Of a stretch of 60,604 bases of DNA, positions 1 through 60,604 are shown piece by piece. The stretch is from the NCBI GenBank assembly GCA_026985555.1, contig JALSQF010000003.1, positions 1 through 60,604 of the forward strand. The letters are read 5' to 3'. How positions within the stretch are numbered: the first letter of the stretch is position 1; each line of letters starts with the position of its first letter. The stretch is from Candidatus Moraniibacteriota bacterium. GTDB taxonomy: Bacteria; Patescibacteriota; Minisyncoccia; Moranbacterales; UBA9337. The translations under genes and the position numbers were made by a program. The notes under the pieces were generated by a model. That model saw only the letters and a program-made list of their open reading frames with translations, searched no databases and was not told where the DNA came from.

Positions 1-4
1 AGTT

Positions 5-2266
5 GTGGCGCCGGAGCATGAATTAATTAATAATGAAAAATTAAGAATTAAAAATTGGGATGAAGTAGTTGGATATATTAAAAAAGCTAAGAATAAGACG
101 GAAATGGAGCGAATGGAAGCTAAGGAGAAAACGGGTGTAAAATTAGAAGGACTAGTAGCAGTTAATCCTGCCAATGGTGAAAAAATTCCTATTTTTGTAG
201 CTGATTATGTTTTGGGTGGCTATGGAACCGGAGCAATTATGGCCGTGCCAGCGCACGATGAAAGGGACTATGAATTCGCTACTTATTATAATAAGTCGCT
301 AAATGATGCAGAACGAGCACAGAAAAACGCAGAAAAAATTAAAATTAAACAAGTAATAGCACCAAGATTTGATGGTGAGGGAGATAATGTCATCAAAAAA
401 GACAAACCAATGACCGAACGAAAAATTGTAGATGTTATTATCAAGCACTGGAAAGAAGATAAATATTTTTGTTTAGACTGGTCTAAAAAATCACATAATA
501 AATGGTATAGTTTTGTAGTTGGAGGAGTAGAAAAAGATGAAACTTTAGAGGAGGCTGCTTTGCGTGAGGCTCAAGAAGAGAGTGGCTATAAAAACATGAG
601 AGTTGTTAAACGGATTGGTGGAGAAATACATAGTTATTTCTATGCTGCTCACAAAGGTGTCAATAGGGCGCCAGTGAAAAGAAATTGTATTTACATAGAA
701 TTATTAGATGACCAATGGGAGGAGCCAGCCGAAGAGCATGTCAAAAATCACGACGGTGTTTGGGTTGATAAAAATAAAGTTTCAGATTTTATTAATCTTC
801 CAGAGTTGAAATTATATTGGGATATTTTTACTGGTAAAAATAATGGTATTTTCACAGATAATGGTGAATTAATAAATTCTGGACAATTTGATGGAATGAA
901 TAATGAAGAAGCGAAGAAAAAAATAACTGAATTTGTGGGTGGAGAAATGACAGTTAATTATCGTTTGCGGGATTGGTCAATTTCTCGGCAGAGATATTGG
1001 GGTTGTCCCATACCAATAGTTTATTCTCCAGAGGGAAAAGCAAAGTTTGTCGGAGAAGAAAATTTACCTTGGCTTTTACCAGAAGATGTGGATTTTGTGC
1101 CAGATGGGACAGCGCCTCTGGCTAAATCTAAAGAGCTAAAAGAAAGGGTGAAAAAAATATTTGGTAAAGGTTGGACGCCAGAGGTGGATACTATGGATAC
1201 TTTTGTAGATTCTAGTTGGTATTTTTTACGTTATCCTGATCCGGAAAATGATCAGGAATTTTGCGCATCAGAAAAATTAAAAAGATGGTTGCCGGTAGAT
1301 TTATATATTGGTGGCGCGGAGCATACTTATATGCATTTGCTTTACGCGAGATTTTTTGTAAAAGCGATGCATAAAATGAAGTTGTTAGAATTTGATGAAC
1401 CATTTATGAAATTGCGTCATCAAGGAATGGTTTTAGATAAAAATGGAGTGAAAATGAGTAAGTCCAAAGGAAATGTTATTAATCCCAATGATATGGTAGA
1501 AAAATTTGGCGCTGATGCTACTCGGATGTATATGATGTTTGCTGGTCCGTTAGAAGAAGATATTATGTTTAAAGAGGAAGGTGTAAAAGGTGTTTATCGG
1601 TTTTTGGAAAAAGTTTTCTCTCTTTTTGAGAGGGCGCAAACAGGCGCAGAATTTACACAGACTAATGAGGACGGAAAACAAATAAAAGTAAAAATAGAAT
1701 TTAGAGACTGTGAAAATGAAAATTGCAAGGATGTTCCCCAAAACTTTTTATCTTTATGGCATAAAACTATTAAAGGTGTCACAGAAGACATAGAAAATTT
1801 AAGATTTAACACGGCAATTTCTAAATTGATGATATTCATCAATGAATGTACTAAGCACAATGTTTTGCCAAAATCAGTGATGGAAGGATTTTTAATTTTA
1901 TTATCTCCTTTTGCGCCTCATCTTGCGGAGGAACTTTTTACTGCGTTGCAGTCGCAGACTATTGCTGAACTAACGCGGAATGACGCGGAAAAGAATGTTA
2001 ATGAAAAAAGTTTAAATAACATAGACTCTATTTTCAATCAATCTTGGCCAAAATATAATCCAGAAATAATTCAAGATAAAATTGTAGAAATGGTCATTCA
2101 AATCAATGGCAAGGTGCGAGATAAGATGCAGGTTCCAATGGATATTTCTGAAGAAGAGGTTAAAGAAAAAGCTTTAAATTCTGAAAAAATTAAAAAATAT
2201 ACGGAAGGTAAAAAAATTAAAAAAGTAATTTTCGTAAAAGGAAAGCTTATTAGTTTAGTGGTTTAA
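5..2266 (+). CDS. leuS: Leucine--tRNA ligase, 5'-truncated by the window edge, with an inserted Nudix domain
   Basis: CP1 motifs (IPIFVADYVL, GTGAIMAVPAHDERD), RLRDWSISRQRYWGCPIP, DTMDTFVDSSWY, KMSKSKGN, and C-terminal VIQINGKVRD. The HIGH motif lies upstream of the window. Nudix box at 521-589. Confidence 0.97.
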   Translation: MAPEHELINNEKLRIKNWDEVVGYIKKAKNKTEMERMEAKEKTGVKLEGLVAVNPANGEKIPIFVADYVLGGYGTGAIMAVPAHDERDYEFATYYNKSLNDAERAQKNAEKIKIKQVIAPRFDGEGDNVIKKDKPMTERKIVDVIIKHWKEDKYFCLDWSKKSHNKWYSFVVGGVEKDETLEEAALREAQEESGYKNMRVVKRIGGEIHSYFYAAHKGVNRAPVKRNCIYIELLDDQWEEPAEEHVKNHDGVWVDKNKVSDFINLPELKLYWDIFTGKNNGIFTDNGELINSGQFDGMNNEEAKKKITEFVGGEMTVNYRLRDWSISRQRYWGCPIPIVYSPEGKAKFVGEENLPWLLPEDVDFVPDGTAPLAKSKELKERVKKIFGKGWTPEVDTMDTFVDSSWYFLRYPDPENDQEFCASEKLKRWLPVDLYIGGAEHTYMHLLYARFFVKAMHKMKLLEFDEPFMKLRHQGMVLDKNGVKMSKSKGNVINPNDMVEKFGADATRMYMMFAGPLEEDIMFKEEGVKGVYRFLEKVFSLFERAQTGAEFTQTNEDGKQIKVKIEFRDCENENCKDVPQNFLSLWHKTIKGVTEDIENLRFNTAISKLMIFINECTKHNVLPKSVMEGFLILLSPFAPHLAEELFTALQSQTIAELTRNDAEKNVNEKSLNNIDSIFNQSWPKYNPEIIQDKIVEMVIQINGKVRDKMQVPMDISEEEVKEKALNSEKIKKYTEGKKIKKVIFVKGKLISLVV
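296..333 (+). repeat. In-frame 4 x heptamer repeat element in leuS, copy 1
   Basis: tcgctaa(296), atgcaga(306), gcacaga(317), acgcaga(327); spacing 10/11/10; encodes SLNDAERAQKNAE. Confidence 0.65.
1634..1671 (+). repeat. In-frame 4 x heptamer repeat element in leuS, copy 2
   Basis: gcgcaaa(1634), gcgcaga(1644), acacaga(1655), atgagga(1665); spacing 10/11/10; encodes AQTGAEFTQTNED. Confidence 0.65.
1952..1989 (+). repeat. In-frame 4 x heptamer repeat element in leuS, copy 3
   Basis: tcgcaga(1952), ttgctga(1962), acgcgga(1973), acgcgga(1983); spacing 10/11/10; encodes SQTIAELTRNDAE. Confidence 0.65.
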
Positions 2267-2297
2267 TTTTGTTAATAAATTTTTTTTTATTAAATTT

Positions 2298-3428
2298 ATG
2301 AGTAAAAAAAACAATAAACAAAACTATCAAAAAATTTTATTGATTTTAGTATTCAGTTTATTCTTACTGGGGGGGATAATTTTGGTAAGTAAATATTTTT
2401 GGCCATTTTTATTTTCTACTGATCATTTTCAAACAAATAATAATAAAAACTATCATCAAGATCAAAACAATAAGATTTATAGTGTTAAAGAAGTAGCTGA
2501 TATACTGAAAAACAATCCGGAATTTTTACAAAACAAACAAATTAAAATAAAAGCTTATAAGGCAGATGATGTTAAGGGGATTGGATGTGGTGATTATCTT
2601 ATATTAATAGATTATAACAATATTGAATTATATAAAAAAAGATATCAGCAAAATGTGTCTAATTTGGAAAAATTAAAAGCTTTACAAATACCTAAAATTA
2701 AAACAGGAGAATCATTGGGAATGTCTCAAGAAATCTTTCCGACAGTTTATGCTGTATATCAAGGACATTTTTATGATAAAAAATTGAGCAGTAAATGCAA
2801 AAATGGTTATAAAAGATTTGTTATTGATAAAAAAATAAAGGAAATTATTCCAGACAAAAATTTTGCTAATTTATCAGAAACTATTCAGAGTGGTTGTTTA
2901 ATTGCTAATGGTAGGTTAATTAACAATCCAATTAAGGTGGAATTAAAAAATAATACTATAAAGGTTAACGGAATTTTATATGAACCAACAACAGAGGCCA
3001 GAGTAGGAAAAATAACAATGCTTACTAATGATTATATGCTAAAAAGATATCGTGATTTAATTAATTATCTAAAGAATAATAAGATAATAATTTATGGTGG
3101 AGATTCTTATGAAGGTAGTGGTGGATATTGTGAAGAGTATAAATTATTTGAAATAAATAAAATAATTAAAAGCCATTATTCTTCAGAGGAAAAAAAGGAA
3201 AAATTAGCTAAAATATTAGGTAGTCCAGCATCTTTTAATGCTTATGATGATATGTTGAAAAATTGGACTTTTAATGAAAAAGATTTTTATCATTGTCCAA
3301 AATCTAATGAAATGTATCAAGAAAATCATTTAGATTGTCAGCCTCCTTTTAATACAAAAAAATATTGTCAAAAAGGTTATAGAAAATGGATTAATGATAA
3401 TTGTGAGGAGATTATTTTTGTAGATTAA
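2298..3428 (+). CDS. Membrane-anchored, Cys-rich hypothetical surface protein
   Basis: Basic N-terminus plus hydrophobic helix (ILLILVFSLFLLGGIILVS); several Cys, including a C-terminal four-Cys module (HCP...DCQPP...YC...NC). Confidence 0.75.
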   Translation: MSKKNNKQNYQKILLILVFSLFLLGGIILVSKYFWPFLFSTDHFQTNNNKNYHQDQNNKIYSVKEVADILKNNPEFLQNKQIKIKAYKADDVKGIGCGDYLILIDYNNIELYKKRYQQNVSNLEKLKALQIPKIKTGESLGMSQEIFPTVYAVYQGHFYDKKLSSKCKNGYKRFVIDKKIKEIIPDKNFANLSETIQSGCLIANGRLINNPIKVELKNNTIKVNGILYEPTTEARVGKITMLTNDYMLKRYRDLINYLKNNKIIIYGGDSYEGSGGYCEEYKLFEINKIIKSHYSSEEKKEKLAKILGSPASFNAYDDMLKNWTFNEKDFYHCPKSNEMYQENHLDCQPPFNTKKYCQKGYRKWINDNCEEIIFVD

Positions 3429-3451
3429 TTTATTGTCTTTTTAGAAAACAA

Positions 3452-4339
3452 ATGAAAAAATCATTTTTAATTTTGATATTTTTAATTAGCATTACTTTTT
3501 CTTTTTTAATAGAAAAGTTTATTTTTAATTCTTTTTTTCTCTTTACGGATGCTCAAAATGATAAGGAAATAAATAACTTAAGTAACAATTATAAAACAAA
3601 AAACAGCCAAGAAAAAGGAATTAAAAAAACCAATTTTATAACTGAGGAAGAATATCAAAAAATTAAGCAAAACTTTAAAAAACAAGATAATAAAAAAGAA
3701 ATTAAGTCTAAAAAAGAAAACAATATTGATTTTAATCAAAAGGTTGTTTATCCAGTTTTTTTCACCTCTCAAGCTCCTTCAGGACAATGGAAAAATGAAA
3801 TTTTTCAAGATGGATGTGAAGAGGCCTCTATGCTTATGGCTTTGAATTGGGCTAAAAATGATAATAAAAAATTATCCAAAAAACAAGTGGAAACAGAAAT
3901 AGAAAAAATTTCTCTTTTTGAAAAAGAAAAATACAATTTTTATTTAGATGTTTCTTTAGTTGATGTTTATAAAATTATTCAAGATTATTATAACTATTCT
4001 CATATTAAATTTTTAGAAACAATAAAAAAAGATGATTTAATAAAAACTCTTTATAAAGAGGCAGTTTTAATTGTTCCAGTTAATGGTCAACTATTGAATA
4101 ATCCTTTTTTTACTTCTCCTGGTCCAGAGTATCATACCTTATTGATTGTTGGTTATAATCCAAAGGATAAAAATTTTATTGTTAATGATCCAGGGACTAG
4201 GAGAGGAGATCATTATCATTATAATGAAGATGTTTTATATAAGGCTATTCGTGATTATCCATCTGGTTATCATCAGGTAATTAAAGAAAAGCACAAAAGA
4301 GCTATAGCAATATATAAAAATAAAAAAGATATTAATTAA
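3452..4339 (+). CDS. C39-like (papain-fold) peptidase, secreted or anchored
   Basis: N-terminal hydrophobic segment; FTSQAP...DGCEEAS (Cys), EYHTLLIVGY (His) and VNDPG (Asp) triad pattern. Confidence 0.8.
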   Translation: MKKSFLILIFLISITFSFLIEKFIFNSFFLFTDAQNDKEINNLSNNYKTKNSQEKGIKKTNFITEEEYQKIKQNFKKQDNKKEIKSKKENNIDFNQKVVYPVFFTSQAPSGQWKNEIFQDGCEEASMLMALNWAKNDNKKLSKKQVETEIEKISLFEKEKYNFYLDVSLVDVYKIIQDYYNYSHIKFLETIKKDDLIKTLYKEAVLIVPVNGQLLNNPFFTSPGPEYHTLLIVGYNPKDKNFIVNDPGTRRGDHYHYNEDVLYKAIRDYPSGYHQVIKEKHKRAIAIYKNKKDIN

Positions 4340-4364
4340 CTAACAAATTTAATTTTCAAAATCA

Positions 4365-5390
4365 ATGAAAAAAGTTGTTACTATCGGAGGAGGAACAGGA
4401 AGTTTTACCTTGCTTTCAGGATTAAAGAAATATCCTTTAAATATAACGGCTATTGTTTCTATGGCCGATGATGGAGGGTCAACGGGCAGATTAAGAGACG
4501 AATTGGGAGTTTTACCTCCGGGAGATGTGCGGCAATGTTTAGTAGCTTTAAGCAATTCTTCAGATATATTAAGAAAATTGATGAATTATCGTTTTGAAAA
4601 AGGCGGTTTAAAAGGACATAATTTTGGTAATCTTTTTCTTTCAGCTTTAGAAAAAATTACAGGAAAATTTAGTTTAGGAGTAGAAGAAGCTACAAGAATA
4701 TTAAATGTTACACACAAGGTGTTACCTGTTTCGGAAGAAAAAATGACTTTATATATTAAATTAAACAATGGAAAAACTATCAAAGGAGAGAAACAATTGG
4801 ATCATAATAAGTTAGTTAGAAAATTCGGAATTAAAGAAATTTATTTAAAACCCAAAGTTAAAGCCTATGAGAAAGCTATAAAAGCTATAGAAAAAGCTAA
4901 TTTTATTATTATCGGACCAGGTGATCACTATGGTTCTATTTTACCTAATTTGTTAATTAGAAAAATTTCGCAAGCTATTCAAAAATCAAAAGCTAAAGTA
5001 ATTTATGTTTGTAATTTAACTAATAAGAAAGGACAAACAGAAGGATTTGATTTAAATGATTATGTAAATTTTATAAATGAATATGTTGGGAAAAACAGAA
5101 TTGATTATGTTGTTTATAATATTAAAAAACCAGCTCAAAAATTAATTGCGAAATACGAAAAAATAGAAGGAAAAAACTCTTTGGTAACTTTTGATATTGA
5201 TAAATATGAAAACAGAAATTATAAAGTTGTAAAAGCAAATATTTTAAAAAAATCTAATGTTGTAATGAATAAAAATGATGCAATTAAAAATACACGTTCT
5301 TTTATCCGTCATGATAGCGATAAATTAGCTCAAGTTTTAGTAGAAATTTTTAATAGAAATGATAGAAGTATTATTAAAGATATTATTTGA
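4365..5390 (+). CDS. yvcK: YvcK/GlmR family protein (UDP-GlcNAc-binding, CofD-like)
   Basis: VVTIGGGTG, DDGGSTGRLRDELGVLPPGDVR, GHNFGNL, IGPG..YGSILPNL, RHDSDKLA. Confidence 0.92.
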   Translation: MKKVVTIGGGTGSFTLLSGLKKYPLNITAIVSMADDGGSTGRLRDELGVLPPGDVRQCLVALSNSSDILRKLMNYRFEKGGLKGHNFGNLFLSALEKITGKFSLGVEEATRILNVTHKVLPVSEEKMTLYIKLNNGKTIKGEKQLDHNKLVRKFGIKEIYLKPKVKAYEKAIKAIEKANFIIIGPGDHYGSILPNLLIRKISQAIQKSKAKVIYVCNLTNKKGQTEGFDLNDYVNFINEYVGKNRIDYVVYNIKKPAQKLIAKYEKIEGKNSLVTFDIDKYENRNYKVVKANILKKSNVVMNKNDAIKNTRSFIRHDSDKLAQVLVEIFNRNDRSIIKDII

Positions 5391-5516
5391 AAATCTTATA
5401 TTAAATTTATAAAAAAATTTAAAACATAGATTACCTATAAATTTTCTAACGTAAAAATTTACAATTCTTTTTTACTATGCTACAATTAAAACATAAAAAT
5501 TTTAATTAATAAAAAC

Positions 5517-6194
5517 ATGGTAAAAGAAAAACAAAAAAAGAAAAAAGGGAGCATTTTAGTTTTTTCTCTCATTATTATGTTTATAATTCTTTCTGCGGCA
5601 GTAGGATTAACTATGGTAACTATTACTCATCAGAAAACCACTCTTGACACGAGTCAATCTACACAAGCTTTTCAAGTGGCTAATGGAGGAATAGAAAAAT
5701 TTTTAAATAAAATTAAATCTTCCACAGGAGATATTAATACTATTTTTAATAATAATTGCTCCAACAATCAAGTTAGTTTTTCTGTTTCCGGAGGAACAGC
5801 TAAGGTTACTTTTTACGATAGTAATAATCAACCTTTAAGTTGTTCTGATTCTGTTAGTTCCATAGATCATATTAAATCTGTAGGAGAAATTAATAATACT
5901 AAAAGAGCTGTGCAGGTGGCCATAGCGGCAGGAGATGTTCCTTCAGGTACTATTACAGGGGGATGTACGATTGAACTTCGCGAAATAAATAATAAATCGC
6001 ATATAGATACTAGGTGGGGGGAAGGATGTAAAGAACCTGCAACAAAAAACATTGTTTATTGTGGAGGAGAAGATTCGCGAGGCCCTCTTAATGATAATAA
6101 TGTGGCAGAAACAAGTGGTTATAAATGTGGAGAAATTGCAATAGTTAATTTTAATGGTTATGAAAAAATACATTGTCTTTGTATAAAAAAATAA
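5517..6194 (+). CDS. PilX-like minor type IV pilin with a Cys-rich C-terminal domain
   Basis: Prepilin-like KKG|SILVFSLII hydrophobic helix, followed by the PilX-type S..AF..A..GIE motif and G.....RAVQV. Confidence 0.75.
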   Translation: MVKEKQKKKKGSILVFSLIIMFIILSAAVGLTMVTITHQKTTLDTSQSTQAFQVANGGIEKFLNKIKSSTGDINTIFNNNCSNNQVSFSVSGGTAKVTFYDSNNQPLSCSDSVSSIDHIKSVGEINNTKRAVQVAIAAGDVPSGTITGGCTIELREINNKSHIDTRWGEGCKEPATKNIVYCGGEDSRGPLNDNNVAETSGYKCGEIAIVNFNGYEKIHCLCIKK

Positions 6195-6207
6195 AAAATT
6201 ATTAGAA

Positions 6208-7872
6208 TTATTTATTTAGATATTTAAACAAATAAGTATCTTTTAATCTATAACCTAATTTTCTATAATAATTGCGTACACCTACACCAGAGATTACTAC
6301 TATTTTATTTAATTTATATTTTGAATGAACAATTTTTTCTGCTTCTTGAATAAGTTTTTTTCCTAAACCAAAATGTTGAGGAGATTGTTTTTCTTTTCTT
6401 CCTATGGAAATAAGTTTTCCATAGGTATGCACTTCTCTAATAAGAGCAGCCTTTTTCAAAACAGGTAATTTTTTGTATAATTCTTTGTTCTGAAAAGAGG
6501 GAATGCGTAAACGTAATAAAGCGTATATTTTTTGAGTAGTAGGATGAATAAATTGTAAAAATATTTCTTTTCCTTGTGAAGCTTCATATTCAATTTTATC
6601 TAAAATAATTTTGTCTTGAGAAGAAAAATCATTTTTAATTTCCCGACATCTAATACAGGAACAAGTTACTTTTTTTGCAATGATTTGACGTAAATTTGAT
6701 ATTTTAGGTCCAGCTTCAATGGAAGGAAGGGGAACATCACGCACTAATCTTTGAATGCGAACATAGGGAGGAATATACTTTCTTTTTATTTGAATAATTA
6801 ATTTTTCAAAAGTTTTATCAGTTAAAGGAGTATATTTTTTCTTTTTCCAAAGAGTATATAAATAAGAATTTTTGATTACTAAAGTAGGATAAATTTTTAA
6901 CATATCTGGTTGAAAATGGCTATTATGAAAGAGTTCAAAAAACATTTTTTCATCAGAAAAATCTGATTGATTTTTAAGAGAAGGCAATTTGGTAGTATTT
7001 GGAGTTCCATAAAGTCCTGGCATTATGTGATAATTAACTTTAAATCCAGCATCTTTAAGAAGTTGAGTGGCTTGAATAGTTTCTTTAACTAAATGTCCAC
7101 GTTTATTAAGAAGAAGAATTTTATCAAAAATAGATTGTACTCCAATTTCCACACGAGTGCATCCTAATTGACGAAAATTAACAATTTCTTTTTCATTAAC
7201 ATAATCAGGTCTTGTCTCTAGAGTTAACCCAACAATATGGTGTTTATTTTTTTCATTACGTTTTTGTTCGTATTTTAATTGCTGTTTTAAAGTAGAAGAT
7301 TTTTTTGCAATCCGAGAGGATGTAAATTTAGAACGGGGATAATCATTGGCAGCGCGGAAACATTCTTTAATAAACCATTTTTGATAGTTTTTAGTGAAAT
7401 AAGAAAAAGTTCCTCCTATAACAATTAATTCAATTTTATCTAACGAATGTCCGTTCAATTCTAGGGCACGTAAACGAGATTGAACTTGTAAATAAGGATT
7501 AAATTTATTCATTACAGCTCTCATTACAGCCGGTTCATTGGGCAGATAACTTTTAGGCATATTTTGTGCAGAAGGACAAAAGATACATTTTCCAGGACAA
7601 GGATAAGGTTTAGTTAAAACAGCTACAATAGCTACTCCTGATTGAGTGCGGATAGCGCGAGAGAGCATTATTTTTTCTAACTTTTGCTGGCGCTTAATTT
7701 TTCTTTCTTTAATCATTTTTTCATAAAGCTCTCTCAGATCAGCGTTAGTGGGTTGAGGAATTTTTCTATTGTTGCAAAAACTTTTTTTAAAATTTAAAAA
7801 AGCGGTAGAATTAATAAAATCTTTTTTTATTGCTAACTGGATGAATTGTTGATAATCTTGTTTAAAAGACAT
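6208..7872 (-). CDS. elp3: Elp3-family radical SAM/KAT tRNA uridine(34) carboxymethyltransferase
   Basis: CPGKCIFC (CX3CX2C), GHSLDKIELIVIGGTF, LETRPDY, RVEIGVQS, LKIYPTLV, CIRCRE, REVHTYG, QHFGLGK, ISGVGVRNYYRKLGY. Start moved to the ATG at 7872 (MSFKQ) because the longer ORF overlaps the divergent gene. Confidence 0.95.
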   Translation of the reverse strand: MSFKQDYQQFIQLAIKKDFINSTAFLNFKKSFCNNRKIPQPTNADLRELYEKMIKERKIKRQQKLEKIMLSRAIRTQSGVAIVAVLTKPYPCPGKCIFCPSAQNMPKSYLPNEPAVMRAVMNKFNPYLQVQSRLRALELNGHSLDKIELIVIGGTFSYFTKNYQKWFIKECFRAANDYPRSKFTSSRIAKKSSTLKQQLKYEQKRNEKNKHHIVGLTLETRPDYVNEKEIVNFRQLGCTRVEIGVQSIFDKILLLNKRGHLVKETIQATQLLKDAGFKVNYHIMPGLYGTPNTTKLPSLKNQSDFSDEKMFFELFHNSHFQPDMLKIYPTLVIKNSYLYTLWKKKKYTPLTDKTFEKLIIQIKRKYIPPYVRIQRLVRDVPLPSIEAGPKISNLRQIIAKKVTCSCIRCREIKNDFSSQDKIILDKIEYEASQGKEIFLQFIHPTTQKIYALLRLRIPSFQNKELYKKLPVLKKAALIREVHTYGKLISIGRKEKQSPQHFGLGKKLIQEAEKIVHSKYKLNKIVVISGVGVRNYYRKLGYRLKDTYLFKYLNK

Positions 7873-7909
7873 AAGATTAGATAATATGTTAAAATAAATA
7901 AAATAATTT

Positions 7910-8629
7910 ATGAAAATAGAAACGAGGAAAAAAATTCTACGAGCCACAGAACAAGGATATGATTTAATTGCTGAAAAATTTTCTGCTACTAGAAAAAACT
8001 TTTGGAGTGATTTAAGGTTTATAGCAGATTTTACGCAAAAAGGCAATAAAGTATTAGATTATGGTTGTGGAAATGGTCGCTTGCTAGAAATTCTTCCTCA
8101 AAATATAGATTATTTTGGCGTAGATATTTCTGGGCGTTTAATTGAGTTAGCTCGGAAAAAATATTCAAATACAAGCAATCAAATAGCTTTTCAAAGAAAA
8201 TTAAATTTTCAAAAAATATCTTCTTCAAAAGTTATTCTTCCTTTTGAAAATAATTTTTTTGATGTTATATATAGTATAGCAGTTTTTCATCACTTACCGG
8301 ATAAACAATATCGTTTTCAAATTTTAAAGGAGTTAAAAAGAGTTTTAAAACCGAAAGGTTATTTGATTATTTCTGTTTGGAATTTATGGCAAAATCCTTA
8401 TTATAAAAAAATTATTCAAAATTGGAAAAATAAATTCTTTGGAAAAAGTAAACTTGATTGGAATGATTGTTTTATAGATTTTAAAGATAATCAAAACAAA
8501 GTTTTTTCTCGTTTTCATCATGCTTTTTCTCAAAGAGAGTTGGAAAATCTTTTTCAAAAAAATAATTTTCAAAACATTCAAATTCAAAAAATACAAAATA
8601 AAAATCTTTTAATTATAGGAAAAAAATGA
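7910..8629 (+). CDS. Class I SAM-dependent methyltransferase, Trm9/ALKBH8-MT-like
   Basis: LDYGCGNG motif I; YDLIAEKFSATR, SIAVFHHL, LKPKG..IISVW and RFHHAF...EL resemble, from recall, yeast Trm9 segments YNEIAPHFSQTR, SIAVVHHW and RYYHLY...EL. Confidence 0.85.
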   Translation: MKIETRKKILRATEQGYDLIAEKFSATRKNFWSDLRFIADFTQKGNKVLDYGCGNGRLLEILPQNIDYFGVDISGRLIELARKKYSNTSNQIAFQRKLNFQKISSSKVILPFENNFFDVIYSIAVFHHLPDKQYRFQILKELKRVLKPKGYLIISVWNLWQNPYYKKIIQNWKNKFFGKSKLDWNDCFIDFKDNQNKVFSRFHHAFSQRELENLFQKNNFQNIQIQKIQNKNLLIIGKK

Positions 8630-8639
8630 AAATGAAAAA

Positions 8640-9287
8640 TTAAAATAAGCTTTCTTGTTCAGGCGGTTGAGAAGAAAAAGAACTTTGAAGTTTTTGTTTT
8701 TGAATTTCTTTTTTTATAATTTTTAATACTTGAGGAATGCGTTGAAAATCTTTAATTAAAACCTGACGCAAGGATCCATTGTAAAGAGCAGCGGCAGGAT
8801 GATAAAGAGTATAGAAAACCTGTTCTCCTAGTTCTGGTATTGTTCTACGTAGAGCTTTTCCATGGACTTGAGATATTTTTTGTCCCGGAAGAAATTTTTC
8901 CATAGCGTGACGTCCTAGAGTAACAATTAAAAGTGGTTGTATAATTTTAATTTGTTTTTCTAACCAAGGCCAGCAAGCTTGTATTTCTTCAGGAAAAGGA
9001 TCGCGATTATGAGGTGGACGACATTTTACTATATTAGCAATATAAACATCTTTTCTCTTAAGCTGAATAGTTTCTAGCATTTCTTCTAAAAATTTGCCGG
9101 CTGCTCCTACAAAAGGATGGCCAGTTTTATCTTCTTTAGCGCCAGGAGCTTCTCCAATAAACATAATTTGTGTATCAATATTTCCTTCTCCAGGCACTAT
9201 TAAATGACAAGTTTTTTTTAAAGGACATTTTTGACATTGTTTTATTTCTTGAATAAGTTTTTGGTAGGAAGGATTCTTATCAGGCAT
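8640..9287 (-). CDS. udg: Family 4 uracil-DNA glycosylase ([4Fe-4S] type)
   Basis: CQKCPL, FIGEAPG..ED..G.PFVG.AG, NIVKCRPP.NR.P, C..WL, YHPAAAL. Confidence 0.93.
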   Translation of the reverse strand: MPDKNPSYQKLIQEIKQCQKCPLKKTCHLIVPGEGNIDTQIMFIGEAPGAKEDKTGHPFVGAAGKFLEEMLETIQLKRKDVYIANIVKCRPPHNRDPFPEEIQACWPWLEKQIKIIQPLLIVTLGRHAMEKFLPGQKISQVHGKALRRTIPELGEQVFYTLYHPAAALYNGSLRQVLIKDFQRIPQVLKIIKKEIQKQKLQSSFSSQPPEQESLF

Positions 9288-9326
9288 AATTGTAATATTA
9301 TAAAACTTAGAATGATTGTTTTTTAA

Positions 9327-9842
9327 TTAGAGTGAGTTGATTTTAACTAATTGAAAATTGTTATTTTCAGTGTTCCAGAGAGCAAAAGAAGGGGGATAGA
9401 TTTGATTAGCTACGTTGCCAGGGTTAAGTAAAATACAATTATCTTTTTTTTCTTGCCAGGGTTTATGAGTATGTCCATAAAAAACAAAATCATATTTTTT
9501 TGATAAGCAGAGACTTTGTGCTTTTTGAGGAAAATGAGTAAAAGCTATTTTTTGATTATCAAGACTGATTTTTCCTTGTTTCAAAAAAATAGAAGTTTGT
9601 TTATATAAAATAGGTTCTTTCTGGAAAGAAATAAATTTTTCTTTAAAGTAATCTTTATCCATATTGCCAAAAACAAAATATATCTTTCCAAAAAAATTAT
9701 CATTAAGATAGTCCAGTGTTTCTAAGGAAGCTAAATCTCCACAACAAATAATTTCTTTAATTTTATTTTTTTTACAATAATTTAAAACCTTATCTAAATT
9801 AGCAAGGTTATCATGAACATCAGAAATAATAGCAATAAACAT
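9327..9842 (-). CDS. YfcE-like metallophosphoesterase
   Basis: SDVHDN, CGDL, FGNMD, FTH, YGHTH, LNPG. Confidence 0.9.
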   Translation of the reverse strand: MFIAIISDVHDNLANLDKVLNYCKKNKIKEIICCGDLASLETLDYLNDNFFGKIYFVFGNMDKDYFKEKFISFQKEPILYKQTSIFLKQGKISLDNQKIAFTHFPQKAQSLCLSKKYDFVFYGHTHKPWQEKKDNCILLNPGNVANQIYPPSFALWNTENNNFQLVKINSL

Positions 9843-9935
9843 AATTTTATTTTTTAATTATTTATTTAAATATAATCTTTTTATTTGCCAAAATCAAGTA
9901 AAAAAGGTATAATTAAAGCGAAGAAAATAAAAACT

Positions 9936-11156
9936 ATGCAATATATTTATACAGCTGTTAATTCTAAAGGTGAAAGCAAGGGCGGAAAAATAGAAGCAGA
10001 AAGTGAAAAAGAAGTAGCAGAGCAATTAAAAGCTAAAGGTTATTTAATAACCTCTATAAAAGCTTTAGAAGATAAAAAACAAAATAAATCATCTTTAGAT
10101 TTATCTCATTTTTTTTCTTCGGTTTCTCTTAAAGATAAAATGATGTTTGCTAAAAATCTAAGTGTTATGCTTGGATCGGGTTTAATTTTATCACGTTCTT
10201 TGCAAAATTTGATTAAGCAAACCAAGAATAAAACTTTTCGTGATATATTACAGAAAATTTATGATGATGTTGAAGGAGGACGAAGCTTAAGTGAAAGTTT
10301 AGCTGCTTATCCTAATGTTTTTAATAATTTATTTGTAAGTATGGTTAGAGTAGGAGAAATCGGTGGAAATCTAGAGGAGACGTTAGGAATAGTAGCGCTT
10401 TATTTAGAAAAAGATTATAAGTTAAAGAAAAAGATAAAGGGCGCAATGTTGTATCCTATGGTGGTTATTGTGGCAATGATTGGTATAACTGTTTTGATGT
10501 TGACTTTTATTTTACCTAAAATTCTTTCAGTTTTTGAAGGAATGGATGTGGAGCTTCCAAAAACAACACAATTTATAGTACATATGAGTGATTTATTGCG
10601 TAGTCATAGTGTTTTGGTTACAATAGGGGGAATAATTTTAGTAATTGGAGGTAAATTATTTTTAAAAACCAAAACAGGTAAAAAATGGTTAAGTTTTGCT
10701 TTAATTAATATTCCCGCAGTAAGCAATATGACAAAAAAATCTAATAGTGCGCGTTTTACTAGAACTTATAGTTCACTTTTACATAGCGGTGTTTCAGCTA
10801 TAGATTCTTTGCAAATAACAGCTGAAACGTTAGATAATTACTACTATAGAGAAGCCTTACTATATGCTGTAAAAGAGATACAAAAAGGAGTTAGTTTAAG
10901 TGATATTATTAAACGTTATCCCAAAATATTTCCTGTTTTAGTTAGTCAGATTATAGAAGTGGGAGAGGAAACAGGTAAAACGGATGCAATGTTGTTAAAA
11001 TTAGCCGAATTTTATGAAGAAGAAGTGGATCAAATTACTAAAAATATTTCTTCTATTATAGAACCAGTATTAATTTTGTTGATAGGTGGGATGGTAGGTT
11101 TTTTTGCTATAGCTATGTTGCAACCGATGTATAGTGTAATGGAAAATATAAAATAA
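9936..11156 (+). CDS. pilC: Type IV pilus / T2SS inner-membrane platform protein (GspF/PilC family)
   Basis: Two GspF repeats (FAKNLSVMLGSG, VGEIGGNLEE, YP..V, VGEETG..D.ML.KLAEFYEEEVD, IEPVLI); ATG at 9936 preferred over the TTG at 9885. Confidence 0.92.
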   Translation: MQYIYTAVNSKGESKGGKIEAESEKEVAEQLKAKGYLITSIKALEDKKQNKSSLDLSHFFSSVSLKDKMMFAKNLSVMLGSGLILSRSLQNLIKQTKNKTFRDILQKIYDDVEGGRSLSESLAAYPNVFNNLFVSMVRVGEIGGNLEETLGIVALYLEKDYKLKKKIKGAMLYPMVVIVAMIGITVLMLTFILPKILSVFEGMDVELPKTTQFIVHMSDLLRSHSVLVTIGGIILVIGGKLFLKTKTGKKWLSFALINIPAVSNMTKKSNSARFTRTYSSLLHSGVSAIDSLQITAETLDNYYYREALLYAVKEIQKGVSLSDIIKRYPKIFPVLVSQIIEVGEETGKTDAMLLKLAEFYEEEVDQITKNISSIIEPVLILLIGGMVGFFAIAMLQPMYSVMENIK

Positions 11157-11219
11157 AAAATGTTTTTTACTTTATAGTTTTTAGATAATAAATTAAGATT
11201 AAGAAATAAGACACAAAGA

Positions 11220-11248
11220 TTGACTTTTTTTAAAATATAAGTTATAAT
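11220..11248 (+). promoter_or_regulatory. Sigma70-type promoter of the CAP-domain gene
   Basis: TTGACT (11220-25), 17 nt, TATAAT (11243-48). Confidence 0.75.
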
Positions 11249-11331
11249 AGAAGTAAGAAAAAATATGATAAAAGGGTGTTCTCAAGGGTGAGGCGCTTTT
11301 TTTGTTATATTTATTTTATTTAAAACAAAAA

Positions 11332-12177
11332 ATGAAAATAAAAACAAGAAAAAAATTAATACTAGTAATGCGAATAATTTTAATGATAGTGATAGTTAAC
11401 GGATTTGTTTTAATAAATTCGGTTAAGGCTCTAATGTTGCAAAGTCATAATGTTATTATGTTAGTTAATAGCGCACGTGAAGCTAATAAACTCAATACAT
11501 TAAAGGAAAGTTATATTTTAGATAAAGCAGCTGAGGATAAATTAAATGATATGATAAAGAATAATTATTTTGCACATACATCTCCTCAAGGAGTAACACC
11601 TTGGCATTGGTTTAAAATAAATAACTATGATTATGAATATGCGGGAGAAAATTTAGCTATTGGTTTTTATGATGCTGTAGATCAGCATAATGCTTGGATG
11701 AATAGTTCTAAACATAGAAAAAATATCCTTAATCCACATTATAATGAAATAGGTGTAGCTATTAAAAAAGGAATAATTAATAATCAAAAAGTTATTATCA
11801 CAGTGCAATTATTTGGTAAAAGTAATCAGAAAAAAAATTTAGTTTTAAATCATAATGAAAAAGAATTTTCTCAACAAAATAAAATTAATTTATTAGGAAA
11901 GAATATTAAGGAAGTGGCGGGTATTAATATTATAAAGAACAAATCAATTAGTTTAAATAATTTTCAAGGTTTAAAGCAGAAGATTTTTCCAAATAAAATA
12001 AATCAGGAAAAGATTAAAGATGTTTTTGTTTATTTACAAAATAATCAAGAACAACAGAAAAAGAATGTAGCCTATATTTTATTAGTTTATCTGAATTTAT
12101 ATATAGGATTATTTTTAGTAGTAATAGTAAGAGAAATAGATGTTTGGTTAATGAGTTCTTTAAAAATTAAAAATTAA
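11332..12177 (+). CDS. CAP/SCP domain protein, membrane anchored at both ends
   Basis: LDKAAEDKLNDMIKNNYFAHTSP, YAGENLA, AWMNSSKHRKNILNPHYNEIGVA; hydrophobic N- and C-terminal segments. Confidence 0.88.
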   Translation: MKIKTRKKLILVMRIILMIVIVNGFVLINSVKALMLQSHNVIMLVNSAREANKLNTLKESYILDKAAEDKLNDMIKNNYFAHTSPQGVTPWHWFKINNYDYEYAGENLAIGFYDAVDQHNAWMNSSKHRKNILNPHYNEIGVAIKKGIINNQKVIITVQLFGKSNQKKNLVLNHNEKEFSQQNKINLLGKNIKEVAGINIIKNKSISLNNFQGLKQKIFPNKINQEKIKDVFVYLQNNQEQQKKNVAYILLVYLNLYIGLFLVVIVREIDVWLMSSLKIKN

Positions 12178-12315
12178 AATAAACATTTTGAAAAATTGTT
12201 TATTTTAATATTTTGTATGATTTTATGTTATACAATATATATATATTCTAAATTTTAATTTAGATTTTCTAAGGTTATGTCCTATCCTTAGGCTTTTTAA
12301 AAAGCATTGTTGCAC

Positions 12316-12347
12316 AAAAAACTTACCTTTCAAAAGGTAAGTTTTTT
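12316..12347. terminator. Inverted repeat, probable intrinsic terminator after the CAP gene
   Basis: aaaaaacttaccttt-ca-aaaggtaagtttttt. Confidence 0.55.
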
Positions 12348-12348
12348 A

Positions 12349-12377
12349 TTGACAGTTAAAAGAAGGAAGAGTAAATT
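12349..12377 (+). promoter_or_regulatory. Probable sigma70 promoter of manC-glyA-pyrH
   Basis: TTGACA, 17 nt, TAAATT. Confidence 0.5.
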
Positions 12378-12401
12378 AAAATCAGATTAAATATATTTTT
12401 T

Positions 12402-13787
12402 ATGAATAAATATAGCATTATACTTTGTGGTGGTTCAGGTAAAAGACTTTGGCCATTATCGCGAGAAAATTATTCCAAGCAATTTTTAAAATTGTATGGA
12501 GAGAATTCATTACTTCAAGAAACATTTTTAAGAATCCAAAAGATAATGCCGACAGAGAATATTTTTTTAATTACCACAGAAAACAATTATTTTAATGTAT
12601 TTAATCAAATTAAAGAAATAGAAAGTAGTTTTAATGAAAAACAAATAGTTATTGAACCACAAGCGCAAAACACAGCTCCTGCTGTAGCGTTAGCTATTCA
12701 ATATATGCTAGAAAAAGCTAATATTGATGTATCTGATCCAATTTTAATTTCTCCCGCAGATCATTATATAAAAGATATTAATGGTTATATAAATACTATT
12801 AATAGTGTTTTAGAAGAGGTAGGTAACAATTTAGGGACCATAGGAATTAAGCCTACGAAACCACACACAGGATTTGGTTATATTAAAAAAGGAGAGGATA
12901 TGGGTTTTTATTTTCAAGTAGCGGAATTTAAAGAAAAACCTGATAAGAGAACAGCTCAAAAATATTTAAAATCAGGTCAATATTTATGGAATTCAGGAGT
13001 TTATTTATTTAATACTCAAACTTTTCAAAAAGAAATTAATCTATATGCTCAAGAAATAGGAGAAATTATTCAAAAAGGGCATAAGTATGCGCGAGATAAT
13101 TATTCAAAAATGCCTCGTATTTCTATAGACTATGCTTTATCGGAAAAATCTAAAAAAATGGTTGTTTTTGAAGGAGATTTTGGTTGGAGCGATATAGGTG
13201 CTTACGATAATTTAGCGGAAATTATTTCTTTAGAAAAAAATCAATTATCTCGTCAAATTAACATAGATTCAGAAAATGTTTTTGCTTATTCAGAAAGCGG
13301 AAAACTAATTGCTACTATTGGAATAAAAGATATTAATATTATAGAAAGTGCTGATAGTATTTTAATTCAAAAAAAAGGAACGGGTGAGCAGACAAAAGAA
13401 TTGGTTAAAAAATTGAAAAAAGGAGGTTATAAAGAAGTAGAGCATAATATTTTTTCTCATCGTCCTTGGGGAATGTATCAAATATTAATAGATGTTCCTG
13501 GTTATAAAGTAAAAAAAATAGTTGTTTATCCTGGCAATATTTTAAGTTTGCAATCACATTTTCATAGAGCAGAGCATTGGATTGTTACACGAGGGGTAGC
13601 TAAGGTTACTCGTGGCGAAGAAGAAATTATTTTAAAAGAAAATGAAAGTATTTTTATACCATCTTTAACGCAACATCGTATAGAAAATCCAGGCAAAATA
13701 GATTTAGAGATAATTGAAGTTCAAACAGGAAGTTATTTAGGAGAAGATGATATTGTTCGTATTAAGGATAAATATAACAGAAATTAA
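12402..13787 (+). CDS. manC: Mannose-1-phosphate guanylyltransferase / mannose-6-phosphate isomerase
   Basis: LCGGSGKRLWPLSR...KQFL, EP...NTAPA, FKEKP, WNSG, WSDIG; C-terminal cupin RPWG...LSLQSHFHRAEHW. Confidence 0.95.
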   Translation: MNKYSIILCGGSGKRLWPLSRENYSKQFLKLYGENSLLQETFLRIQKIMPTENIFLITTENNYFNVFNQIKEIESSFNEKQIVIEPQAQNTAPAVALAIQYMLEKANIDVSDPILISPADHYIKDINGYINTINSVLEEVGNNLGTIGIKPTKPHTGFGYIKKGEDMGFYFQVAEFKEKPDKRTAQKYLKSGQYLWNSGVYLFNTQTFQKEINLYAQEIGEIIQKGHKYARDNYSKMPRISIDYALSEKSKKMVVFEGDFGWSDIGAYDNLAEIISLEKNQLSRQINIDSENVFAYSESGKLIATIGIKDINIIESADSILIQKKGTGEQTKELVKKLKKGGYKEVEHNIFSHRPWGMYQILIDVPGYKVKKIVVYPGNILSLQSHFHRAEHWIVTRGVAKVTRGEEEIILKENESIFIPSLTQHRIENPGKIDLEIIEVQTGSYLGEDDIVRIKDKYNRN

Positions 13788-13815
13788 TTAGATATATAAA
13801 ATTATAATTAAAAAA

Positions 13816-15054
13816 ATGAAAAAAACTTTAAAACAAACAGATTTAAAAATTTATCAAGCACTGCAAGGAGAAATTAAAAGACAAAAGGAGGGATTAGAAT
13901 TAATTGCTTCTGAAAATTATGTGTCTAAAGCAGTATTAGAAGTATTAGGAAGTGTTTTTACTAATAAATATTCCGAAGGTTATCCTGGAAGACGTTATTA
14001 TGGAGGACAAGAATTTACTGATAAGATAGAAAAATTAGCTATAAAAAGAGCTAAGAAACTTTTTCAAGCTCAATATGTTAATGTACAGCCCCTCTCTGGA
14101 GCACCAGCTAATATGATTGCTTATAGCGCAGTTTTAGAGCCAGGAGATAAGATTTTAGGAATGGATTTATCTCATGGAGGACATTTAACCCATGGACATC
14201 CAGCTACATTAGCATCAAAGATTTATAATTTTATTAGCTATAAAACAGAAGAAAATGGAGAAATAAACTATGATAAATTAGAAAAACTAGCTCTAAAAGA
14301 AAAACCAAAATTAATGTTAGCAGGTTTTTCATCCTATACTCGTCAAATAAAATATCGTCGTTTTACTCAAATCGCTAAAAAAATTAAAGCAATTTCTATG
14401 ATTGATATTGCTCATATTGCTGGGTTGATAGCTGGAAAAGCAGTATCTAATCCAGTGCCTTATTTTGATATTGTTACTACGACTACTCATAAAACCTTAC
14501 GAGGACCAAGGGGAGGAATGATTTTAGCTAAAAAAAGATTTGCTCAAGCTATAGATAAAGCTACTTTTCCTGGATTTCAAGGTGGTCCACATATGAATAA
14601 TATTGCAGCAAAAGCTGTGGCTTTTCAAGAAGCTCTTTCTCCTTCTTTTCGTAAGTATACTCAACAAATTCTAAAAAATGCTAAGACATTAGAACAGGAA
14701 TTGAAAAGAAAGGGATTTAAAATAATTTTTCAAAAAACAGAAAATCATATGTTGTTAGTGGATGTGTATAATAGTAAAAAGATAACAGGAAAACAAGCTG
14801 AAGATACATTAGATAAAATTGGTATTACTGTGAATAAAAATATTATTCCTAATGATTTGCGTTCTTCTTTGGATCCGAGTGGTATTCGTTTAGGTGTGCC
14901 AGCAATTACTACAAGAGGAATGCGAGAAAAAGAAGTTAAAAAAATTGCTAATTGGATAAATATAGCTTTGGAAAATTATAAAGATAAGGAAAAATTAAAT
15001 AGTTTAAAAAAAGAAGTAATAAAGTTGTGTCGCAAGTTTCCTTTACCTAGTTAA
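13816..15054 (+). CDS. glyA: Serine hydroxymethyltransferase
   Basis: LIASENY, NKYSEGYPGRRYYGG, HGGHLTHG, TTTTHKTLRGPRGG (PLP Lys). Confidence 0.98.
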   Translation: MKKTLKQTDLKIYQALQGEIKRQKEGLELIASENYVSKAVLEVLGSVFTNKYSEGYPGRRYYGGQEFTDKIEKLAIKRAKKLFQAQYVNVQPLSGAPANMIAYSAVLEPGDKILGMDLSHGGHLTHGHPATLASKIYNFISYKTEENGEINYDKLEKLALKEKPKLMLAGFSSYTRQIKYRRFTQIAKKIKAISMIDIAHIAGLIAGKAVSNPVPYFDIVTTTTHKTLRGPRGGMILAKKRFAQAIDKATFPGFQGGPHMNNIAAKAVAFQEALSPSFRKYTQQILKNAKTLEQELKRKGFKIIFQKTENHMLLVDVYNSKKITGKQAEDTLDKIGITVNKNIIPNDLRSSLDPSGIRLGVPAITTRGMREKEVKKIANWINIALENYKDKEKLNSLKKEVIKLCRKFPLPS

Positions 15055-15065
15055 TTTTATGAATT

Positions 15066-15782
15066 ATGAATAAAGAATTAATTGCTAAAAACTTAACTAT
15101 AATTTCCCTAGGAGGATCTTTAATTGTTCCTGATAAAATTGATGTTAATTTTATTAAAAAGTTTAAAAAAATTATTGAAAAAGAAATTAAGCGAGGTAAA
15201 TATTTTGTTATTATTACAGGAGGAGGAAAAATATCTCGTCGTTATGTAGATGCAGCTAACCAAATAATTTCCATTGATAATGAAGAGAAGGATTGGTTAG
15301 GTATTCATGCTACCAGAATGAATGCTCACTTTATTAAAACTATTTTTAAAAAATGGGCACATCCTCGTATTAATAAAAATCCTCGCACTAAAATAGATCT
15401 ATGGAAACATTTTTCTCGTGGGGAAAATATTATGGTGGCTGCTGGATGGAGACCTGGATGGTCTACTGATTATGTGGCTGTAATTTTAGCTCAACGTTTT
15501 CAGGCTAAAAAACTAGTTAATCTATCTAATATTGATTATGTTTATGATAAGGATCCTAAAAAATTTTCTGATGCGCAAAAAATAAGAAAGATAAGTTGGC
15601 AAAAATTTCGTAAAATAGTAGGTGATAAATGGGATCCGGGTATGAATTTACCTTTTGATCCGATTGCGGCTAAATTAGCGCAAAAAAATAAAATGGAGGT
15701 AGCTATTATAGGTGGTCAAAATTTAAAAAATTTGCAAAATTATTTTCAAGGAAAAAAGTTTAAAGGAAGTGTTGTTTGTTAA
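15066..15782 (+). CDS. pyrH: UMP kinase, archaeal-type subfamily
   Basis: ISLGGSLI, TGGGK.SR.Y, DWLGI.ATRMNA, GW.PGWSTDYVA, NIDYVYDKDPKK, PFDPIAAK. Confidence 0.9.
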   Translation: MNKELIAKNLTIISLGGSLIVPDKIDVNFIKKFKKIIEKEIKRGKYFVIITGGGKISRRYVDAANQIISIDNEEKDWLGIHATRMNAHFIKTIFKKWAHPRINKNPRTKIDLWKHFSRGENIMVAAGWRPGWSTDYVAVILAQRFQAKKLVNLSNIDYVYDKDPKKFSDAQKIRKISWQKFRKIVGDKWDPGMNLPFDPIAAKLAQKNKMEVAIIGGQNLKNLQNYFQGKKFKGSVVC

Positions 15783-15882
15783 AAATTGGTTTATTTTAGG
15801 TTGTATTTTTTGAAAAAGTTATATTTCATATATGATTAAATAAAATTATTTTTATAATGAAAAAATAAAAAACAAAACTAAA

Positions 15883-18342
15883 ATGAAACAAAATTTAGAA
15901 GGAGGACTTACAAGCAAAGAAGTTAAAAAGCTTCAACGAAAATATGGTAAAAATGAAATAAAGGAAAAAAAATATTCTGCTTGGCTATCTTTTTTGAAAA
16001 AATTTATTAACCCCATTCCTTTAATGATAGAGATAGCCTTATTGCTTTCCGTTATTTCTTCGCGTTGGGAAGATTTTTATATTATAGCTGTATTATTAGC
16101 AGTAAATATTGGTATTGAATTTATTCAAGAACAAAAAGCTAATAAAGCCTTACAATCTTTAAAAAAAACACTGGCTCCAGTAGCGGTGGTAATTAGAGAT
16201 GGAATGACTAAGGTTATTAATGCTAAAGAGTTGGTACCAGGTGATTTAGTCAAAATTTCTATTGGTGATGTAGTTCCTGCTGATATGGTTATAATAAAAG
16301 AAACTTATTTATTGGTTAATCAAGCTACTATTACTGGGGAATCGTTACCAGTAGAAAAAAATAAAAATGATTTACTTTACGCTAGTACAATAGTGCAAAA
16401 AGGAGTAGCTTATGCGCGGGTAACAGCTATAGGAAAAAATACTTTTATAGGTAAGAGTGCTACTTTAGTGGAAAAAGCCAGTCAAGAAAAAGAAAGTCAT
16501 TTTCAAAAAGCTATTTTTGGCATAGGAAAATTTTTGATTATTTTTTCTATTATTTTAATAGTAATTGTTTTTGTAGACTTAATTTTAAGAGGAGATTCGC
16601 TTATAGAAACTATAAGATTTTCTTTAGTTTTAGCTATTGCTTCTATTCCAGTGGCCTTGCCAACAGTTTTGTCTGTCACTATGGCTATTGGCGCTAATGA
16701 ATTAGCCAGGAATAAAAGTATTGTTTCTAACTTTAAAGCTATAGAAGAAATGGCGGGAGTAGATGAACTATGTGTAGATAAAACAGGAACACTTACTAAA
16801 AATAAGATAGAAGTTGAAAATCCTAAGGTATTTTATGAGTATCAAGAGGTTATTTTATTTAAATATGCACTTTTATTAAGTAACAGAGAGCATACTTCTC
16901 CTATAGAAAAAGCTATTTATAAATATGCTAAAGAAAACAATTTTTTAATAAAAGAAAATGATTATCAAATAAAAAAATTTGTTCCTTTTGATCCTGTTCG
17001 TAAGATGACAGAAAGTATTGTTAAAGAAAAAAAACAAACAATTAAAATTGCCATGGGAGCTCCGCAGGTTATGGAGAGAATGATTACTAATGAAAAAGAT
17101 AGGCGAGAAATTATAAAGTCTGTAGAAGATTATGCACAAAAAGGATTAAGAGTAGTAGTTGTTGTTAAAAAGGAAATTAAAAGGTATGTTCCAGTAGGAA
17201 TTATTCCCTTCATTGATCCGCCTAGAAAAGATTCTAAAGTAGTTATTCAAGAGATTAAAAAAAGAGGAATTGAAGTTAAAATGCTAACCGGTGATCATAT
17301 CGCTATAGCGATGTATATTGCTAAAATAGTTGGTTTGACGGGAAAAATTATGGAAAAAACTGATTTAAATAAGGCCTGGAGAAAAATTAAAAAGAAAAAT
17401 GTTACTGAAAAGATTAAGGAAACAAATATTTTTGCCGAAGTTACTCCTGAAGATAAATATCAAATAGTAGGAGCTTTACAAAAAAGAAATTGTATTGTTT
17501 CTATGACTGGCGATGGTGTTAATGATTCTCCAGCCTTAAAGAAAGCTGATATAGGTATTGCTGTTTCTGGATCTTCTCCAGCGGCTTATTATGCAGCTGA
17601 TTTAGTTCTTTTAAATAATGGTTTGTCGGTTATTAAAAAAGCTATAGATTTATCACGAATGACTTTTTCTAGGATGGAATCTTATGCTACTTTTCGTATT
17701 TCAGAAACAATGAGAATTGTTCTTTTTGTTTTTCTCTCCGTACTAATTTTTAACTATACTCCTATAAGTGCAGTAATGATTATATTGCTAGCCTTACTTA
17801 ATGATATTCCTGTGATGGCAATTGCTTATGATAATGCCCCTATAGATAAAAAACCAGTGCGTTGGCACTTGAAAGAAACCATTATTATTTCTTTTATTTT
17901 AGGAACGGCCGGGCTTATCTCTTCTTTTGGCTTGTTTTATTGGCTTAATCTAGAAGGATATTCTAAAGAGATTATTCAGACTATATTATTTTTGAAATTA
18001 GATGTGGCTGGTCATTCCACTTTATATTTGACAAGAACAGGCAGAAATCATTTTTGGAAAAGACCCTATCCTTCTTTGAAATTTTTCCTTCCAGCTTTTT
18101 TATCTCGTATAATAGGAACAATTATTGCTTTGATGGGAATATTTATGCAAGCTATTAGTTGGAAAATGGTTATTTATATTTGGATATATGTTACTTTATG
18201 GTTTTTCTTTAATGATCAGATCAAAGTTATTGGCTATAGATGGTTAGATAAATATAAAGTTCATCTTGATGCTAAAAAAAATAAAAAAGCTAAATATTAT
18301 AGATTTTTTAAGATTAAAAAATTTAAAGCTAAGTTTCTATAA
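15883..18342 (+). CDS. P3A-type plasma-membrane proton-exporting P-type ATPase
   Basis: TGES, IPVALP (M4), DKTGTLT, DPPR, MLTGD, TGDGVNDSPALKKADIG, ALLND (M6 Asp). Confidence 0.9.
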   Translation: MKQNLEGGLTSKEVKKLQRKYGKNEIKEKKYSAWLSFLKKFINPIPLMIEIALLLSVISSRWEDFYIIAVLLAVNIGIEFIQEQKANKALQSLKKTLAPVAVVIRDGMTKVINAKELVPGDLVKISIGDVVPADMVIIKETYLLVNQATITGESLPVEKNKNDLLYASTIVQKGVAYARVTAIGKNTFIGKSATLVEKASQEKESHFQKAIFGIGKFLIIFSIILIVIVFVDLILRGDSLIETIRFSLVLAIASIPVALPTVLSVTMAIGANELARNKSIVSNFKAIEEMAGVDELCVDKTGTLTKNKIEVENPKVFYEYQEVILFKYALLLSNREHTSPIEKAIYKYAKENNFLIKENDYQIKKFVPFDPVRKMTESIVKEKKQTIKIAMGAPQVMERMITNEKDRREIIKSVEDYAQKGLRVVVVVKKEIKRYVPVGIIPFIDPPRKDSKVVIQEIKKRGIEVKMLTGDHIAIAMYIAKIVGLTGKIMEKTDLNKAWRKIKKKNVTEKIKETNIFAEVTPEDKYQIVGALQKRNCIVSMTGDGVNDSPALKKADIGIAVSGSSPAAYYAADLVLLNNGLSVIKKAIDLSRMTFSRMESYATFRISETMRIVLFVFLSVLIFNYTPISAVMIILLALLNDIPVMAIAYDNAPIDKKPVRWHLKETIIISFILGTAGLISSFGLFYWLNLEGYSKEIIQTILFLKLDVAGHSTLYLTRTGRNHFWKRPYPSLKFFLPAFLSRIIGTIIALMGIFMQAISWKMVIYIWIYVTLWFFFNDQIKVIGYRWLDKYKVHLDAKKNKKAKYYRFFKIKKFKAKFL

Positions 18343-18405
18343 ATCTGAAAGTTGAATTTTAAAAAATATTAACAATATTAATATTAACAATATTAATGAT
18401 TAGAA

Positions 18406-18434
18406 TTTACTTGAATTGTTTTTTGTGTTATAAT
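18406..18434 (+). promoter_or_regulatory. Sigma70 promoter with extended -10, for the DUF2339 gene pair
   Basis: TTTACT, 17 nt, TG-n-TATAAT; preceded by a 15-bp tandem repeat (aatattaacaatatt x2, 18365-18394). Confidence 0.6.
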
Positions 18435-18455
18435 AAATAAAAATATACTTATATT

Positions 18456-20294
18456 ATGTTAAATTTTTTATTAATAATTGCAATTTTTGTGATAATTGCG
18501 TTTCAGCAAAAAGATATTATTAAATTAAAAAAGCAGGTTAAGCAATTTATTGGAAATCAAAACAATATAAAAAATAAAATTATTAGTAATACGGAAGAGA
18601 ACGAAACATCTCAAACATCACAAAAACAATCTTCTAAACTAACGAAAAAAGATGAATCTACTTTTTCTCCACAATATTTTCAAAATTTATCTTCTGAAAA
18701 TTTTAATTTTAAATTAAAAACAAATCAAAAAGAAAATGAGAATGTCTTCAAAAAAGATATTAGTAAAGGTTTTAGCGCCTGGATAAAAGAAAACACTTTA
18801 ATGAAAATTGGTGCTTTTTTTATTTTTCTTGCTATAAGTTGGTTTGCTCAGTATGCCATAGCGCAAGGATGGATAGGTGTAGTCGGTCGTATAACTTTAG
18901 GATTACTTTTTGGTTTGATATTAATGCTAGCAGGGTTTCGTGATGCCTATAAAAATAAAGATAGAGGTTTTGTTTTATTAGGATTAGGCGTTTCTATAAT
19001 TTTGTTGATTACTAATATTGCTAGAGTAATGTATCACTTAATGACGCCAGAAATTGCTTTAATTCTAATGCTTATAGCAGTAATATTTGTTTTCTTTGTT
19101 GCTATAAAATTTAATAATACTTACTTAGCTGGTTTTTCTTTTGCGTTAGCTATGCTTATACCAATACTAACTAATTCTCCTCATCCTTCTTTTTTTAATT
19201 TATTTTCTTATTTGTTAATATTAATTTTAGGAAGTCTTTGGATTATTTATTGGAAACAGTGGCATTTTTTGGTAACTGAAGCTTTTTTTGGTGTATCTTT
19301 ATATAGTATCCTTTCTTTTATTAATTGGGATATTTCTTCATTTGAAACATTGTTTGCTTATTCTTTTGCTTTAATTTTTCTAATTGTTTCTATTATAGCC
19401 TTAATTAAGAATGATTATATTTCTCAGAAAAAAGAAAAAGAAATAAAAGTTTATTATTTATTGTTTTCTTTGATAAATTCATTGTTTATTTTCACTTGGA
19501 CTATAACAGGAATTCCTGATTATTTGCAAAGTGTTTATTTAATTGTTTGGTCTACTATTTTTTTATTGATTGGTTTCTCTGTTTTTATTCTTACAAAAAA
19601 AGACTCTGTCTTTTTAATTTATGGTGCTACAGCTATTTTATTTTTAGGCGTAGCTACTGCTTTAGAATTAGAAAGAGATGCTTGGTTTTTAGCTTTTTCT
19701 TTAGAAGCAACTCTGGCAGTTATAGTTACTTCTCTGTTAACTAAAAAAGCTAGCAGTGTAAATAAGACCTTTTTATTGTTTGTCATTCCATTTCTATTTT
19801 CTTTAAATGTATTAGATAGTTACAATTGGTATAATTTTGGTAGGAGTATTTTCTTTTTTGGAGCAATATCACTTTATATTTTTATTTTTCTTTTAATAAT
19901 CACAGGTATTTTTCTACGTCTTTTTTTTCAAGAAGAAAAAAATTCTCCTCAAACAGTGATTTCTATTATTTTTTCTTTAGTAACTTTTTATATATTTTCT
20001 TTAATCTGGCTTATTCCTCACACTATTTTTTATAATGGTGATGCCACAGTGTTTTCTCTTATTGTATATACATTAGTAGGGTTAATATTTTATTTTAATT
20101 CTTTTGCTTCTCATCAAAAACTATTTCATATTTTTGGAATTATAACTTTAATTGGTGTAATTATGCATTTGCTGTTAGTAGATGTTTGGGAAATGGAAGT
20201 AGTAAGTAGAATAATAGTTTTTATTTTTGTAGGAATGATTTTAATTTCAACGGCTTATTTATCTAAAACTCATCGCAATAAAAAAATTGAGTAA
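18456..20294 (+). CDS. DUF2339-family multi-pass membrane protein
   Basis: N-terminal helix and linker, then MKIGAFFIFLAISWF..YA...GWIG..GRI..GLLFG, many TM helices, and C-terminal LLLVDVW.M....RIIVFIFVGMILI. Confidence 0.8.
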   Translation: MLNFLLIIAIFVIIAFQQKDIIKLKKQVKQFIGNQNNIKNKIISNTEENETSQTSQKQSSKLTKKDESTFSPQYFQNLSSENFNFKLKTNQKENENVFKKDISKGFSAWIKENTLMKIGAFFIFLAISWFAQYAIAQGWIGVVGRITLGLLFGLILMLAGFRDAYKNKDRGFVLLGLGVSIILLITNIARVMYHLMTPEIALILMLIAVIFVFFVAIKFNNTYLAGFSFALAMLIPILTNSPHPSFFNLFSYLLILILGSLWIIYWKQWHFLVTEAFFGVSLYSILSFINWDISSFETLFAYSFALIFLIVSIIALIKNDYISQKKEKEIKVYYLLFSLINSLFIFTWTITGIPDYLQSVYLIVWSTIFLLIGFSVFILTKKDSVFLIYGATAILFLGVATALELERDAWFLAFSLEATLAVIVTSLLTKKASSVNKTFLLFVIPFLFSLNVLDSYNWYNFGRSIFFFGAISLYIFIFLLIITGIFLRLFFQEEKNSPQTVISIIFSLVTFYIFSLIWLIPHTIFYNGDATVFSLIVYTLVGLIFYFNSFASHQKLFHIFGIITLIGVIMHLLLVDVWEMEVVSRIIVFIFVGMILISTAYLSKTHRNKKIE

Positions 20295-20313
20295 AATTTA
20301 GAATATAAAAAAT

Positions 20314-21438
20314 ATGTTTAAAAAAACATCAGGAATAATTTTTATATTTTTATTTTTATTCAATGTAACAAAAGCTGAAGCTATAGAAAATAGCTTAAAA
20401 GCTTTTCGCCAATTGGCTAAAATAAAATTATTATCCATTACAATTCCAACCGTAGAAGAACTAAAACTTTCTTCTATTTCAGCTAATGGTTTAGCTGTTT
20501 GGGATAAAAACGAAGGAAAATTTGTTCCTAGTAAAATTTTTAATCAAGAAGAGGTTTTTTTAACTGTTCAATCTAATACAAATCAAAACGTTTCTGCTTT
20601 AGTTGACAATGATTTAAATACTTCAGTTTTTTTTAATACAGATGGATATTCGTTATCTTTATCAGAAATAAATTTAAATATTAATCCCGTGAGTAGAGTA
20701 AAAGGAATAAGAATTATTCTTGACAAAAACGTGGCTTTGCCAAACTATATATATATTTATGACGATATTAACAAAAAAACACTTGTAGCGCGCAAAAAAG
20801 TAACTAGTTCTACTATTTATTTTCCTCAAACAGTAACATCTAAATTGATTATTCGTTTAGAACACATACAGCCATTACAAATAGCAGAGATTAAAATATT
20901 GGGAGATTTTGTTAATTATAATAAAAAATTCTTGCGCTTTTTAGCTCAACCTAATCATCAATACTTACTTTATTTAAATCCAGCTTACAATCCTCAAATT
21001 AAATTTAATTTTTCTGAATATCCAAATTTAGATGATAATAAAAGCATTAAAACTACTTCTCTAGAAAAAATAAATCCTAATCCTTATTTTCAAGAACCAG
21101 ATAGTGATAAAGATGGCGTAATAGATAGATTAGATAATTGTGTAAAAGTGCCAAACCCTGATCAAAAAGATGAAAATAAAAATGGTTTAGGTGATGCTTG
21201 TGATGATTTTGACAAAGACGGAATTATTAATAGTAAAGATAATTGCCCCAATAAACCGAATAAACTTCAAAAAGACAAAGATCGTGATGGTATTGGCGAT
21301 GTTTGCGATAATAAAGAAAATCGTTTTACAGAAAGAAATCCTTGGGTTATTTGGGCAGCTATGGGATTAGTTTTAATTACTTTTATTCTAATGAGTACTA
21401 TTGTAATAAAAATGAAAAATCAAGACAAAAGTAAATAA
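20314..21438 (+). CDS. Surface protein with thrombospondin type-3 (Ca-binding) repeats and a C-terminal TM anchor
   Basis: Signal peptide; [22 protein letters not shown]...NGLGDACD and DFDKDGI....[18 protein letters not shown]; C-terminal hydrophobic helix. Confidence 0.88.
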
Positions 21439-21480
21439 TGGCAAATAAATTCTACTTTAATTTTTAAATTATTAAAGATT

Positions 21481-21520
21481 TAAATAAAAAATAAGTTAAA
21501 TTTAACTTATTTTTTATTTA
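21481..21520. repeat. Perfect 40-bp AT-rich palindrome
   Basis: taaataaaaaataagttaaa|tttaacttattttttattta. Confidence 0.8.
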
Positions 21521-21592
21521 CTAATTTTTTAAAAAATATTAAAAATTAATTGTCAAAAGTAAAAAAAGGAATTAAAATAAATTTGTAAAATT

Positions 21593-22771
21593 ATGGTAAA
21601 GAAAAAAATAATTGTAGGAATAGATATTCGTAATATTGGAAAAAAAAGAACTGGTGATGAAGTAGTTTTTTTAAATTTAGTGAAAAATTTTTCTAAATTA
21701 AAGGATAAAAATTTTAATTATGTATTATTTACTGATATTAGAGACAAAAATAAACTAGCAAAGATAAAAAGACAATTAAACATTGAAAAAAATAATCAGT
21801 TTAAACTAGTGTCATTATCTGTTTCTTTAAAAATGAGTAAGTTTATTTGGAATTTGTGGACATTGCCAAGATATTTAAGAAAAAATCCAGTGGATATTTA
21901 TCATACGCAATATATTGTGCCTCTTTTTTTACCTAAAAAAATTAAATTAGTTACGCATATTCATGATGTTTCTTTTAAGGTTTATAAACAGTTTATTAAA
22001 TGGAGTGATTTATTTTTTTTAAATATTTTAATTCCTTATAGTATTCGGAAGTCAACTAAAATTATTGTTGTTTCTCAATTTACAAAACAAGAAATAGAAA
22101 GATATTATCCTCAAGCGCAAGAAAAGATAGAGGTAATTTATAATGCTGTTAATAATATGGAAGAATGGAACATAGAACAGGTAAGTTTTCAAAAAATAAA
22201 AGAAAAATATCAATTACCTAAAAAATATATTCTATATTTAGGAACACTTCAGCCAAGAAAAAATGTAGAAACTCTTATAAAAGGGTTTTTATCTTTTAAA
22301 AAAATAAACAATAAAGAAGACATTAGTTTAGTTATAGCTGGGAAAATAAAAGCTCATAATTTTGATAGAAAGTTAATTCCTTATCTTAATAAAACTCAAG
22401 AAAAAATTTATTTTATTGGTTTTGTTGATGAAAAAGACAAAACTAATTTAATAAAAAAAGCTTGCTTATTAGTTTCTCCATCTCTCTATGAAGGTTTTGG
22501 GTTGCCTGTGCTAGAGGCATTAAATTTAGGTGTTCCTGTGTTAGCTTCCAATATTAAACCTCATAAAGAAGTAGGAGGAGAAGCTATTAAATATTTTTCT
22601 CCTTTAAGTGTTGCTAGTTTAAGAAAAAAAATATATAATATTTGTGTTGTTTCTAAAACAGAATATGATTCTTTTTTGTCTAAAGCAAAAAAACAACTAA
22701 ATAAATTTTCTTGGAAAAAATCAGCTCAAAAGATGTTAAAAATTTACAAAGAGCTATATTTAGATGGTTAA
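21593..22771 (+). CDS. GT4 (family 1-type) glycosyltransferase
   Basis: TGDE, THIHDVSF, YLGTLQPRKN, PSLYEGFGLPVLEA. Confidence 0.92.
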   Translation: MVKKKIIVGIDIRNIGKKRTGDEVVFLNLVKNFSKLKDKNFNYVLFTDIRDKNKLAKIKRQLNIEKNNQFKLVSLSVSLKMSKFIWNLWTLPRYLRKNPVDIYHTQYIVPLFLPKKIKLVTHIHDVSFKVYKQFIKWSDLFFLNILIPYSIRKSTKIIVVSQFTKQEIERYYPQAQEKIEVIYNAVNNMEEWNIEQVSFQKIKEKYQLPKKYILYLGTLQPRKNVETLIKGFLSFKKINNKEDISLVIAGKIKAHNFDRKLIPYLNKTQEKIYFIGFVDEKDKTNLIKKACLLVSPSLYEGFGLPVLEALNLGVPVLASNIKPHKEVGGEAIKYFSPLSVASLRKKIYNICVVSKTEYDSFLSKAKKQLNKFSWKKSAQKMLKIYKELYLDG

Positions 22772-22794
22772 ATATATTAAATAACAGATACAAT

Positions 22795-23910
22795 ATGAAA
22801 AAATTTTATCAAAAAAAATGGTTTAAGATAATAGGATTATTACTTTTAGTCATTTTTTCGGTAGGGGGTTTTTTAGCTTGGAAAACAAATAAAACTTTCA
22901 AAAAAATCTCTACAGGAAGTTTATTTAATGATATTTTGCATACTTTACCTGTAGTAAAAAATGAATTAAAAGGAGAAAAAGAAGGGAGAATAAATATTTT
23001 ACTTTTAGGAATGAGAGGAGAACATGTTACAGGAGGAGGTTTATTGGCAGATACGATTATGGTTTTAAGCATTAAACCTCAAGAAAAAAAAGTGGCTATG
23101 GTTTCTATTCCGCGAGATTTATATGTTACTATTCCTGGAACCAATACTCAAAGTAAAATTAATGCAGTTTATTTTTACGGAGAAAAAAAGAAACAAGGTG
23201 GAGGAATTGAAGATATGAAAAAAATAGTTAGTGAAATTACAGGACAACCAATTCATTATGGTATAGCTATAAATTTTAAAGGGTTTTCTCAATTAGTAGA
23301 TGCTTTAGGAGGAGTTCCTTTGCATTTAGATAAGCCATTTGTTGAACCATTACAATTTCATGAAAAACATGTTTGTGATAAAAAAGTATTTACTATTCCT
23401 TCTGGTGATTTTGAGGAGAAAAAAAACAAAAAAGGAAAGGTTGTAGCTAAATATCCATTATGTTATAATTCTTATGAGGAATGTGGAGGTGTTTTTCGTT
23501 TACCTAAGGGAGATTTAAATTTAAATGGGGAACAGGCATTATGTTATGTCCGTTCCAGGGTGACTTCTAATGATTTTGAACGTGCTCGTCGTCAACAACA
23601 AATTATTCAAAAGATAAAAGAGAAAGCTTTATCCACAGGAACTTTATCTGATTTTTCTAAGATTAATGCTATTTTAAAAGCTTTAGGTGATAATGTGCGG
23701 ACAGATATGCAAATATGGGAATTAAAGAAATTATATAAAATTTATCAAGAAATAGGAGACAATGTAAATATTAAGCATAAAGTTTTAGAAAATTCTCCAG
23801 AAGGATTGTTGTATGCCCCTCAAAATACTCGTCCTGATCAAGGATATATACTTTTGCCACGAGGTGATAATTATGATAAAATAAAAGAGATGTTTAAGAA
23901 TATAATTTAA
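22795..23910 (+). CDS. LytR-CpsA-Psr (LCP) family glycopolymer transferase
   Basis: INILLLG, DTIMV, VSIPRDLYV, KINAVY, NFKGF..LVDALGGV, ALCYVRSR..SNDFERARRQQ; start at ATG 22795. Confidence 0.92.
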   Translation: MKKFYQKKWFKIIGLLLLVIFSVGGFLAWKTNKTFKKISTGSLFNDILHTLPVVKNELKGEKEGRINILLLGMRGEHVTGGGLLADTIMVLSIKPQEKKVAMVSIPRDLYVTIPGTNTQSKINAVYFYGEKKKQGGGIEDMKKIVSEITGQPIHYGIAINFKGFSQLVDALGGVPLHLDKPFVEPLQFHEKHVCDKKVFTIPSGDFEEKKNKKGKVVAKYPLCYNSYEECGGVFRLPKGDLNLNGEQALCYVRSRVTSNDFERARRQQQIIQKIKEKALSTGTLSDFSKINAILKALGDNVRTDMQIWELKKLYKIYQEIGDNVNIKHKVLENSPEGLLYAPQNTRPDQGYILLPRGDNYDKIKEMFKNII

Positions 23911-23930
23911 TAAATTAATTTTTTATACAT

Positions 23931-24305
23931 ATGCAATTATCAGAAAAAGTAATGGATCATTTTCGTAATCCACGTAATCAAGGTAAAATTAAAAATGCGG
24001 ATGCAGAAGCTCAAGCTGTAAGTTCTCATTGTGGTGATTCAACCACAATTTATTTAAAGGTTAAAAAAGATAAGGATGGTTTTCAATACATTAGTGATAT
24101 TGGGTTTGAAACTATGGGTTGTGGTGCGGCAGTGGCATCAGCTTCTGTTACCACAGAACTAGCTAAAAATAAAAAAATAGAGGAAGCTTTAAAAATTAGT
24201 GTAGATGATGTTGCTAAAGAATTAGAAGGATTGCCTTTACCTAAAATACATTGCGGACAATTAGCTGTAGAAGCTTTACATAAAGCAATTAAGCAAATTA
24301 GTTAA
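23931..24305 (+). CDS. iscU: IscU/NifU-type Fe-S cluster scaffold
   Basis: VMDHFRNPRN.G, HCGD, FETMGCGAAVA, KIHC..LA..AL..AI. Confidence 0.9.
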   Translation: MQLSEKVMDHFRNPRNQGKIKNADAEAQAVSSHCGDSTTIYLKVKKDKDGFQYISDIGFETMGCGAAVASASVTTELAKNKKIEEALKISVDDVAKELEGLPLPKIHCGQLAVEALHKAIKQIS

Positions 24306-24325
24306 TTTTTTATTTTTTTAAAATA

Positions 24326-24904
24326 ATGGAAGAAACAAAAAAACCAACTATTTTATTAGTTGATGATGATGACAGTATAAGAGAAATATATTCTTATGCT
24401 TTTCGGAACGCTAATTTTAATGTGCTAGAAGCACAAGATGGGTTAGAAGGATTAGAAATAGCTACCAATAAAACGCCAGATGTTATTTTTACCGGAATAG
24501 TAATGCCTAGAATGGATGGTTTTACCCTGATGGAAAATTTAGCTAAAAATGTTAAGACAGCTAGAATTCCTGTTTTCATTTCTTCGCATATGGGACGTGA
24601 AGAAGATAGGCAGAAAGCTAATAAATTAGGAGCAAAAGGTTTTATTGTGCGTGATTTAGTTTCTCCTGTAGAAGTCGTAGAAGAAATTAGCAGAGTTCTA
24701 TCTAAAGGAGGAGTCTATCGTATAGATTTTGATTCTTATGTTTTGGATGCTCCTCGTTTAGCTCAGTCATTAGGGTTAAATAATAATTTTCAATGTCGGG
24801 AATGTGATGAAAAAATGGTTTTAGAAATAAAATTACAAGATAATTCACAGTGTTCTATGAAAGCTAAATTAGTTTGCCCTAAGTGTGGTTGGGAAACAGA
24901 ATGA
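24326..24904 (+). CDS. Atypical (pseudo-)receiver domain protein with a C-terminal zinc-ribbon-like domain
   Basis: ILLVDDD, then PDVIFTGIVMPRMDG (Gly at the phospho-Asp position); CRECD...CPKCG. Confidence 0.85.
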   Translation: MEETKKPTILLVDDDDSIREIYSYAFRNANFNVLEAQDGLEGLEIATNKTPDVIFTGIVMPRMDGFTLMENLAKNVKTARIPVFISSHMGREEDRQKANKLGAKGFIVRDLVSPVEVVEEISRVLSKGGVYRIDFDSYVLDAPRLAQSLGLNNNFQCRECDEKMVLEIKLQDNSQCSMKAKLVCPKCGWETE

Positions 24905-24992
24905 TAAGATAAAAAATTGAAAATAAAATAATAATGAAGATAAATTTATTATATATAAACTCAGAAAAGAATTTAAGGACATTTAAGTAAGA

Positions 24993-27900
24993 ATGATCCA
25001 GGAAATGAGAAAAGAAAAAGAAAAAGAAAAATTAAATAAGATGTTTATTAACCGAAAGAAAATCAAGTTTTTGGGGAAGTTTTTTTCTGTTTTAAAAAAG
25101 AAAAAGAAAAGAAAAAAGAGGGAACAATCTTTTCAAGATTTAAATGCTTTTTTTTCTAATTATGAATTAAAAACGAGAAAAAGTTTTGGTAAAAGAATGC
25201 TGAGGCATCTTTTTTGGATGAAATTATTTAATTTTATATTTTTTCCTTTTAAGATAATTCAATGGAATATTCTTAAGAAAATAATTCTTAAAGGAGGATA
25301 TAGTTTTTTAGTAATTATTTTAATTATTTTTGTAGTATATGCTTTGGGACCAGGTGTTTTAAGTGCACCTAAATCAGTTATAGTTACTACTCAACAAGAA
25401 TGGGAAAGTGGAACAGCGGTTAATATTTCTACAACTAGTTCTTCTGATGCTATTCAATTATTGGCAGATGGTAATTGGACAGCTAGGACATGGGCACCGT
25501 CTCCAGACACTCTTTCTTTTGGTTCTACTTCAGTTTTAGTCGGTAATTATTTATATGTAACGAGGGGATACGGAGATAAATCTTTTTATCGTTACAATAC
25601 TTTAAAAAATAAATGGGATACTTTAACTGATCTTCCTCAACCAGCGCATGCAGGTTGTGATGCTGTTTATGATAATAATGGAAATATTTATTTTATTTTT
25701 GGCGGATATTCTAAGAAATTTTATAAATATAATATAGAAAGTGCTACCTGGACAGAGTTACCAGATTTGCTAGATACTATTTATTATGGTGCTAGTATTG
25801 AATTTGATGGAACAAATTTATATATTGCACGAGGTCAGGCGACGACTGATTTTTGGAAATTTAATATTGCTGAAAATTCTTGGTATAATCTTGCTCCAGC
25901 TCCATATACTCTTTATAGAGGAAGTAATATGGTTTATGGTCAGGATGGATATATGTATGTAACTAGGGGATATAATCGTAATACTTTTTTTCGTTATGAT
26001 ATTGCTAATAATACTTGGGATAGTTTAGCGAATGCACCGATTACCTTTTACGGAGCAACTAAAGGAACTTATTATAATGGTTACATTTATTATTTAAGAT
26101 CAAATAATAGTAATATTTTTTATAGATATAGTATTAGTGGAAATTCGTGGGAAAGTTTAGAAAATGCTCCTGCTAATGTTAATTATACATCTTTAAATTA
26201 TAACAGCAATGATGGAATGATGTATGTTTTGCAAGGAAATGGTCAATATCGTTTATGGAAATTTAATCCTACAGCGGGAACAAATGGTCAGTGGGTAGGA
26301 CCCAAGAATCTTCCAGGAACAGTTAATACAGGAGGTGATTTAATATGGAATGGAGTTTCTGGTGCAGGAGGATATTTATATGCAATTAGAGGAGGAAATA
26401 ATTTTTATCGTTATGACATAAGTAATAATGACTGGAGCACTTTAGCTAATCCTCCGGCTAACTTAAGTTATGGGACAAAAGGAACTTATCATGATGGATA
26501 TATTTATATTCCGCGAGGGAATGGGAATACTTTTTATCGTTATGATACAAATACAGATACCTGGACAACCTTAGCAGATGCTCCTGGTAGTTTACGTTAC
26601 GGTTCTTGTGCAGCATATAATAGTGGTGATGGATATATTTATATGACACGAGGAAATGGAACTAATGATTTTTATCGTTATGATATTACAAGTGATAGTT
26701 GGACAACTTTATCAGACATAATTTCTAGTGCTGGAGTAAATTATAGAGTTTATGTGGGTGGTCGTTTAATAAGTGATGGGAATGATTTATATTTAATGCC
26801 TGGAGATGGAGAAACTGCTTTTCTTAAATATGATATTAGTATTGGAACATGGGAAGAATTAGCCAGAACACCTTTTGCACAATATTATGGAACAGATATG
26901 GATTATTATAATGGAAAAATATATGCTCTAGCAGGTTATTATAAAGATGAAACATGGGAATATAACATAGCTAACAATGTATGGAGAAAGCTACCCTCTA
27001 ATCAAAAATATACTTATGGAAGAGGTCCTTATAATGGAGCATCCTTGGTTTATGCTGGAAATAATTCTTTTTATGCTACTCCTGGTATGGGCTTGAGTGA
27101 TATGTGGAGCTATTCTCTTGGAACGAACAATTATTTAAATTCTGGAACTTATACTAGCAATATTTTAGATTTATCTTATGTCTCTAGTTGGATATCGTTA
27201 ACTTATAATGGAGATGAACCGGCTAATACTAGTATTTCAGTAGAAACAAGAACAAGTGCTGATGGAGAGAATTGGTCAAATTGGATAGCTCTTTCGGGTA
27301 GCAACATACAATCTCCTACAAATCGTTATATTCAAGTAAGATTTACTCTTAATAGCACAGACGGAGTGTATACACCCACCGTATATGATTTTACGGTAGC
27401 TTATAATAGTGAAGACAATCCTCCAAATAATCCTAGTAGTGTAAATGCTTATTCTCAAAGAATTAATGGTGATCCATTAACTTCTGGAATAGCTTATAAA
27501 TATGCACATCCTTATTTTTCATGGACGGGTGCTTCCGATAATGAGTCAGGAATTGCAGGATATTATGTTTATTTTGGTACTGATTCTAATGCTGATCCAG
27601 AGACAGAGGGAGTTTATCAAGTAGCTAGCGATTATGTTGTTAATTTAGCTATGCAAACTGGAAATTATTATTTAAGAATTAAAACTAAAGATAAAGACGG
27701 TAATATTACTAGTTCAACCTTTGATGCTTTTACTTATAATTACAATGGAGTGTCACCTTTTTTAACAGAAACGAAAACAACTCAAGAAGATTTTAGCAAT
27801 GGAACATTAGAAAATGTGGAGAGTCTAAGTAGTGATAAAATGAGATTATCTTCTATATCTGGAGCTGGTTTTTGGAATGAAAATCGTTTATCTTATGCTC

Positions 27901-30900
27901 CTGGAGGAATACGTTATGGAGGAGAATTGGCTTATGCAGAATCAGAAGGTAAATTGTATACTTTGAGAGGAAATAATACAACTAATTTTTATTCTTATGA
28001 TATTGCTTCAGATACTTGGGAAACTTTAGCTAACACACCTGCTTCAGTAAGAATGGGAGGAGCGGTTGTGGAAGGTCCAGATGGATATTTATATGCTACA
28101 AGAGGAAATAATACTTCAGATTTTTGGCGATATGATATTGCTAACAATACTTGGTCTGTGATGGCCAGCGCTCCTAAAAATTTTTATTATGGGGGATCTT
28201 TGAGTTATGACGGTAATCGTTATATTTATGCCTTTCCAGGGAACGATGATGCTTTTTATCGTTATGATACTCAAAATAATATTTGGACAACTCTTACTAA
28301 TGCAGAATTTGGAAATCCTAATGAAGGAGATGGTCAAAGAGTTTATGTAGGATCAGATAGTGTTTATGATGGTTCTAATAATATTTACGTGATGCAAGGA
28401 AATTATTATCCATATTTTGCTAAATATTCTATCAATGATAATTCTGAAGCAGGAGAAAGTGCTGATACTTGGACACCTTTAGCTAAAGCTCCGGCAGGAA
28501 TTTATGCTGGAGGTAGTTTAGCTTATGATGAAGAAAGCAATGCTATTTATATGTTAAGTGGTAATTGGAGACAAAATTTCTTTAAATATGATATTGATTC
28601 TAATGTTTGGACAGAATTACCTAAAGCTCCCGTATATGTGGAATACGGAGCGTCTTTAAAAGTTGTTAATGGCTACATTTATATGATTAGAGGAGCTGGT
28701 TCAACTAGTTTTTATCGTTTTAATATAGAAGAAAATTCATGGGAAACTCCACAACGAGGTTTTTTTGGGCCATCTAATATAGGAGGGGGAAGTTATTTTA
28801 CTTTTTATTATGGAACAGATATTGCACGAGATGACAATGGTAATATTTATATGATTAGAGGAGCAAGAGATAACACTTTTGGTAGGTATAATATTAAAAC
28901 AGGTGAATTTATAAAATTAGCAAAAATACCGGTGGGTGTTTATAACGGAGCTAATTTATTGTATGTTAGCGATGAAAATGCAATTTATTTGGTAGCGGGC
29001 GATATGAGAACTAGAAGAAATAATGGAGAAAATAATTATTTTATGAAATATGATATAGATAATAATTCATGGGAGATAATTACTCAAGACAGAGTTCCTA
29101 ATCAAGTTTATTACGGTTCTTCTATGACTTATGATGGAAGTCGTTACATTTATTTAACTAGAGGTGGTAATGGAAATTATTGGTGGCGTTATGATACACA
29201 AGCTAGTGCAGGATCACGTTGGTCAAGTAGATTACCGACCACATCAGGGTGGACTCAAGGATATGGAGCTAGAATCTTATATAAAGATAATTATATTTAT
29301 TCAATTAGAGGGCAAAACACAAATACTTTTTGGCGTTATGATATAAATGCAGGTACCTGGAGTCAGCTTAGCAATGTGCCAGGAAATGTTTACATAGGAG
29401 GATCTTTAGAAGACGGACAGGATGGTTATTTATATGTAACAAGAGGATATAATAGTAGTGATTTCTTTCGCTATAATATAGCTACAGATAGTTGGGAAAC
29501 TATTGAAAATGTTCCTGGTCAAATATATTATGGTGGAAGTTCAACTTATTCAAGTAGTAGAATTTGGGCAACTACAGGAGGTGGATCTAATTCTTACAGA
29601 GATGGTTTATATAGTTATGTAATAAGTTCGGCTAGTAATGGAACTGGTTTTCAAAAAACGGGTACTTATATATCGGAACCAATAGATTTAACAGCAGTTT
29701 ATAAATGGGCTAATTTAACTATCAATTATACAACGCCTGATAATACAAATTTAGTTATTTCTACACGAAGTTCTGAGGATGGAAATAGTTGGTCTGCCTG
29801 GGATCAAGTTTCTAATAAAAAAGAACTAGGATCTAATCAATATCGTTATTCTATAGTTTCTCCAGTTAATCGTTATATCCAAGTAAAAATAGATTATGTG
29901 TCCAGTGATAAAATCTATTCTCCTAGTGTAGAGGAATATTCTATAAATTATTATCAAGATATTCAAGCTCCAGATAATCCTACTAATATTAGTGCTTATA
30001 GTGCTAGTGATAAATCTACAGCAATAAATACGGGAACATGGTATAACTATAATTCTCCTTATTTTGAATGGCCCTTAGCAGAAACTCCAGGTGGTGCTAG
30101 TGATGGATCGGGTGGTTCAGGAGTAGTGGGTTATTGGGTTTATTTTGGTACTGATTCTAGTGCTGATCCTTTCGTGGATGGAATTTATCAAACAACCAAT
30201 TCTTATACAGCTAGCAATTTAAATTCAGATCAAACATATTATTTAAAAATAAAAGCAATAGATGATGCAGGTATGATACCGGCTAATTCTTACGATGCTT
30301 TTACATATAGATTTGACAATACGCCACCTACTAATCCTAGCGATATATCTGTTACTCCAGCTGGTTATACAGCTAGTGATAGCTATACTTTTCTATGGGA
30401 GTCAGATGCTTCCGATGCGAGTTCTGGTATAGCTAAGTTTCAATATAGAACAGGAGGAGATACTAGTGGAACATGGTTTGATATTGATAATACAAGCGTA
30501 GTTACTATTAGTATTCCTAATGCGGATCATGCTGACGGAGCTTATCAATCTGGAAAAAACTGGTTTTATTTAAGAGCAGTTGATAATGCTGGAAATGTTT
30601 CTAATCCTTTAGCTCAAGAATATTATTATAGTGCATCAGCTCCTTCTCCTCCTCAAAATTTAAGCGTTAGTCCGGTATATTCTACTGATAATTTGTTTGC
30701 GTTTCAGTGGGATCAACCAGCTACTTTTATTGGAGATGGAACCAAATTAAAATATTATTACTCAGTTAATGCTCTACCTAATGCTTATAATACAATAGAA
30801 ACTACACTTACTTCAGCTGGGCCAGGTCCTTTTGCAACACAGAAAGGTTCTAATAGATTTTATGTAGTGGCTATGGATGAAGCGGGAAATATTGATTATG

Positions 30901-32453
30901 ATTTGTATAGTTATGTTGATTTTACAGCTGATACTACCGCTCCAGCTGCTCCTCAGAATGTTCAAATATTTGATACTTCTGATAGAGAAAATAAAGAATA
31001 CAGTGTAGCTATAAAATGGAGTCCGCCTGCGGGAGCTGACAATGATAATTTTGATGGTTATGTAATTTATAGATCATTAACAGAAAACGGAAGTTATACT
31101 AAAGTAGCAACTACTTCTGGAACAGCTTATGTGGATACAAATTTAGAAAGCAAGCGTTATTATTATTATGTTAAATCAAAAGATAATACTAATAATTTAT
31201 CCATAGCTTCTACTAAAGTAACTATTATACCCACAGGAAGGTATACTAAACCACCAAATCTTACTCAAGATCCTAAAGTTAGCGAGCAATCTTTTGCAGC
31301 TACTTTCACATGGGGAACTAATCGTGTAGCCAGTTCTTTTGTAGAATATGGTAAAAGTATTAAGTTAGGAAAAACCAATGGGCAAGTAGATAGTGTAACT
31401 GATCATAAAGTAGTAGTAACTGGTTTAGAAGCTGGAACAAAATATTATTATAGGGTAAAATATATTGATCCTGATGGTAATATAGGAACGTCTGAAATTA
31501 AGAATTTTACCACCTTACCGCCACCAACAGTTTCTGATTTTACGGTTACAGATATTAAGTTAGATAATGCCTATGTTTCTTGGAAAACTAATACTAGCGC
31601 TATATGTACTTTGAAATATGGAGCAGGTAGTTATTCTAATTCTATTGAAGAAACAGCTAGTGCTTCTAATCATATAGAGAAAGTAACAGGACTAACAGCA
31701 GAAACTAACTATCAAGTGCAAGTAGAATGTATAGATCAAGATAATAATAGTTTCACTTCTGATCAATATAGTTTTTCTACTCCAGTTAAACCAGTAGCAA
31801 GTAATATTAAAGTGGAAAATAAAGAAAATGTAGATCTACCAACAGTTATTATAGAATATAAGACAAATGTGCCAACAACTACTTTGATTTATTTTAAAAC
31901 TAATGAAGAAAGTTCCTCTCATACTTATTTAAAAGAAGAAAAAGTGACAGAACATAAGGCTGAAATAGAAGGATTAAACCCAGCTAAAGAATATACTTTA
32001 AATATTACTGGAACTGATGAAAATGGAATAAGTATTAAAAAAGTAGAGCAAAAGATAACTACTAAATCAGATTCTCGTCCTCCAGAAATTACTACCAATA
32101 GAGCCATAGGTAAAGTGATAGGAAGAGGGAATAGTTCTCAAGCCAATATTTATGTTAAAATAGAAACCAATGAACCAACTACTGTAAAAATTAATTACGC
32201 TAAAGGTGTAACAACTTCTGGGTTTGAGCAATCTACAGGAGAAGATCCGTTGAACACCTATCATTTAATTACTATACCGGCTGAAATTGGTCAAATTTAT
32301 AGTTATCAGGTAAAAGCTACCGATGAAGCTGGCAACGTAACCAATACTAAAGCCGCTACAGTAGTAGTAGGAAGAGCTAAACGTTCGGCGCTAGAAATAA
32401 TTGGAACAACAGCGGAAGAAAAATTTGGTTGGTTGTTAGAAATATGGAAATAA
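24993..32453 (+). CDS. Giant (2486 aa) membrane-anchored Kelch beta-propeller / fibronectin type III surface protein
   Basis: Basic N-terminus plus TM helix; two blocks of 12 Kelch-like repeats (G...Y..RG...FYRY.....W..L...P); multiple FN3/Ig-like repeats. Confidence 0.9.
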   Translation: MIQEMRKEKEKEKLNKMFINRKKIKFLGKFFSVLKKKKKRKKREQSFQDLNAFFSNYELKTRKSFGKRMLRHLFWMKLFNFIFFPFKIIQWNILKKIILKGGYSFLVIILIIFVVYALGPGVLSAPKSVIVTTQQEWESGTAVNISTTSSSDAIQLLADGNWTARTWAPSPDTLSFGSTSVLVGNYLYVTRGYGDKSFYRYNTLKNKWDTLTDLPQPAHAGCDAVYDNNGNIYFIFGGYSKKFYKYNIESATWTELPDLLDTIYYGASIEFDGTNLYIARGQATTDFWKFNIAENSWYNLAPAPYTLYRGSNMVYGQDGYMYVTRGYNRNTFFRYDIANNTWDSLANAPITFYGATKGTYYNGYIYYLRSNNSNIFYRYSISGNSWESLENAPANVNYTSLNYNSNDGMMYVLQGNGQYRLWKFNPTAGTNGQWVGPKNLPGTVNTGGDLIWNGVSGAGGYLYAIRGGNNFYRYDISNNDWSTLANPPANLSYGTKGTYHDGYIYIPRGNGNTFYRYDTNTDTWTTLADAPGSLRYGSCAAYNSGDGYIYMTRGNGTNDFYRYDITSDSWTTLSDIISSAGVNYRVYVGGRLISDGNDLYLMPGDGETAFLKYDISIGTWEELARTPFAQYYGTDMDYYNGKIYALAGYYKDETWEYNIANNVWRKLPSNQKYTYGRGPYNGASLVYAGNNSFYATPGMGLSDMWSYSLGTNNYLNSGTYTSNILDLSYVSSWISLTYNGDEPANTSISVETRTSADGENWSNWIALSGSNIQSPTNRYIQVRFTLNSTDGVYTPTVYDFTVAYNSEDNPPNNPSSVNAYSQRINGDPLTSGIAYKYAHPYFSWTGASDNESGIAGYYVYFGTDSNADPETEGVYQVASDYVVNLAMQTGNYYLRIKTKDKDGNITSSTFDAFTYNYNGVSPFLTETKTTQEDFSNGTLENVESLSSDKMRLSSISGAGFWNENRLSYAPGGIRYGGELAYAESEGKLYTLRGNNTTNFYSYDIASDTWETLANTPASVRMGGAVVEGPDGYLYATRGNNTSDFWRYDIANNTWSVMASAPKNFYYGGSLSYDGNRYIYAFPGNDDAFYRYDTQNNIWTTLTNAEFGNPNEGDGQRVYVGSDSVYDGSNNIYVMQGNYYPYFAKYSINDNSEAGESADTWTPLAKAPAGIYAGGSLAYDEESNAIYMLSGNWRQNFFKYDIDSNVWTELPKAPVYVEYGASLKVVNGYIYMIRGAGSTSFYRFNIEENSWETPQRGFFGPSNIGGGSYFTFYYGTDIARDDNGNIYMIRGARDNTFGRYNIKTGEFIKLAKIPVGVYNGANLLYVSDENAIYLVAGDMRTRRNNGENNYFMKYDIDNNSWEIITQDRVPNQVYYGSSMTYDGSRYIYLTRGGNGNYWWRYDTQASAGSRWSSRLPTTSGWTQGYGARILYKDNYIYSIRGQNTNTFWRYDINAGTWSQLSNVPGNVYIGGSLEDGQDGYLYVTRGYNSSDFFRYNIATDSWETIENVPGQIYYGGSSTYSSSRIWATTGGGSNSYRDGLYSYVISSASNGTGFQKTGTYISEPIDLTAVYKWANLTINYTTPDNTNLVISTRSSEDGNSWSAWDQVSNKKELGSNQYRYSIVSPVNRYIQVKIDYVSSDKIYSPSVEEYSINYYQDIQAPDNPTNISAYSASDKSTAINTGTWYNYNSPYFEWPLAETPGGASDGSGGSGVVGYWVYFGTDSSADPFVDGIYQTTNSYTASNLNSDQTYYLKIKAIDDAGMIPANSYDAFTYRFDNTPPTNPSDISVTPAGYTASDSYTFLWESDASDASSGIAKFQYRTGGDTSGTWFDIDNTSVVTISIPNADHADGAYQSGKNWFYLRAVDNAGNVSNPLAQEYYYSASAPSPPQNLSVSPVYSTDNLFAFQWDQPATFIGDGTKLKYYYSVNALPNAYNTIETTLTSAGPGPFATQKGSNRFYVVAMDEAGNIDYDLYSYVDFTADTTAPAAPQNVQIFDTSDRENKEYSVAIKWSPPAGADNDNFDGYVIYRSLTENGSYTKVATTSGTAYVDTNLESKRYYYYVKSKDNTNNLSIASTKVTIIPTGRYTKPPNLTQDPKVSEQSFAATFTWGTNRVASSFVEYGKSIKLGKTNGQVDSVTDHKVVVTGLEAGTKYYYRVKYIDPDGNIGTSEIKNFTTLPPPTVSDFTVTDIKLDNAYVSWKTNTSAICTLKYGAGSYSNSIEETASASNHIEKVTGLTAETNYQVQVECIDQDNNSFTSDQYSFSTPVKPVASNIKVENKENVDLPTVIIEYKTNVPTTTLIYFKTNEESSSHTYLKEEKVTEHKAEIEGLNPAKEYTLNITGTDENGISIKKVEQKITTKSDSRPPEITTNRAIGKVIGRGNSSQANIYVKIETNEPTTVKINYAKGVTTSGFEQSTGEDPLNTYHLITIPAEIGQIYSYQVKATDEAGNVTNTKAATVVVGRAKRSALEIIGTTAEEKFGWLLEIWK

Positions 32454-32482
32454 AAAATAATCAAAAAGTTTAATAATTTTAT

Positions 32483-33214
32483 ATGGAAGAAGTAGCTATT
32501 AAAATTGAAAAACTAAGTAAAAGTTTTCAGGTAGGTAAAAATAATATTCCAGTTCTTTTTGATATTGATTTAGAAATTAACAAAGGAGATTTCACTATGT
32601 TAGTCGGTCCTTCTGGTTGTGGAAAATCTACTTTATTGCATATAATTTATGGATTAGAATCTCCAACAAAGGGTAAGGTTTATATTGACGGATATGATAT
32701 CTGGGAAAAAACTAAAGATTGGAGAGCCTATTTTCGCAACCAAAAAGTCGGATTCATTCCTCAACAGGCTTTCTGGATAAAATCACTTACAGTAATAGAA
32801 AATATTGCTATTCCAGCTGTTATTGGTGGAGAAAGTTTTAAAGATGCAGCAGAAAGAGCAGCTAAACTGATAGAATTAGTGGGCATGGAAAAATGGGCTG
32901 ATTATCGTCCCTATGATTTATCAGGAGGGCAACAACAAAAAATTGCTTTAGCGCGTTCTTTATTGTTAAATCCAGCTTTTATAATTGCGGATGAACCTAC
33001 TGGTAATTTAGATCAAAAAGCGGGTAAAAATTTGTTATTATTATTGCGTGATATTAATAAAAAGTTTGGTATAACTATACTTATGGTTACACATGATTTG
33101 AATCAATATAAATATGCCTCTAGAATAGTAAATATGTTAGATGGAAAAATTGTTTCTAATATAATTAACAAACATGGCATAGATTTTATAGCTAATAGTG
33201 ATAGAAAAAAATAA
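32483..33214 (+). CDS. ABC transporter ATP-binding protein, LolD/MacB/FtsE type
   Basis: GPSGCGKS, LSGGQQQ, ADEPTGNLD, VTHD. Confidence 0.95.
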   Translation: MEEVAIKIEKLSKSFQVGKNNIPVLFDIDLEINKGDFTMLVGPSGCGKSTLLHIIYGLESPTKGKVYIDGYDIWEKTKDWRAYFRNQKVGFIPQQAFWIKSLTVIENIAIPAVIGGESFKDAAERAAKLIELVGMEKWADYRPYDLSGGQQQKIALARSLLLNPAFIIADEPTGNLDQKAGKNLLLLLRDINKKFGITILMVTHDLNQYKYASRIVNMLDGKIVSNIINKHGIDFIANSDRKK

Positions 33215-33215
33215 A

Positions 33216-34559
33216 ATGAGAAATATTTTTTGTAAAAAAATGAGGAAAATTTTTAAAAATCTTTTGGACAAAACAAAGACAATATTTTTAAAGCTATTTT
33301 TAAGTCAATCTAAAAAAAATTATTCAGATGATTTACAAAATATTCGTCGTATGCGTTTAGCTTCAGTTATTTATATCAGTTATCGTAATTTAATGGTAAA
33401 TAAATTACGTTCATTTTTAACTATTGCTGGAGTAAGTGTGGGGATAGGAATTGTAACTTTTTTAATTTGTATTGGTTTTGGTGTTCAAAAAATGATAGTG
33501 AATGAAGTTACTAAAAAAAATCCTATTGATGTGATTAATGTTAATAATAAGAAATTGGATAATTTTGTTTCTTTAAATGAAAAGAATGTGGAAAAAATTA
33601 AAAAAATAAATGGAGTAGAAGATGTAGCGGTAAAAGTAAATACAGGGGGAAAAATTTATTTTGATAATTATCAAACAGATGTAATTATTTATGGAACAAC
33701 AAAAAAATATTTTGAGCTATCTAATATTCCAGTAAAATATGGAACGATAGATTTAAAAGATAGTGCTAGTAAAGCAGCTATTTCTACTAAAGCAGCTAGC
33801 ATTTTAGGTTTTAAAAATCCTAAAGATATTATTGGAAAAAGTATTAAGTTTGATATTATTCTTTCTAGAGAAACAAATTCTGATTTAAAAGAGGAGAAAA
33901 ATATTACAGATAATGAAGCAGAGGTGGTAGCGGTTATAGATGATAATAATGCAATTGTTTGGTTTCCATCTTGTTGTCTTAAAGATAAATTCAAAATAGA
34001 TTTAGCTCAAGAAGGAAAAGTTAAAATAAAATCAACAGATGAAGCTAAAATGAGTGAAATAAGAAAAAATATAGAGGTTTTAGGTTTTAATACAGAAAGC
34101 GTAATAGATGTAATTAATGATATTAATTCTTTTTTCTGGGGAGTGAAAATTGTTTTAATCATCTTTGGTGTGATTATTATGTCCATTTCAGCTATGGGAA
34201 TGCTGAATACTTTAAGTGTATCTTTATTACAAAGAACAAAAGAAGTGGGAATTTTAAAAGCTTTAGGAGCTAAAAGAAAAGATATTTTTAAAATGTTTAT
34301 CTTGGAGGCAGCAATCATTAGTTTTTTAGGAGGAATAATTGGTTTTTTTGGTGGCTATGGTTTAGCTAAAATATTTAATATTTTTTTCAATTTATTGGCT
34401 CATCAGAGAAATCTAGAATCGGTAGCTTTTATTTATATTCCTAGTTATTTTGTGATAGCTCTAGTTGTCTTTATTGCCTTCTTAGGTTTAGTAACAGGAA
34501 TTGGTCCTGCCAGAAGAGCCGCTTATATTCATGCGTTAGATGCTTTACGTTATGAATAG
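33216..34559 (+). CDS. ABC transporter permease, MacB/FtsX type
   Basis: KLRSFLTIAGVSVGIG (TM1), large extracytoplasmic domain, GMLNTLSVSLLQRTKEVGILKALGA, PARRAA...ALDALRYE. Confidence 0.93.
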   Translation: MRNIFCKKMRKIFKNLLDKTKTIFLKLFLSQSKKNYSDDLQNIRRMRLASVIYISYRNLMVNKLRSFLTIAGVSVGIGIVTFLICIGFGVQKMIVNEVTKKNPIDVINVNNKKLDNFVSLNEKNVEKIKKINGVEDVAVKVNTGGKIYFDNYQTDVIIYGTTKKYFELSNIPVKYGTIDLKDSASKAAISTKAASILGFKNPKDIIGKSIKFDIILSRETNSDLKEEKNITDNEAEVVAVIDDNNAIVWFPSCCLKDKFKIDLAQEGKVKIKSTDEAKMSEIRKNIEVLGFNTESVIDVINDINSFFWGVKIVLIIFGVIIMSISAMGMLNTLSVSLLQRTKEVGILKALGAKRKDIFKMFILEAAIISFLGGIIGFFGGYGLAKIFNIFFNLLAHQRNLESVAFIYIPSYFVIALVVFIAFLGLVTGIGPARRAAYIHALDALRYE

Positions 34560-34628
34560 TAGAAAAAATAAGCTAGTTTGTTATAATATAACTGAAAACT
34601 AATAATGGATTTTTAAAAAGTAATTTTT

Positions 34629-35744
34629 ATGATCAAAAAAGCTTTTTCGTGGTTATTTCTATTTTTGTTTTTATTGTTGGTAACTGGTTGCCAGAAAAAT
34701 AATTCTATTGTTCAAAATAAACCTTCTCAAAAAATAGAATGGGGTGGGTTTTTAATTTCTAACGATGGAGGGAAAACATGGGAAATGAAAAATAAAGCAG
34801 GCGAGAAAAATATTTTTAATTTAAATATTTTGTCCTTAGATGTTGCTTCTCAAGGATATTTACAAACTATTTTTTTTGGAACAAAAAATAAAGGAATACT
34901 TAAAAGTATCGCTGGTGAAGATTGGGAACATTTACAATCTTTTAATTTAGTAGATGTGTATGCTTTAGCTGTTGATGAAAAAAAAGATCAACAGGACCAA
35001 TTACTAATTAATGTTTATGCAGTTGGTTCAGAAAAAAAACGAGGAAAAATTTATAAAAGTAAAGATGGAGGAGAAACATGGAAAGAAATTTACACAGAAC
35101 CAAAAGAAGGAATAAAAGTTATAAGTTTGGCTTTAGATTCCCAGGGTTGGCTTTATGCCGGAGATACGAAAGGAAGTTTATTTAGAAGTAAAGATGGAGG
35201 CGAAACATGGGAAAATGTTTTTATAGCTTCGGCTCCAATAGTGAAAATAAAAATAGATAAAAAGGATAATAATATAATTTATCTTTTACTTTATAAAAAA
35301 GGTGTTTTATTTAGCGTAGATAGAGGGAAAGAGTTTCATTCTATTGAAGAATTTAATCAAGAAAAGATTAAAAATATTATACAAGGAAAAGATGAAAAGA
35401 TTGATTTAGGAACTGTTTATTCTATTGCTTTAGATGAAAAAGAGAAGGGTTGTGTTTATCTAGGAACAGATAAGGGCGTATTTTATAGTCAAAATGCAGG
35501 TAAAAAATTGTATAAATTAAATACTCTAGGAAGTTCTAATGGATTTCCCATAAAAGCATTAGCTATTAGTCCTTTTAATTCTCAAAAAATAATTTATACG
35601 GCTGGTAAAACTATTTATGTTTCTGATAACAAAGGAAAAACATGGAGAACTTTTCAGTTAGATACTAACAAAGAAATTACCAATTTATTTTTTAGCAGAG
35701 ATAATACTGAAGTTATTTTTGCTACAATGGGACAAAGTAAATAG
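34629..35744 (+). CDS. BNR/Asp-box (YCF48-like) beta-propeller lipoprotein
   Basis: Lipobox-like LVTGC; repeated S.DGG.TW (SNDGGKTW, SKDGGETW x2, SDNKGKTW). Confidence 0.85.
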   Translation: MIKKAFSWLFLFLFLLLVTGCQKNNSIVQNKPSQKIEWGGFLISNDGGKTWEMKNKAGEKNIFNLNILSLDVASQGYLQTIFFGTKNKGILKSIAGEDWEHLQSFNLVDVYALAVDEKKDQQDQLLINVYAVGSEKKRGKIYKSKDGGETWKEIYTEPKEGIKVISLALDSQGWLYAGDTKGSLFRSKDGGETWENVFIASAPIVKIKIDKKDNNIIYLLLYKKGVLFSVDRGKEFHSIEEFNQEKIKNIIQGKDEKIDLGTVYSIALDEKEKGCVYLGTDKGVFYSQNAGKKLYKLNTLGSSNGFPIKALAISPFNSQKIIYTAGKTIYVSDNKGKTWRTFQLDTNKEITNLFFSRDNTEVIFATMGQSK

Positions 35745-35768
35745 TAATTAAAAATAATTTTAAAAAAT

Positions 35769-36326
35769 ATGTATCAAAAAATTATTTCTTCCAAAAAAAG
35801 TGATTTAGAAAAAGCCATAATATTTTTTCAACAAGAAATAGGAAAAATTCGCACAGGGAGAGCTAATCCAGGATTAGTGGAAAATTTAATGATAGATTAT
35901 TATGGCAACAAAACTCCTCTTAAGCAAGCTGCTAATATTAGTGTTCCGGAACCACGTTTAATTGTTATTCAGCCTTGGAATATAGATAGTTTAGCTAATA
36001 TAGAAGCGGCTATAAAAATGTCTGATTTGGGACTTAATCCTAGTAATGATGGAAAGGTAATTAGGATTAATTTGCCACCATTAACAGAAGAAAGAAGAAA
36101 GGATTTAGTAAAACTTCTTAATCAAAAAGCGGAAGAAACCAGAGTAGCTATTCGCAATATTCGCGAAGAAATTTGGAAAAAAATTCAACAAGCAGAAACA
36201 GAAGGAGATATTTCCGAAGATGATAAATATAGAGGAAAAGAAAGGTTAGAAGAAATAATTAGTGAATATAATCAAAAAATAGAAGAAATAAGAGTAAAAA
36301 AAGAAAAAGAAATAATGACGGTTTAA
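35769..36326 (+). CDS. frr: Ribosome recycling factor
   Basis: IRTGRANP, YYG..TPL.Q.A.I, LNP.NDG..IR...PPLTEERRK.LVK, RVAIRNIR. Confidence 0.98.
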   Translation: MYQKIISSKKSDLEKAIIFFQQEIGKIRTGRANPGLVENLMIDYYGNKTPLKQAANISVPEPRLIVIQPWNIDSLANIEAAIKMSDLGLNPSNDGKVIRINLPPLTEERRKDLVKLLNQKAEETRVAIRNIREEIWKKIQQAETEGDISEDDKYRGKERLEEIISEYNQKIEEIRVKKEKEIMTV

Positions 36327-36379
36327 ATTATTTAGCAAAAATGTTAAAATATTAATATTAAATAAATTAATTAAAATAT

Positions 36380-36730
36380 ATGGAAAAGAAAAAAATTATT
36401 TACACTATTTTAGTAGCAGTTGTTTTAATAATAATGGTTTTGTTTTCAGTTTATTATTATCAAAAACAAGAAATAAAGTTGCAGTCATTAGAAAAAACGT
36501 CAGTTAAAACAGAAAAAGAAATAAAAGCTAATCAAAATAATCAAAAAGAAGAATCTAATAATAATCAAATTCAGCCAAAAAATAATGAAAAAATAGTAAA
36601 GGAAGTAAACATAGAAAATACTAACATTGATTTTGATGAGGATAGTTTAGAAGGAGAGGAAGATAATATTAGTGATGATGATATTGATCAGATAAATGAT
36701 TTGGATAAATTAGATCAAGAAAGTTTTTAA
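36380..36730 (+). CDS. Small single-TM protein with an acidic tail
   Basis: KKK plus hydrophobic helix; low-complexity N/Q/E region; D/E-rich C-terminus. Confidence 0.75.
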   Translation: MEKKKIIYTILVAVVLIIMVLFSVYYYQKQEIKLQSLEKTSVKTEKEIKANQNNQKEESNNNQIQPKNNEKIVKEVNIENTNIDFDEDSLEGEEDNISDDDIDQINDLDKLDQESF

Positions 36731-36766
36731 TTAAAAAATAAGTAATTAAATATTTAATATAAAAAT

Positions 36767-37717
36767 ATGAATAAAAAAAGTATTGTTATTGTGATAATAT
36801 TAATTGGTTTATTTTTTTCTTTTTCTAGTCAAGCAATTTTTTGGACAGATGCCAAAAAAAGAGCAGAAAAGAATGTGAAAAAAATTCAAAATGTTGAGCA
36901 ACGACGTGCTAATCAGGTGGAAAATTTAAAAGAAAAAAAACAACAAAATTTTTGCTCTCGTTTAGATAAAGTGAAGGAACGTTTAACGGAAAGATTGAAT
37001 AACTTTGAAAATCGTTTCGTTACTAACAGAGAAAATAGAATAGAACGTATAGAAAATCATTGGAAAGAAGTGGATAGTAAATTAAAGGAACGTAGAGAGA
37101 TACGGGACGATTGGAGAAATAATTATTATAAAAAATTAGAAGCTAAAGTGAATAACGAAGATAAGAAAAAGGCTATTCAAGAATTTGAAAAAGATATTGA
37201 AAGCGCTGTTAAAAAGAGAAGGACTAGTATTGATCTGGCGCGACAAGAATATAGGAATGGAATAAAAAGTTTAATTGAAAAACGTAAAACAGCTATAACG
37301 ATGCTCTGGTTTGAATTTAAAAAAGCTAGAAAACAGGCTATAGATAAAGCTCAAACAGCTTGTCAATCTAAAACAAATATTTCAACTATTCGTACTCAAT
37401 TAAAAAATGATTTTCAGGAAGCGCGCAATTCATTTAAAATAAAAAGACAAAAGGTTAAAAGTATTAAAGATGAAGCAAAAAAATTGAGAGATACTCGTAA
37501 AGAAAAAATTAAAACAGCTATTGATACTTTTAAGAAAGAAGTGAAAGAGGCTCAGAAAAAACTAAGAAATTCTTTAGAATCATCTGGTAATTTGAATAAT
37601 AATAGTGAAAATTTAGGAGATTCTAATACAGAAAAAAATGAGGTTTCTGAATCTAATAATTCTAAAGATATAACTAACTCTGGAATTAATTCCAATATTG
37701 TCAATTCTCAAAATTAA
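36767..37717 (+). CDS. Secreted basic coiled-coil protein
   Basis: Signal peptide (…FSFSSQA); K/R/E-rich helical body with two Cys; N/S-rich tail. Confidence 0.75.
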   Translation: MNKKSIVIVIILIGLFFSFSSQAIFWTDAKKRAEKNVKKIQNVEQRRANQVENLKEKKQQNFCSRLDKVKERLTERLNNFENRFVTNRENRIERIENHWKEVDSKLKERREIRDDWRNNYYKKLEAKVNNEDKKKAIQEFEKDIESAVKKRRTSIDLARQEYRNGIKSLIEKRKTAITMLWFEFKKARKQAIDKAQTACQSKTNISTIRTQLKNDFQEARNSFKIKRQKVKSIKDEAKKLRDTRKEKIKTAIDTFKKEVKEAQKKLRNSLESSGNLNNNSENLGDSNTEKNEVSESNNSKDITNSGINSNIVNSQN

Positions 37718-37734
37718 AAAAATAGTAAAACTAT

Positions 37735-37784
37735 TTTTCTATAAGTAAAACCCGGCATGTTAGCCGGGTTTTACTTATAGAAAA
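37735..37784. terminator. Bidirectional intrinsic terminator between convergent genes
   Basis: Perfect 22-bp stem ttttctataagtaaaacccggc-atgtta-gccgggttttacttatagaaaa. Confidence 0.85.
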
Positions 37785-37804
37785 GAACAAAGATTTTTTT
37801 AATT

Positions 37805-38512
37805 TTATTGGAGACTAGATACTCGCACGACATACTTGTGTAAATTCTTAATCTGTTTTTCGTTTAGTTGTTTAGCTTGACTAATTGCTTTTTTAATTAA
37901 ATCTTTAGAAAATTCCACGCTAGTTCCTACATGAATTCCTTTGTGAAAGCCAACATTTTTACGAAGGTAGTCTTCTATATAAATTTTTTGTTCGGCTTTT
38001 AACTCGGAATCAGGATTTTTTTCTAAATAATCTGCCAAAGCATGTCTAGCAAGATGAGTTAAACCTTCTCCTTTTTGAGCAGTTTCAATGAAAGAATTTT
38101 CTGTTTCTTGACTAACTTTTTTCGTTTCTGTTGCGCTTACTTTTTGAGTGTCATCTTTCTTTTTATTATTTTCAGCTGAATTTTCAGTTTTTTCTGTTTC
38201 TGCTTTTTCTTCAGCTTGTTTTTCTTCTTCTGTAAGATTATCTTTTTCAGCATTATTTTCTTTCTGATTTTGCAATTCTTCAGTTTCTATTTGAGAAGCA
38301 ATATCAGATGATGTATTGTCTTCTGGTGCTCTTTTAGAATAAGAATAAATTCCACCAGCAATAGCTATAACAACAATAACACTAAGAATAATACGCAAAT
38401 TATCTTGAATCCATTGTTTTAATCCATTGCTTGATTCTTCATTAAAACTGTCTTCATTATACTCTGCTTGAGTTTCTTCATCACTACTTTCATTAAATTT
38501 TTCTTCTTGCAT
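37805..38512 (-). CDS. Single-TM protein with a C-terminal LysM-like domain
   Basis: Acidic N-terminus, TM (IILSVIVVIAIAGGIYSY), charged linker, ETAQKGEGLTHLAR (LysM-like); strong SD AGGAAGGTGA before the ATG at 38512. Confidence 0.65.
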   Translation of the reverse strand: MQEEKFNESSDEETQAEYNEDSFNEESSNGLKQWIQDNLRIILSVIVVIAIAGGIYSYSKRAPEDNTSSDIASQIETEELQNQKENNAEKDNLTEEEKQAEEKAETEKTENSAENNKKKDDTQKVSATETKKVSQETENSFIETAQKGEGLTHLARHALADYLEKNPDSELKAEQKIYIEDYLRKNVGFHKGIHVGTSVEFSKDLIKKAISQAKQLNEKQIKNLHKYVVRVSSLQ

Positions 38513-38658
38513 AATTTCACCTTCCTTTCTAGTTAAATTATTAAAGTACAGCTTACGTTGAAGCCAATCCACTTAAAGTGGATTATTCTTTGTCTTTTCA
38601 TTTTAATAAAAGATTTATCTCTGTCAACTAGACAAAAACAAAAATTATGGTTTAGTAT

Positions 38659-39540
38659 TTACAATTTGATTTTTACTAAGCGTGTTTTATGTTGAAGATC
38701 TTGATAAAAATTTAATTTATTTTTAGGAAAATAAAAGTTAATAATTTTTTCAAGAATTGTTTTCTGTTCTGGAGAGAATTCTAAAATAATAACAAAAGAA
38801 GCAGAACTTTGTTTTGTTTGAATAAATTTGATTTGTTGAAATAATTTTTCATAATGAAATAATCCATTTTTACCGCTAACTAAGGCTAACCGAGGCTCAT
38901 ATTTTTTAATAGTTTCATCAGTATTTAAATAGTTTTTTTGAGATAGATAAGGAAGGTTTGCTAAAACAAATATATTATTTTCTTTATTATAAAGAAATTT
39001 TTTTGTAATTATTTTTTTTAATAAATCGCTTTTTAAGAAAACTATTTCTTTTTTAACTTGATGATAAAGAGCGTTTTCTTTAGCAATCGTAAGAGCTTGA
39101 GATGAAATGTCTAAAGCATAAAAATAACAATGTTTTTTTGTATAATTATTAATATTTTTAGCTAAAGAAATTATAATATTTCCTGATCCAGTTCCCGTGT
39201 CTATAATATAAACATTTTTTTTAGAATGTGTTTTTTTAATATCTTTTAAAGCTATGTCTACAAGCAATTCTGTTTCTGGACGAGGGATAAGAGTGTTTTG
39301 ATTAACTTTAAATTTTAAACTGTAGAACTCTTTGTATCCGATAATATAAGCTAAGGGTTCTTTCTGTATTCTTCTAGAAATATTTTCTTTTATTTTTTTT
39401 TCTTCTTTAGGATTTAGTTTGTAAAGAGGATAAGTTAATACAAATTCTCTGGTCTTATTAATGGAATAACTAATTATTATTTCTAAATCTAAATAATCTA
39501 AAAGAGAGCGATATTTTTTAATAATATCTTGAATATACAC
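38659..39540 (-). CDS. prmC: Release factor glutamine methyltransferase
   Basis: EPLAYIIGYKEFY, LIPRPETE, DTGTGSGNI, ANLPY (NPPY variant), YEP..AL..G..G; downstream of prfA. Confidence 0.93.
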   Translation of the reverse strand: MYIQDIIKKYRSLLDYLDLEIIISYSINKTREFVLTYPLYKLNPKEEKKIKENISRRIQKEPLAYIIGYKEFYSLKFKVNQNTLIPRPETELLVDIALKDIKKTHSKKNVYIIDTGTGSGNIIISLAKNINNYTKKHCYFYALDISSQALTIAKENALYHQVKKEIVFLKSDLLKKIITKKFLYNKENNIFVLANLPYLSQKNYLNTDETIKKYEPRLALVSGKNGLFHYEKLFQQIKFIQTKQSSASFVIILEFSPEQKTILEKIINFYFPKNKLNFYQDLQHKTRLVKIKL

Positions 39541-39561
39541 AATTTTAAACTTTATTTAATT

Positions 39562-40647
39562 TTAAGATTTTTGAAGCTGTCTTTTAATATCCTCTTCTTG
39601 AATGGCAGTGATTATTTTATTTAAATTTCCATCTAGAATATTTTCTAAATTACTCCAAGACTGTTTAATACGATGGTCAGTTATTCTATCTTGAGGAAAA
39701 TTATAGGTGCGTATTTTTTCGCTTCTATCTCCGGTTCCAATTTGATTTCGTCTTTTTTGTCCCATTTTTTTCTTTTCTTCTTCTGTCTTTTTTTGAAGTA
39801 AACGTGAGCGTAGTACTTTCATTGCTTTATTTTTGTTTTTGTGTTGTGACTTTTCGTCTTGACAGGAAACGACTAAGCCAGTAGGTAAGTGAGTGATTCT
39901 AACAGCACTATTAGTGGTATTCACTGATTGTCCACCTGGTCCAGATGAAGCAAAAGTATCAATGCGTAACTCTTTAGGGTCAATTTTAAGATCTATTTCT
40001 TCAGCTTCGGGTAAGATAGCTACAGTAGCAGTGGAGGTATGAATGCGACCAGATTTTTCTGTTTCTGGAATACGTTGAACTCTGTGAACTCCTGATTCAT
40101 ATTTCATTTTAGCATAAACAGGATTATTTAAATTAGAAGAAACTATTTCAAAAATAACTTCTTTGAATCCTCCTATTCCAGTTCTATGAGAGTTAATCAA
40201 TATAACTTTCCAATTATTTTTTTCTGCAAAACGAGAATACATTCTAAAAAGATCTGCTGCAAACAAAGCTGATTCATCTCCTCCTGCGCCTGCTCTAATT
40301 TCTACTACCACATTCTTTTTATCTAAAGGAGAAGATGGTAATAACATTTTTTCTAATTTTTTTTCTATTTCTTTTTTTTGAGTAGATAATTGAGTATTTT
40401 CTTCTAAAGCTAATTCTTGAAGTTCAGGATCATTTTTGGAATTAATAATTTCGGCATTATCTTTCATGGTTTGCTGTATTTTGTCTAATTCTAATATAAC
40501 ATCCATAATTTCTTTTAATTCACTTTGTCGTTTGGATAAACTAGTTAAAAGAGAAGTATCAGAAATTATATCAGTAGAATTTAATTTTTTTTGAATACTT
40601 TCATATTCACTTTTAATGGCATTTATTTTTTCTTGAAAATTAGTCAT
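39562..40647 (-). CDS. prfA: Peptide chain release factor 1
   Basis: [28 protein letters not shown] (PxT), [21 protein letters not shown]. Confidence 0.98.
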
Positions 40648-40678
40648 AAGTTATTAATGATTAAAAGAAAATTACAAA

Positions 40679-42166
40679 TTAAATATTTTCTTGAGACTCT
40701 CGTAAAGCTCTGCGAATATGAGAACGAGCGGCAGATGTTTTTATAAAATAAAGCCAGTTGCGATTAGGTAATTTTTTCTTTTTGGTAGTTAATATTTCTA
40801 CTATTTCTCCATTTTTTATTTTATAATCTAAGGGAACCATTTTACCGTTAACTTTTGCTCCAGTGGTGCGATGACCTATTTCTGTATGAATAGCATAAGC
40901 AAAATCAATAGGAGTAGCGTCTTCAGGAAGATCAATAATGTCTCCCAGGGGAGTTAAAGCAAAAATTCTGTTTTTAAAAAAATCAATTTTTAATCCTTCT
41001 ATAAATTCTTTGTCATCTCTTCCTATTTCTTTTTGCCAATCTCGTAGTTGCTTAACCCACTGAATTTCTTTTTCAGGAACCTTTCCCTTATGTTTGCGGT
41101 TAAAAACATTTTTCCAAAGGCTCTGTTCTTTTTCACTATAAATCCAATGTGCAGCAATACCGAATTCTGCTTCTTGGTGCATTTTAGGTGTGCGAATTTG
41201 TACTTCTAAAATTTTTCCTTCAGGACCGAATATTGTAGTATGAATAGATTGATAGCCATTAGGTTTAGGAAGAGAAATATAATCTTTAATTCTTCCTATC
41301 ATAGGACGATATTTTTCATGAACTATTCCTAATGTTTCATAGCAATCTACAACTTCAGGAACAATTATGCGAATAGCTACTAAATCAAAGATTCTATTAA
41401 TATTCATATCATGGCGTTGTAGTTTTAAAAAGAGACTATAAGTTCTTTTAGTGCGACCATATATTTCAATTGTATTGATCCCGTGTTTTTTTAATTCTTT
41501 TTTTAATTCCTTAATTCCTTTTTTAAGGTAAGTTTCCGCTTGTTTATAATATTGGTTTCTTAAATTTTCTGTTTTTTGATAATTTTGAGGATCTAAATAT
41601 TGAAAACTTAAGTCAGCTAATTCTCCCTTAATCTCTCCTATTCCTAAGCGATTAGCCAAAGGAACATATATTTCCATTGTTTCCTTAGCAATTCTCTGTT
41701 GTTTTTCTGGTGGATTATATTGAAGAGTTCTCATATTATGAAGACGATCAGCCAATTTAATAATAACTACTCTAATATCAGCGGCCATAGCTAAAAACAT
41801 TTTTCTTAGATTTTCAAGAAAATATTCTTCCTTATTACCACGTAGTTTAATTTTTCCCAATTTAGTAATGCCTTCAACAATTTGAGCAATTTCTTTTCCA
41901 AAATTTTCTTCTAACTCTATAAGAGTTACAGAGGTGTCTTCTGGAACGTCGTGTAATAATCCTGCAGCAACAGTTTTAGAACCCATTCCTATTTCTGCTA
42001 ATATTTTAGCTGTAGCTATGGAATGTTGAAAATAATCTTCCCCGGAACGTCTTTTTTGTCCCCTGTGAGCATTTTCTGCGAAAGAATAAGCTTTAGCAAT
42101 CAGATCTTTTCTTCTAGGTGTTAACGGAAGACGAAAAGAATGATAAATATCATTTAAAGTTAGCAT
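40679..42166 (-). CDS. rel: Short bifunctional (p)ppGpp synthetase/hydrolase (HD-SYNTH-TGS, no ZFD or ACT)
   Basis: HDVPEDT, KLADRLHNMRTL, GRTK..YS..K, DLVAIRI, PKPNGYQSIHT, EVQIRT, TGS (TPIDFAYAIHT). Confidence 0.93.
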   Translation of the reverse strand: MLTLNDIYHSFRLPLTPRRKDLIAKAYSFAENAHRGQKRRSGEDYFQHSIATAKILAEIGMGSKTVAAGLLHDVPEDTSVTLIELEENFGKEIAQIVEGITKLGKIKLRGNKEEYFLENLRKMFLAMAADIRVVIIKLADRLHNMRTLQYNPPEKQQRIAKETMEIYVPLANRLGIGEIKGELADLSFQYLDPQNYQKTENLRNQYYKQAETYLKKGIKELKKELKKHGINTIEIYGRTKRTYSLFLKLQRHDMNINRIFDLVAIRIIVPEVVDCYETLGIVHEKYRPMIGRIKDYISLPKPNGYQSIHTTIFGPEGKILEVQIRTPKMHQEAEFGIAAHWIYSEKEQSLWKNVFNRKHKGKVPEKEIQWVKQLRDWQKEIGRDDKEFIEGLKIDFFKNRIFALTPLGDIIDLPEDATPIDFAYAIHTEIGHRTTGAKVNGKMVPLDYKIKNGEIVEILTTKKKKLPNRNWLYFIKTSAARSHIRRALRESQENI

Positions 42167-42306
42167 AAGAATATTGTATTAGGTTGATTTTTATTATAGT
42201 TTGAAAATAATAAACAAGCAAGTTTATTTCTTATTATTATTTTCTTTTTTATGTTATTATGAAAATGTTATATTATATTAAATAATAAATAATAATTTTT
42301 TTGATT

Positions 42307-43761
42307 ATGTTATCAATTTATAATACTTTTTCTAAAAAAAAGGAAGTTTTTAAATCTATTCATAAAGGTAAAGTTGGAATTTATACTTGTGGTCCAACGG
42401 TTTATGATTATATTCATATTGGCAATTTACGATCCTATTTAACTGCTGATATCCTTCGTCGTTATTTAGAATATTTAGGTTATGAAGTTAAACATATTAA
42501 AAACATTACAGATGTAGGTCACTTAACGGATGATGATATCGCTCAAGGAGATAGTGGAGAGGATAAGCTTATTAAAAAATCGCAAGAAATTAAAAAAACT
42601 CCTCAAGAAATTGCCAAATTTTATGAAGACTATTTTCACAAAACAGAAAAAGAGCTCAATATTTTACCGGCGCACTATTTTCCTAAAGCTACTTTACATA
42701 TCAAAGAGATGATTGATTTAATAAAAATATTATTGGACAAAGGTTTAGCTTATGAAGTAAAGGGAAATGTTTTTTACGATGTCACTAAATTTGAAAATTA
42801 TGGAAAACTATCAGGAAATACCTTAGAAAAATTAAAAATAGGCGCGCGACTAGAAGAACATCCGGACAAAAAACATCCCTGGGATTTTGCTCTTTGGTTA
42901 AAAGCCCCTCAAAATCACTTAATGAAATGGAATTCTCCTTGGAGTGTAGGCTATCCTGGTTGGCACATTGAATGTTCTGCAATGAGTACAGAATATTTAG
43001 GAACTACTTTTGATATTCATACAGGAGGAGAAGATAATATTTTTCCGCATCATGAAGCTGAAATTGCTCAGGCAGAAGGAGCGTCAGAAAAAAAATTTGT
43101 TAATTATTGGGTGCATACTAGACATTTGTTGGTAGATGGGGAAAAAATGAGTAAGTCCCAAGGAAATTTTTATCGTTTAGAGGACTTAAAAAAACAAGGA
43201 TATACAGCTATGAATTTTCGTTTATTAATTTTGTCATCACATTATCGTTCTCCTTTAAATTTTACCTGGAAAGGGATGAAACAAGCGCAGAAAAATTTAG
43301 ATAAAATAATTAAATTTATTCAAGCTATAGAAAAAATAGAGAATCCAGAGAAAAATGGAAATGAAAAATTAGTAGATGATATTAATGCTAATTTTCAAAA
43401 CAATTTTGAAAAGGCGCTTAATGATGATTTAAATACGCCTTTAGCGTTAAGCATTTTATATGAATGGATAAGTAATTTAAATAAGTTATTAACTGCAAAT
43501 AAAATAAATAAGTCACAAGCTAAAAAAATAAAAATACTTTGGGAAAAAGTAAATCGTGTATTAGGATTAAAATTATCTAGTAAGAAATATAAAAAAGAAA
43601 AAATACCTGCAAAAATTTTACAACTAGCTCAAAAAAGGGAAGAGGCGCGTAAAAATAAAAACTTTCAATTAGCAGACAAAATAAGAGAAAAAATTAATCA
43701 AGCAGGTTACATTATTGAAGATTTAGATCAAAAGTTTGTTCTTAAAAAGAAAAATGACTAG
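42307..43761 (+). CDS. cysS: Cysteine--tRNA ligase
   Basis: YTCGPTVY..HIGN, NITDVGH, DFALW, GYPGWHIECSAM, GGEDNIFPHHE, KMSKS. Confidence 0.97.
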   Translation: MLSIYNTFSKKKEVFKSIHKGKVGIYTCGPTVYDYIHIGNLRSYLTADILRRYLEYLGYEVKHIKNITDVGHLTDDDIAQGDSGEDKLIKKSQEIKKTPQEIAKFYEDYFHKTEKELNILPAHYFPKATLHIKEMIDLIKILLDKGLAYEVKGNVFYDVTKFENYGKLSGNTLEKLKIGARLEEHPDKKHPWDFALWLKAPQNHLMKWNSPWSVGYPGWHIECSAMSTEYLGTTFDIHTGGEDNIFPHHEAEIAQAEGASEKKFVNYWVHTRHLLVDGEKMSKSQGNFYRLEDLKKQGYTAMNFRLLILSSHYRSPLNFTWKGMKQAQKNLDKIIKFIQAIEKIENPEKNGNEKLVDDINANFQNNFEKALNDDLNTPLALSILYEWISNLNKLLTANKINKSQAKKIKILWEKVNRVLGLKLSSKKYKKEKIPAKILQLAQKREEARKNKNFQLADKIREKINQAGYIIEDLDQKFVLKKKND

Positions 43762-43799
43762 TTTGTTCTTGAGTAAATTTAGAGTGCAAAAAATATATT

Positions 43800-43826
43800 T
43801 TAGCACTCTTGCTTGACGAGTGCTAA
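43800..43826. promoter_or_regulatory. CIRCE operator (HrcA binding site) upstream of clpB
   Basis: Exact TTAGCACTC-N9-GAGTGCTAA; the inverted repeat extends to 19 bp (43790-43836). Confidence 0.95.
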
Positions 43827-43841
43827 AATATATTTTATACT
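43813..43841 (+). promoter_or_regulatory. Sigma70 promoter of clpB, overlapping CIRCE
   Basis: TTGACG (43813-18), 17 nt, TATACT (43836-41). Confidence 0.8.
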
Positions 43842-43896
43842 AAAAATAGAAATAGTTAGTATATTATTTTAATTAATACACTTTAAAAATAAAAAT

Positions 43897-46524
43897 ATGA
43901 ATATTGAAAAATTTACTCAAAAAAGTCAGGAAGCTTTGCGTCAGGCGCAAGAATTAGCTTTATCACGTAATCAACAGCAGGTGGATGTTTTTCACTTATT
44001 GCTGGTTTTAGTTTCCCAACAAGATTCATTAGTGCCTCGTTTGTTAGAAAAAGCAGAAATTAATGTTGCTCAATTAGAAAATGACATTAACCAAGAGATA
44101 GATAAATATCCTAGAGTAAGTGTAGCAGGTTCTTCTACTCAAGTTTATGTAACTCAGGCTTTAAATCAGGTTTTAGAAAGCGCGCAACAGGAAGCGCAAA
44201 AATTAGGAGATGATTTTATTTCCACAGAACATTTATTATTAGGATTTTTGTCTGCCAATACTCCAGCTAAAAAAATGTTAGAATTGGCAGGGCTAGATTA
44301 CAATAAAGTTTTAAAAATTTTGGCAGAATTAAGAGGCAGTCAAAGAGCGGATAGTCCTAATCCGGAAGGTAAGTATCAGGCATTGGAAAAATATACAATT
44401 AATTTAACTAAGTTAGCACGTGAAGATAAATTAGATCCAGTTATTGGAAGAGATAAAGAAATTAGAAGGGTAATGCAAATACTTAGTCGTAGAACAAAAA
44501 ATAATCCTGTGTTAGTAGGTGAAGCAGGAACGGGAAAAACTGCTATTGTAGAAGGATTAGCACAAAGAATAGCAGCGGGAGATGTTCCAGAAAATTTAAA
44601 AGATAAAGAAATATTAAGCTTAGATCTTGGCGCATTAGTAGCAGGTGCTAAGTTTAGAGGAGAATTTGAAGAACGTCTAAAAGCTATTTTAAAAGAAATT
44701 GAAAATTCTGCAGGAAAATATATTATGTTTATAGATGAATTACATACACTGGTAGGTGCTGGAGCAACGGAAGGAAGTATGGATGCTTCTAATATGTTAA
44801 AGCCAGCTTTAGCGCGAGGAAAATTGCGTACCATAGGAGCAACAACTTTAAAAGAATATCAGAAATATATTGAAAAAGACGCGGCTTTAGAAAGACGTTT
44901 CCAGCCCGTAATAGTTAATGAGCCCAACGAAGAAGATGCCATTGCTATTTTGAGAGGAATCAAAAAGAAATATGAACTTTATCATGGTGTGAGAATCACT
45001 GATGATGCTATTGAGGCAGCGGTAAAACTTTCACAACGTTATATTAGTGATCGTTTTTTGCCGGACAAAGCAGTAGATTTGATTGATGAAGCAGCTTCTA
45101 TGTTAAAAATAAATATAGATTCTATGCCAGAAGAAATTGATAAATTAGAAAGAGAAATACGTCGCTTAGAAATTGAAAAGAAAGCTTTAAAAAGAGATCA
45201 CGGAGAAAAAGAAAAAAATAAAGAAAAAATACAAAAAATAGAAAAAAAGTTAGCTAATTTAAAAGAAGAGGCTAAAAAATTAACCTTACAATGGAAAACA
45301 GAAAAAGGATATATAGAAAAAATAAAAAGCTATAAAGAAGAGATTGATAAATTAAAATCAGAGGCAGAAATTTTAGAAAGAAAAGGGGAATTAGACAAAG
45401 TAGCTGAAATTCGTTATGGACGCATACCTGAAATAGAAAAAAGAATGAAAGAAGAACAAAAAAAATTAGAAAAGGTTCAAGCAAAAGGAGCTTTACTTAA
45501 AGAGGAGGTTACAGCTGAAGATGTTGCCAGAGTTGTTTCTCGTTGGACAGGTATTCCCGTTGAAAGGATGATTGAAGGGGAAATGCAAAAATTAGCTAGA
45601 ATGGAAAAAGAACTTAAGAAAAGAGTGGTAGGACAAGACGAAGCCATTAAAGCGGTTTCTAATGCTATTCGTCGTAATAGAGCTGGAATAGCAGAAGAAA
45701 ATCGTCCCATTGGTTCTTTTATGTTTTTAGGTCCTACTGGAGTAGGAAAAACAGAGCTAGCTAAAGCTTTAACAGAATTTCTTTTTGATAATGAAAAAGC
45801 ACTTATTCGTTTAGATATGAGTGAGTACATGGAAGCGCATTCTACAGCTAAATTAATTGGATCGCCTCCTGGTTATGTGGGATATGAAGAAGGCGGACAA
45901 TTAACTGAAATTATTCGTCGTCGTCCCTATAGTGTTATTTTATTTGACGAAATAGAGAAAGCTCATCCTCAAGTATTTAATATTTTATTGCAGATATTAG
46001 ATGATGGTCGTTTAACTGATGCAAAAGGAAGAACCGTAAATTTTAAAAATACAGTTATAATTATGACGTCTAACGTAGGATCGGATATTATTTATAAAAT
46101 GCAAGAAGTCGGATTTAAGGGAGAGAAAAACAAAGAAACATTATCTGAAGAAGAAATGAGAAACAAAGTAATGGAGGCTTTAAGAGAAAAGTTTAAACCC
46201 GAATTCCTTAATCGTTTAGATGAAATAGTTATTTTTCATCCGATTAGTAAAATAATGTTAGAAAAGATTATAGATTTACAAATAGAAAGAGTAAAGGAAC
46301 GTTTAGATAAGAAAAACATTAAACTAGAAATTACAACAGCTATGAAAAAGTATTTAGCGCAGAAAGGATATGATCCTGTTTATGGCGCGCGTCCTCTCAA
46401 ACGAGTAATACAAAATGAAATTTTAGATGAGTTAGCTTTACAAATTATTGAAGGAAAAATTAAAGAAAACAGTAAAGTTATCGTTGATGTTAAAAAAGAT
46501 AAAATTAAAATTAAAGTTCAATAA
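43897..46524 (+). CDS. clpB: ATP-dependent chaperone ClpB
   Basis: Clp N-domain, two AAA+ modules ([16 protein letters not shown]), coiled-coil M domain, [17 protein letters not shown]. Confidence 0.97.
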
Positions 46525-46544
46525 TATTTAAAATTAACTTTTGT

Positions 46545-46584
46545 TATTCAAAAAACAATCTTTAAGGAGATTGTTTTTTGAATA
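46545..46584 (+). terminator. Intrinsic terminator after clpB
   Basis: tattcaaaaaacaatct-ttaagg-agattgttttttgaata, 17-bp stem. Confidence 0.8.
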
Positions 46585-46743
46585 TATTTTTTTAAAAACA
46601 TAAAAATAATTTAAATGTTTTATATAAATAGAATAGTATGTTAAGTTATTTTATACTATATATGTTATAATATATATAGTATAAAACAAAGGAATTAATA
46701 TTAATAAAAGTTGATTTATCTTTTAGAATTTATTTACAAAAAT

Positions 46744-47307
46744 ATGAAAATTATTCAGACTAAAATAAATGGTTTATTGATTATTGAACCGCAAGTTTTT
46801 CAAGATAAGAGAGGATTTTTTGTAGAAACTTATAACAAAGACAAATATTTTAAAAATAATATTAAAGTTGAATTTGTTCAAGATAATTTATCTCAATCTG
46901 ACAAGGGTGTTTTAAGGGGTTTACATTATCAAAAACAACCTTACAGCCAGGGAAAATTAGTGCAAGTTATAAAGGGTAGTGTTTTGGATGTGGCGGTAGA
47001 TATTCGTCCTGACTCAGAAACCTTTGGCCAATGGGAAAGTTTGCTTTTGACAGCAGAAGAGAAAAATCAATTTTGGATTCCAGAAGGATTTTTACATGGT
47101 TTTCTTGCTTTAAAAGACGAAACTATTTTTAGTTATAAATGCACTAATTTATATCAGCCAGAAGCAGAAATCAGTGTTAAATGGGATGATGCTGATTTAA
47201 ATATTGATTGGCAATTAGAAAAATATGGAATTGTTCAACCTATTATTTCTACCAAAGATCAACAGGGGGTTAAATTTGCAGAACTAAAAAAATTATTAAA
47301 AAAATAA
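46744..47307 (+). CDS. rfbC: dTDP-4-dehydrorhamnose 3,5-epimerase
   Basis: DKRGFF.E, FVQDN.S.S..GVLRGLHYQ, AVDIRP.S.TFGQW, WIPEGFLHGF, YKC. Confidence 0.96.
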   Translation: MKIIQTKINGLLIIEPQVFQDKRGFFVETYNKDKYFKNNIKVEFVQDNLSQSDKGVLRGLHYQKQPYSQGKLVQVIKGSVLDVAVDIRPDSETFGQWESLLLTAEEKNQFWIPEGFLHGFLALKDETIFSYKCTNLYQPEAEISVKWDDADLNIDWQLEKYGIVQPIISTKDQQGVKFAELKKLLKK

Positions 47308-47313
47308 TTTTTT

Positions 47314-47799
47314 ATGAATACTATTGTTTTAATAATTATAGTAACAATATTATTTTTAATAGGTTTAACGGGAATTATTTTGCCAATTATCCCAAGCCTT
47401 CCAGTTATTTGGTTAGGAATTTTTGTATATGCTTGGGCAACTAATTGGCAAGAAATTAGTTTAGGGATTTTAATTTTTACAGGAGTAATTGCTTTAGTTG
47501 GTATAATCATTGATTTTATGACAGGAATTCTGGGGGCGAAGTTGTTGGGAGCAAGTTGGTTTGGAGTCTTGGGAGCTTTAGTAGGGAGCGTAGTGGGGTT
47601 TATTATTTTAAATATTTTTGGTTTATTGATTGGTTCTTTTGTGGGAGCATTTTTGGGAGAATATTTAAAATATCAAAAGACTCATCAAGCGATGAGAGCT
47701 GGTATGGGAACAATTTTAGGAACAATTTTAGGGGCAGTGGTCAAAATTATTTTGGCCTTTGTAATGTTGGGTGTGTTTTTGTGGATAATATTTAAATAA
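47314..47799 (+). CDS. DUF456 (YqgC-like) membrane protein
   Basis: GLTGIILPIIP, Gly-rich helices G.LVG.VVG, FVGAFLGEY, A..AG.G..LG. Confidence 0.82.
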   Translation: MNTIVLIIIVTILFLIGLTGIILPIIPSLPVIWLGIFVYAWATNWQEISLGILIFTGVIALVGIIIDFMTGILGAKLLGASWFGVLGALVGSVVGFIILNIFGLLIGSFVGAFLGEYLKYQKTHQAMRAGMGTILGTILGAVVKIILAFVMLGVFLWIIFK

Positions 47800-47821
47800 A
47801 AAATAAATTTATTATTTTTTT

Positions 47822-47892
47822 CGGGGTGTAGTATAATGGTAGTACGCACGCATGGGGTGCGTGTAGCCCGAGTTCAATTCTCGGCATCCCGA
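47822..47892 (+). tRNA. tRNA-Pro(GGG)
   Basis: Acceptor stem CGGGGTG/CATCCCG with C1-G72 and A73; anticodon arm CACGC-ATGGGGT-GCGTG; T-loop TTCAATT; followed by CTA, so CCA is not encoded. Confidence 0.95.
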
Positions 47893-47952
47893 CTAAATGT
47901 AACTTTACGAGCCTTACTTTTCGTCTCAAAGCTCGTAAAGTTGCATTTGGTC
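47891..47952 (+). repeat. 22-bp stem-loop overlapping the tRNA 3' end
   Basis: gactaaatgtaactttacgagc ... gctcgtaaagttgcatttggtc; the only two non-Watson-Crick pairs are both T-G. Confidence 0.8.
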
Positions 47953-48058
47953 ACAATTACTGAACGCCGCTCGAACTTTCTTTGAACGGCAATCTGTTGC
48001 GCCCTAACGGGCGCAGAATGCGCTTAGAGTCTATGTCTAGCCGATCAAACGACTGAGT

Positions 48059-48143
48059 AAAACAGAAAAATTTTCTCTACATTTCTTAATTTTTTCGCGC
48101 GCTTTTTTTTTCTTTTAAAAGGAAAAGAAAATTTTTCTGTTTT
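48059..48143. repeat. Perfect 18-bp inverted repeat with 49-nt spacer
   Basis: aaaacagaaaaattttct (48059-76) and agaaaatttttctgtttt (48126-43). Confidence 0.75.
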
Positions 48144-48167
48144 GATATTCTGCTAGCCACATTTTAT

Positions 48168-48196
48168 TTGACTAAATCGCAAATAATTCATATAAT
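48168..48196 (+). promoter_or_regulatory. Sigma70 promoter of the island operon
   Basis: TTGACT, 17 nt, TATAAT. Confidence 0.75.
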
Positions 48197-48197
48197 A

Positions 48198-48247
48198 ACT
48201 ATAGATAATAAAAAGTATTACTATATCTTTATAATAGTAAAACTATA
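48198..48247 (+). promoter_or_regulatory. Tandem operator candidates for the XRE regulator
   Basis: ACTATA at 48198, 48220 and 48242 (22-bp period); ACTAT-N9-AAAGT followed by ACTAT-N9-ATAGT. Confidence 0.55.
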
Positions 48248-48252
48248 CGACA

Positions 48253-48462
48253 ATGTCAAAGCAAAAATCTACAATTGGGGATAATATAAAGAAATACCGA
48301 AACAAGCTTGGTATTTCTCAAGATGTGCTTTCAAAAAGAGCCAATCTTGCCTTTCATACTATCGCAAAGATTGAGGCGGGTTCAACGCCCGATCCCCGCA
48401 TTGAAACCGTTAAAAAGATTGCGGACGCTTTAGGTGTTGCGCTTGATGATTTAATGAAATAA
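48253..48462 (+). CDS. XRE/Cro-C1 helix-turn-helix regulator (controller-protein-like)
   Basis: IGDNIKKYRNKLGISQDVLS...TIAKIEAG...PRIETVKKIADALGV. Confidence 0.92.
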   Translation: MSKQKSTIGDNIKKYRNKLGISQDVLSKRANLAFHTIAKIEAGSTPDPRIETVKKIADALGVALDDLMK

Positions 48463-48464
48463 AT

Positions 48465-49559
48465 ATGCCAAACAAAAATCTTACAAACGCAAAAAAAGTA
48501 AAAAATGACGAGTTTTATACTCAATATCAAGACATTCAAAAAGAAGTTGAGGCATATTTAGAATATAACCCAGATACATTTCGTGATCAGACAGTGTATG
48601 CCAACTGCGATGATCCGTATGAAAGTAATTTCTTTCGCTATTTTGTGCTCAATTTTAATAAACTTGGATTAAAAAAACTAATTACCACCAGTTATAAACC
48701 TTCCCCTATAGCCAATACACAACTGACATTATTTGGGGACAATAAAACCTCTAAACAAACAAAAGGCCGTCCTAAAGTAACTGCTAATAAATTTATCATT
48801 ACTGAAGTAGGAGATTTTAATAAAGATGGAGAATTTGATTTACACGATATAGCTGAGCAACTAAAAGCAAATAAAAATAATGAATGGGCACCACTCAAAG
48901 AGAATGGCGATTTTAGAAGTGATGAATGTGTAGAGCTTTTGAAACAATCCGATATTGTGGTTACCAATCCGCCATTTTCTCTTTTTCGCGAATATGTTAA
49001 ACAACTTTTTGATTACAACAAAAATTTTTTGATAATCGGCAGTATGAACGCGATTACCTATAAAGAAATATTTCCTTTAATTAAAGATAATAAAATGTGG
49101 TTGGGAAACGGGTTTAGTGGAGGAAACGCATATTTTTATACGCCAAATGTCCGAGAGTTTGCTTCTGGAGTATACGACCCCAAAACAGGTTTAGTGAAAT
49201 TCCGCAATGTGCATTGGTTTACTAACCTTGACCATGGCCGACGCCACCAGCCATTGTCACTGATGACCATGGCGGACAACCTTAAATTTAATAAAAAAAT
49301 TCAAAAGAATCCTAACAGTTATAAAAAATATGATAACTACGATGCGATTGAAGTGCCTTATACAGAAGCAATCCCAAGCGACTATGATGGAGTAATGGGT
49401 GTGCCGATTAGTTTTTTAGATAAATATAATCCGGATCAGTTTGAGATTTTAGGACTCGATGACCACAGACTACAACCTCCGCATTGGAGGGGAAGAGGAC
49501 CGGCAATAAATGGTAAGTGTGTATATAGAAGAGTAATTATAAAACATAAGAAAAAATAA
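48465..49559 (+). CDS. EcoRI-family N6-adenine DNA methyltransferase
   Basis: KNDEFYTQY.DI..E, VYANCDDP..SNF..YF, GDFRS.EC, VVTNPPFSLFREY, YDNYDAIEV, G.MGVPISFLDKYNP.QFEI. Confidence 0.92.
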   Translation: MPNKNLTNAKKVKNDEFYTQYQDIQKEVEAYLEYNPDTFRDQTVYANCDDPYESNFFRYFVLNFNKLGLKKLITTSYKPSPIANTQLTLFGDNKTSKQTKGRPKVTANKFIITEVGDFNKDGEFDLHDIAEQLKANKNNEWAPLKENGDFRSDECVELLKQSDIVVTNPPFSLFREYVKQLFDYNKNFLIIGSMNAITYKEIFPLIKDNKMWLGNGFSGGNAYFYTPNVREFASGVYDPKTGLVKFRNVHWFTNLDHGRRHQPLSLMTMADNLKFNKKIQKNPNSYKKYDNYDAIEVPYTEAIPSDYDGVMGVPISFLDKYNPDQFEILGLDDHRLQPPHWRGRGPAINGKCVYRRVIIKHKKK

Positions 49560-49593
49560 AAGGTTAGAGAAATTAATTTCTTGGAAATAAATT

Positions 49594-50502
49594 ATGCAAG
49601 ATACTATTTTCACAATAGAGCTTCCTCTTATTGAAACAAACGAGGAGTTGGAAAAGGTAAAAAAACTATATCCGAAATATGATCCATATTTTATTACTAG
49701 TGGTTGTTTTAAAGAAAGACGCGAAAAATTTAATAAACTGTGGGGAAAATACAAATCTTATGCAGATAGGCATTTTTTAAATCAAATCCGAACCAATTTT
49801 CATCAAAGAACATGGGAAATGTATGTCGGTAATGTGCTTTTAAAAAAGAACTTGATAATACAATCAGAAAATGAAGGGCCGGATTTTGTGATTGATAAAA
49901 CTGCTTATATTGAGTGCGTTGCGCCGACAAAGGGCGATCCAAATAAACCCGATTCAGTTCCAGAAATGTTTATTGCCACAACGCCAGAAGAAATCCGTGT
50001 CCAAGATGTGCCAGTTGATAAAATGATTTTGAGGATTACGCAAGCCATAAAAGATAAAGCATTGAATCAATATAAAAATTGGAAAAATAAAGAATGGTTT
50101 AATCCAAAAATGCCGTTTATTATTGCTATAAATACTGGCGACTTGTCACATGCTGAAGATCCAAGTATGCCAAATGTATTGAAAGCATTGTTCGGTTTTC
50201 AATTTATGCAGATCAATATTAAAACAGGCGAAACCAATTTTTCATACAGAAATAAAGTTAAGAAAACAAATAACGAATCCGTATCGGTAAATTATTTTAC
50301 CAATGAAAATCTTAGTTTTGTAAGTGGAGTTTTATTTTCAAATAAAACAGTTTTAAATCATCCTAAAAATATAGGTGAGGATTGTATTTTTGTTAATAAT
50401 CCATTTGCCAAAAATCCAGTTAAGAAATCATTTGTTAAACTATTCAAAAACTGGACGGCAAGCAAAGAAAATAACAAAATAAGCTTAAAGAAGAATTATT
50501 AA
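49594..50502 (+). CDS. Putative PD-(D/E)XK-fold nuclease (uncharacterised)
   Basis: WEMYVG...EGPDF...AYIEC pattern; later KALNQY and FIIAIN; no start-to-end family recognised. Confidence 0.55.
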   Translation: MQDTIFTIELPLIETNEELEKVKKLYPKYDPYFITSGCFKERREKFNKLWGKYKSYADRHFLNQIRTNFHQRTWEMYVGNVLLKKNLIIQSENEGPDFVIDKTAYIECVAPTKGDPNKPDSVPEMFIATTPEEIRVQDVPVDKMILRITQAIKDKALNQYKNWKNKEWFNPKMPFIIAINTGDLSHAEDPSMPNVLKALFGFQFMQINIKTGETNFSYRNKVKKTNNESVSVNYFTNENLSFVSGVLFSNKTVLNHPKNIGEDCIFVNNPFAKNPVKKSFVKLFKNWTASKENNKISLKKNY

Positions 50503-50534
50503 TAACTACATAATATTTGATTAAGTAAAATAAT

Positions 50535-51704
50535 ATGAAGACAACTTTAAAAACCAACATTACTGTTAAAGATATTTGTGCAGGATTTGTTTATAGCGAA
50601 CTTGAAGGCAAGGGTTTATTTGGTTTATCCGGCAAACTCACCATCCAACCGGAATATCAGCGTAACTACATTTATGCGTCTGATGGGGGTAAAAGAGAGC
50701 AAGCCGTTATTGAATCAGTTTTAAATGGCTATCCGCTGGGGCTTATTTATTTTAACAAAGTAGGCAAAGATCAATTTGAAGTTTTGGACGGGCAACAGCG
50801 TATTACCAGTTTGGGGCGATTTGTGACTGATAAATTTGCAATTAAAGATGAAAATGGCAATGAACAATACTTTTCCGGTATGGCGCAAGACAAGCAGAAA
50901 AAGATTTTAGAAACAACGCTTTTGATTTACGAATGCGAAGGCACGGAAAGTGAAATAAAAGAATGGTTTAAAACCATTAATATTGTCGGTGTTCCGCTGA
51001 ACGAGCAGGAGTTGCTTAACGCTGTTTACTCTGGGCCGTTTGTTACCAAAGGAAAAGAGTGGTTTAGCAATAGTCAAAATGCCAATATTCAAAAATGGAG
51101 CGCCTACATAAAAGGGAGTGTCAATCGCCAGGATTTTTGGCACACAGCGCTTGATTGGGTAAGCAAAGGAAAAATAGGTGAATATATGAGCGCGCATAGG
51201 TATGATAACAATATTGACGAAGTAAAAAATTATTTTGACACGGTGATTGATTGGGCTTCTGCCATCTTTGAAGATGTGGAAAGCGAAATGCGCGGGTTGG
51301 AATGGGGCCGGTTATACGAAACATATCACAAAAACTCTTATGACCCCAAAAAAGTTTCGGCCGAAATGCACAGACTTTATGCTGATCCGTATGTAAAAAA
51401 CCGCCGAGGTATTTTTGAGTATATATTAGGCGGTTCTCGCGATACAAGATTGCTTGATGTTCGTGTTTTTGATGAAGCAACCAAAAGAGCTGTTTATGCC
51501 AAACAAACAGACGAAGCCAAAAAGAAAAAAATATCAAATTGTCCGCTGTGTGCTATTAGTCATGACGCCAACAAGAGTAAAATCTGGCAATTCAACGAAA
51601 TGGACGCCGATCATGTATCGGCATGGAGCAAGGGAGGCGCGACTTCGGCAAAGAATTGCCAGATGTTGTGCAAGACTCATAATCGCGCAAAAGGTAATCG
51701 GTAA
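50535..51704 (+). CDS. DUF262 (ParB/Srx-like NTPase) plus HNH endonuclease, GmrSD/SspE-related
   Basis: [32 protein letters not shown]; C-terminal CPLC...DADH...WSKGG.T...NCQMLC..HN..KG. Confidence 0.92.
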
Positions 51705-52043
51705 ATAAAAAAACCAGTAGAAACGCTTCCAAATATTTATGGTGTACCATCTAAAGGTTGGCAGAAACATTTTTATCCTAATAATCGTTTTACTCTATCA
51801 CTGAAAGATATTGTAAAGTTAGACAAGGATCGTCTTAATAAGCACCCAAAAATCCAATCTATTAAAAATAATTTTCCTTATCAAACTATGTTAACGGGTA
51901 TAATTTCTGATAATAAAATTATTTTGGTAGAAGGTATGCATCGTTCCCTGGCTATTCTTTTAATGAAACCTAAAAAGGTAAATAGTAATATAGTTATTGC
52001 TTTAACAAAAATAGAAGATGATTTTCAAAAACCATTAGGGTAA
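51705..52043 (+). pseudogene. Start-less gene remnant (112 codons) with a ParB/Srx-like ILVEGMHR motif
   Basis: Open frame IKKPVETLPNIYG...IILVEGMHRSLAI...FQKPLG* begins right after the DUF262-HNH stop, in the same frame; AT-rich host-like composition; absent from the ORF track. Confidence 0.65.
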
Positions 52044-52086
52044 AATAATTTAAAAAACTTCAATTTAACTTTATAATTTAAATGTT

Positions 52087-53034
52087 ATGCAAAAAATTTT
52101 AATAATAGGATCTCAAGGAACACTAGGTCAGGAATTGGTAGATATTTTTCAAAAAGATAAAAAATATAAAGTTATTGGTTGGGATAAAACAGATATTGAT
52201 ATAACTAGAGAAAAAGAAGTTCAAAAAAAAGTTTTAAAATTAAAACCGAAAATAATTTTAAATGCGGCTGCATATAATGCAGTAGATAAGTGCGAAAAAA
52301 ATAAAAATGAATTTAGATTGGCAGAGAAAGTTAATGGTTTAGCGCCTGGGTATTTAGCCGAAGTAGCTAAAAAAATAAATGCAATTTTTGTGCATTATTC
52401 TAGTGATTATGTTTTTGGAAAGGAATTGCCTCAAGTTTCAGAGCCGACAGGATGCACAGGAATGTGTGCTACTTGTGAATTGCATAGTGATTTTAATTTA
52501 GATTTAGGATTTGATGAAAAAGCTTTACCAAATCCTCTTAATAAATATGGAAAAACTAAACTAAAAGGAGAAAAGGAAGTTCAAAAAAAAGGAAAAAAAT
52601 ATTATATTATTCGTCTTTCTCGGTTATTTGGAAATTCAGCTATATCAAAAAAATCTAAAAAAAGCTTTTTTGATATAATGTTGGAAATGAGTAAAAAAAA
52701 TAATGAAATAAAAGTGGTAGATGAAGAAATTTCTTGTTTTACTTATGCTCCTGATTTAGCTCAAAAAACAAAAGAAATTATTGAAACTAAAAAAGAGTTT
52801 GGTATTTATCATATTGTTAATCAAGGAGCAGTAACTTGGTTTGAAGCTGCAGAAGAGCTGTTTTTAATAGCAGGTTCAGACAAAAAAATCAAAGCAGTTG
52901 ATGCAGATGAGTTTTTTCGTCTAGCTAAACGTCCGTATATTTCTACTTTATTAAACACTAAATTAGAGCCTTTAAGAAATTATCAAGATGCCTTGAAAGA
53001 GTATTTAGAAAAAACAGGTGTTTTAAAGAATTAA
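52087..53034 (+). CDS. rfbD: dTDP-4-dehydrorhamnose reductase (RmlD-like SDR) with a Cys-rich insert
   Basis: IIGSQGTLG, NAAAYNAVD..E, VHYSSDYVF, YGKTKL.GE, RLSRLFG, G.YH..N.G..TWFE.A, A.RP..S.L. Confidence 0.88.
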   Translation: MQKILIIGSQGTLGQELVDIFQKDKKYKVIGWDKTDIDITREKEVQKKVLKLKPKIILNAAAYNAVDKCEKNKNEFRLAEKVNGLAPGYLAEVAKKINAIFVHYSSDYVFGKELPQVSEPTGCTGMCATCELHSDFNLDLGFDEKALPNPLNKYGKTKLKGEKEVQKKGKKYYIIRLSRLFGNSAISKKSKKSFFDIMLEMSKKNNEIKVVDEEISCFTYAPDLAQKTKEIIETKKEFGIYHIVNQGAVTWFEAAEELFLIAGSDKKIKAVDADEFFRLAKRPYISTLLNTKLEPLRNYQDALKEYLEKTGVLKN

Positions 53035-53126
53035 AACTCTTAAAATCAAGTTTTAGAATACCAGAAAATAATTTAGGAATATGAAAAATTAGAAAATTAA
53101 TTTATATATTTTGTCTGTTTAAAGAT

Positions 53127-53155
53127 TTGACTTTTTATCAAAATTTGTTTATTAT
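53127..53155 (+). promoter_or_regulatory. Sigma70 promoter of greA-lysS
   Basis: TTGACT, 17 nt, TATTAT. Confidence 0.65.
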
Positions 53156-53227
53156 TTGGCTATCTTTTTAATATATTAAAAACGATTTTAATATATTAAA
53201 AGTAATTAAATCGTAAAAACAAATAAG

Positions 53228-53683
53228 ATGACAAAATTAATTACACAAGAGGGACTTAATAAGATTAAAAAAGAATTAGAAGAACGTAAAACCAAAATTC
53301 GTCAAGAGATTGCCGCCGCTATAAAGGAGGCTAAAGAACAAGGCGACCTAAGTGAAAATGCAGAGTATAGTGAAGCTAAAAGACAGCAAGGAGAGAATGA
53401 ATCTAGAATAAATCAGCTAGAATCAATGATAAAAAATTCTCAAGTTGTTTATAAATCTGATAGTAATGAACGAGTAGAAATAGGATCTAGTGTTAAAGTT
53501 AAATTTAATGGATCTGAATTAAGTTTTACTATTGTAGGATCTAATGAATCAAATCCTCAAGAACGAAAAATATCTAACGAATCTCCCATTGGAAAAGCTT
53601 TATTAGGAAAAAGAGTAAAAGATAGAGTAGCCATAAAAACTCCTAGTGGAGAAGTAGTTTATACTATTCTTGAAATAAAATAA
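53228..53683 (+). CDS. greA: Transcription elongation factor GreA
   Basis: ITQEG...IKKEL, A.EQGDLSENAEY..AK..Q, ISNESPIGKALLG. Confidence 0.97.
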   Translation: MTKLITQEGLNKIKKELEERKTKIRQEIAAAIKEAKEQGDLSENAEYSEAKRQQGENESRINQLESMIKNSQVVYKSDSNERVEIGSSVKVKFNGSELSFTIVGSNESNPQERKISNESPIGKALLGKRVKDRVAIKTPSGEVVYTILEIK

Positions 53684-53716
53684 TTTTTAGTTTTTTTATA
53701 TTTTTTAATTATTTCT

Positions 53717-55171
53717 ATGCGTTCTGACATATTAGAAACAAAATTAACTAAACTGAATAATCTCAAAAAAAATGGATTAGATCCTTATCCTAGTCAGGTA
53801 AAGAAAGATTTTTCTAATCAGAAAATTAAAGAAGATTTTGATAAGATTGGAGAAAGAGAAATATATTTAGCGGGAAGAGTGCGTTCCTTGCGTCCCATGG
53901 GAAGATCTACTTTTTGTCATATAGAAGATGAAAGTGGAAAAATTCAATTATTTTTAAACAAAAATAATATAAAAGCTGATAGGTATAAATTGTTTGTAAA
54001 AAACATTGAAATAGGTGATTTTATTCAAGTAAAGGGAATACTGTTTAAAACTAAAACAGGTGAAATTACTTTAAGAGTTACAGACTGGAAAATATTAAGT
54101 AAAAATATACGTCCTATTCCAACTGAATATTATGGTTTAAAGGATAAAGAACAAATTTTACGTCATCGTTATTTAGATTTACTTTTAAATAAGGAAACTA
54201 AAGAACTTTTTTACAAAAAAAATATTTTTTGGCAAACTATCCGTGAGTTTTTATTTCAGAAAAATTTTTTAGAAGTGCAAACTCCAGTGATGGAACATAT
54301 TCCTGGAGGAGCAGAAGCAGAACCATTTATTACTCACCATAATGCTTTAAATCAAGATTTTTATTTAAGAATTTCTTTAGAGCTAGCTTTAAAAAGATTG
54401 TTAGTAGGTGGTTATGAAAAAGTTTTTGAAATTGGTAAAGTTTTTCGCAATGAGGGAATAGATAGGGAGCACTTGCAGGAGTTTGATCATATGGAGTTTT
54501 ATTGGGCTTATGCTGATTTAGAAATGGGAAAAGAATTAGTTCAAAAGTTATTTTATGCGGTTGTAAGCGCAGTTACTGATGGAAAGTTAGTTACTCAATG
54601 TGGAAAAGAAGAAATTAATTGGAAAAAAAAGTGGAAAGAAATAGATTATTTTGAAATTTTTCAAAAGGAAGTAGGTATAGATTTAAATCAAGATAATTTA
54701 AAAATAAAAGATTTTCAGGATAAAGCTCAAGAATTAAAGATAGATTATAAGAAAGAATATGGACAAGGAAGAATGATAGATCTTTTATATAAAAAAGTTA
54801 TTAGACCTCAGTTAATTCAACCAGTATTGTTAACAGGACATCCTTTAATAATTTCTCCTCTAGCGAAAAAAGATCCTCAAAACCCAAAAAAAGTTTTACG
54901 TTTTCAGCCCATTGCTTGTGGAAGTGAACTAGGTAATGCTTTTTCTGAACTTAATGATCCTTTAGAACAACGTAAACGTTTTGAAGAGCAAATGAAATTA
55001 AGAGAAAAAGGAGATAAGGAAGCGCAAATGATAGATAATGATTTTTTAGAAGCTTTAGAGTATGGAATGCCTCCTGCTTTTGGTTTTGGAATGAGTGAGC
55101 GTTTTTTTTCTATTTTAATGAATAAATCAATTAGGGAAACTACAATTTTTCCTGCTATAAAAAGAAAATAG
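53717..55171 (+). CDS. lysS: Lysine--tRNA ligase (class II)
   Basis: OB-fold N-terminus, RHRYLDL, EVQTPVM, GGAEAEPF.THHN, FRNEGIDREHLQEF, ELGNAFSELNDP, YGMPP..GFG. Confidence 0.97.
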   Translation: MRSDILETKLTKLNNLKKNGLDPYPSQVKKDFSNQKIKEDFDKIGEREIYLAGRVRSLRPMGRSTFCHIEDESGKIQLFLNKNNIKADRYKLFVKNIEIGDFIQVKGILFKTKTGEITLRVTDWKILSKNIRPIPTEYYGLKDKEQILRHRYLDLLLNKETKELFYKKNIFWQTIREFLFQKNFLEVQTPVMEHIPGGAEAEPFITHHNALNQDFYLRISLELALKRLLVGGYEKVFEIGKVFRNEGIDREHLQEFDHMEFYWAYADLEMGKELVQKLFYAVVSAVTDGKLVTQCGKEEINWKKKWKEIDYFEIFQKEVGIDLNQDNLKIKDFQDKAQELKIDYKKEYGQGRMIDLLYKKVIRPQLIQPVLLTGHPLIISPLAKKDPQNPKKVLRFQPIACGSELGNAFSELNDPLEQRKRFEEQMKLREKGDKEAQMIDNDFLEALEYGMPPAFGFGMSERFFSILMNKSIRETTIFPAIKRK

Positions 55172-55371
55172 TTAGAAAATTAACAATTTTTATTTCTAAT
55201 CTTTTGTTTTTTTAAATTTTTTACAATCCTATATTAAAATTTAAAATATATTTTTTGATTTAAAGTTTTTATTGATACTTTTTATTGCCTAATATAAATT
55301 AATGTATTAATTAAAAATAAGTATTAATTAAAATTAAACAAGCTCTTTAAAAAAGAAAAAAGGAGGATGAG

Positions 55372-56079
55372 ATGGAAAAATATCAAAAATTAGAGAAATA
55401 TACAGTTGAGAAATTTTATATAGAGCTTTTTATCCCCTTCACCATTACATAGGGAAAGGAACAAATATATTTGATTTAAAGGATATCTGTGAGCATTTAA
55501 CAGAAAATGCTCAAGATAATTTTTGTAAAGGAATGGAAAAAATTTTATGGCAGTATCCTTTAGACAGGAAATTATTGGTAAATATATTACATTTAGCAGA
55601 GATGATTGGTAACGACAAAATATTATCTGCTATAAATAATTGGGTAGATAAAAAATATTTGTTGTATTTGTCGCCTCCAATTTATCCAACATCTTTGGAT
55701 TCTGCAGAAAAAGAGCGAAAGGAATTTTTTATTTTAGTTTTAACTGTAGTGTCAGCGCTTTCTCCTGCTAAGGGAGTAGTTAAAACCTTAAGAAAACTTA
55801 TAGGGATAGAAGATTTATTTTCGTCATCTTTTATAGGGGGTTGTTCTTTATGGGTTTTGTAAAACAGAACCCGAAGAATTAATTTCGTACCTAAGAATGT
55901 TGGGGAGATATATTGATGACTTGTATTATAATGGAGAAATAGATAAGCTCAGTGAGCTTAATAATATAATAAGTTATCATGTATCCCAAAAAATAATATT
56001 AAAGACCATGAAGCAGTTATCTTTATCACAGGAAGAGGCTGTTATTGTGGTAATATTTGGAAATAATATTAATATTTAA
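55372..56079 (+). pseudogene. Orphan gene (about 235 aa) interrupted by two compensating frameshifts
   Basis: AGGAGG SD at 55361-66 and ATG at 55372. Adding one T in T5 (55427-31) joins ORF 55533; removing one G in G5 (55836-40) joins ORF 55897. Confidence 0.6.
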
Positions 56080-56081
56080 AA

Positions 56082-56121
56082 ATATTAAAAGGCTAATGTT
56101 GAATCATTAGCCTTTTAATAT
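56082..56121 (+). terminator. Intrinsic terminator-like hairpin
   Basis: atattaaaaggctaatg-ttgaat-cattagccttttaatat, 17-bp stem. Confidence 0.75.
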
Positions 56122-56181
56122 GGATATTTTCAAAAAACTATGTTATAATTATTAAGTTAATAATTAATTAAAATAAAAACT

Positions 56182-56769
56182 ATGGAAAAAACAATTAAAA
56201 ACTTAACTCAGGCTTTTATAGGAGAATCACAAGCTCGTAATCGTTACACAATTTATTCTAAAATTGCTAAAAAGGAAGGATATGAACAAATAGCGTCTAT
56301 TTTTAGTGAAACAGCGGAACAAGAAAGAGAACATGCTAAATGGCTCTTTAGAATGATTAATGATTTAAAAAAACGTTTAGGAGAAGAAGAGTATAATGTA
56401 ATAAAAGTAGAAGCAGAAGCGCCAACCACATTAGGAAACACACAAGATAATTTACAAGCAGCTATTGAGGGAGAAAACTATGAGCAAACAAATATGTATC
56501 CAGAGTTTGCTCAAATTGCTAGAGAAGAAGGTTTAGAAGAAGTAGCGCAACGTTTAGAAGCTATTGCTAAAGCAGAAGCTCACCATGAAGAACGTTATCA
56601 AAAATTACTAGAGGAATTAAAAAAAGAAAGTATTTTTCAAAAAGAGGAAGAAGTAACCTGGGTTTGTCGTAAATGTGGTTATGTGCATAAAGGGAAAACT
56701 CCACCAGAACAATGTCCTTCTTGTGGACATCCTCAAGCTTATTTTCAAGTTCAAGCAGAAAATTATTAG
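56182..56769 (+). CDS. rbr: Rubrerythrin
   Basis: AF.GESQARNRY, E.E.EHA, AI.GENYE...MYP.FA..A.EEG, E.HHE.RY, CRKCGY...CPSCGHP. Confidence 0.96.
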   Translation: MEKTIKNLTQAFIGESQARNRYTIYSKIAKKEGYEQIASIFSETAEQEREHAKWLFRMINDLKKRLGEEEYNVIKVEAEAPTTLGNTQDNLQAAIEGENYEQTNMYPEFAQIAREEGLEEVAQRLEAIAKAEAHHEERYQKLLEELKKESIFQKEEEVTWVCRKCGYVHKGKTPPEQCPSCGHPQAYFQVQAENY

Positions 56770-56794
56770 TTTTTTTAGAAAAAATTTATTTGTT

Positions 56795-56820
56795 AAAAAG
56801 CGGAGTAAAATCCGCTTTTT
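56795..56820 (+). terminator. Intrinsic terminator after rbr
   Basis: aaaaagcgga-gtaaaa-tccgcttttt. Confidence 0.8.
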
Positions 56821-56898
56821 ATTTTTCAAATTTGCTTGTTATTTAATTTTAGGTTAGGATAAATAATGTTATTTTATTTTTAAATTTAAAATAAATAA

Positions 56899-58290
56899 AT
56901 GAAGCAAATAATACAAAAATTAGTTCAAAAAAAGATAATAGTAACAATAATTATTTTAAGTTTAGTAATTTTAGCAGGAATTTATTTTTTAGCGGAACAA
57001 GATAAAAAAACTTTAGCTATCAAATCATTCTCTATAATGGAGAAGACTATGCAGTTTCTTCCTATTAACAAAGATACGAAAAAGGAATTGCAAACTTTAG
57101 ATAAGCTTTCACAGGAATTAACAAAAAAAGATAATCAAACAAGACGTTATTTGATTTTATTGCAAAATAATATGGAATTGCGTCCCGGAGGAGGTTTTTT
57201 AGGTCAATATGCAGTTTTAAAAATAAAAAATGGAGAAATAGAAAGTATGTATATAGAAGATGCTAATATTTTAGATCAAAGAATTAAAGCTAAAATTAAA
57301 CCACCCTATCCTTTTAAAAGGATGATGCAAATTAAAAAGTGGAAGTTTCGTGATTCTAATTTTTCTCCTGATTTTTTAGAAAATGTAAAAAAAGCTAAAT
57401 ACTTTTATCGTTTAGCGGGAGGTAATGATAATTTTGATGGAGTAATTGCTATTAACTCTAATGTATTGAATCATCTTTTAGAATTAAGCGGTCCTATTTA
57501 TTTAAAATACTATGGAGAATTTAACAGTAAAAATGCTACTTTAAAATTAGAAGAAGCTGTGGAGAAAAAATATCTTTATAATGAGAATTTAGATACACGC
57601 TATAGAAAAGCGGTAATGAAAAAATTAGCAGCAGAAATAAAAAATAGATTGTTTCACATTAATAAAATTTCACAACTTTCTCAATTGGGACTTAGAGAAC
57701 TGAGAGAAAAAAATATAATGCTTGCTTTTCAAAATCAGGAATTACAAGAGGCGATAAAAAGTGTGCATTGGGATGGAACCGTGGCGCAAGATTGGAGTGG
57801 TGATTATTTAATGGTAGTAGATGCTAATATGGGAGCGCTTAAATCAGATTATTATATTAAACGTTCTTTAGATTATTATGTTGACTTAACTGGAGAGAAG
57901 CCAGTGGCTTTTCTAAAAATTTTATATAAACATACAGCGACACATGGAGACTGGAGAACTAGTGATTATCATTCTTATTTACGTGTTTATACTCCTCAAG
58001 GAAGTAAATTATTAGAAAGAAAAATGGTAAGTTACCCACTTATAGCCGATGAATTTAATAAAACTTATTTTGGTTTTATTTTACATACCTTAATTAATCG
58101 TCAAACATTAGCAGAAATAAAATATGAATTACCTGAAAAAGTAAGACAGGGAAACTATCGTTTGCTTATCCAAAAACAATCTGGTGTGGGGGATATTCCA
58201 ATAAAGATTACTATTAAAACTAAAGACGGGGAAAAAGTTAGAGAAGAAGTTTTAAAAAATGATTTAGTTTTAGAAATGAAAATGCAATAA
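56899..58290 (+). CDS. DUF4012-domain membrane-anchored protein
   Basis: YLILLQNNMELRPGGGFLG, FRDSNFSPDF, DGVIAIN, DYLMVVDANMGALKSD, YLRVYTPQGS. Confidence 0.88.
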   Translation: MKQIIQKLVQKKIIVTIIILSLVILAGIYFLAEQDKKTLAIKSFSIMEKTMQFLPINKDTKKELQTLDKLSQELTKKDNQTRRYLILLQNNMELRPGGGFLGQYAVLKIKNGEIESMYIEDANILDQRIKAKIKPPYPFKRMMQIKKWKFRDSNFSPDFLENVKKAKYFYRLAGGNDNFDGVIAINSNVLNHLLELSGPIYLKYYGEFNSKNATLKLEEAVEKKYLYNENLDTRYRKAVMKKLAAEIKNRLFHINKISQLSQLGLRELREKNIMLAFQNQELQEAIKSVHWDGTVAQDWSGDYLMVVDANMGALKSDYYIKRSLDYYVDLTGEKPVAFLKILYKHTATHGDWRTSDYHSYLRVYTPQGSKLLERKMVSYPLIADEFNKTYFGFILHTLINRQTLAEIKYELPEKVRQGNYRLLIQKQSGVGDIPIKITIKTKDGEKVREEVLKNDLVLEMKMQ

Positions 58291-58296
58291 TTTTTT

Positions 58297-59502
58297 ATGC
58301 ATATTTTAAAAATTAGACTAGCTAAAATTAAAACTACCTTAAAACAAAGCGGTTTTAAAAATGGCTTTAAAAAACTTTGGCAGGATGGAAAACTTTTTTT
58401 AAAAGGTTGGCTAGCTTATAAAAAAAATGGCCAAGTTTTATTAATTAGCGGAGGAGTAGGAGATAGCGCACGTTATCGCACCTTTAATGTAGCAGAAGAT
58501 TTAAACTTGAAAAATATTTCGGCTTTAGCAGTTAATCAAAGTAATCTTTTTTTAAAATTTTTAATAAAAAATTTTTCTGTTATTGTTTTTCATCATAGAG
58601 TTATTAAAAATAAAAAATTAAAATGGCTTATTCAATTAGCTAAACAAGAAAGAAAAAAAATAATTTTTGATTTAGATGATTTAGTTTTGTCACAGGAACA
58701 ATGGAAAAAAACAGAATATTATCAGCAAGCTAGCTTAGCCGAAAGAAAGCAATATCAAGCGGGAATAGGGGAATATTTTTTTCAAGAAATTCTACCTGAT
58801 TATGTAACCGTTTCTACTACTTATTTAAAAAATATTATTCAGCAATTTTATAATAAACCAGTTCAAACAATTTTTAACAAAATTAATTTAGAGGAAATTA
58901 AGTGGGCTAAAAACATAAGAGAGGAGAAAAATATAAAGAGAAAAAAACAATTTCAAGAGGAAATAAAAATAGGTTATTTTAGTGGAACTTTAAGTCATAA
59001 TCAAGATTTTGCGACAATTATTCCTGTACTTACAAAAGTATTAAAGGATTATTCCTTTGTAAAATTATTTTTAGTTGGTCCTTTAGATGTAAAAAATGAA
59101 TTTATTCAAAATTTCTCTTCTCAAATTTATCAATTTTCTTTTGTTCCAAGGAAAGAGCATTTTCAAAATTTAAGTCAAATAGATATTAATCTTATTCCTT
59201 TACGTTTAGGGGATGCTTTTTGTGAGGCTAAATCAGCTATAAAGTTTATGGAAGCTGGTTTAGTGGAAGTTCCTTCCATAGCCACAGCCACTCAAACTTT
59301 TCAGGAGGTAATTCAAAATAATCAGAATGGATTCTTGGCTTATAGTTTAGATGATTGGGAAAAATATTTAAGACAATTAATTAAGAGTAATCAACTGAGA
59401 AATGAAATAGGAAAGAACGCTTTAAAAACAGTTTTAACTAAACATATCGTAGGAAAAAAATCTTATTATGAAGATGATGTTTCATTTTATTTAGGTAAAT
59501 AA
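58297..59502 (+). CDS. GT4-like glycosyltransferase
   Basis: SARYR, IFDLDDLV, IGYFSGTLSHNQDF, DINLIPL....FCEAKSAIKFMEAGLV. Confidence 0.88.
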   Translation: MHILKIRLAKIKTTLKQSGFKNGFKKLWQDGKLFLKGWLAYKKNGQVLLISGGVGDSARYRTFNVAEDLNLKNISALAVNQSNLFLKFLIKNFSVIVFHHRVIKNKKLKWLIQLAKQERKKIIFDLDDLVLSQEQWKKTEYYQQASLAERKQYQAGIGEYFFQEILPDYVTVSTTYLKNIIQQFYNKPVQTIFNKINLEEIKWAKNIREEKNIKRKKQFQEEIKIGYFSGTLSHNQDFATIIPVLTKVLKDYSFVKLFLVGPLDVKNEFIQNFSSQIYQFSFVPRKEHFQNLSQIDINLIPLRLGDAFCEAKSAIKFMEAGLVEVPSIATATQTFQEVIQNNQNGFLAYSLDDWEKYLRQLIKSNQLRNEIGKNALKTVLTKHIVGKKSYYEDDVSFYLGK

Positions 59503-59521
59503 TTATTAAAAATTAAAAAAT

Positions 59522-60451
59522 ATGTTAAAAAATAAAATTACTATTATTGGTGCTGGAATGGTTGGTTCTACTATTGCTTATAGTTTGTTATTAAAAGAAA
59601 CAGTGGAAGAAATTGCCATGATTGATATTAATAAAAAATTATTAGAAGCTCAAATTATGGATTTGCAACACTCTGTTTCTTTTGCAGGTCAAACTCAAGT
59701 GCATCAAGGAAGCTATGATGACTGTCAAGATAGCAGGTTAGCTATAATTGCCTGTGGAATAGCGCAAAAACCAGGACAAACTCGTTTAGATTTATTAAAA
59801 ACTAATGCTAAAATAATTCAAGAAGTAGCTAAGAAAATTTTTCAGAAAAATGATGATATTGTAATTATTGTTGTAAGTAATCCAGTGGATATTCTAACAC
59901 GTTTAATAATTGAAGATTTTCCTGATAAAAAAAATCAAGTTTTTGGTTCAGGAACAATTTTAGATTCAGCTAGGTTTAGATTTTTATTGGGTCAAAAATT
60001 AAATATTAACCCTAAAAGTATTCATGCTTATATATTAGGAGAACATGGTGATAGTGAGTTTCCTGTTTGGGATACAGCTTCTATTGGTAATTTGGAATTA
60101 GAAAATTGTCAATATCTTTCTTCTGAAGAAAAAAATAATCTTTTTCAAAAAACTAAAAAAGCAGCTTATAAAATTATTGAAGGAAAAAAATCAACTTATT
60201 ATGCTATCGGAGCAGGAGTGGCTCATTTGTCAAAAGTAGTTTTATTTGATCGCAAAACTGTTTTACCAGTTTCTCATTTAATGATGGGAGAATATGGGAT
60301 AAAAAATGTTTCTTTAAGTATTCCGACTGTAATTGGAAAAAGGGGTATAGTAAAAAGAATTTGTTTAAAATTGTCTCAGGAAGAATTAAATAATCTAAAA
60401 AGATCAGCTGATATTTTAGAAAAAGCTTATCAAGAATTAAAAAATCAATAA
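59522..60451 (+). CDS. ldh: L-lactate dehydrogenase
   Basis: IIGAGMVG, QKPGQTRLDL (Gln specificity residue of LDH), SNPVDIL, GSGTILDSARFR, GEHGDSE. Confidence 0.92.
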   Translation: MLKNKITIIGAGMVGSTIAYSLLLKETVEEIAMIDINKKLLEAQIMDLQHSVSFAGQTQVHQGSYDDCQDSRLAIIACGIAQKPGQTRLDLLKTNAKIIQEVAKKIFQKNDDIVIIVVSNPVDILTRLIIEDFPDKKNQVFGSGTILDSARFRFLLGQKLNINPKSIHAYILGEHGDSEFPVWDTASIGNLELENCQYLSSEEKNNLFQKTKKAAYKIIEGKKSTYYAIGAGVAHLSKVVLFDRKTVLPVSHLMMGEYGIKNVSLSIPTVIGKRGIVKRICLKLSQEELNNLKRSADILEKAYQELKNQ

Positions 60452-60463
60452 CAAATCATTTTT

Positions 60464-60604
60464 TTATATTTTTTTAAGAGGAGCATATTTTAAAGAAAGT
60501 TTTTTGATACCTTGTTGGGAAAAAGCAATATTAGCTATGTCGTTTTGAGTAGCTACTATTAAACCTTTGCCAAACTGGGGGTGAAGAACATAATCACCAT
60601 CTTT
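60464..60604 (-). CDS. pcrA: C-terminal Tudor-like domain of a PcrA/UvrD helicase (partial; gene runs off the window)
   Basis: Manual translation KDGDYVLHPQFGKGLIVATQNDIANIAFSQQGIKKTFLKYAPLKKI* matches the PcrA C-terminal pattern GD.V.H..FG.G...F...G.K.L...APL.K. Confidence 0.75.
   Translation of the reverse strand, partial: KDGDYVLHPQFGKGLIVATQNDIANIAFSQQGIKKLSLKYAPLKKI

What the first reader, a model, noticed from the sequence alone, without database searches (positions are those of the whole stretch)
296..1989. Three in-frame copies of a helically phased 4 x heptamer element inside leuS
Seen: three places in LeuRS carry extra peptide segments (SLNDAERAQKNAE, AQTGAEFTQTNED, SQTIAELTRNDAE). 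At DNA level each is four degenerate heptamers (consensus about ACGCAGA) starting at identical offsets 0/10/21/31 nt (296, 1634, 1952), all in the same reading frame. The shared consensus peptide is [SA]-Q-T-x-A-E-x-T-[QR]-x-[ND]-A-E. The units are CG-rich in a genome where CG is scarce. Inference: a short mobile or selfish repeat that repeatedly inserts in frame into tolerant loops of an essential gene, analogous to Rickettsia palindromic elements but non-palindromic. The 10.5-nt period suggests same-face DNA binding by a protein. I recall similar TQxNAE-like repeats beside GxxExxY genes in CPR genomes but cannot verify this here.
Basis: partly seen in the sequence, partly recalled or inferred. 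Interest (0 to 1): 0.72.

Follow-up and report, generated by a model that had tools for sequence, protein, structure and literature searches.

The report
Selfish repeat arms translated inside leuS
The three odd 13-residue segments in this leucyl-tRNA synthetase are single end-pieces ("arms") of a small selfish DNA element of ultra-small (CPR) bacteria; complete copies carry a nuclease gene and sit, translated and unspliced, inside essential genes, and I found no description of this element in the literature I could search.

Summary
At 296-334, 1634-1672 and 1952-1990, leuS carries three 39-nt units. Each has four CGCnGA-type boxes at offsets 0/10/21/31, all on the + strand and in one frame.

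- A matrix trained only on arms from other genomes ranks these three sites first to third in the 60-kb window (52.6, 40.8 and 17.8 bits; shuffle maximum 14.5).
- Ortholog alignment shows all three are lineage-specific insertions.
- In orthologs (P0001, P0035, L085, L086) the same unit occurs as two inverted arms. These flank a complete in-frame GxxExxY (PF13366, PD-(D/E)XK) nuclease domain at one LeuRS site.
- Elsewhere in CPR genomes, arm pairs without cargo sit in frame in TsaD, GlyA, PheS, LepA and RecG, and also between genes.
- Cassettes are far more alike than their hosts (76% against 50% in LeuRS; 68% against 45% in LepA, r = 0.10). This indicates horizontal, site-specific spread.
- The window's copies are solo arms, with no nuclease gene and no inverted partner.
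- Copy 1 is absent from an otherwise near-identical strain in public reads. It lies in a 448-nt tract identical to a relative that is 89% identical overall.

The mobility mechanism is inferred.

The parts
2..2266 (+). leuS, 3' 754 codons plus stop (the 5' end lies outside the window); host gene of the three arms
   Evidence: The ORF is listed. Pfam hits are tRNA-synt_1_2, tRNA-synt_1, Anticodon_1 and NUDIX. There are 120 LeuRS orthologs.
296..334 (+). Arm copy 1 (site 1): four boxes at offsets 0/10/21/31, read as SLNDAERAQKNAE. The inserted block is about 293-337 (KSLNDAERAQKNAEK).
   Evidence: It scores 40.8 bits with the external matrix. The site is empty in orthologs below about 70% identity. 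Positions 280-334 are replaced by 10 nt (reading EFAKKY|KIKIKQ) in contigs of runs X2 and X1. AF2 pLDDT is below 50 at residues 102-110.
1634..1672 (+). Arm copy 2 (site 2), the most decayed, read as AQTGAEFTQTNED. The inserted block is about 1637-1696.
   Evidence: It scores 17.8 bits. The ortholog in L042 is more canonical: GCGCAGActaACACAGAatttACGCGGActaATGCGGAc. The site is filled only in the window, P0001, P0004 and, in degenerate form, P0003. It is identical in runs X1-X3.
1952..1990 (+). Arm copy 3 (site 3), the best preserved, read as SQTIAELTRNDAE. The inserted block is about 1952-2023.
   Evidence: It scores 52.6 bits. The site is filled in P0001-P0006 and P0097 with a variable number of units, and is empty in P0007-P0009 and more distant orthologs. 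AF2 pLDDT is below 50 at residues 657-673.
89..536 (+). Tract with no mismatch to the leuS of L042, which is otherwise about 89% identical. It contains arm copy 1 and the start of the NUDIX insert, and looks like a recent recombination tract.
   Evidence: The sliding identity profile and the mismatch list are. In contrast, positions 900-2200 are about 100% identical to L083 and positions 1-350 only about 80%.
356..850 (+). Context: a NUDIX hydrolase domain inserted in LeuRS 8 codons downstream of arm copy 1. The closest relative (L083) has an unrelated domain here.
   Evidence: Pfam PF00293 matches residues 162-260. L083 is not alignable over about 350-850, while 97.5% identical from 809 onwards.

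Best explanation
**What the three segments are.** They are solo arms, that is, single end-pieces of a CPR-wide family of selfish insertion elements. A complete element has two inverted 39-nt arms. Each arm is an array of four CGCnGA boxes about one helical turn apart (10/11/10). The arms bracket either almost nothing (an ~85-nt MITE-like form) or a complete GxxExxY PD-(D/E)XK nuclease gene with no start or stop codon of its own.

**How the element lives.** It sits in frame at particular sites of conserved essential genes such as LeuRS, LepA and RecG. It is not removed; it is translated as an extra loop or domain of the host protein.

**Why arms are tolerated.** The box contains no stop codon in any of the six frames. 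Inside genes, copies survive almost only in the frame that reads xQxxAE (forward arm) or SAxxxRxSA (reverse arm). This gives short hydrophilic segments in variable regions of the protein.

**State of the window's copies.** They have neither an inverted partner nor a nuclease gene. They are inherited, slowly decaying passengers. They are gained and lost by homologous recombination between strains, as the site-1 polymorphism and the mosaic leuS show. They most likely do nothing for LeuRS.

**Shown and inferred.**
- Shown: identity of architecture with cassette arms, insertion status, distribution, frame bias, cassette-versus-host divergence, and polymorphism.
- Inferred: that the GxxExxY nuclease recognises the phased boxes and drives homing-like or transposition-like spread, and that solo arms arise by internal deletion or by arm-only insertion.
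For: 1. **Same architecture as cassette arms.** In P0001 (L042) a 124-aa GxxExxY domain lies in frame in LeuRS (TIGR04256, 113.8 bits, full length). It lies between TCGCAGAttcAAGCAGAacaaACGCAGAacgATGCGGA and the inverted copy of that sequence. The same holds in P0035, L085 and L086.
2. **Independent detection.** The external matrix finds exactly the three window sites.
3. **Insertion status.** Orthologs show all three are insertions, with unit number varying at one site from 9 to 56 aa.
4. **Distribution.** An exact pattern search of 185,579 species genomes gave 38 loci, almost all CPR MAGs. About half of the distinct arms are intergenic and half are in long ORFs. In-frame hosts include LeuRS, TsaD, GlyA, PheS, a Mur ligase, RNase H, RsmE and a P-type ATPase.
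5. **Frame bias.** 49 of 52 intragenic arms lie in two of the six possible frames.
6. **Mobility.**
   - The cassette at the same junction (...SATS[IL]EVFTTRPDT) is 76-80% identical between LeuRS genes that share only about 50% of core residues.
   - In 78 LepA pairs the cassettes average 68% identity and the hosts 45%; the cassette exceeds the host in 77 of 78 pairs, with r = 0.10.
   - Host labels cluster on the cassette tree, and a RecG copy nests among LepA copies.
7. **Nuclease probably active.** GxxExxY, PD and ExK are invariant in 22 copies. The AF2 model has pLDDT 93.5 and matches PD-(D/E)XK nucleases: lambda-exonuclease type, Cas4 and Hjc.
8. **Boxes are conserved, hairpins are not.** Box positions are 88% identical between the arms of a pair and spacers 35%. 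Free-standing relatives carry other boxes, CACAGAT and GCTGAT.
9. **Recent gain or loss.**
   - An empty site 1 occurs in an otherwise 99-100% identical strain.
   - In run X1 the filled allele (depth 19) and empty allele (depth 31) add up to the shared flank (depth 49).
   - The 448-nt tract around copy 1 is identical to L042.
Against: - No GxxExxY gene and no inverted arm lie in the 60-kb window. The link to the nuclease therefore rests on orthologs and other genomes.
- No biochemical evidence shows that GxxExxY proteins bind or cut these boxes, and their function is listed as unknown (PMC3424549).
- No target-site duplication was seen at the filled and empty site-1 alleles.
- High cassette conservation could partly reflect strong constraint rather than transfer.
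- Many of the arms counted are inherited orthologous copies, so the frame census is not made of independent events.
- Translation of the arms is inferred from intact frames. No RNA run was available.
- All arms in four leuS loci lie inside leuS, with none in the flanks. A simple random-insertion model does not explain this clustering.
Confidence: 0.8

Rival explanations
1. The arrays arose on the spot. Replication slippage amplified a local 21-nt (7-codon) unit independently at each site, so they are coding minisatellites and not insertions of a dispersed element.
For: Unit number at one site varies among orthologs from 2 to about 14 units (P0007 31 aa, P0011 56 aa, L056 9 aa). Slippage therefore does act on the arrays once they are present. 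A 21-nt period also preserves the reading frame.
Against: The same 39-nt layout occurs in unrelated genes, in intergenic DNA and around nuclease genes in many CPR genomes. The shared features include the first box TCGCAGA, the centre GCAGAAC-AACGCAGA and the 10/11/10 spacing. A matrix trained on those foreign arms finds the window's copies. The units are 44-51% G+C in a 29% G+C gene.
Confidence: 0.06
2. The segments are host-beneficial additions to LeuRS, for example flexible acidic linkers or helices tuned for tRNA or partner binding, kept by selection on the protein.
For: The segments are kept in frame. Sites 2 and 3 are identical in three samples. AF2 extends helices through sites 2 and 3. 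The frame used is strongly non-random.
Against: The same DNA unit is found in all frames in intergenic DNA and in at least nine unrelated protein families. Site 1 is dispensable in a near-identical strain. Copies 1 and 2 show box decay towards A/T. AF2 confidence is low at sites 1 and 3.
Confidence: 0.06
3. The arms act at the RNA level, as hairpins processed by RNase III in the manner of 23S rRNA intervening sequences, or as regulatory structures in the mRNA.
For: Paired arms fold at -30 to -65 kcal/mol. The Coxiella 23S intervening sequence has tandem heptamers (GACAGAT) upstream of its small ORF and is cut by RNase III (PMC4990558).
Against: The window's arms have no inverted partner, so no hairpin can form. 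In pairs, only the boxes are complementary and the spacers are not (35% identity). There is no G.U against A.C strand asymmetry (43 against 40). Cleaving the mRNA of an essential gene would be harmful.
Confidence: 0.05
4. Chance or compositional resemblance among three short stretches of a long gene.
For: Copy 2 scores only 17.8 bits, just above the highest shuffle value of 14.5.
Against: The three sites rank first to third of about 121,000 positions with an independent matrix. All three coincide with ortholog-defined insertions. The orthologous copies in L042, L083 and L001 are more canonical.
Confidence: 0.01

Closest known systems
Rickettsia palindromic elements (RPE; Ogata et al. 2000, as reviewed in PMC10969869)
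   Same: Both are short dispersed repeats of reduced-genome bacteria. Both are often inserted in frame into unrelated housekeeping genes, are translated as extra peptide segments compatible with protein fold, and are also found between genes.
   Different: - RPEs are ~100-150-bp palindromes with no known autonomous partner.
- Here the arms are arrays of four phased 6-7-nt boxes whose spacers are not complementary.
- A nuclease-carrying full-length form exists.
- Insertion is site-specific across divergent hosts.
- The taxon is CPR/Patescibacteria.
- The window's copies are single arms.
MITEs with terminal inverted repeats derived from an autonomous element
   Same: Cargo-less arm pairs (~85 nt) share their ends with a longer protein-coding form. 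Intragenic in-frame copies occur.
   Different: No target-site duplication was seen. The encoded protein is a PD-(D/E)XK GxxExxY protein, not a known transposase. The coding form has no start or stop codon of its own when it lies inside a gene.
Inteins and homing-endonuclease genes
   Same: Both are nuclease-encoding selfish inserts at conserved sites of essential genes (aaRS, translation GTPase, helicase), translated in frame with the host. Here the insert is much more conserved than the host and is not co-diverging with it, as expected for horizontal homing.
   Different: No Hint or splicing domain appears among the Pfam hits of the host proteins. The insert seems to stay in the mature protein. 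It is bounded by repeat arrays, which inteins lack. The nuclease is of GxxExxY PD-(D/E)XK type rather than LAGLIDADG or HNH.
23S rRNA intervening sequences carrying a small ORF (e.g. Coxiella burnetii IVS with S23p; PMC4990558)
   Same: Both are small selfish inserts in an essential gene that carry a small ORF preceded by a variable number of heptamer repeats (GACAGAT). A free-standing GxxExxY relative (L099) carries CACAGAT boxes.
   Different: The IVS sits in rRNA and is excised by RNase III. Its ORF is a four-helix-bundle protein. The element here is in protein-coding genes and is translated.

Membership tests
GxxExxY-cassette arm family (undescribed in the searched literature; defined here operationally) | 39-nt arm of four CGCnGA boxes at spacing 10/11/10 | tested here: met
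   Direct reading. The external matrix gives 52.6, 40.8 and 17.8 bits. The layout matches the arms in L042, L043, L085 and L086.
GxxExxY-cassette arm family | Second arm in inverted orientation within about 100 nt or across a cargo | tested here: not met
   No minus-strand hit above background lies in leuS or anywhere in the window. The copies are solo arms.
GxxExxY-cassette arm family | GxxExxY (PF13366/TIGR04256) ORF between the arms | tested here: not met
   tblastn of the domain against the window finds nothing. The domain is present in orthologous leuS genes. The cassette site itself lies just upstream of the window's first base.
Rickettsia palindromic elements | In-frame insertion into unrelated protein-coding genes | tested here: met
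Rickettsia palindromic elements | Palindromic ~100-150-bp unit belonging to one of the RPE sequence families of Rickettsia | tested here: not met
   The window units are 39 nt and not palindromic. Complete forms pair only through their boxes. The hosts are CPR MAGs. Sequence similarity to RPE consensus sequences was not tested.
MITE | Terminal inverted repeats shared with an autonomous element | tested here: inconclusive
   This is met for the family but not for the window's solo arms. Whether the GxxExxY protein acts as the mobilising enzyme is unknown.
MITE | Target-site duplication | tested here: not met
   The filled and empty site-1 alleles differ by replacement of KKY with TYYNK plus the arm, and no duplication is present.
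Intein / homing endonuclease gene | Hint splicing domain and conserved splice-junction residues | tested here: not met
   The Pfam lists of cassette-bearing LeuRS proteins (P0001, P0035) contain PF13366 and no intein or Hint family. The junctions read ...K[SH]FS / SATS..., with no Cys/Ser/Thr + His-Asn pattern.
Intein / homing endonuclease gene | The same conserved site is occupied in divergent hosts, and the insert is more similar than the host | tested here: met
23S rRNA intervening sequence | Located in an rRNA helix and excised by RNase III | tested here: not met
   The location is a protein-coding gene with an intact frame. Excision is not testable here, as no RNA runs were available.

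The most novel reading that the evidence does not exclude
GxxExxY nucleases with their phased box arrays are a so far undescribed class of mobile element. It would use a third way of living in essential genes, beside introns (removed as RNA) and inteins (removed as protein): staying in and being translated. On this reading:
- The four boxes per arm are the nuclease's binding array.
- Each cassette lineage homes to one conserved site (LeuRS CP1 start, LepA G domain, RecG).
- The arm-marked sites also become entry points where whole enzyme domains are exchanged between strains. In these LeuRS genes those domains are NUDIX, a nucleotidyltransferase-like domain, a serine hydrolase and Ham1.

The element would then be a driver of modular protein evolution in CPR bacteria.
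Probability: 0.4. Interest if true: 0.85.

Novelty: new variant of a known kind. Interest (0 to 1): 0.7.

Why it matters
CPR bacteria have tiny genomes with very little room for selfish DNA, and their essential proteins are known for unexplained extra segments. This finding explains a class of those segments. They are translated pieces of a repeat element whose full form carries a conserved nuclease and spreads horizontally to fixed sites in essential genes without being spliced out.

The consequences are practical as well as conceptual:
- **Annotation.** The arms create spurious "lineage-specific motifs" and break assemblies.
- **Phylogenetics.** LeuRS and LepA are marker genes, and here leuS is a recombinant mosaic around its inserts.
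- **An unassigned family.** PF13366 is large and has no assigned function. The arms provide a testable DNA substrate for it.
- **Protein evolution.** Domains are swapped at the same places.

Tried and rejected
- **Wrong gap.** My first pattern search used a gap of N{3,4} instead of 4-5 and found nothing. It carries no information.
- **RNA hairpin on one strand.** I tested whether the arms of a pair differ by transitions that keep G.U pairs on one strand. They do not (43 against 40), and most differences are transversions in the spacers. Rejected.
- **Phage vector.** The exact arm pattern has no hit in 2.9 million viral contigs.
- **Nuclease in the window.** None was found.
- **Degenerate inverted partner or 3' arm next to the window's copies.** None scores above background.
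- **Target-site duplication at site 1.** None.
- **Sequence relatives of the GxxExxY domain with solved structures.** None by sequence. Fold search gave only general PD-(D/E)XK matches at TM about 0.5, so it gives no finer functional assignment.
- **RNA evidence for translation or processing.** No RNA run holds the stretch.
- **Literature.** Searches for GxxExxY, PF13366, palindromic elements in CPR, and selfish in-frame nuclease elements gave no description of this element.
- **Tandem Repeats Finder.** It does not detect the arms, which are too degenerate, and shows no other GC-rich array.
Full report
**Setting.** Window 2-2266 (+) is the 3' 754 codons of leuS from an AT-rich (29% G+C) CPR/Moranbacteria-type genome. 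I replaced that scan with the 60-kb window, public collections and related loci.

**Observation.** The three units are exactly where stated. Each has four boxes at offsets 0/10/21/31, lies on the + strand and is in the leuS frame.
- A matrix built from the window's own twelve heptamers scores them at 33-41 bits, against 12.9 for the next site. That test is circular.
- After finding the same unit elsewhere, I built a 39-column matrix from five arms of other genomes only. It ranks the window's three sites first, second and third among all positions on both strands, at 52.6 (1952), 40.8 (296) and 17.8 (1634) bits.
- The next site scores 7.9. Across 200 triplet shuffles the maximum score had mean 4.2 and never exceeded 14.5.
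- No other copy lies in the remaining 58 kb.

**Insertions, not ancestral sequence.**
- In an alignment of 26 orthologs, all three peptide segments are absent from orthologs below about 70% identity. They are present, often in more canonical form, in the closest relatives. Examples are ESRTNADDTQTNADR, ESQTDADSTRTDAEE and SLTNTTATQSQKDADLTQTNAEETQIDAEK.
- Across 123 LeuRS sequences there are at least seven arm-bearing sites. At a single site the array length ranges from 9 to 56 residues. The arrays therefore also expand and contract.

**What the unit is.**
- Ortholog P0001 (90% identical) carries a Pfam PF13366 domain inside LeuRS. At the DNA level (L042) a 124-aa domain lies in frame at the start of the CP1 editing domain. 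It is a full-length TIGR04256 GxxExxY match at 113.8 bits.
- That domain is flanked by TCGCAGAttcAAGCAGAacaaACGCAGAacgATGCGGA and by the inverted copy of this unit. This is the window's 4-box, 0/10/21/31 layout.
- P0035 has the same arrangement. It also has a cargo-less pair of inverted arms near its N terminus.
- The 39-nt unit is therefore the terminal arm of a cassette. The window holds single arms only: tblastn finds no GxxExxY gene in the window, and no inverted partner scores above background.

**Distribution.**
- An exact search for CGCAGAN5GCAGAACNAACGCAGA in one genome from each of 185,579 species returned 38 loci, almost all CPR MAGs. The same search of 2.9 million viral contigs returned none.
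- The commonest form in those loci is two inverted arms 3-35 nt apart.
- About half of 105 distinct arms are intergenic or in short ORFs. The other half lie well inside long ORFs.
- Hosts with in-frame copies include other LeuRS genes, TsaD, serine hydroxymethyltransferase, PheS, a Mur ligase, RNase H, RsmE, and a P-type ATPase in which the reverse frame gives a hydrophobic FCVVLRSFCVDLR.
- The in-frame pair reads about [AS]QxxAExTQxxAEK[FI]xRxSASS[PQ]RxSA.
- Of 52 intragenic arms, 49 use just two of the six possible frames. Many of these are orthologous copies, so this is a biased sample. It still fits selection for the hydrophilic reading.
- The box has no stop codon in any frame, as the sequence itself shows.

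**Boxes rather than hairpins.** Between the two arms of 18 pairs, the CGCnGA positions are 88% identical and the spacers only 35%. There is no strand asymmetry of G.U-compatible changes. This fits phased protein-binding boxes better than a DNA or RNA hairpin. Free-standing GxxExxY relatives carry arrays of other boxes (CACAGAT, GCTGAT), whereas all in-frame LeuRS, LepA and RecG copies carry CGCnGA arrays with four boxes per arm.

**Evidence for mobility.**
- The nearest relatives of the LeuRS cassette fall into host-specific groups:
  - three further LeuRS genes at the identical junction (...SATS[IL]EVFTTRPDT);
  - thirteen LepA genes, all at one site of the G domain;
  - one RecG;
  - three free-standing small ORFs.
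- LeuRS hosts sharing about 50% of core residues carry cassettes that are 76-80% identical.
- In 78 LepA pairs the cassettes average 68% identity and the hosts 45%. The cassette exceeds the host in 77 of 78 pairs, with no correlation (r = 0.10).
- On the poorly resolved cassette tree the host labels are clustered (3 changes, against 8.3 in shuffles). The RecG copy nests within LepA copies.
- GxxExxY, PD and ExK are invariant in all 22 copies. The AF2 model (pLDDT 93.5) matches PD-(D/E)XK nucleases such as lambda-type exonucleases, Cas4 and Hjc.
- Together these results indicate a functional nuclease gene that spreads horizontally to fixed sites. That the nuclease recognises the boxes is an inference.

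**The window's own copies.**
- *Public reads.* Copies 2 and 3 are identical in three samples. In run X2 a 595-nt contig at depth 50 matches 120-279 (95%) and 335-560 (99%). In that contig, positions 280-334 are replaced by GAAGAAATAT, which gives EFAKKY|KIKIKQ. This is an empty site 1 like that of distant orthologs.
- *Both alleles in one sample.* In run X1 the filled allele has depth 19 and the empty allele depth 31. These sum to the depth of the shared flank, 49. Seven substitutions cluster at 202-244 beside the empty site.
- *Mosaic gene.* Positions 89-536, including copy 1, are 100% identical to L042, which is otherwise about 89% identical. Positions 900-2200, including copies 2 and 3, are about 100% identical to L083. 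L083 is only about 80% identical over 1-350 and carries an unrelated domain in place of NUDIX.
- *Reading.* The arms and inserted domains are therefore shuffled between strains by homologous recombination. No target-site duplication is visible.
- *Clustering.* In L083, L042 and L043, as in the window, every arm lies inside leuS and none in about 10 kb of flanks. I cannot fully explain this clustering.
- *Structure.* AF2 on the window fragment gives low confidence at sites 1 and 3 and a helix extension at site 2. This fits tolerated variable regions, but the model is weak overall (pLDDT 68.6).

**Comparison with what is known.**
- The closest published analogue is the Rickettsia palindromic element, a repeat translated in frame in many genes (PMC10969869). 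The present family differs in four ways: phased box arrays, a nuclease-bearing full form, site specificity and host taxon.
- It resembles inteins and homing-endonuclease genes in its targets and its horizontal behaviour. It lacks any splicing domain.
- It echoes 23S rRNA intervening sequences, which carry heptamer repeats before a small ORF (PMC4990558).
- PF13366 is listed as of unknown function (PMC3424549).
- I found no description of this element in six literature searches.
- Earlier agents of this scan reported the same kind of cassette in RecG, lepA, ribF and ndh of other genomes. I reached my reading before consulting those notes. They are not independent evidence.

**Verdict.** The three segments are solo arms of an apparently undescribed, RPE-like but nuclease-associated, in-frame selfish element of CPR bacteria. 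The mobility mechanism is inferred, not shown.

Noticed in passing
window 356-850 (NUDIX Pfam hit at residues 162-260 = nt 485-781); L083 7170-7830: The NUDIX domain inserted in this LeuRS is replaced by an unrelated ~165-aa domain (faint PF10706, nucleotidyltransferase-like) in the closest relative L083. The L083 leuS is about 100% identical from position 900 onwards. This is a whole-domain swap at one site between near-identical genes.
   Followed up: partly
P0010 (LeuRS ortholog), residues ~1042-1210: In this ortholog the NUDIX domain sits at the window's site 3 (between FAPH..EEL and SIFNQSWPKYN) and not after site 1. The inserted enzyme domain therefore occupies different arm-marked sites in different lineages.
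   Followed up: no
P0003, P0006, P0010 (LeuRS orthologs), residues ~245-450: A serine-hydrolase domain (PF06821/PF12146) occupies the CP1-start site where other orthologs carry the GxxExxY cassette. In P0003 it is followed by a 3' arm (SCQSASSASSPRSSATS) at the same junction. Other orthologs carry Ham1 (PF01725) or PF14907 domains.
   Followed up: partly
P0012, P0014, P0077 (site 3) and P0013, P0014 (site 2): More distant LeuRS orthologs have different short inserts at the same two sites: SFAKATADEGKYDKYK at site 3, and DSSPISNFQFPISNQFSSSNDQ at site 2. These may be translated copies of other CPR repeat families.
   Followed up: no
window 1-118: Read depth is several-fold higher at 1-80 than downstream in runs X1-X3, and contigs end within 9 nt of the window's first base. 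The window may start at an assembly break caused by strain variation or a repeat just upstream. That is where relatives carry the GxxExxY cassette.
   Followed up: no
L077 ~991-1232 (P-type ATPase of another CPR genome): Arms read in the reverse frame give FCVVLRSFCVDLR and LQWSAFSLLKSA inside the membrane region of a P-type ATPase. The hydrophobic reading of the same DNA appears to be tolerated in a membrane protein.
   Followed up: no

Follow-up and report, generated by a model that had tools for sequence, protein, structure and literature searches.

A 2,486-aa Kelch and FN3 protein of a Candidatus Moraniibacteriota bacterium is a candidate stalked binding protein of the cell surface linked to an ABC pair

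Results and Discussion

A giant Kelch protein with a stalk and a linked ABC pair

The giant gene found in the 60,604-nt stretch of Candidatus Moraniibacteriota DNA analyzed here (i.e., the window) encodes a protein with two Kelch modules, an FN3/Ig-like stalk and a C-terminal helix, and it is directly followed by the genes for an ABC ATPase and a permease. The best explanation for this arrangement, to which we assign a probability of about 0.6, is that the protein is a Sec-exported, stalked cell-surface binding protein that belongs to a large family in the Patescibacteria and is linked to the ABC pair. The ultra-small CPR/Patescibacteria probably live in attachment to other cells and, to our knowledge, the contact molecules are unknown for most Patescibacteria lineages, including Moranbacteria. 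Even on a conservative reading, the giant protein represents a concrete candidate for studies of partner recognition. The gene occupies 7,461 nt (~1.0% of the 740,893-bp genome, which is 94.9% complete), in line with its initial description as a large investment, and what makes it worth attention is that 1% of a 0.74-Mb genome is given to a gene whose length and domain order are almost unchanged across genera. The reading frame was confirmed to be open over its full length by the ORF list and the translation; the features of the protein and of the linked genes are compiled in Table 1.

Table 1. Features of the giant protein and of the two linked genes, with positions in the window
Feature	Residues (aa)	Position (nt)	Strand	Basis
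Giant Kelch/FN3 stalked surface protein gene	2,486	24993..32453	+	ORF list and translation
N-terminal export region	1-125	24993..25367	+	Kyte-Doolittle and alignment of N-termini
Module A	126-928	25368..27776	+	AlphaFold2, Foldseek, blade register
Module A, order of parts	pre-strand segment 126-172; 12 Kelch blades 173-708; beta-sandwich 709-805; FN3-like domain 806-928
Kelch region A, blades 1-12, two predicted six-bladed propellers		25509..27116	+	Pfam Kelch_6/Kelch_1, DSSP
Module B, paralogue of module A	929-1780	27777..30332	+	blastp, blade register, sandwich HMMs
Module B, order of parts	pre-strand segment 929-972; 12 Kelch blades 973-1545; sandwich 1546-1655; FN3-like domain 1656-1780
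Conserved C-terminal stalk, seven FN3/Ig-like beta-sandwich domains	1781-2465	30333..32387	+	AlphaFold2, Foldseek, phmmer
C-terminal helix, SALEIIGTTAEEKFGWLLEIWK	2466-2486	32388..32450	+	AlphaFold2 model residues 811-830, predicted helix
ABC ATPase, 29 nt past the giant gene	243	32483..33214	+	Pfam ABC_tran
MacB/YtrF-type (type VII ABC) permease	453	33198..34559	+	Pfam MacB_PCD and FtsX

Duplicated Kelch modules

The giant protein is the only Kelch protein of the source genome. Pfam Kelch_6 (E 5e-57; 188.6 bits against a cut-off of 25.3) and Kelch_1 (E 9e-45; 150.2 bits against a cut-off of 20.1) were both matched, and Kelch_3 and Kelch_4 likewise exceeded their Pfam cut-offs. The motif F-x-[RK]-Y-[DN]...W..L is found in 10 copies per module with a spacing of 43-54 aa and, with two degenerate blades in each module, the count reaches 12 + 12 = 24 blades. 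DSSP also assigned 12 four-stranded blades to the AlphaFold model of module A, and the 12 Kelch blades per module counted by the sequence-only reading thus hold. The enrichment of the blades in Tyr, Trp and Asn, claimed by the same reading, was found as well; the Kelch regions contain 11-12% Tyr, 3% Trp, ~10% Asn and 11% Gly, as compared to 4.2, 0.9, 5.7 and 5.6%, respectively, in the 14 other ORFs of the window.

Module A was modelled by AlphaFold2 (30 sequences) as one rigid unit with a pLDDT of 91.4 and a pTM of 0.79. Foldseek matched this model to generic propellers, among them the tandem propellers of LRP6, Gemin5 and Utp21, and to designed six-bladed Kelch proteins with a target-normalised TM of 0.71-0.74. 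These matches, from which the 6+6 split is taken, are consistent with each 12-blade region forming two six-bladed propellers, and with the total of four such propellers that had been proposed for the protein.

Comparison of module A (aa ~126-928) and module B (aa ~929-1780) by blastp showed 30% identity over 820 columns (E 2e-87). The TTQQEW (nt 25386, aa 132) and TTQEDF (nt 27777, aa 929) motifs do lie 2391 nt apart, as read from the sequence at first, and both the GTY.S...W..L...NRYIQV unit and the P.NP...YF.W...GY.VYFGTDS.ADP unit were found in both modules. The two copies of the post-Kelch sandwich are 45% identical (z 25 against shuffles), the two copies of the FN3-like domain are 44% identical (z 30 against shuffles), and, in all orthologues, each of the HMMs built from sandwich A and sandwich B detects the other copy. 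When the four propellers were compared with one another, every pair was 35-42% identical, with no clear A1-B1/A2-B2 pairing signal. Duplication of a module of ~800 aa is therefore established by the collinear alignment of the whole modules together with the sandwich and FN3 copies, the propellers alone being insufficient.

The post-Kelch sandwich had no Pfam match at E<=10, either alone or concatenated with the pre-Kelch strands, and no match in a PDB sequence search. In short relatives, sandwich HMM matches are located after the heads (E 3e-8 to 4e-4) and weaker matches to the 'TT..DF..G' pre-strand are located directly after the signal peptides (E 0.002-0.008). Based on these matches and on the high pLDDT of the N-terminal strands, our hypothesis is that the sandwich may be a split discoidin- or LamG-like jelly roll, which would host the propellers between its first strands and its remainder.

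Binding or catalysis

Kelch propellers displayed on the surface could also act as a catalyst, for example as a NanM-like sugar mutarotase or as an oxidase, and a few database entries call homologues of the giant protein 'N-acetylneuraminic acid mutarotase'. Pfam NANM (PF24996) was matched at 54.5 bits, above its cut-off of 45, although only positions 2-142 of the 350 in the profile are aligned, in a region that generic Kelch models match as well. In addition, the scores were far from those required by the NCBIfam NanM equivalogs (55.4 bits vs 416 for NF010730 and 32.5 vs 256 for TIGR03547), Foldseek yielded generic propellers only, and no conserved catalytic cluster was found. Of the charged residues that are conserved, most are the Arg of the structural x-R-G motif. 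Kelch region B contains 0 His and 0 Cys, Kelch region A contains 0.4% of each, and neither residue is invariant in either region of the orthologue alignment; a galactose-oxidase-type site is therefore not possible, which agrees with the earlier failure to recognise a galactose-oxidase signature. An enzymatic function is thus very unlikely.

The giant protein resembles NanM/YjhT and galactose oxidase in its six-bladed, aromatic-rich Kelch propellers. Galactose oxidase is composed of a beta-sandwich, a Kelch propeller and an Ig-like domain, and the galactose/glyoxal oxidase site combines Cu ligands (two His and two Tyr) with a Cys-Tyr cross-link on a seven-bladed propeller. By comparison, the giant protein does not carry the Cu/radical-site residues (His, Cys), does not reach the NanM equivalog thresholds, and carries, on a stalk, two duplicated modules with four propellers in total.

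N-terminal export region

The N-terminal region is the least conserved part of the giant protein (identity 0.18-0.21). It is composed of a variable, cytoplasmic, Lys/Arg-rich segment with a conserved FL..Y.L....SLGK.Y motif, followed by one hydrophobic helix (aa ~101-123), which lies within the Kyte-Doolittle maximum (aa 97-125). Alignment of the orthologue N-termini revealed a conserved A-L-S-A-P, a signal-peptidase-like site, after this helix, and the distant orthologues P0110 and P0120 carry ordinary Sec signal peptides. The helix, the A-L-S-A-P site and the signal peptides of the orthologues support the prediction that the giant protein is exported rather than cytoplasmic.

A constant stalk with exchangeable heads

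The region covering aa 1656-2486 was modelled by AlphaFold2 as beads on a string (pLDDT 87.7, pTM 0.41), and the further FN3/Ig repeats that the sequence-only reading had placed in a stalk were resolved in the model as seven such domains. Foldseek matched the stalk to the FN3 arrays of titin, cytokine receptors and ROS1. A phmmer search with aa 1781-2486 identified 1,231 cluster representatives at E<=1e-30, in proteins of 560-6,300 aa; nearly all of these matches span the whole query and are found at the C-terminus of the matched protein. Of 301 genomes sampled from the phylum, 38 (13%) contain the stalk cassette. Relatives carry LamG_3, DUF2341 or a single Kelch unit on the same stalk, and headless members consisting of a signal peptide, the stalk and the tail (751 aa) also exist. 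Since LamG, DUF2341 or a single Kelch unit are carried in the same place, the head appears to be the exchangeable, ligand-binding part of these proteins and the stalk their constant part. Judged from these matches, it is the C-terminal ~700 aa that define the family as a widely shared cassette, and not the head.

The tail helix of the family follows the consensus S-x-L-x-L-I-x-x-N-L-x-x-x-F-[GS]-W, and the broader motif ...L-I-x-x-N/T-L/F-x-x-x-F-G/S-W is found in the tail SALEIIGTTAEEKFGWLLEIWK and is kept in the orthologues. Among the top stalk-family representatives, 83 of 148 carry the tail motif in its strict form and 101 of 148 in its looser form. The hydrophobicity of the tail helix is too low for a TM segment.

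A full-text literature search found no description of the giant protein, the stalk family or the ABC cassette, and the large family defined by stalk, tail and ABC pair is apparently undescribed. More than 1,000 protein clusters belong to it, which have in common a stalk that stays constant, a helix at its end and a dedicated ABC system of the mechanotransmission type; their heads are exchangeable and lectin-like. The combination of stalk, tail and ABC pair provides a clean family definition, which could be used to annotate thousands of 'hypothetical' giant proteins.

Linkage to the ABC pair

The closest NCBIfam models of the ATPase are of the LolD, DevA, FtsE and MacB type, and its Walker A, Q-loop, LSGGQ, Walker B with Glu and H-loop motifs are intact. 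The permease gene overlaps the ATPase gene by 17 nt. Among solved structures, the permease is best matched by B. subtilis YtrF (9o9x, E 1.4e-30), a match limited mainly to its C-terminal TM region (aa 284-453), and then by MacB and LolF/C/E. No terminator-like site was found between the stalk, ATPase and permease genes. Both an ABC ATPase gene and a MacB permease gene were found directly downstream of the stalk gene, on the same strand, at 31 of 32 loci inspected (the window, 5 orthologue loci, 6 stalk-only relatives and 20 phylum-wide loci, 19 of the latter being positive), which is an upper bound, since the loci were chosen from the best-scoring matches. A BNR/Sortilin lipoprotein gene (34629-35744) was considered as a fourth member of the operon and was rejected, as it was found beside the cassette at no other locus.

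In a census of 151 genomes of the order, 18 permeases with at least 46% identity were identified, all in genomes with a giant orthologue and 16 of them on the same contig as, and immediately beside, the orthologue. The orthologous permease is thus present in 18 of the 150 other genomes of the order, and the remaining permease matches of the census (27-36% identity) represent paralogues. A short fragment of the dedicated permease was observed in one genus of the same family that does not have the giant orthologue.

MacB-type pumps are common, with at least one paralogue in 103 of the 151 genomes, and the ABC pair could hence have no direct functional tie to the giant protein and act in efflux or resistance like any other such pump, the shared operon being incidental. 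This is extremely improbable, however, as the orthologous permease subfamily was found only alongside the giant gene, the pairing survives both the replacement of the head and more than 1,000 family clusters across the phylum, and the genes abut or overlap (29-nt gap, 17-nt overlap).

The strict gene linkage would also fit an ABC pair that serves as a secretion or release device, with the giant protein as a cargo that acts away from the cell, as in Aat/dispersin and MacAB/enterotoxin. A search for sortase (PF04203) gave no match in the 95%-complete genome, indicating that the usual Gram-positive anchoring route is absent; in a cargo, the lack of a sortase and of a C-terminal TM anchor would be expected, and the conserved C-terminal helix could serve as a recognition signal. 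On the other hand, the giant protein already has an N-terminal Sec-type signal, the known substrates of the MacB family are small and are far exceeded by a folded multidomain chain of 2,486 aa, and CPR cells, according to most descriptions, lack an outer membrane that a cargo would have to cross. A role as cargo is thus clearly less credible than a role as a surface-held binding protein, and we regard it as improbable.

Conservation and distribution of the giant protein

More than 100 full-length orthologues were identified, which have 2,370-2,680 aa, 41-82% identity and the same domain order, the closest homologue being 82% identical at the protein level, a distance at which saturation of synonymous sites is expected. 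In these orthologues the gap fraction is ~0 and the number of modules is constant; the strain comparison that had been suggested to reveal differences in module number therefore found no variation. Conservation of the ectodomain is uniform, with 50-68% column identity over ~2,350 residues, and the most conserved part is a stretch of the stalk (aa 1881-2178, identity 0.64-0.68), which exceeds the head in conservation. The constant architecture across the orthologues indicates that the giant protein does not belong to the variable adhesins that evolve rapidly. A constant length with almost no gaps would suit a structural machine part as much as an adhesin.

Loops were classed by the strands that DSSP assigned in the model of module A, and their entropy was calculated among the orthologues. 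The putative ligand-binding loops (B-C and D-A) did not differ significantly in conservation from the opposite loops (A-B and C-D; Mann-Whitney p = 0.21), and no hypervariable loops were found in module A. Because of the similar conservation of both sets of loops (p = 0.21), the binding site cannot be located by comparison of entropy. The initial proposal of a binding function rather than an enzymatic one is hence supported by the predicted export, by the lack of a catalytic cluster and by the replacement of heads with lectin-like domains, but finds no support in the conservation of the loops.

An orthologue of the giant protein is present in ~21 of the 150 other genomes of the order (~14%) and is missing from most genera sampled within the same family, and the giant-protein family is thus accessory and patchy in its distribution.

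The conservation pattern could also be explained if the giant protein served the surface of its own cell as a fibre or spacer of fixed length (e.g., in an S-layer or a wall-associated scaffold), with propellers that bind the cell's own wall polymer or neighboring copies of the protein, and with an ABC pair that assembles or remodels this layer. Near-zero gaps, uniform identity along the ectodomain with a stalk segment more conserved than the head, the lack of hypervariable loops and the existence of headless family members are all compatible with such a structural role. Upstream of the giant gene, moreover, the window contains envelope genes encoding a GT4, a LytR-CpsA-Psr protein, a TSP3-repeat protein and a DUF2339 protein, and YtrF, the nearest solved permease, is encoded in an operon that has been implicated in cell-wall thickness in the account of PMC8060467. 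By contrast, presence in ~14% of the order and in 13% of the phylum sample is unlike that of a core envelope part, swapping of heads among relatives is typical of ligand-recognition modules, and the upstream envelope genes are not kept beside the cassette at other loci. A structural role is therefore a serious but unlikely alternative to a surface protein that binds a ligand.

Comparison with known systems

FtsEX is a type VII (MacB-fold) ABC system with an extracytoplasmic partner (EnvC, PcsB, CwlO or RipC), in which ATP is used for mechanical work and not for transport. The cassette described here is similar in that a type VII ABC pair, with an ATPase that scores 177 bits against an FtsE model, is combined with a partner outside the membrane. 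It differs in its permease, which scores 29.5-43.8 bits against FtsX cut-offs of 225-255 and has a MacB_PCD ectodomain instead of the short one of FtsX, in its partner, a 2,486-aa Kelch/FN3 protein without a hydrolase-activating coiled coil, and in being accessory (~14% of genomes in the order), whereas FtsEX is a near-universal housekeeping division system.

B. subtilis YtrEF (9o9x/9o9y) includes the nearest solved permease by sequence (YtrF, E 1.4e-30) and is described as a type VII ABC system of a Gram-positive bacterium for which no transported substrate is known and which is tied to cell-envelope phenotypes (PMC8060467, PMC13729185); the ytr operon, by its published composition, does not include a giant stalked protein. 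MacAB-TolC and Aat/dispersin share the MacB_PCD and FtsX fold family with the permease (MacB structures were matched at E 1e-14 to 1e-21) and are precedents for MacB-type handling of a protein or peptide outside the membrane. Unlike MacAB-TolC, the cassette has no gene for a membrane-fusion protein or an outer-membrane channel and scores 75 bits against the 966 of the MacB equivalog, and the known substrates of MacAB-TolC and Aat are smaller than its presumed partner by orders of magnitude.

The stalked, Gram-positive LPXTG adhesins likewise start with a signal at the N-terminus, carry their binding head distally and have, towards the C-terminus, a proximal stalk of Ig/FN3-like repeats. The giant protein, however, has no LPXTG, C-terminal TM segment or charged tail, its genome has no detected sortase, and its stalk is fixed in domain number, highly conserved and ends in a helix that is genetically coupled to an ABC system. 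Among eukaryotic ectodomains, the tandem six-bladed propellers of LRP6 (E1E2/E3E4) were the best structural match for the module, and the FN3 arrays of ROS1/Sevenless, cytokine receptors and titin were the best structural match for the stalk; these are likenesses of fold only, at 8-15% identity and, in the propellers, with YWTD instead of Kelch blades, and imply no evolutionary or functional link.

Proposed arrangement at the cell surface

Following export through the Sec pathway, the giant protein would be displayed on the cell surface as a stalked binding protein. Its head consists of two tandem rigid modules, each with a pair of predicted six-bladed propellers, probably set within a small beta-sandwich, and with an FN3-like domain after them. 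The stalk gene is probably co-transcribed with the genes for the catalytically intact ABC ATPase and the MacB/YtrF-type permease, as judged from their arrangement. ABC systems of the MacB/YtrF type are mechanotransmission systems that act on partners outside the membrane and, in the most likely arrangement, the base of the stalk or the terminal helix would be held, placed or released at the membrane by the ABC pair. The propellers, rich in Tyr, Trp, Asn and Arg, would point outward and may bind a conserved glycan or protein, either of another cell or of the envelope. Attachment to a host, a glycan as the ligand and multivalent binding may be part of the function of the giant protein. The analysis establishes the architecture, the export signal, the family, the gene linkage and the lack of known catalytic signatures; the ligand, the orientation, the contact with the ABC pair and the role of ATP hydrolysis are aspects that we infer. 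If the ABC pair does hold or drive the stalk, this would represent a new mode of display or operation of surface proteins in bacteria without sortase and would add a task to those of type VII ABC systems.

Taken much further, the three genes could even encode an ATP-powered surface organelle, in which the ABC pair would grip the terminal helix or the base of the stalk and, by hydrolysing ATP, would extend, retract, re-orient or release the Kelch-headed fibre. Such an organelle would be an actuated grappling device with which pilus-poor, ultra-small cells reach their partner cells, and the module of split sandwich and double propeller would be a general 'socket' for different binding heads. This is speculative, and we consider it very doubtful that all of it applies.

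A promoter scan of this AT-rich DNA found 65 sites, as compared to 68.6 expected. In public runs, the sequence of the giant gene was found as DNA only, in data from hydrothermal-vent metagenomes.

Architecture and conservation of the giant protein

The sequence-only reading had described a gene of this size as a large investment for a reduced genome and its product as built from a duplicated module of about 800 aa. These observations were confirmed in every detail: the ORF (Table) is intact and takes up 1.0% of the 740,893-bp genome (94.9% complete), the anchor words at aa 132 and aa 929 lie 2,391 nt apart as read, and modules A (aa ~126-928) and B (aa ~929-1780) can be aligned collinearly across 820 columns with 30% identity (E 2e-87). 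The 12 Kelch-like repeats claimed for each module were recovered as Pfam matches (Kelch_6, E 5e-57; Kelch_1, E 9e-45), with ten copies per module of the blade motif F-x-[RK]-Y-[DN]...W..L, spaced 43-54 aa, and two further degenerate blades in each. The post-Kelch sandwich and FN3-like unit, also read as duplicated, are 45% and 44% identical between copies, and the Kelch regions, described as rich in Tyr, Trp and Asn, show a two- to threefold enrichment of these residues and of Gly, with Lys depleted. No other Kelch protein was found in the same genome.

Module A (aa 126-928) was modelled with AlphaFold2 from a 30-sequence alignment as a rigid multi-domain unit of 12 four-stranded blades (pLDDT 91.4, pTM 0.79). 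Foldseek aligned it in the PDB with the tandem-propeller proteins LRP6, Gemin5 and Utp21 over 600-760 columns and with designed six-bladed Kelch proteins (target-normalised TM 0.71-0.74); none of the PDB matches was functionally informative. The earlier proposal of four six-bladed propellers agrees with the blade number and with these matches, and the blades of each module would probably divide 6+6. The model of aa 1656-2486 (pLDDT 87.7, pTM 0.41) is a string of eight beta-sandwich domains, one being the FN3-like domain of module B, so that the stalk proper has seven, followed by a 20-residue helix; its structural matches were titin, cytokine receptors and ROS1. In overall layout, a rigid Kelch head of two modules is followed by the seven-domain stalk and the terminal helix.

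Searching 5.8 billion proteins gave more than 100 full-length relatives (2,370-2,680 aa, 41-82% identity, 96-100% coverage). They are annotated as hypothetical, and those with a named source stem from MAGs of Moranbacteria or Parcubacteria. Across 76 aligned sequences the ectodomain was uniformly conserved (gap fraction 0.00-0.04), most strongly in the middle stalk domains (0.64-0.68), and only the cytoplasmic/TM region varied freely. Strain variation in module number, which had been suggested as a check, was not seen: every orthologue has both modules, and the duplication must therefore be older than the radiation of the family, with module number fixed. Judged from these alignments, the giant protein is a conserved family rather than a variable adhesin. 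Orthologues occur in about 21 of the 150 other genomes of the order sampled, and 13 more carry a stalk-sharing relative only; in the taxonomic family to which the window belongs, the gene is present in some genera and absent from others. Two orthologues have one in-frame stop each (TAG or TAA) in an otherwise full-length match; they may be pseudogenes, or the stops may come from errors in sequencing or assembly.

Coordinates of the features discussed (L, compared loci; G, sampled genomes; C, contig)
Feature	Location	Strand	Description
Giant gene	window 24993..32453	+	intact ORF, 2,486 aa
N-terminal region	aa 1-125		variable basic cytoplasmic stretch, hydrophobic helix (aa ~101-123), then conserved A-L-S-A-P site
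N-region motif	window 25110-25200		aa ~40-70
ABC ATPase	window 32483..33214	+	
Permease	window 33198..34559	+	453 aa
BNR lipoprotein	window 34629-35744		
Envelope-related cluster	window 18456-23910	+	
Response-regulator genes	window 24326-24904; L003 7371-7763; L009 4805-5188; L010 17579-17986; L012 4339-4707		
Longer permeases	L005 7077-9359; L010 12188-14485; L008 468-2345; L009 5681-7666		625-765 aa
Tandem stalk genes	L008 3283-17938	-	
Tandem stalk genes	G334:C3; G368:C65; G411:C17		
Orthologues with in-frame stop	G051:C14:8778-16103; G115:C79:14289-20591		
FtsX-domain permeases, own genome	G000:C3; G000:C10:244992-246589		

A stalk family with exchangeable heads

Searched against 1.84 billion cluster representatives (phmmer), the stalk and tail (aa 1781-2486) matched 1,231 at E<=1e-30. 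In almost every top hit the whole 700-aa query is covered, at the very C-terminal end of a protein of 560 to 6,300 aa, and the family shares a motif in the terminal helix, ...S-x-L-x-L-I-x-x-N-L-x-x-x-F-[GS]-W.... In shorter relatives the head is a LamG_3 domain, a DUF2341 domain or one Kelch unit, and headless members exist, such as P0237 (751 aa), which consists of signal peptide, stalk and tail. It is the stalk and tail, not the Kelch head, that mark out a much larger family, in which the heads are exchangeable; of 301 genomes sampled across the phylum, 38 have the stalk, often as tandem copies. Counts from FN3 similarity alone are somewhat inflated, since some high-scoring hits (P0130, P0138, P0144 and P0171) are unrelated FN3-rich giants, ending in a T9SS/Por-type sorting domain (...G-x-Y-x-Y-x-h-x-x-G-x-x-x-x-T-x-K-h-h-h-h-K) and not in the F-G-W helix.

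HMMs of the post-Kelch sandwich match the same domain C-terminal to the heads of short relatives, and a 'TT..DF..G' pre-strand HMM matches weakly directly after their signal peptides, which suggests that heads may be insertions into a small split sandwich.

A linked type VII ABC pair

The ATPase gene begins 29 nt after the giant gene and overlaps the permease gene (MacB_PCD/FtsX) by 17 nt, no terminator-like site was found between the three, and all ABC ATPase motifs are intact; the pair is predicted to be co-transcribed with the giant gene and catalytically competent. Gene order and strand are kept in five loci of orthologues with 42-64% identity, in six of relatives that share only the stalk and in 19 of 20 drawn phylum-wide, although the linkage of 31 of 32 loci, the window's included, is an upper bound, the loci having been picked from strong matches. 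Each of the 18 permeases in the order census that are at least 46% identical to that of the window lies in a genome with a giant orthologue, 16 directly beside it on the same contig, and the remaining hits were all paralogues of 27-36%; no such permease was found in three orthologue-bearing genomes, in one of which the gene runs off the contig end. The permease co-occurs strictly with the giant gene. That the linkage is meaningless fits poorly with this co-occurrence and is the least credible of the readings weighed here.

Among solved structures the permease is closest to B. subtilis YtrF (E 1.4e-30) and next to MacB and LolF/C/E; it falls below the FtsX, MacB and LolCE equivalog thresholds and therefore represents a distinct subfamily. 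Permeases beside short LamG-headed relatives are longer and align with it only across their C-terminal ~270 aa, implying enlarged ectodomains. The three FtsX-domain permeases detected in the window's own, 95%-complete genome are all of MacB-like size (418-455 aa), with no canonical ~300-aa FtsX among them. At four loci, two or three tandem stalk genes with different heads precede a single ATPase/permease pair, so one ABC system may serve several stalked proteins.

Export, binding and a possible mechanism

The giant protein bears a Sec-type N-terminal signal, and its ectodomain is taken to be exported because the distant orthologues P0110 and P0120 have ordinary Sec signal peptides of 30-50 aa. 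The long signal may be cleaved or retained as an anchor, the sequence being compatible with both. Neither a TM segment nor LPXTG is present at the C-terminus, and no sortase was detected in the genome. Release or secretion as cargo would fit such an end; we consider it improbable. Amid the variable cytoplasmic N-region, a motif (~FL..Y.L....SLGK.Y) about 35-45 aa ahead of the hydrophobic helix is conserved in most orthologues; this is unusual for a signal-peptide N-region and recalls targeting motifs like YSIRK, and no curated model matched it.

The absence of a galactose-oxidase signature had been noted from sequence, and such a site is excluded because the Kelch regions hold no invariant His or Cys, region B having none at all. 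NanM equivalog models were missed by a wide margin, and among the conserved polar residues most are the Arg of the structural x-R-G turn. An enzyme is accordingly very unlikely. That LamG or DUF2341 replaces the head among relatives argues for a recognition module, but conservation of the canonical binding loops did not exceed that of the other face (p = 0.21) and the binding site was not located. The ligand could be glycan or protein, foreign or self. A self-directed structural role would suit a self ligand and the unremarkable loops, and head exchange favours recognition; we regard this role as a lesser, though real, possibility.

We favour, at a probability of about 0.6, a stalked surface binder on which the ABC pair acts. 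If it resembles FtsEX-type mechanotransmission systems, the pair might hold, place or release the stalk base or terminal helix at the membrane; with FN3 domains spanning ~3.5-4 nm, the head would project some tens of nanometres outward and could bind a conserved ligand of a partner cell or of the envelope. The boldest of the readings, a fibre that is actively actuated and ATP-driven, seems very doubtful.

No description of the stalk family or cassette was found in full-text literature. The cassette is a variation on two things already described, surface binding proteins with a stalk and type VII ABC systems that have extracytoplasmic partners; new here are a Moranbacteria subfamily in which a double-propeller module is duplicated, its strictly co-occurring orthologous permease, the headless members and the hint of inserted heads.

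Neighbouring genes

The envelope-related cluster upstream on the same strand (DUF2339 membrane protein, thrombospondin type-3-repeat protein, GT4 glycosyltransferase and LytR-CpsA-Psr ligase) is not conserved beside the cassette at other loci. The BNR/Asp-box (Sortilin-Vps10-like) lipoprotein directly after the permease is probably not a core partner, being absent beside the cassette at every other locus examined. At 5 of 11 distinct loci compared, the cassette has a stand-alone response-regulator receiver gene nearby, preceded in L003 by a PAS/HAMP histidine kinase; this may reflect either regulation of the cassette or coincidence.

Follow-up and report, generated by a model that had tools for sequence, protein, structure and literature searches.

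A giant surface protein and a MacB-type ABC pair are encoded by a conserved three-gene module in Moranbacteria and other Patescibacteria

In an ultra-small CPR bacterium of the Moranbacteria type, the gene for a giant Kelch/FN3 surface protein is followed by the genes for an ABC ATPase and a MacB/FtsX-type permease. Throughout Moranbacteria the three genes are co-inherited, and modules of like build are present across Patescibacteria. We consider it somewhat probable that giant, ATPase and permease constitute a dedicated module in which the ABC pair works from the outer face on the membrane-proximal C-terminal end of the giant. Its recurrence throughout the phylum makes this three-gene unit look like an ATP-driven system for the handling of giant surface proteins that has so far gone undescribed. 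(A published description of a giant combined with a MacB-type ABC module was not found in the literature.) Patescibacteria, or CPR bacteria, are ultra-small, mostly uncultured epibionts; to our knowledge, how they attach to their hosts is largely unknown, and we know of nothing on how giants are mounted on such a minimal envelope. The known partners of type VII mechanotransmission ABCs are hydrolase activators, lipoproteins and small molecules, and a giant fibre would be a new class of partner for this family. Giant surface proteins are prime suspects for CPR host attachment (e.g. PMC13059738). With an ABC pair of the MacB type strictly linked to them, these giants now have a specific partner that lends itself to testing.

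The module lies in a window of 60,604 nt (the whole stretch of DNA that was analysed), in which all coordinates given here refer to the + strand. Its first gene encodes the giant (24993-32453, an ORF of 2486 aa), followed by the ORFs of the ATPase (32483-33214, 243 aa; a LolD/MacB-type nucleotide-binding subunit) and of the permease (33216-34559, 447 aa when read from the ATG; an alternative GTG start at 33198 would make this gene overlap that of the ATPase by 17 nt). Downstream are a gene for a BNR/Sortilin-like lipoprotein (34629-35744; an ORF with Pfam matches), which adjoins the module and is excluded from it, and the frr ORF (35769-36326). By these ORF calls the successive gaps between giant, ATPase, permease and lipoprotein are 29, 1 and 69 nt. 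ORFs and family matches bore out the gene order, gaps and domains recorded in a first-pass annotation of this DNA, as well as the tail it had quoted for the giant, whose C-terminal end reads ...SALEIIGTTAEEKFGWLLEIWK, an exact match. Co-orientation is weak evidence here, as the + strand carries all genes between 13816 and 37717. The locus is not an assembly chimera, since a second assembly, produced by an independent study, contains all of it (run X2, 100% of sampled words). The genome measures 0.74 Mb, and the giant gene alone makes up 1% of its DNA.

The order giant, ATPase, permease was found in 5 of 5 close relatives and at 14 of 14 public Moranbacteria loci when the loci were reached via the permease (19/19 in total). 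ORF clustering of these 19 loci yielded three families common to all of them, the next best family being present in 4 loci, and the flanks of the module vary between lineages. At loci reached via the C-terminus of the giant, the ATPase gene came next in 38 of 38 and the permease gene in all 35 that had enough contig. (These 38 are the loci of class-1 giants whose C-terminus lies inside a contig; seeming exceptions in G008 and G020 are contig ends at which the ATPase is still visible.) In 319 genomes from the order, related ATPase genes numbered 92, and 89 of them immediately follow such a giant, with a median distance between aligned ends of 119 nt among 87 gapped pairs and an overlap of a few bases in 2 further pairs. 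On the evidence of these three counts, orthologues of the ABC pair do not occur apart from a giant, a finding that would have counted against the dedicated machine proposed in the first-pass annotation had it gone the other way. Full-length orthologues of the giant are 48-75% identical to it, are about 2480-2700 aa long and always have the ABC pair next to them. Moreover, the giant is 64.6% identical to its orthologue in one relative (G016), as compared with 64% for frr and 39% for the BNR protein; that the giant is as conserved as ribosome recycling factor argues for a central role.

The idea that the lipoprotein belongs to the same export/assembly operon fared differently: by the counts above, the conserved unit consists of giant, ATPase and permease, and the lipoprotein is outside it. 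The protein has BNR and Sortilin-Vps10 matches and a VTGC lipobox, and in the window its gene is co-oriented with the module and lies 69 nt downstream, as might be expected of a machine component. It is, however, absent from every other module locus, whether reached via the permease or via the giant. Moreover, it is single-copy in 37 of 41 relatives, with or without the module, is on a different contig from the module in G016, G007, G019 and G038, and pairs with frr, which immediately follows it in G016 and G004 just as in the window. An extended -10 promoter-like site in the 69-nt gap points weakly in the same direction, such sites occurring at chance level in AT-rich DNA. The lipoprotein gene is an unrelated core gene that is downstream of the module by happenstance here, and there is next to no chance that its product is a part of the machine.

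We defined the module as a giant whose C-terminal, FN3-like stalk terminates in a conserved ..[DE][IL][IV]....[FL]G[WF].. helix, with an ATPase immediately next and then a MacB/FtsX permease; the locus studied, loci in the order and loci in the phylum all have this build. Among the best 20 stalk matches in other families, 17 are followed by an ABC pair. In the phylum sample, 51 of 77 ATPase matches have a stalk match directly upstream, 7 further linked loci fall below the ATPase threshold, and the odds ratio for co-occurrence in a genome is 30 (kinship ignored). Several modules per genome, or tandem giants with one common ABC pair, are present in G502, G564, G403 and G122. Of the full-length stalk matches in the phylum sample, about one third lack an ABC pair within some 5-6 kb, and in some genomes with tailed giants an ATPase of this clade was not detected.

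The giant has many Kelch matches in Pfam (Kelch_6, E 5e-57) together with fn3 matches. It begins with a Lys/Arg-rich segment (residues 1-100, 24993-25292) that, in an alignment of 14 orthologues, varies in length, is basic and carries the semi-conserved motif L.EF...YE-LK.RKS.G; going by the topology inferred for the protein, this segment is probably cytoplasmic. It is followed by a single hydrophobic segment (residues 101-125, 25293-25367), which ends in an LSA|P conserved in the alignment and would be either a signal-anchor or a signal peptide. (A Pro directly following Ala may block signal peptidase I; the superfamily's other giant classes have AxA-like sites in place of LSA|P.) Pfam Kelch matches and an internal duplication mark out two head modules: residues 219-922 (25647-27758) comprise Kelch beta-propeller repeats and a beta-sandwich unit, and residues 975-1779 (27915-30329) are a duplicate of them (30% identity, E 2e-85).

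From about residue 1791 to residue 2465 (30363-32387; boundaries approximate) the giant consists of a C-terminal stalk of FN3-like beta-sandwich domains, recognised by fn3 and Pur_ac_phosph_N matches in Pfam. AlphaFold2 models the last 300 aa of the protein as three beta-sandwiches (pLDDT 87.9), and a profile of these 300 aa recovered 1004 cluster representatives at E<=1e-30; the matches often lie at the extreme C-terminus, in proteins 1000-7300 aa long. Longer pieces, the last 400-650 aa, have matches in giants throughout both the order and the phylum. Among ABC-linked giants the heads differ, and the stalk and tail are the common part.

The tail itself is a terminal helix of ~20 residues predicted by AlphaFold2 (residues 2466-2485, ALEIIGTTAEEKFGWLLEIW, 32388-32447). 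It is conserved in orthologues and has here the pattern A..E.I...T....F.W, of which A, E, T, F and W are invariant in the 14 orthologues. The same tail type is found across the phylum, and the conservation of the terminal motif that the first-pass annotation had looked to was thereby confirmed; in this genome it is the sole tail of its kind. The description of the tail as amphipathic is weakly true for this copy (hydrophobic moment 0.29, a value that 22% of shuffles reach), and the moment is higher, 0.42-0.48, in several relatives. Charged residues are present in the tail, and an LPXTG-like motif or a hydrophobic run of TM length is not. Sortase-type and other known sorting signals (LPXTG, PEP-CTERM, GlyGly-CTERM) were considered and rejected, the tail lacking their combination of motif, hydrophobic TM helix and basic tail. 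Tail subtype and ectodomain size of the permease vary together (kinship ignored): GW tails go with permeases of 395-447 aa, and FGF or ILGQ tails go with permeases of 506-760 aa that have an ectodomain insert. This co-variation argues for the tail as an element that the ABC recognizes, whereas the identical tail type on many giants without an adjacent ABC pair, including class-3 giants of the order, argues against it. The tail is a candidate for the recognition or anchor element, or handle, of the ABC pair.

The ATPase matches ABC_tran in Pfam; its best NCBIfam matches are LolD, DevA, FtsE and MacB, all under the equivalog cut-offs, and its best PDB matches are MJ0796, LolD and MacB. Read from the translation, its motifs are intact (Walker A GPSGCGKST, signature LSGGQQQ, Walker B IIADEPT with its Glu, and H-loop VTHD). 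The permease has Pfam matches to MacB_PCD at residues 66-287 (profile positions 1-205 of 207) and to FtsX at residues 315-437, in a layout of TM1, an ectodomain of ~200 aa (about 33513-34100) and then TM2-4. Its AlphaFold2 model (pLDDT 76) has TM1, an alpha/beta ectodomain and three more long helices. With Foldseek the model matched MacB (5nik_J, TM 0.70), YtrF (9o9x_C, 0.69/0.71) and LolC/LolE at a probability of 1.00, the best E-values being those of MacB, and the best PDB profile match was YtrF (E 4e-37). In fold the permease is of the MacB kind (type VII), its periplasmic core domain being complete, and the pair fits the type VII (MacB/FtsX) superfamily, with a 4-TM permease, a large ectodomain between TM1 and TM2 and a cognate NBD. 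From the fold only, we infer that the pair works by mechanotransmission, without passage of a substrate across the membrane, a concept for which we draw on PMC8277102.

In the mechanism that we favour, the giant would be exported by Sec, its Kelch heads would project outward, and the ABC pair would not carry it across the membrane. Rather, the pair would act at the outer face as a mechanotransducer or extractor, like its relatives FtsEX, LolCDE and HrtBA, and would engage the giant at its final FN3-like domains and terminal helix. ATP binding and hydrolysis would switch this C-terminal end between a held state and one that is released or conformationally altered, and the net effect would be that the fibre is anchored, deployed or freed; the ABC pair would release, position or power the giant. 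The pair could just as well act on the giant's N-terminal anchor. One account of this kind would have the pair, as a LolCDE/HrtBA-like extractor, pull a signal-anchor or lipid-embedded segment from the outer leaflet, thereby finishing export or releasing the giant to the wall or medium, and would leave the C-terminal helix for, e.g., oligomerisation or wall binding. Some type VII ABCs are proven extractors, the structural matches include LolE, class-1 giants keep an LSA|P after their single hydrophobic helix that may be uncleavable, and tails on giants without an ABC pair would fit as well. We nevertheless regard this account as rather unlikely, given that N-terminal regions are poorly conserved among ABC-linked giants, that other giant classes have ordinary AxA-like cleavage sites, and that what the linked giants share is the stalk and a tail whose subtype tracks the permease ectodomain.

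The same co-variation speaks against an indirect link, in which the ABC pair would handle a small molecule, lipid, glycan or peptide tied to the activity of the giant (by ligand export or self-protection) and would make no contact with the giant itself. Gene linkage alone cannot separate direct from indirect coupling, and MacB, BceAB, HrtBA and YbbAP are family members that act on small molecules, going by the titles of PDB matches. Even so, such a link appears distinctly unlikely, because the one-to-one pairing recurs within a genome, where every giant or giant array comes with a pair of its own, and because the module holds no other conserved gene for an enzyme or adaptor. Very unlikely, in our judgement, is export akin to type 1 secretion (cf. 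LapB/LapA and HlyB/HlyA), with the uncleaved C-terminal tail as the secretion signal and the ABC pair as the translocator of the giant: a giant adhesin beside an ABC system and a conserved extreme C-terminus are consistent with it, but the permease is of the 4-TM MacB/FtsX type and not a type IV exporter, dimers of the MacB type lack a transmembrane channel (PMC8277102), and the giant carries a Sec-type hydrophobic segment of its own at the N-terminus and lacks RTX repeats. Returning to action of the ABC pair on the C-terminal end of the giant, a more far-reaching form of this reading is possible, although on balance we doubt it. Patescibacteria would possess a lineage-wide, sortase-independent way of mounting giants, in which a short terminal helix at the foot of the FN3 stalk, an 'FGW-CTERM', would be bound as its specific ligand by a type VII ABC complex dedicated to it, at once a membrane socket and an ATP-driven actuator that holds, tensions or releases the fibre by which the epibiont would grasp its host; tailed giants without a pair of their own would be served in trans.

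Among known systems, giant RTX adhesins with type 1 secretion (LapA/LapBCE, SiiE) resemble the module in that a giant, repetitive, adhesin-like protein with a conserved extreme C-terminus accompanies an ABC system. They differ in that their ABC is of type IV, with a 6-TM ABC_membrane domain, and their substrate has no N-terminal signal, whereas the ABC of the module is of type VII, and in that the giant here has putative binding heads at the N-terminus and its stalk at the C-terminus; identity with such a system was rejected on the features of permease and giant given above and because a membrane-fusion or outer-membrane gene is not conserved. MacAB-TolC shares the MacB fold and periplasmic core domain and supplies the top Foldseek E-values, but here the linked partner is a giant protein, NBD and permease are in separate genes, and neither a MacA-type adaptor nor TolC is among the conserved neighbours at the 19 loci. 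For LolCDE, the likeness lies in the LolD-like ATPase (the best NCBIfam match), in LolC/LolE among the structural matches and, in the proposed idea, in a membrane-embedded protein end that would be extracted or held at the outer leaflet. The lineage here, in contrast, is monoderm, with no outer membrane or LolA/B partner in the module; there is one permease gene and no LolC/LolE heterodimer, and scores are under the cut-offs (LolD 216.5 vs 307.75; lolCE 51.3 vs 362.45). YtrEF of Bacillus subtilis (PDB 9o9x), likewise a two-gene pair of ATPase and permease in a monoderm, is the closest solved permease by both profile and fold, yet identity is ~22% and the ytrGABCDEF operon context is missing here. 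What YtrEF does is itself unsettled, and we know of no giant partner for it. FtsEX (with EnvC, PcsB, CwlO or RipC), which occurs in monoderms too, likewise has a separate ATPase and a 4-TM FtsX-type permease, and the proposed logic is alike, in that ATP turnover inside would alter a protein partner outside that is bound via a helical element. Identity with FtsEX was rejected on NCBIfam scores (FtsE 177.3 vs a cut-off of 264.85; FtsX_Gpos 43.8 vs 225) and on the ectodomain, which is a full MacB_PCD as opposed to the smaller one of FtsX. Moreover, the partner of FtsEX is a peptidoglycan hydrolase activator, whereas that of the pair described here would be a 2486-aa Kelch/FN3 fibre whose gene lies upstream in the same unit.

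The giant Kelch/FN3 gene occupies positions 24993-32453 of the + strand and encodes a protein of 2486 aa with many Kelch repeats and fn3 domains (Pfam). It is followed on the same strand, after 29 nt, by the gene for an ABC ATPase (32483-33214; Pfam ABC_tran, LolD/MacB/FtsE-like by Pfam and NCBIfam) and, 1 nt further on, by the gene for a permease (33216-34559; MacB_PCD and FtsX in Pfam). A gap of 69 nt separates the permease from the gene for a lipoprotein with BNR/Sortilin-Vps10 repeats and a VTGC lipobox (34629-35744, +), and the next gene is frr (35769-36326, +). This layout, taken from the ORF map, agrees with the first-pass annotation in genes and gaps, and the sequence given there for the giant's C-terminal tail was exact. 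(Note that a GTG at 33198 is an alternative start for the permease that would overlap the ATPase.) Because all genes from 13816 to 37717 lie on the + strand, the shared orientation of the module genes is a weak argument for an operon. Moreover, a scan of 24200-36500 found 64 promoter-like sites against 64.6 expected, which is chance level, and no terminator-like sites, so that the scan is uninformative on transcription units. One promoter-like site (34560-34587; 10/12 matches, extended -10 TG) lies within the 69-nt gap and is a mere hint, such sites occurring at chance-level frequency in this AT-rich DNA. The genome is small (0.74 Mb, about 28% GC) and of CPR type; the whole locus was also recovered in the assembly of an independent study, and the sequencing runs that contain it are DNA runs only.

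Few of 40 relatives have a close permease orthologue (54-64% identity). All five with enough contig retain giant, ATPase and permease in that order, and their giants are 57-65% identical to that of the window over their full length; a permease-profile scan of public genomes added 14 Moranbacteria loci, every one with these three genes in this arrangement. When loci were reached via the last 300 aa of the giant, counting only giants whose C-terminus lies inside the contig, the ATPase was directly downstream in 38/38, and the permease was also present in 35/35 of those with room on the contig. Across the order (319 genomes), the ATPase had 92 matches at E<=1e-58 in 89 genomes of 29 genera, and 89 of the 92 lie directly behind a giant ORF matching the last 650 aa of the window's giant; the others are contig-end fragments or have the giant 1.8 kb upstream. 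Two genomes with seeming giants that lack the pair (G008 and G020) proved to be cases of contig ends with the ATPase still visible. Thus, in this clade the orthologous ABC pair does not occur independently of giants, which bears out the linkage that the first-pass annotation had proposed.

The association extends to giants related to the window's class (class 1) through their C-terminal part only. Those of class 2, about 2000-2100 aa long, match the last 650 aa at 31-37% identity, with an ATPase (46-49% identity) and a permease of greater length next in line in 9/9 sampled members; in one genome (G122) a single ABC pair comes after three giants in tandem. Class-3 giants share only the last ~380 aa and mostly have no ABC pair behind them. 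In an evenly drawn sample of 401 genomes from the phylum, the last 400 aa gave matches in 85 genomes of 80 genera, to giant ORFs 1000-3700 aa long, and the three genes stood in the same order, with gaps of tens of bases, at 17 of the best 20 loci. A stalk match (the stalk being the FN3-like C-terminal domains) lies directly upstream of 51 of the 77 ATPase matches. By genome, 48 had both, 37 the stalk only, 13 the ATPase only and 303 neither (odds ratio 30, without phylogenetic correction); of 14 "stalk-only" genomes that were fetched, seven do have the ABC pair, just below the match threshold. There are two or three modules in each of several genomes (G564, G403 and G502). Finally, when the last 300 aa were searched as a profile against 1.8 billion proteins, 1004 cluster representatives matched at E<=1e-30, and in very many cases the matching part sits at the very C-terminal end of a protein 1000-7300 aa long.

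What the ABC-linked giants share is their stalk and tail, whereas their heads vary. In the window's giant the heads are two modules (residues 219-922 and 975-1779; 30% identical to each other, E 2e-85) in which the Kelch repeats are located (Pfam). The last 300 aa are predicted to form three beta-sandwich domains and then a helix at 2466-2485 (pLDDT 87.9). In 14 orthologues the A, E, T, F and W of this tail are invariant (A..E.I...T....F.W), and phylum-wide the tail reads roughly S-[VA]-[LF]-[DE]-[IL]-[IV]-[VL]-..-[LF]-..-[ST]-[FL]-G-[WF]-L. The description of the window's copy as amphipathic is at best weakly borne out, the property being barely present and not significant. The giant is the sole ORF of more than 1700 aa in its genome, in which we found no second tail-bearing protein. 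It is 64.6% identical to its orthologue in the relative G016, a comparison in which frr reaches 64% and the BNR lipoprotein 39%; the giant (24993-32453) is therefore conserved like housekeeping genes, a level unusual among adhesin-like surface proteins.

Tail subtype and permease length vary together. Permeases of 395-406 aa go with a G-W tail at 7/9 loci, and in the window's class permeases of about 413-447 aa go with F-[GSN]-W. At the ten loci with permeases of 506-760 aa, which carry an ectodomain insert without Pfam match, the G-W tail was found in none; nine tails were readable, as FGF or I[LF]G[QR], and the tenth was not recovered. This covariation, among loci that are phylogenetically non-independent, would fit a tail region that touches the permease ectodomain directly. 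Note that the same tail is found on many giants without an adjacent ABC pair, which counts against tail-specific recognition.

The permease model (pLDDT 76) has a MacB fold, with Foldseek matches to MacB (5nik_J, TM 0.70), YtrF (9o9x_C, 0.69/0.71) and LolE (about 0.6). By sequence profile, the nearest solved chain is Bacillus subtilis YtrF (E 4e-37), whose own function is unsettled. The ATPase motifs are intact as read in the sequence. All NCBIfam equivalog cut-offs for LolD, LolCE, FtsE, FtsX and MacB were missed by wide margins, which places the pair in the type VII superfamily and in none of its named systems. In type VII systems ATP moves an extracytoplasmic domain, with no passage of substrate through the membrane (PMC8277102), and a T1SS-like export of the giant by the pair is highly improbable. 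Some action of the pair on its giant, whether direct or indirect, is very probable; an indirect role through a small molecule seems doubtful. A role as an extractor at the N-terminus is unlikely. That end of the giant has a variable Lys/Arg-rich stretch, a single hydrophobic helix and then LSA|P, a conserved junction where the Pro may prevent cleavage; other giant classes have AxA-like sites there. The reading we favour, with some reserve, is that, at the outer face, the pair would engage the C-terminal stalk and helix, the part of the giant presumed to lie nearest the membrane, and make this end alternate between being held and being released or altered.

The first-pass annotation had counted the BNR lipoprotein as a fourth component of the machine, and this part of its proposal fails. 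The gene adjoins the permease in the window, yet no homologue was found at any other module locus, and it is single-copy in 37/41 relatives, with or without the module, lying on contigs other than the module's in G016, G007, G019 and G038. In G016 and G004 it stands directly upstream of frr, as in the window; BNR lipoprotein and frr are therefore a conserved pair, which the module merely adjoins upstream in this genome. A four-gene version of the mechanism can be given next to no credence. We regard the module of giant and ABC pair as a putative mechanotransducer of the type VII ABC kind, in which the class of partner and the conserved C-terminal element are new. Large surface proteins have been noted in Patescibacteria (PMC13059738); a full-text search of openly accessible papers, which covered giant-gene and Pam-pilus preprints, found no published account of linkage between giants and MacB-type ABC pairs.

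All-against-all clustering of every ORF at 19 module loci left the giant, ATPase and permease as the only families common to all, the next most frequent reaching 4 of 19, and no extra conserved helper genes were found there. The window, genus g8 and G038 each have different flanking genes. A mobile element behind these variable flanks was considered and rejected, no integrase or transposase being conserved beside the module at the 19 loci. A MerR-like gene lies upstream at four loci and a U32-like gene downstream at four loci of one genus; the 65-aa MerR-type HTH gene found immediately 5' of four class-1 giants (L021:1458-1655, L022, L042 and L046) may be a local regulator. A receiver-like gene lies directly upstream of the window's giant (24326-24904) and is missing from all other class-1 loci; class-3 giants with the tail have homologues of it (36-42% identity) as immediate downstream neighbours in G013 (L132:5888-6235) and G004 (L133:5647-6033), two genomes of the same family, and the association with tailed giants may be recurring but loose. 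In G016 the ATPase and permease genes of the module are separated by an inserted class-A beta-lactamase-like gene (L023:10766-11815; Beta-lactamase2, E 3e-38). In one family (L123-L126, e.g. L124:5542-6963) a conserved gene for a CHASE4-PAS sensor protein comes after the class-2 modules, whose permeases have a ~300-aa ectodomain insert without Pfam match. Public contigs with a Moranbacteria-type module that are labelled Melioribacter roseus, Candidatus Fimivivens or Bdellovibrionales (L042/L178, L183, L191, L195, L197 and L199) probably reflect binning or labelling errors. In the window's genome (94.9% complete; contigs C3, C6 and C10) we found no ATPase copy with a C-terminal extension, and the best match to the second MacB-type pair of its relatives is the giant-linked pair itself. 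Nearly all relatives have this second pair (L026-L040, e.g. L029:8909-11455), with an ATPase of ~435 aa including a ~200-aa C-terminal extension and a permease of 400 aa, often followed by folD.

Follow-up and report, generated by a model that had tools for sequence, protein, structure and literature searches.

An acquired methyltransferase/DUF262-HNH nuclease cassette beside a tRNA-Pro gene in a Candidatus Moraniibacteriota bacterium: a recurrent gene pair with a constant nuclease and shuffled methyltransferase modules

The window, that is, the whole stretch of DNA analysed here, comprises 60,604 nucleotides of a contig from Candidatus Moraniibacteriota bacterium. It carries four open reading frames on one strand, encoding an XRE-family protein, an EcoRI-family DNA methyltransferase (M), a protein designated ORF3 and a DUF262-HNH nuclease (R), separated by spacers of 2, 34 and 32 nt (Table 1). 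The genes around the nuclease are those for XRE, methyltransferase and ORF3 together with rmlC, a DUF456 gene and rmlD. The original prediction, made from the sequence alone, had described four close and co-oriented genes next to a tRNA, distinct in composition from the host and devoid of an EcoRI-like restriction enzyme, and all of this holds true. The coordinates are as it gave them, all four genes lie on the plus strand after tRNA-Pro, and neither the open reading frames nor Pfam reveal an EcoRI-type endonuclease gene in the window. As for composition, GC content is 0.33–0.41 over positions 48000–51500, against about 0.25–0.29 in the flanks and about 0.27 in the host.

Table 1. Features of the island and of the tRNA-proximal region (positions in the window).
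Feature	Position	Strand	Description
tRNA-Pro(GGG)	47822..47893	+	ARAGORN; Rfam RF00005, 58.8 bits; island starts just past its 3' end
Structured spacer	47894..48160	+	GC-richer; four strong hairpins (inverted repeats I4, I2); between tRNA and operon
Sigma-70-type promoter	48168..48196	+	Near-consensus TTGACT-17-TATAAT, 11/12 matches; region conserved with locus L032
Palindrome ATAGT-AAA-ACTAT	48234..48246	+	7 nt upstream of XRE start; candidate C-box/operator, putative function
XRE-family HTH gene	48253..48462	+	69 aa; probable controller (C) protein, optional accessory
EcoRI-family methyltransferase gene	48465..49559	+	364 aa; N6-adenine DNA methyltransferase by family
Methyltransferase module A	49113..49214	+	Residues about 217–250; matches M.EcoRI residues about 186–223
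Methyltransferase module B	49455..49529	+	Residues about 331–355, C-terminal; holds TCGA 49456
ORF3	49594..50502	+	302 aa; PD-T7-5/PD-T7-1-like, probable PD-(D/E)XK nuclease; by distribution, independent cargo in the M-R junction
DUF262-HNH nuclease gene (ORF4, R)	50535..51704	+	389 aa; predicted ParB-type DUF262 NTPase, helical middle domain, zinc-ribbon HNH

The tetranucleotide TCGA occurs at only 2 sites in the 60.6 kb, where 53 are expected, and both of them (47971, 49456) fall within the island, the former in the structured spacer. Because of the GC shift and because the window's only TCGA sites lie there, the acquisition of the island is recent; the cassette was acquired horizontally and inserted after tRNA-Pro. 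The scarcity of TCGA in the window is in itself a feature of the host, unrelated to the cassette. At its other end the cassette stops with the stop codon of R, and contig L163 begins at window position 51700. A search for a direct repeat of att type, copying the tRNA end, found none, and no strains with an empty site turned up either: identical flanking genes always occurred together with the island or where a contig breaks off. The spacer behind the tRNA has a fold energy of -82 kcal/mol (z = -6.0 versus shuffles) and no Rfam match besides the tRNA; it could be a terminator or insulator, or a remnant of integration. Further downstream, the block ATAGTAAAACTATACGA at the palindrome is identical in locus L032, whose XRE protein is 84% identical to that of the window. 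The XRE protein itself matches HTH_3 in Pfam (5e-14) and Control_protein in PADLOC (1e-8), and judging from these profiles it is probably the C-protein of a restriction-modification (R-M) operon and an optional accessory.

The methyltransferase matches EcoRI_methylase (PF13651, 2.4e-124) over its full length, with NPPF at residues 168–171, as well as MTase_II of PADLOC (2.6e-103). It is about 43% identical to M.EcoRI (tblastn) and alignable with it over nearly the entire length. R consists of a GmrSD_N/DUF262 domain (PF03235, 1.9e-20) with DGQQR at residues 85–89 and a C-terminal HNH domain (PF01844, 2.8e-6) with a CxxC...CxxxC zinc ribbon, and Pfam finds no DUF1524 in it. Among its motifs QR, DGQQR and FxxxN, the residues D85, G86 and R89 are invariant and Q87/Q88 nearly so. 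Sequence searches of the PDB with M, ORF3 and R gave no matches, and a profile search with R returned a generic HNH endonuclease (4h9d, 1e-6) and BrxU (7p9k, 8e-4), the latter being similar only across some 37 residues at the N-terminus. The AlphaFold model of R is poor (pLDDT 65, pTM 0.44) and unfit for structure search, and the domain picture given here is one drawn from sequence profiles.

R belongs to a very large family, which at 90% identity still comprises over 8000 clusters, and the wider family extends down to 35% identity (441 representatives at E<=1e-30). Its hosts include CPR bacteria, Bacteroidota, Firmicutes, Actinobacteria, Proteobacteria, archaea and phages, and members are carried on plasmids of cultured bacteria such as E. 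faecium megaplasmids, Moraxella, lactobacilli and Rhodococcus. The nuclease sits in an annotation gap, as NCBI labels it just "DUF262 domain-containing protein", and some sources name homologues 'McrA'. In PADLOC, R matches the REase_II profile PDLC03418 from position 7 to 371 of 372 (2.5e-86), with side matches to NsnA, PD-T4-2_A and HEC-05/06. Literature searches did not identify the REBASE enzyme behind PDLC03418. The AATT enzymes Sse9I and MluCI were considered as members of the R family and rejected because Sse9I is classed as a predicted PD-(D/E)XK enzyme (Orlowski & Bujnicki, PMC2441816) and MluCI is grouped with EcoRI and MunI (Pingoud et al., PMC4081073).

The association between the two enzymes was followed through 80 genome loci and 63 viral loci related to the window. 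Of the former about 73, and of the latter 57, carry a co-oriented methyltransferase gene immediately upstream of R. The spacing is -4 to +12 nt in about 45 of 62 complete genome pairs, stop and start codons often overlap, and translational coupling is usual. Even remote relatives of R (49% and 37% identity) follow EcoRI-family methyltransferases. These distributions support the view that methyltransferase and DUF262-HNH protein form a conserved functional two-gene pair and are not chance neighbours. Intact R is also found without a methyltransferase, next to RhuM in one locus (L030) and next to Bro-N in two (L134, L141), of which L134 is 99.96% identical in DNA to a methyltransferase-bearing locus (L136) from Bro-N onward; the sources of these copies are MAGs and viral contigs, so a methylase may sit elsewhere in the genome or the contigs may be chimeric.

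The linkage of the methyltransferase to a DUF262 (DGQQR) plus HNH protein, which the original prediction had pointed out, is therefore a recurrent one, and its remark that such pairs are not known to have been characterised functionally agrees with our literature search, in which no functional study of a pair was found. Its proposal of a non-canonical R-M system survives in so far as the locus is not of the canonical EcoRI type, but the added second effector is not supported, and neither is the four-gene unit. XRE accompanies the pair in only 3 of the 80 genome loci and ORF3 in just 1, and neither is present in any of the 63 viral loci. PADLOC scores the pair as Type II methyltransferase plus restriction enzyme, and ORF3 matches PD-T7 profiles. 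That m6A is the self mark and that the NTPase gates the HNH domain we infer as well.

ORF3 has no match in Pfam. Its PADLOC matches are partial, covering positions 35–235 of 346 in PD-T7-5 (4.2e-19) and 150–355 of 452 in PD-T7-1 (2.2e-17), both of them single-gene anti-phage systems of E. coli in the PD-(D/E)XK class (Vassallo et al. 2022, tabulated in PMC10952713). In 39 homologues E75, P96, D97 and E107 never vary, and the canonical ExK lysine is missing. The AF2 model (pLDDT 86) has no significant fold match in the PDB; the best weak ones (E>0.1) are the PD-(D/E)XK nucleases McrC, NhoI, PvuII, Hjc and HamA. It is probable from these profile and residue patterns that ORF3 is a PD-(D/E)XK nuclease. 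The family counts about 240 unnamed homologues, mostly from CPR bacteria; homologues are met alone amid housekeeping genes, next to Bro-N or, in another R-M type, between its methyltransferase and S subunit. A true four-gene system, in which ORF3 would be a required second effector or a specificity partner of R, would fit the tight co-oriented spacing in the window and the single related locus (L023) where an ORF3 homologue of 75% identity adjoins the pair. That homologue, however, is downstream of R and not between M and R, and since ORF3 is missing from 79 of the 80 genome loci and all the viral ones and has homologues in other contexts, we hold this reading to be the most improbable of those considered. 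By its distribution ORF3 is an independent defence-type cargo gene and not a second effector, because it is rare with the pair and is found alone or in other contexts; homologues standing alone or embedded in R-M loci are the contextual support for a putative single-gene anti-phage role.

The site that ORF3 occupies is not peculiar to the window. The M-R junction is a recurrent cargo slot of the family, and in relatives it holds PD-Lambda-5, OLD, DUF2130, PIN_8, a Schlafen-like gene, RhuM/PDC-S05, Bro-N/PDC-S13 or Shedu. The slot illustrates a route by which small defence genes, ORF3 among them, spread, and gene clusters like that of the window should not be taken for single multi-gene systems.

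Conservation is distributed very unevenly over the pair. R has a mean column conservation of 0.86, without indels or a variable block, at 70–100% identity, values that are inflated by the picking of loci by similarity to R, which leaves comparisons of near-identical R unaffected. The methyltransferase, on the other hand, contains two variable modules, A with a column conservation of 0.39 and with indels, and B with 0.44–0.51 and indels that reach about 57 columns. Among 109 M-R pairs there are 17 types of A and 36 of B in 70 combinations; the types are 25–66 aa long with sharp boundaries and mutually unrelated, identity for A and B being 0.80 and 0.71 inside a type and 0.21 and 0.20 across types. 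The module B type of the window recurs only in one locus (L010). In one pair of loci (L071, L072) R differs at 1 of 386 residues and the methyltransferases are about 98% identical outside the modules, and yet both modules are replaced. Three others (L136, L137, L138) share more than 99% identity in R but have three different module sets, and over the 109 pairs R identity is about equal whether the modules match or differ. M.EcoRI has a module A that shares 78% identity with an A type among the most frequent in the family, together with a different B. The position of the modules and their pattern of shuffling suggest that A and B set the target sequence.

From the near-constant R, the shuffled methyltransferase modules and the copies of R without a methyltransferase, it follows that R probably reads no target sequence itself. 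On the model that we favour, the window holds an acquired two-gene R-M cassette with XRE and ORF3 as accessories. The EcoRI-family methyltransferase would mark host DNA with m6A, and the downstream, normally translationally coupled R would attack DNA without the mark. The methyltransferase would aim R, in the role that Mod plays for Res in Type III systems and HsdS/M for HsdR in Type I, while the DUF262 NTPase would be the switch that licenses HNH cleavage and the helical middle domain would bind DNA. The XRE controller would head the operon from the strong promoter with its operator-like palindrome. We consider the chances of this model to be about even. More tentatively, and at somewhat less than even chances, the family may represent a distinct and very widespread class of R-M system, in which a near-invariant nonspecific nuclease is aimed by a monomeric, module-shuffling methyltransferase and the junction docks defence genes.

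A rival reading is an ordinary Type IIP system, where R would read one fixed site, all the methyltransferases would protect that site, and the modules would be surface decoration or targets of phage inhibitors that leave the core specificity unchanged. The end-to-end match of R to the REase_II profile speaks for it, as do the classic tight M-R operon with a C-protein in some copies, the divergence of the R family to 35% identity as in other restriction enzyme families and a correlation between R identity and M-core identity (Spearman 0.44); a relative of R may already be listed in REBASE as a normal Type II enzyme with its own sequence specificity. It is hard, however, to fit at least 17 + 36 unrelated and reassorting module types to a single conserved specificity, all the more when one A type recurs in M.EcoRI and the rest bear no relation to it, and intact R is present without a methyltransferase. 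Moreover, across the 80 host loci consistent depletion is seen for none of the 4-mers and 6-mers (observed/expected 0.94 for AATT and 0.83 for CAATTG), and no single palindrome is avoided; this lack of an avoidance signal in host DNA also tells against our favoured model. We regard the Type IIP reading as unlikely, although the most probable of the alternatives to that model.

Two further readings start from the DUF262 domain. DUF262 NTPases sense DNA modification and license nucleases in SspE, GmrSD and BrxU, gating an HNH-type nuclease by NTP hydrolysis (PMC13251355, PMC10952713, PMC12065111), and on this precedent the DUF262 and helical part of R could sense m6A regardless of the surrounding sequence. 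On marked self DNA, NTP hydrolysis would restrain the HNH domain, unmarked DNA would be nicked or cut, and M and R need not touch; a constant R with variable methyltransferases would suit such a scheme. This reading resembles what the original prediction had proposed. Yet a system that accepted any m6A as self would not select for diverse or shuffled modules and would let phages with Dam-type methylation escape, and copies of R without M would be expected to be toxic under it. In addition, the HNH domain of R is PF01844 and not DUF1524, and the likeness to BrxU is limited to the short N-terminal stretch, all of which makes the reading rather improbable. A GmrSD-like Type IV enzyme, cutting modified phage DNA with the methylase as a mere fellow traveller, could claim the DUF262 + HNH build, the PADLOC side matches and the 'McrA' labels on homologues. 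Against this are the near-universal pairing with one methyltransferase family in the same operon, kept to 37% identity, the lack of DUF1524 in R and the self-destructive nature of a methyl-dependent nuclease joined to a methylase unless their specificities are disjoint; we hold it to be very improbable.

If the methyltransferase does aim R, the pair would be a new solution for coupling restriction to modification and would extend the ParB-type NTPase fold to a new role. It would also be a compact two-gene system whose target may be reprogrammable by swapping two short modules.

How does the locus compare with known systems? Like Type II R-M systems it has a methyltransferase with catalytic motifs and an adjacent gene with a Type II restriction enzyme profile, and defence-detection software would report it simply as 'RM type II'. 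With the EcoRI system it shares a methyltransferase homologous to M.EcoRI along its full length, NPPF and other conserved blocks included. The partner, however, is a DUF262-HNH protein where R.EcoRI is a PD-(D/E)XK enzyme, the order is M then R where a true EcoRI locus (L095) has R then M, and module A of the window is of another type, with module B weakly EcoRI-like. As with the C-proteins of Type II systems, a small XRE HTH protein heads the operon, with a Control_protein match and a palindrome by a strong promoter, but here it precedes the methyltransferase and not the restriction enzyme, and few family members have it. ORF3 resembles PD-T7-5 and PD-T7-1 in matching both profiles over about 200 residues and in its invariant P96, D97 and E107, although the match is partial and ORF3 forms a separate family without Pfam or fold match. 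Like GmrSD, BrxU and SspE, R combines an N-terminal ParB-type DUF262 domain (QR, DGQQR, FxxxN), a predicted helical region and a His-Me finger nuclease, but its C-terminus is a zinc-ribbon PF01844 HNH where theirs is DUF1524, and its length is about 390 aa against about 590–750 aa. R is also near-universally tied to an m6A methylase, whereas they occur alone or with Ssp/Dnd genes, none of which was found beside the window nuclease or at the junctions of the related loci inspected. Finally, the pair differs from Type I and III systems in having neither a helicase/translocase motor nor a separate S subunit and in its monomeric EcoRI-type methyltransferase, the M-R complex being here a proposed one. 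It is nevertheless like them in that the nuclease subunit is conserved while modification or specificity modules are shuffled, and, as in the hsd loci of Type I, its M-R junction holds embedded defence cargo.

Four open reading frames lie on the + strand next to a tRNA-Pro gene, separated by spacers of 2, 34 and 32 nt, and their positions, orientation and domains agree with the original prediction. They are flanked on one side by rmlC, a DUF456 gene and the tRNA, and on the other by rmlD, greA and lysS, all of which are housekeeping genes. The core of the locus is a two-gene unit consisting of the EcoRI-family methyltransferase (MTase) and the DUF262-HNH nuclease encoded by ORF4.

Features of the island and its 5' region (positions in the window)
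Feature	Position	Strand	Description
tRNA-Pro(GGG)	47822-47893		adjoins the island
Near-consensus promoter	48168-48196		before XRE
Palindrome ATAGT-AAA-ACTAT	48234-48246		directly 5' of the XRE start codon; same in the related locus L032 (~2965-2980)
XRE	48253-48462	+	69 aa; HTH_3
MTase	48465-49559	+	364 aa; PF13651 EcoRI_methylase (2.4e-124), NPPF; conserved insertion at residues ~81-140
ORF3	49594-50502	+	302 aa; no Pfam family; PADLOC PD-T7-5 and PD-T7-1
ORF4 (nuclease)	50535-51704	+	389 aa; DUF262/GmrSD_N with DGQQR, zinc-ribbon PF01844 HNH with histidine H360

Homologues of the nuclease form more than 8000 clusters, and even in very distant phyla, some of them archaeal, identity is 75–90%. 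Among 80 genome loci selected by similarity to the nuclease, the gene immediately before it on its strand encodes an EcoRI-family MTase in approximately 73, and those without one are mostly at contig ends. An independent set of 63 IMG/VR viral contigs encoding the nuclease has the MTase upstream in 57, and thus the predicted pairing holds in both sets. The spacing between the two genes is -4 to +12 nt in about 45 of 62 complete genome pairs, which indicates translational coupling. Nuclease relatives of only 49% and 37% identity are still preceded by EcoRI-family MTases, and the partnership is therefore old. The pair is also carried by plasmids of cultured bacteria (Enterococcus faecium megaplasmids, Moraxella, Pediococcus, Apilactobacillus, Rhodococcus and Arthrobacter), where PGAP names the nuclease only as “DUF262 domain-containing protein”, and a complete pair with a 75% identical nuclease lies beside the tail genes of the cultured Flavobacterium phage vB_FspS_laban6-1 (L093:2781-5143). 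Our literature search found no paper describing or characterising the MTase/DUF262-HNH pairing, and a recent survey lists only GmrSD, SspE, PD-T4-2, Dazbog and Menshen as DUF262 systems (PMC12065111).

The other two genes are accessories. XRE stands beside the pair in 3 of the 80 genome loci and ORF3 in one (L023, there downstream of the nuclease), and neither does so in the 63 viral loci. The four-gene unit of the original prediction is not borne out by these counts, and a true four-gene system is scarcely credible. XRE resembles a controller protein: it matches the PADLOC profile Control_protein (1e-8), and its gene follows a near-consensus promoter and a palindrome. Its counterpart in L032 is 84% identical and retains the palindrome before the gene, which is a candidate controller-protein operator.

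ORF3 has approximately 240 homologues, none of which is named and most of which come from CPR bacteria. They are found alone among housekeeping genes (contigs L081 and L083), adjoining a Bro-N protein (L087), or in a different type of restriction-modification (R-M) locus, between an HSDR_N_2/N6_Mtase/Eco57I-type enzyme and a Methylase_S subunit (L085:898-5292 and L089:3969-8282), so that this passenger is also lodged at an internal junction of another R-M architecture, which is unrelated to the first. Because ORF3 is rare beside the pair and occurs in such varied contexts, we regard it as a self-contained passenger and not as the second effector originally proposed. It is likely a nuclease, judging from its sequence and model: the PADLOC systems it matches are listed as PD-(D/E)XK nuclease systems (PMC10952713), and residues E75, P96, D97 and E107 are invariant among homologues. 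Its AF2 model is good (pLDDT 86), with no significant match in the PDB, where the best weak matches are the PD-(D/E)XK nucleases McrC, NhoI, PvuII, Hjc and HamA.

The junction between MTase and nuclease is a cargo slot, of which the ORF3 of the window is one more occupant. Inserts of about 0.07–3.1 kb are present in 17 of 62 genome pairs and, counting gaps of at least 68 nt, in about 11 of 47 viral pairs. These include PD-Lambda-5 A and B, OLD-family ATPase-nucleases with or without DUF2130, PIN_8, a Schlafen/AlbA_2 protein, Bro-N (PDC-S13), Shedu, genes of no known kind, and RhuM (PDC-S05) in at least six loci.

The two core proteins have evolved in different ways. The nuclease has a mean column conservation of 0.86 and lacks both indels and variable segments, whereas the MTase carries two variable blocks, A (residues ~217–250) and B (~331–355), with highly conserved sequence on either side. 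Block types are discrete and mutually unrelated (identity for A and B of 0.80 and 0.71 within a type, 0.21 and 0.20 between types), and the 109 pairs of the pooled genome and viral sets contain 17 A types and 36 B types in 70 combinations. Nuclease identity depends little on them, being 0.72 when both modules differ and 0.80 when both match. Among 13 pairs of nucleases at least 93% identical, A differs in 7 and B in 8. In the extreme case of loci L071 and L072, the nucleases differ at 1 of 386 residues and the MTases are ~98% identical outside the blocks, yet both sharply bounded blocks are replaced; similarly, L136, L137 and L138 have three different module sets with nucleases >99% identical. 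M.EcoRI of the genuine EcoRI plasmid (GAATTC) carries a common A type at 78% identity and a different, short B. Its residues C223, W225 and H235, which have been implicated in catalysis or DNA recognition, would coincide with block A or come immediately after it. That the nuclease is an ordinary Type IIP enzyme reading a single fixed site is a possible, if doubtful, explanation of the pair.

Sharp-edged combinatorial reassortment of this kind is a feature of Type I and III specificity subunits; in those systems the nuclease subunit takes no part in reading the sequence and is conserved for that reason. The reading we favor, with about even confidence, is that the MTase would mark adenines in a target that its two modules determine, and would recruit or license a nuclease that restricts unmarked DNA and itself lacks target recognition. 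HNH cleavage may then be controlled by the DUF262 NTPase acting as a switch, as happens in SspE, GmrSD and BrxU (PMC13251355; PMC10952713). A sequence-blind, SspE-like m6A sensor fits the idea of the original prediction but leaves the diversification of the MTase modules unexplained, and we consider it unlikely.

Some copies of the nuclease stand without an MTase, although these contigs are from MAGs or viruses, and another part of the same genomes could encode a methylase. In L030 (3405-5623), RhuM and an intact nuclease are inside a menaquinone operon, and in L134 (2127-4173) and L141 (476-2522), Bro-N and the nuclease belong to a prophage and have a CI-like repressor and an integrase as neighbours. 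The DNA of L134 is 99.96% identical to that of L136 from Bro-N onward, but the MTase is present in L136 alone. Whether in the menaquinone operon or in the prophage, the gene immediately 5' of the nuclease is Bro-N/RhuM-type cargo. That the nuclease is a Type IV enzyme seems very improbable to us.

The island differs from its host in composition, as predicted (GC 0.33–0.41 versus ~0.27). TCGA is a sharper mark of its foreign origin, with 2 sites seen versus 53 expected in the 60.6-kb window (O/E 0.04), at 47971 and 49456, both within the island; the host has purged this sequence and the island is not yet purged. GTAC is also rarer than expected (27 versus 69), and TCGA has a normal frequency in 80 other genomes bearing the same cassette. 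These scarcities point to another system that puts this genome under strong restriction pressure, of TaqI type (TCGA) and RsaI type (GTAC). Between tRNA-Pro and the operon lies a spacer (47894-48160) that contains four strong hairpins (fold z-score -6.0), has a GC content above its surroundings and has no match in Rfam; it could be a terminator or insulator array or an integration-site remnant.

L163, a contig from another metagenome, begins at window position 51700, exactly at the nuclease stop codon, and so sets the right-hand limit of the conserved cassette. L165, an assembly from another sample, ends at ~47799. The two thus break exactly at the edges of the island, which fits the cassette varying, or being present in several copies, in those communities. 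Directly after the nuclease stop, and in frame, is a 113-codon open frame (51705-52043; '...LVEGMHRSLAIL...') with no family match, whose sole ATG is at 51888 (51 aa). Since L163 carries this frame, it is part of the host backbone.

The PADLOC search suggested earlier matched Type II profiles to both core genes (REase_II PDLC03418 spans ORF4 end to end, 2.5e-86), so that a detection tool would label the locus “RM type II”, and profiles and synteny formally place the locus there. It differs from EcoRI proper in both nuclease and gene order, and its anticipated non-canonical character thus stands. Unlike GmrSD and BrxU, the nuclease has no DUF1524 domain and is not stand-alone, and unlike SspE it has no ssp genes at the locus. 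In evolutionary pattern the pair most resembles Type III and Type I systems, while being a member of neither. It is an uncharacterised and very widespread R-M family, and the copy in the window has in addition a putative C-protein and, as cargo, a PD-T7-5-like gene.
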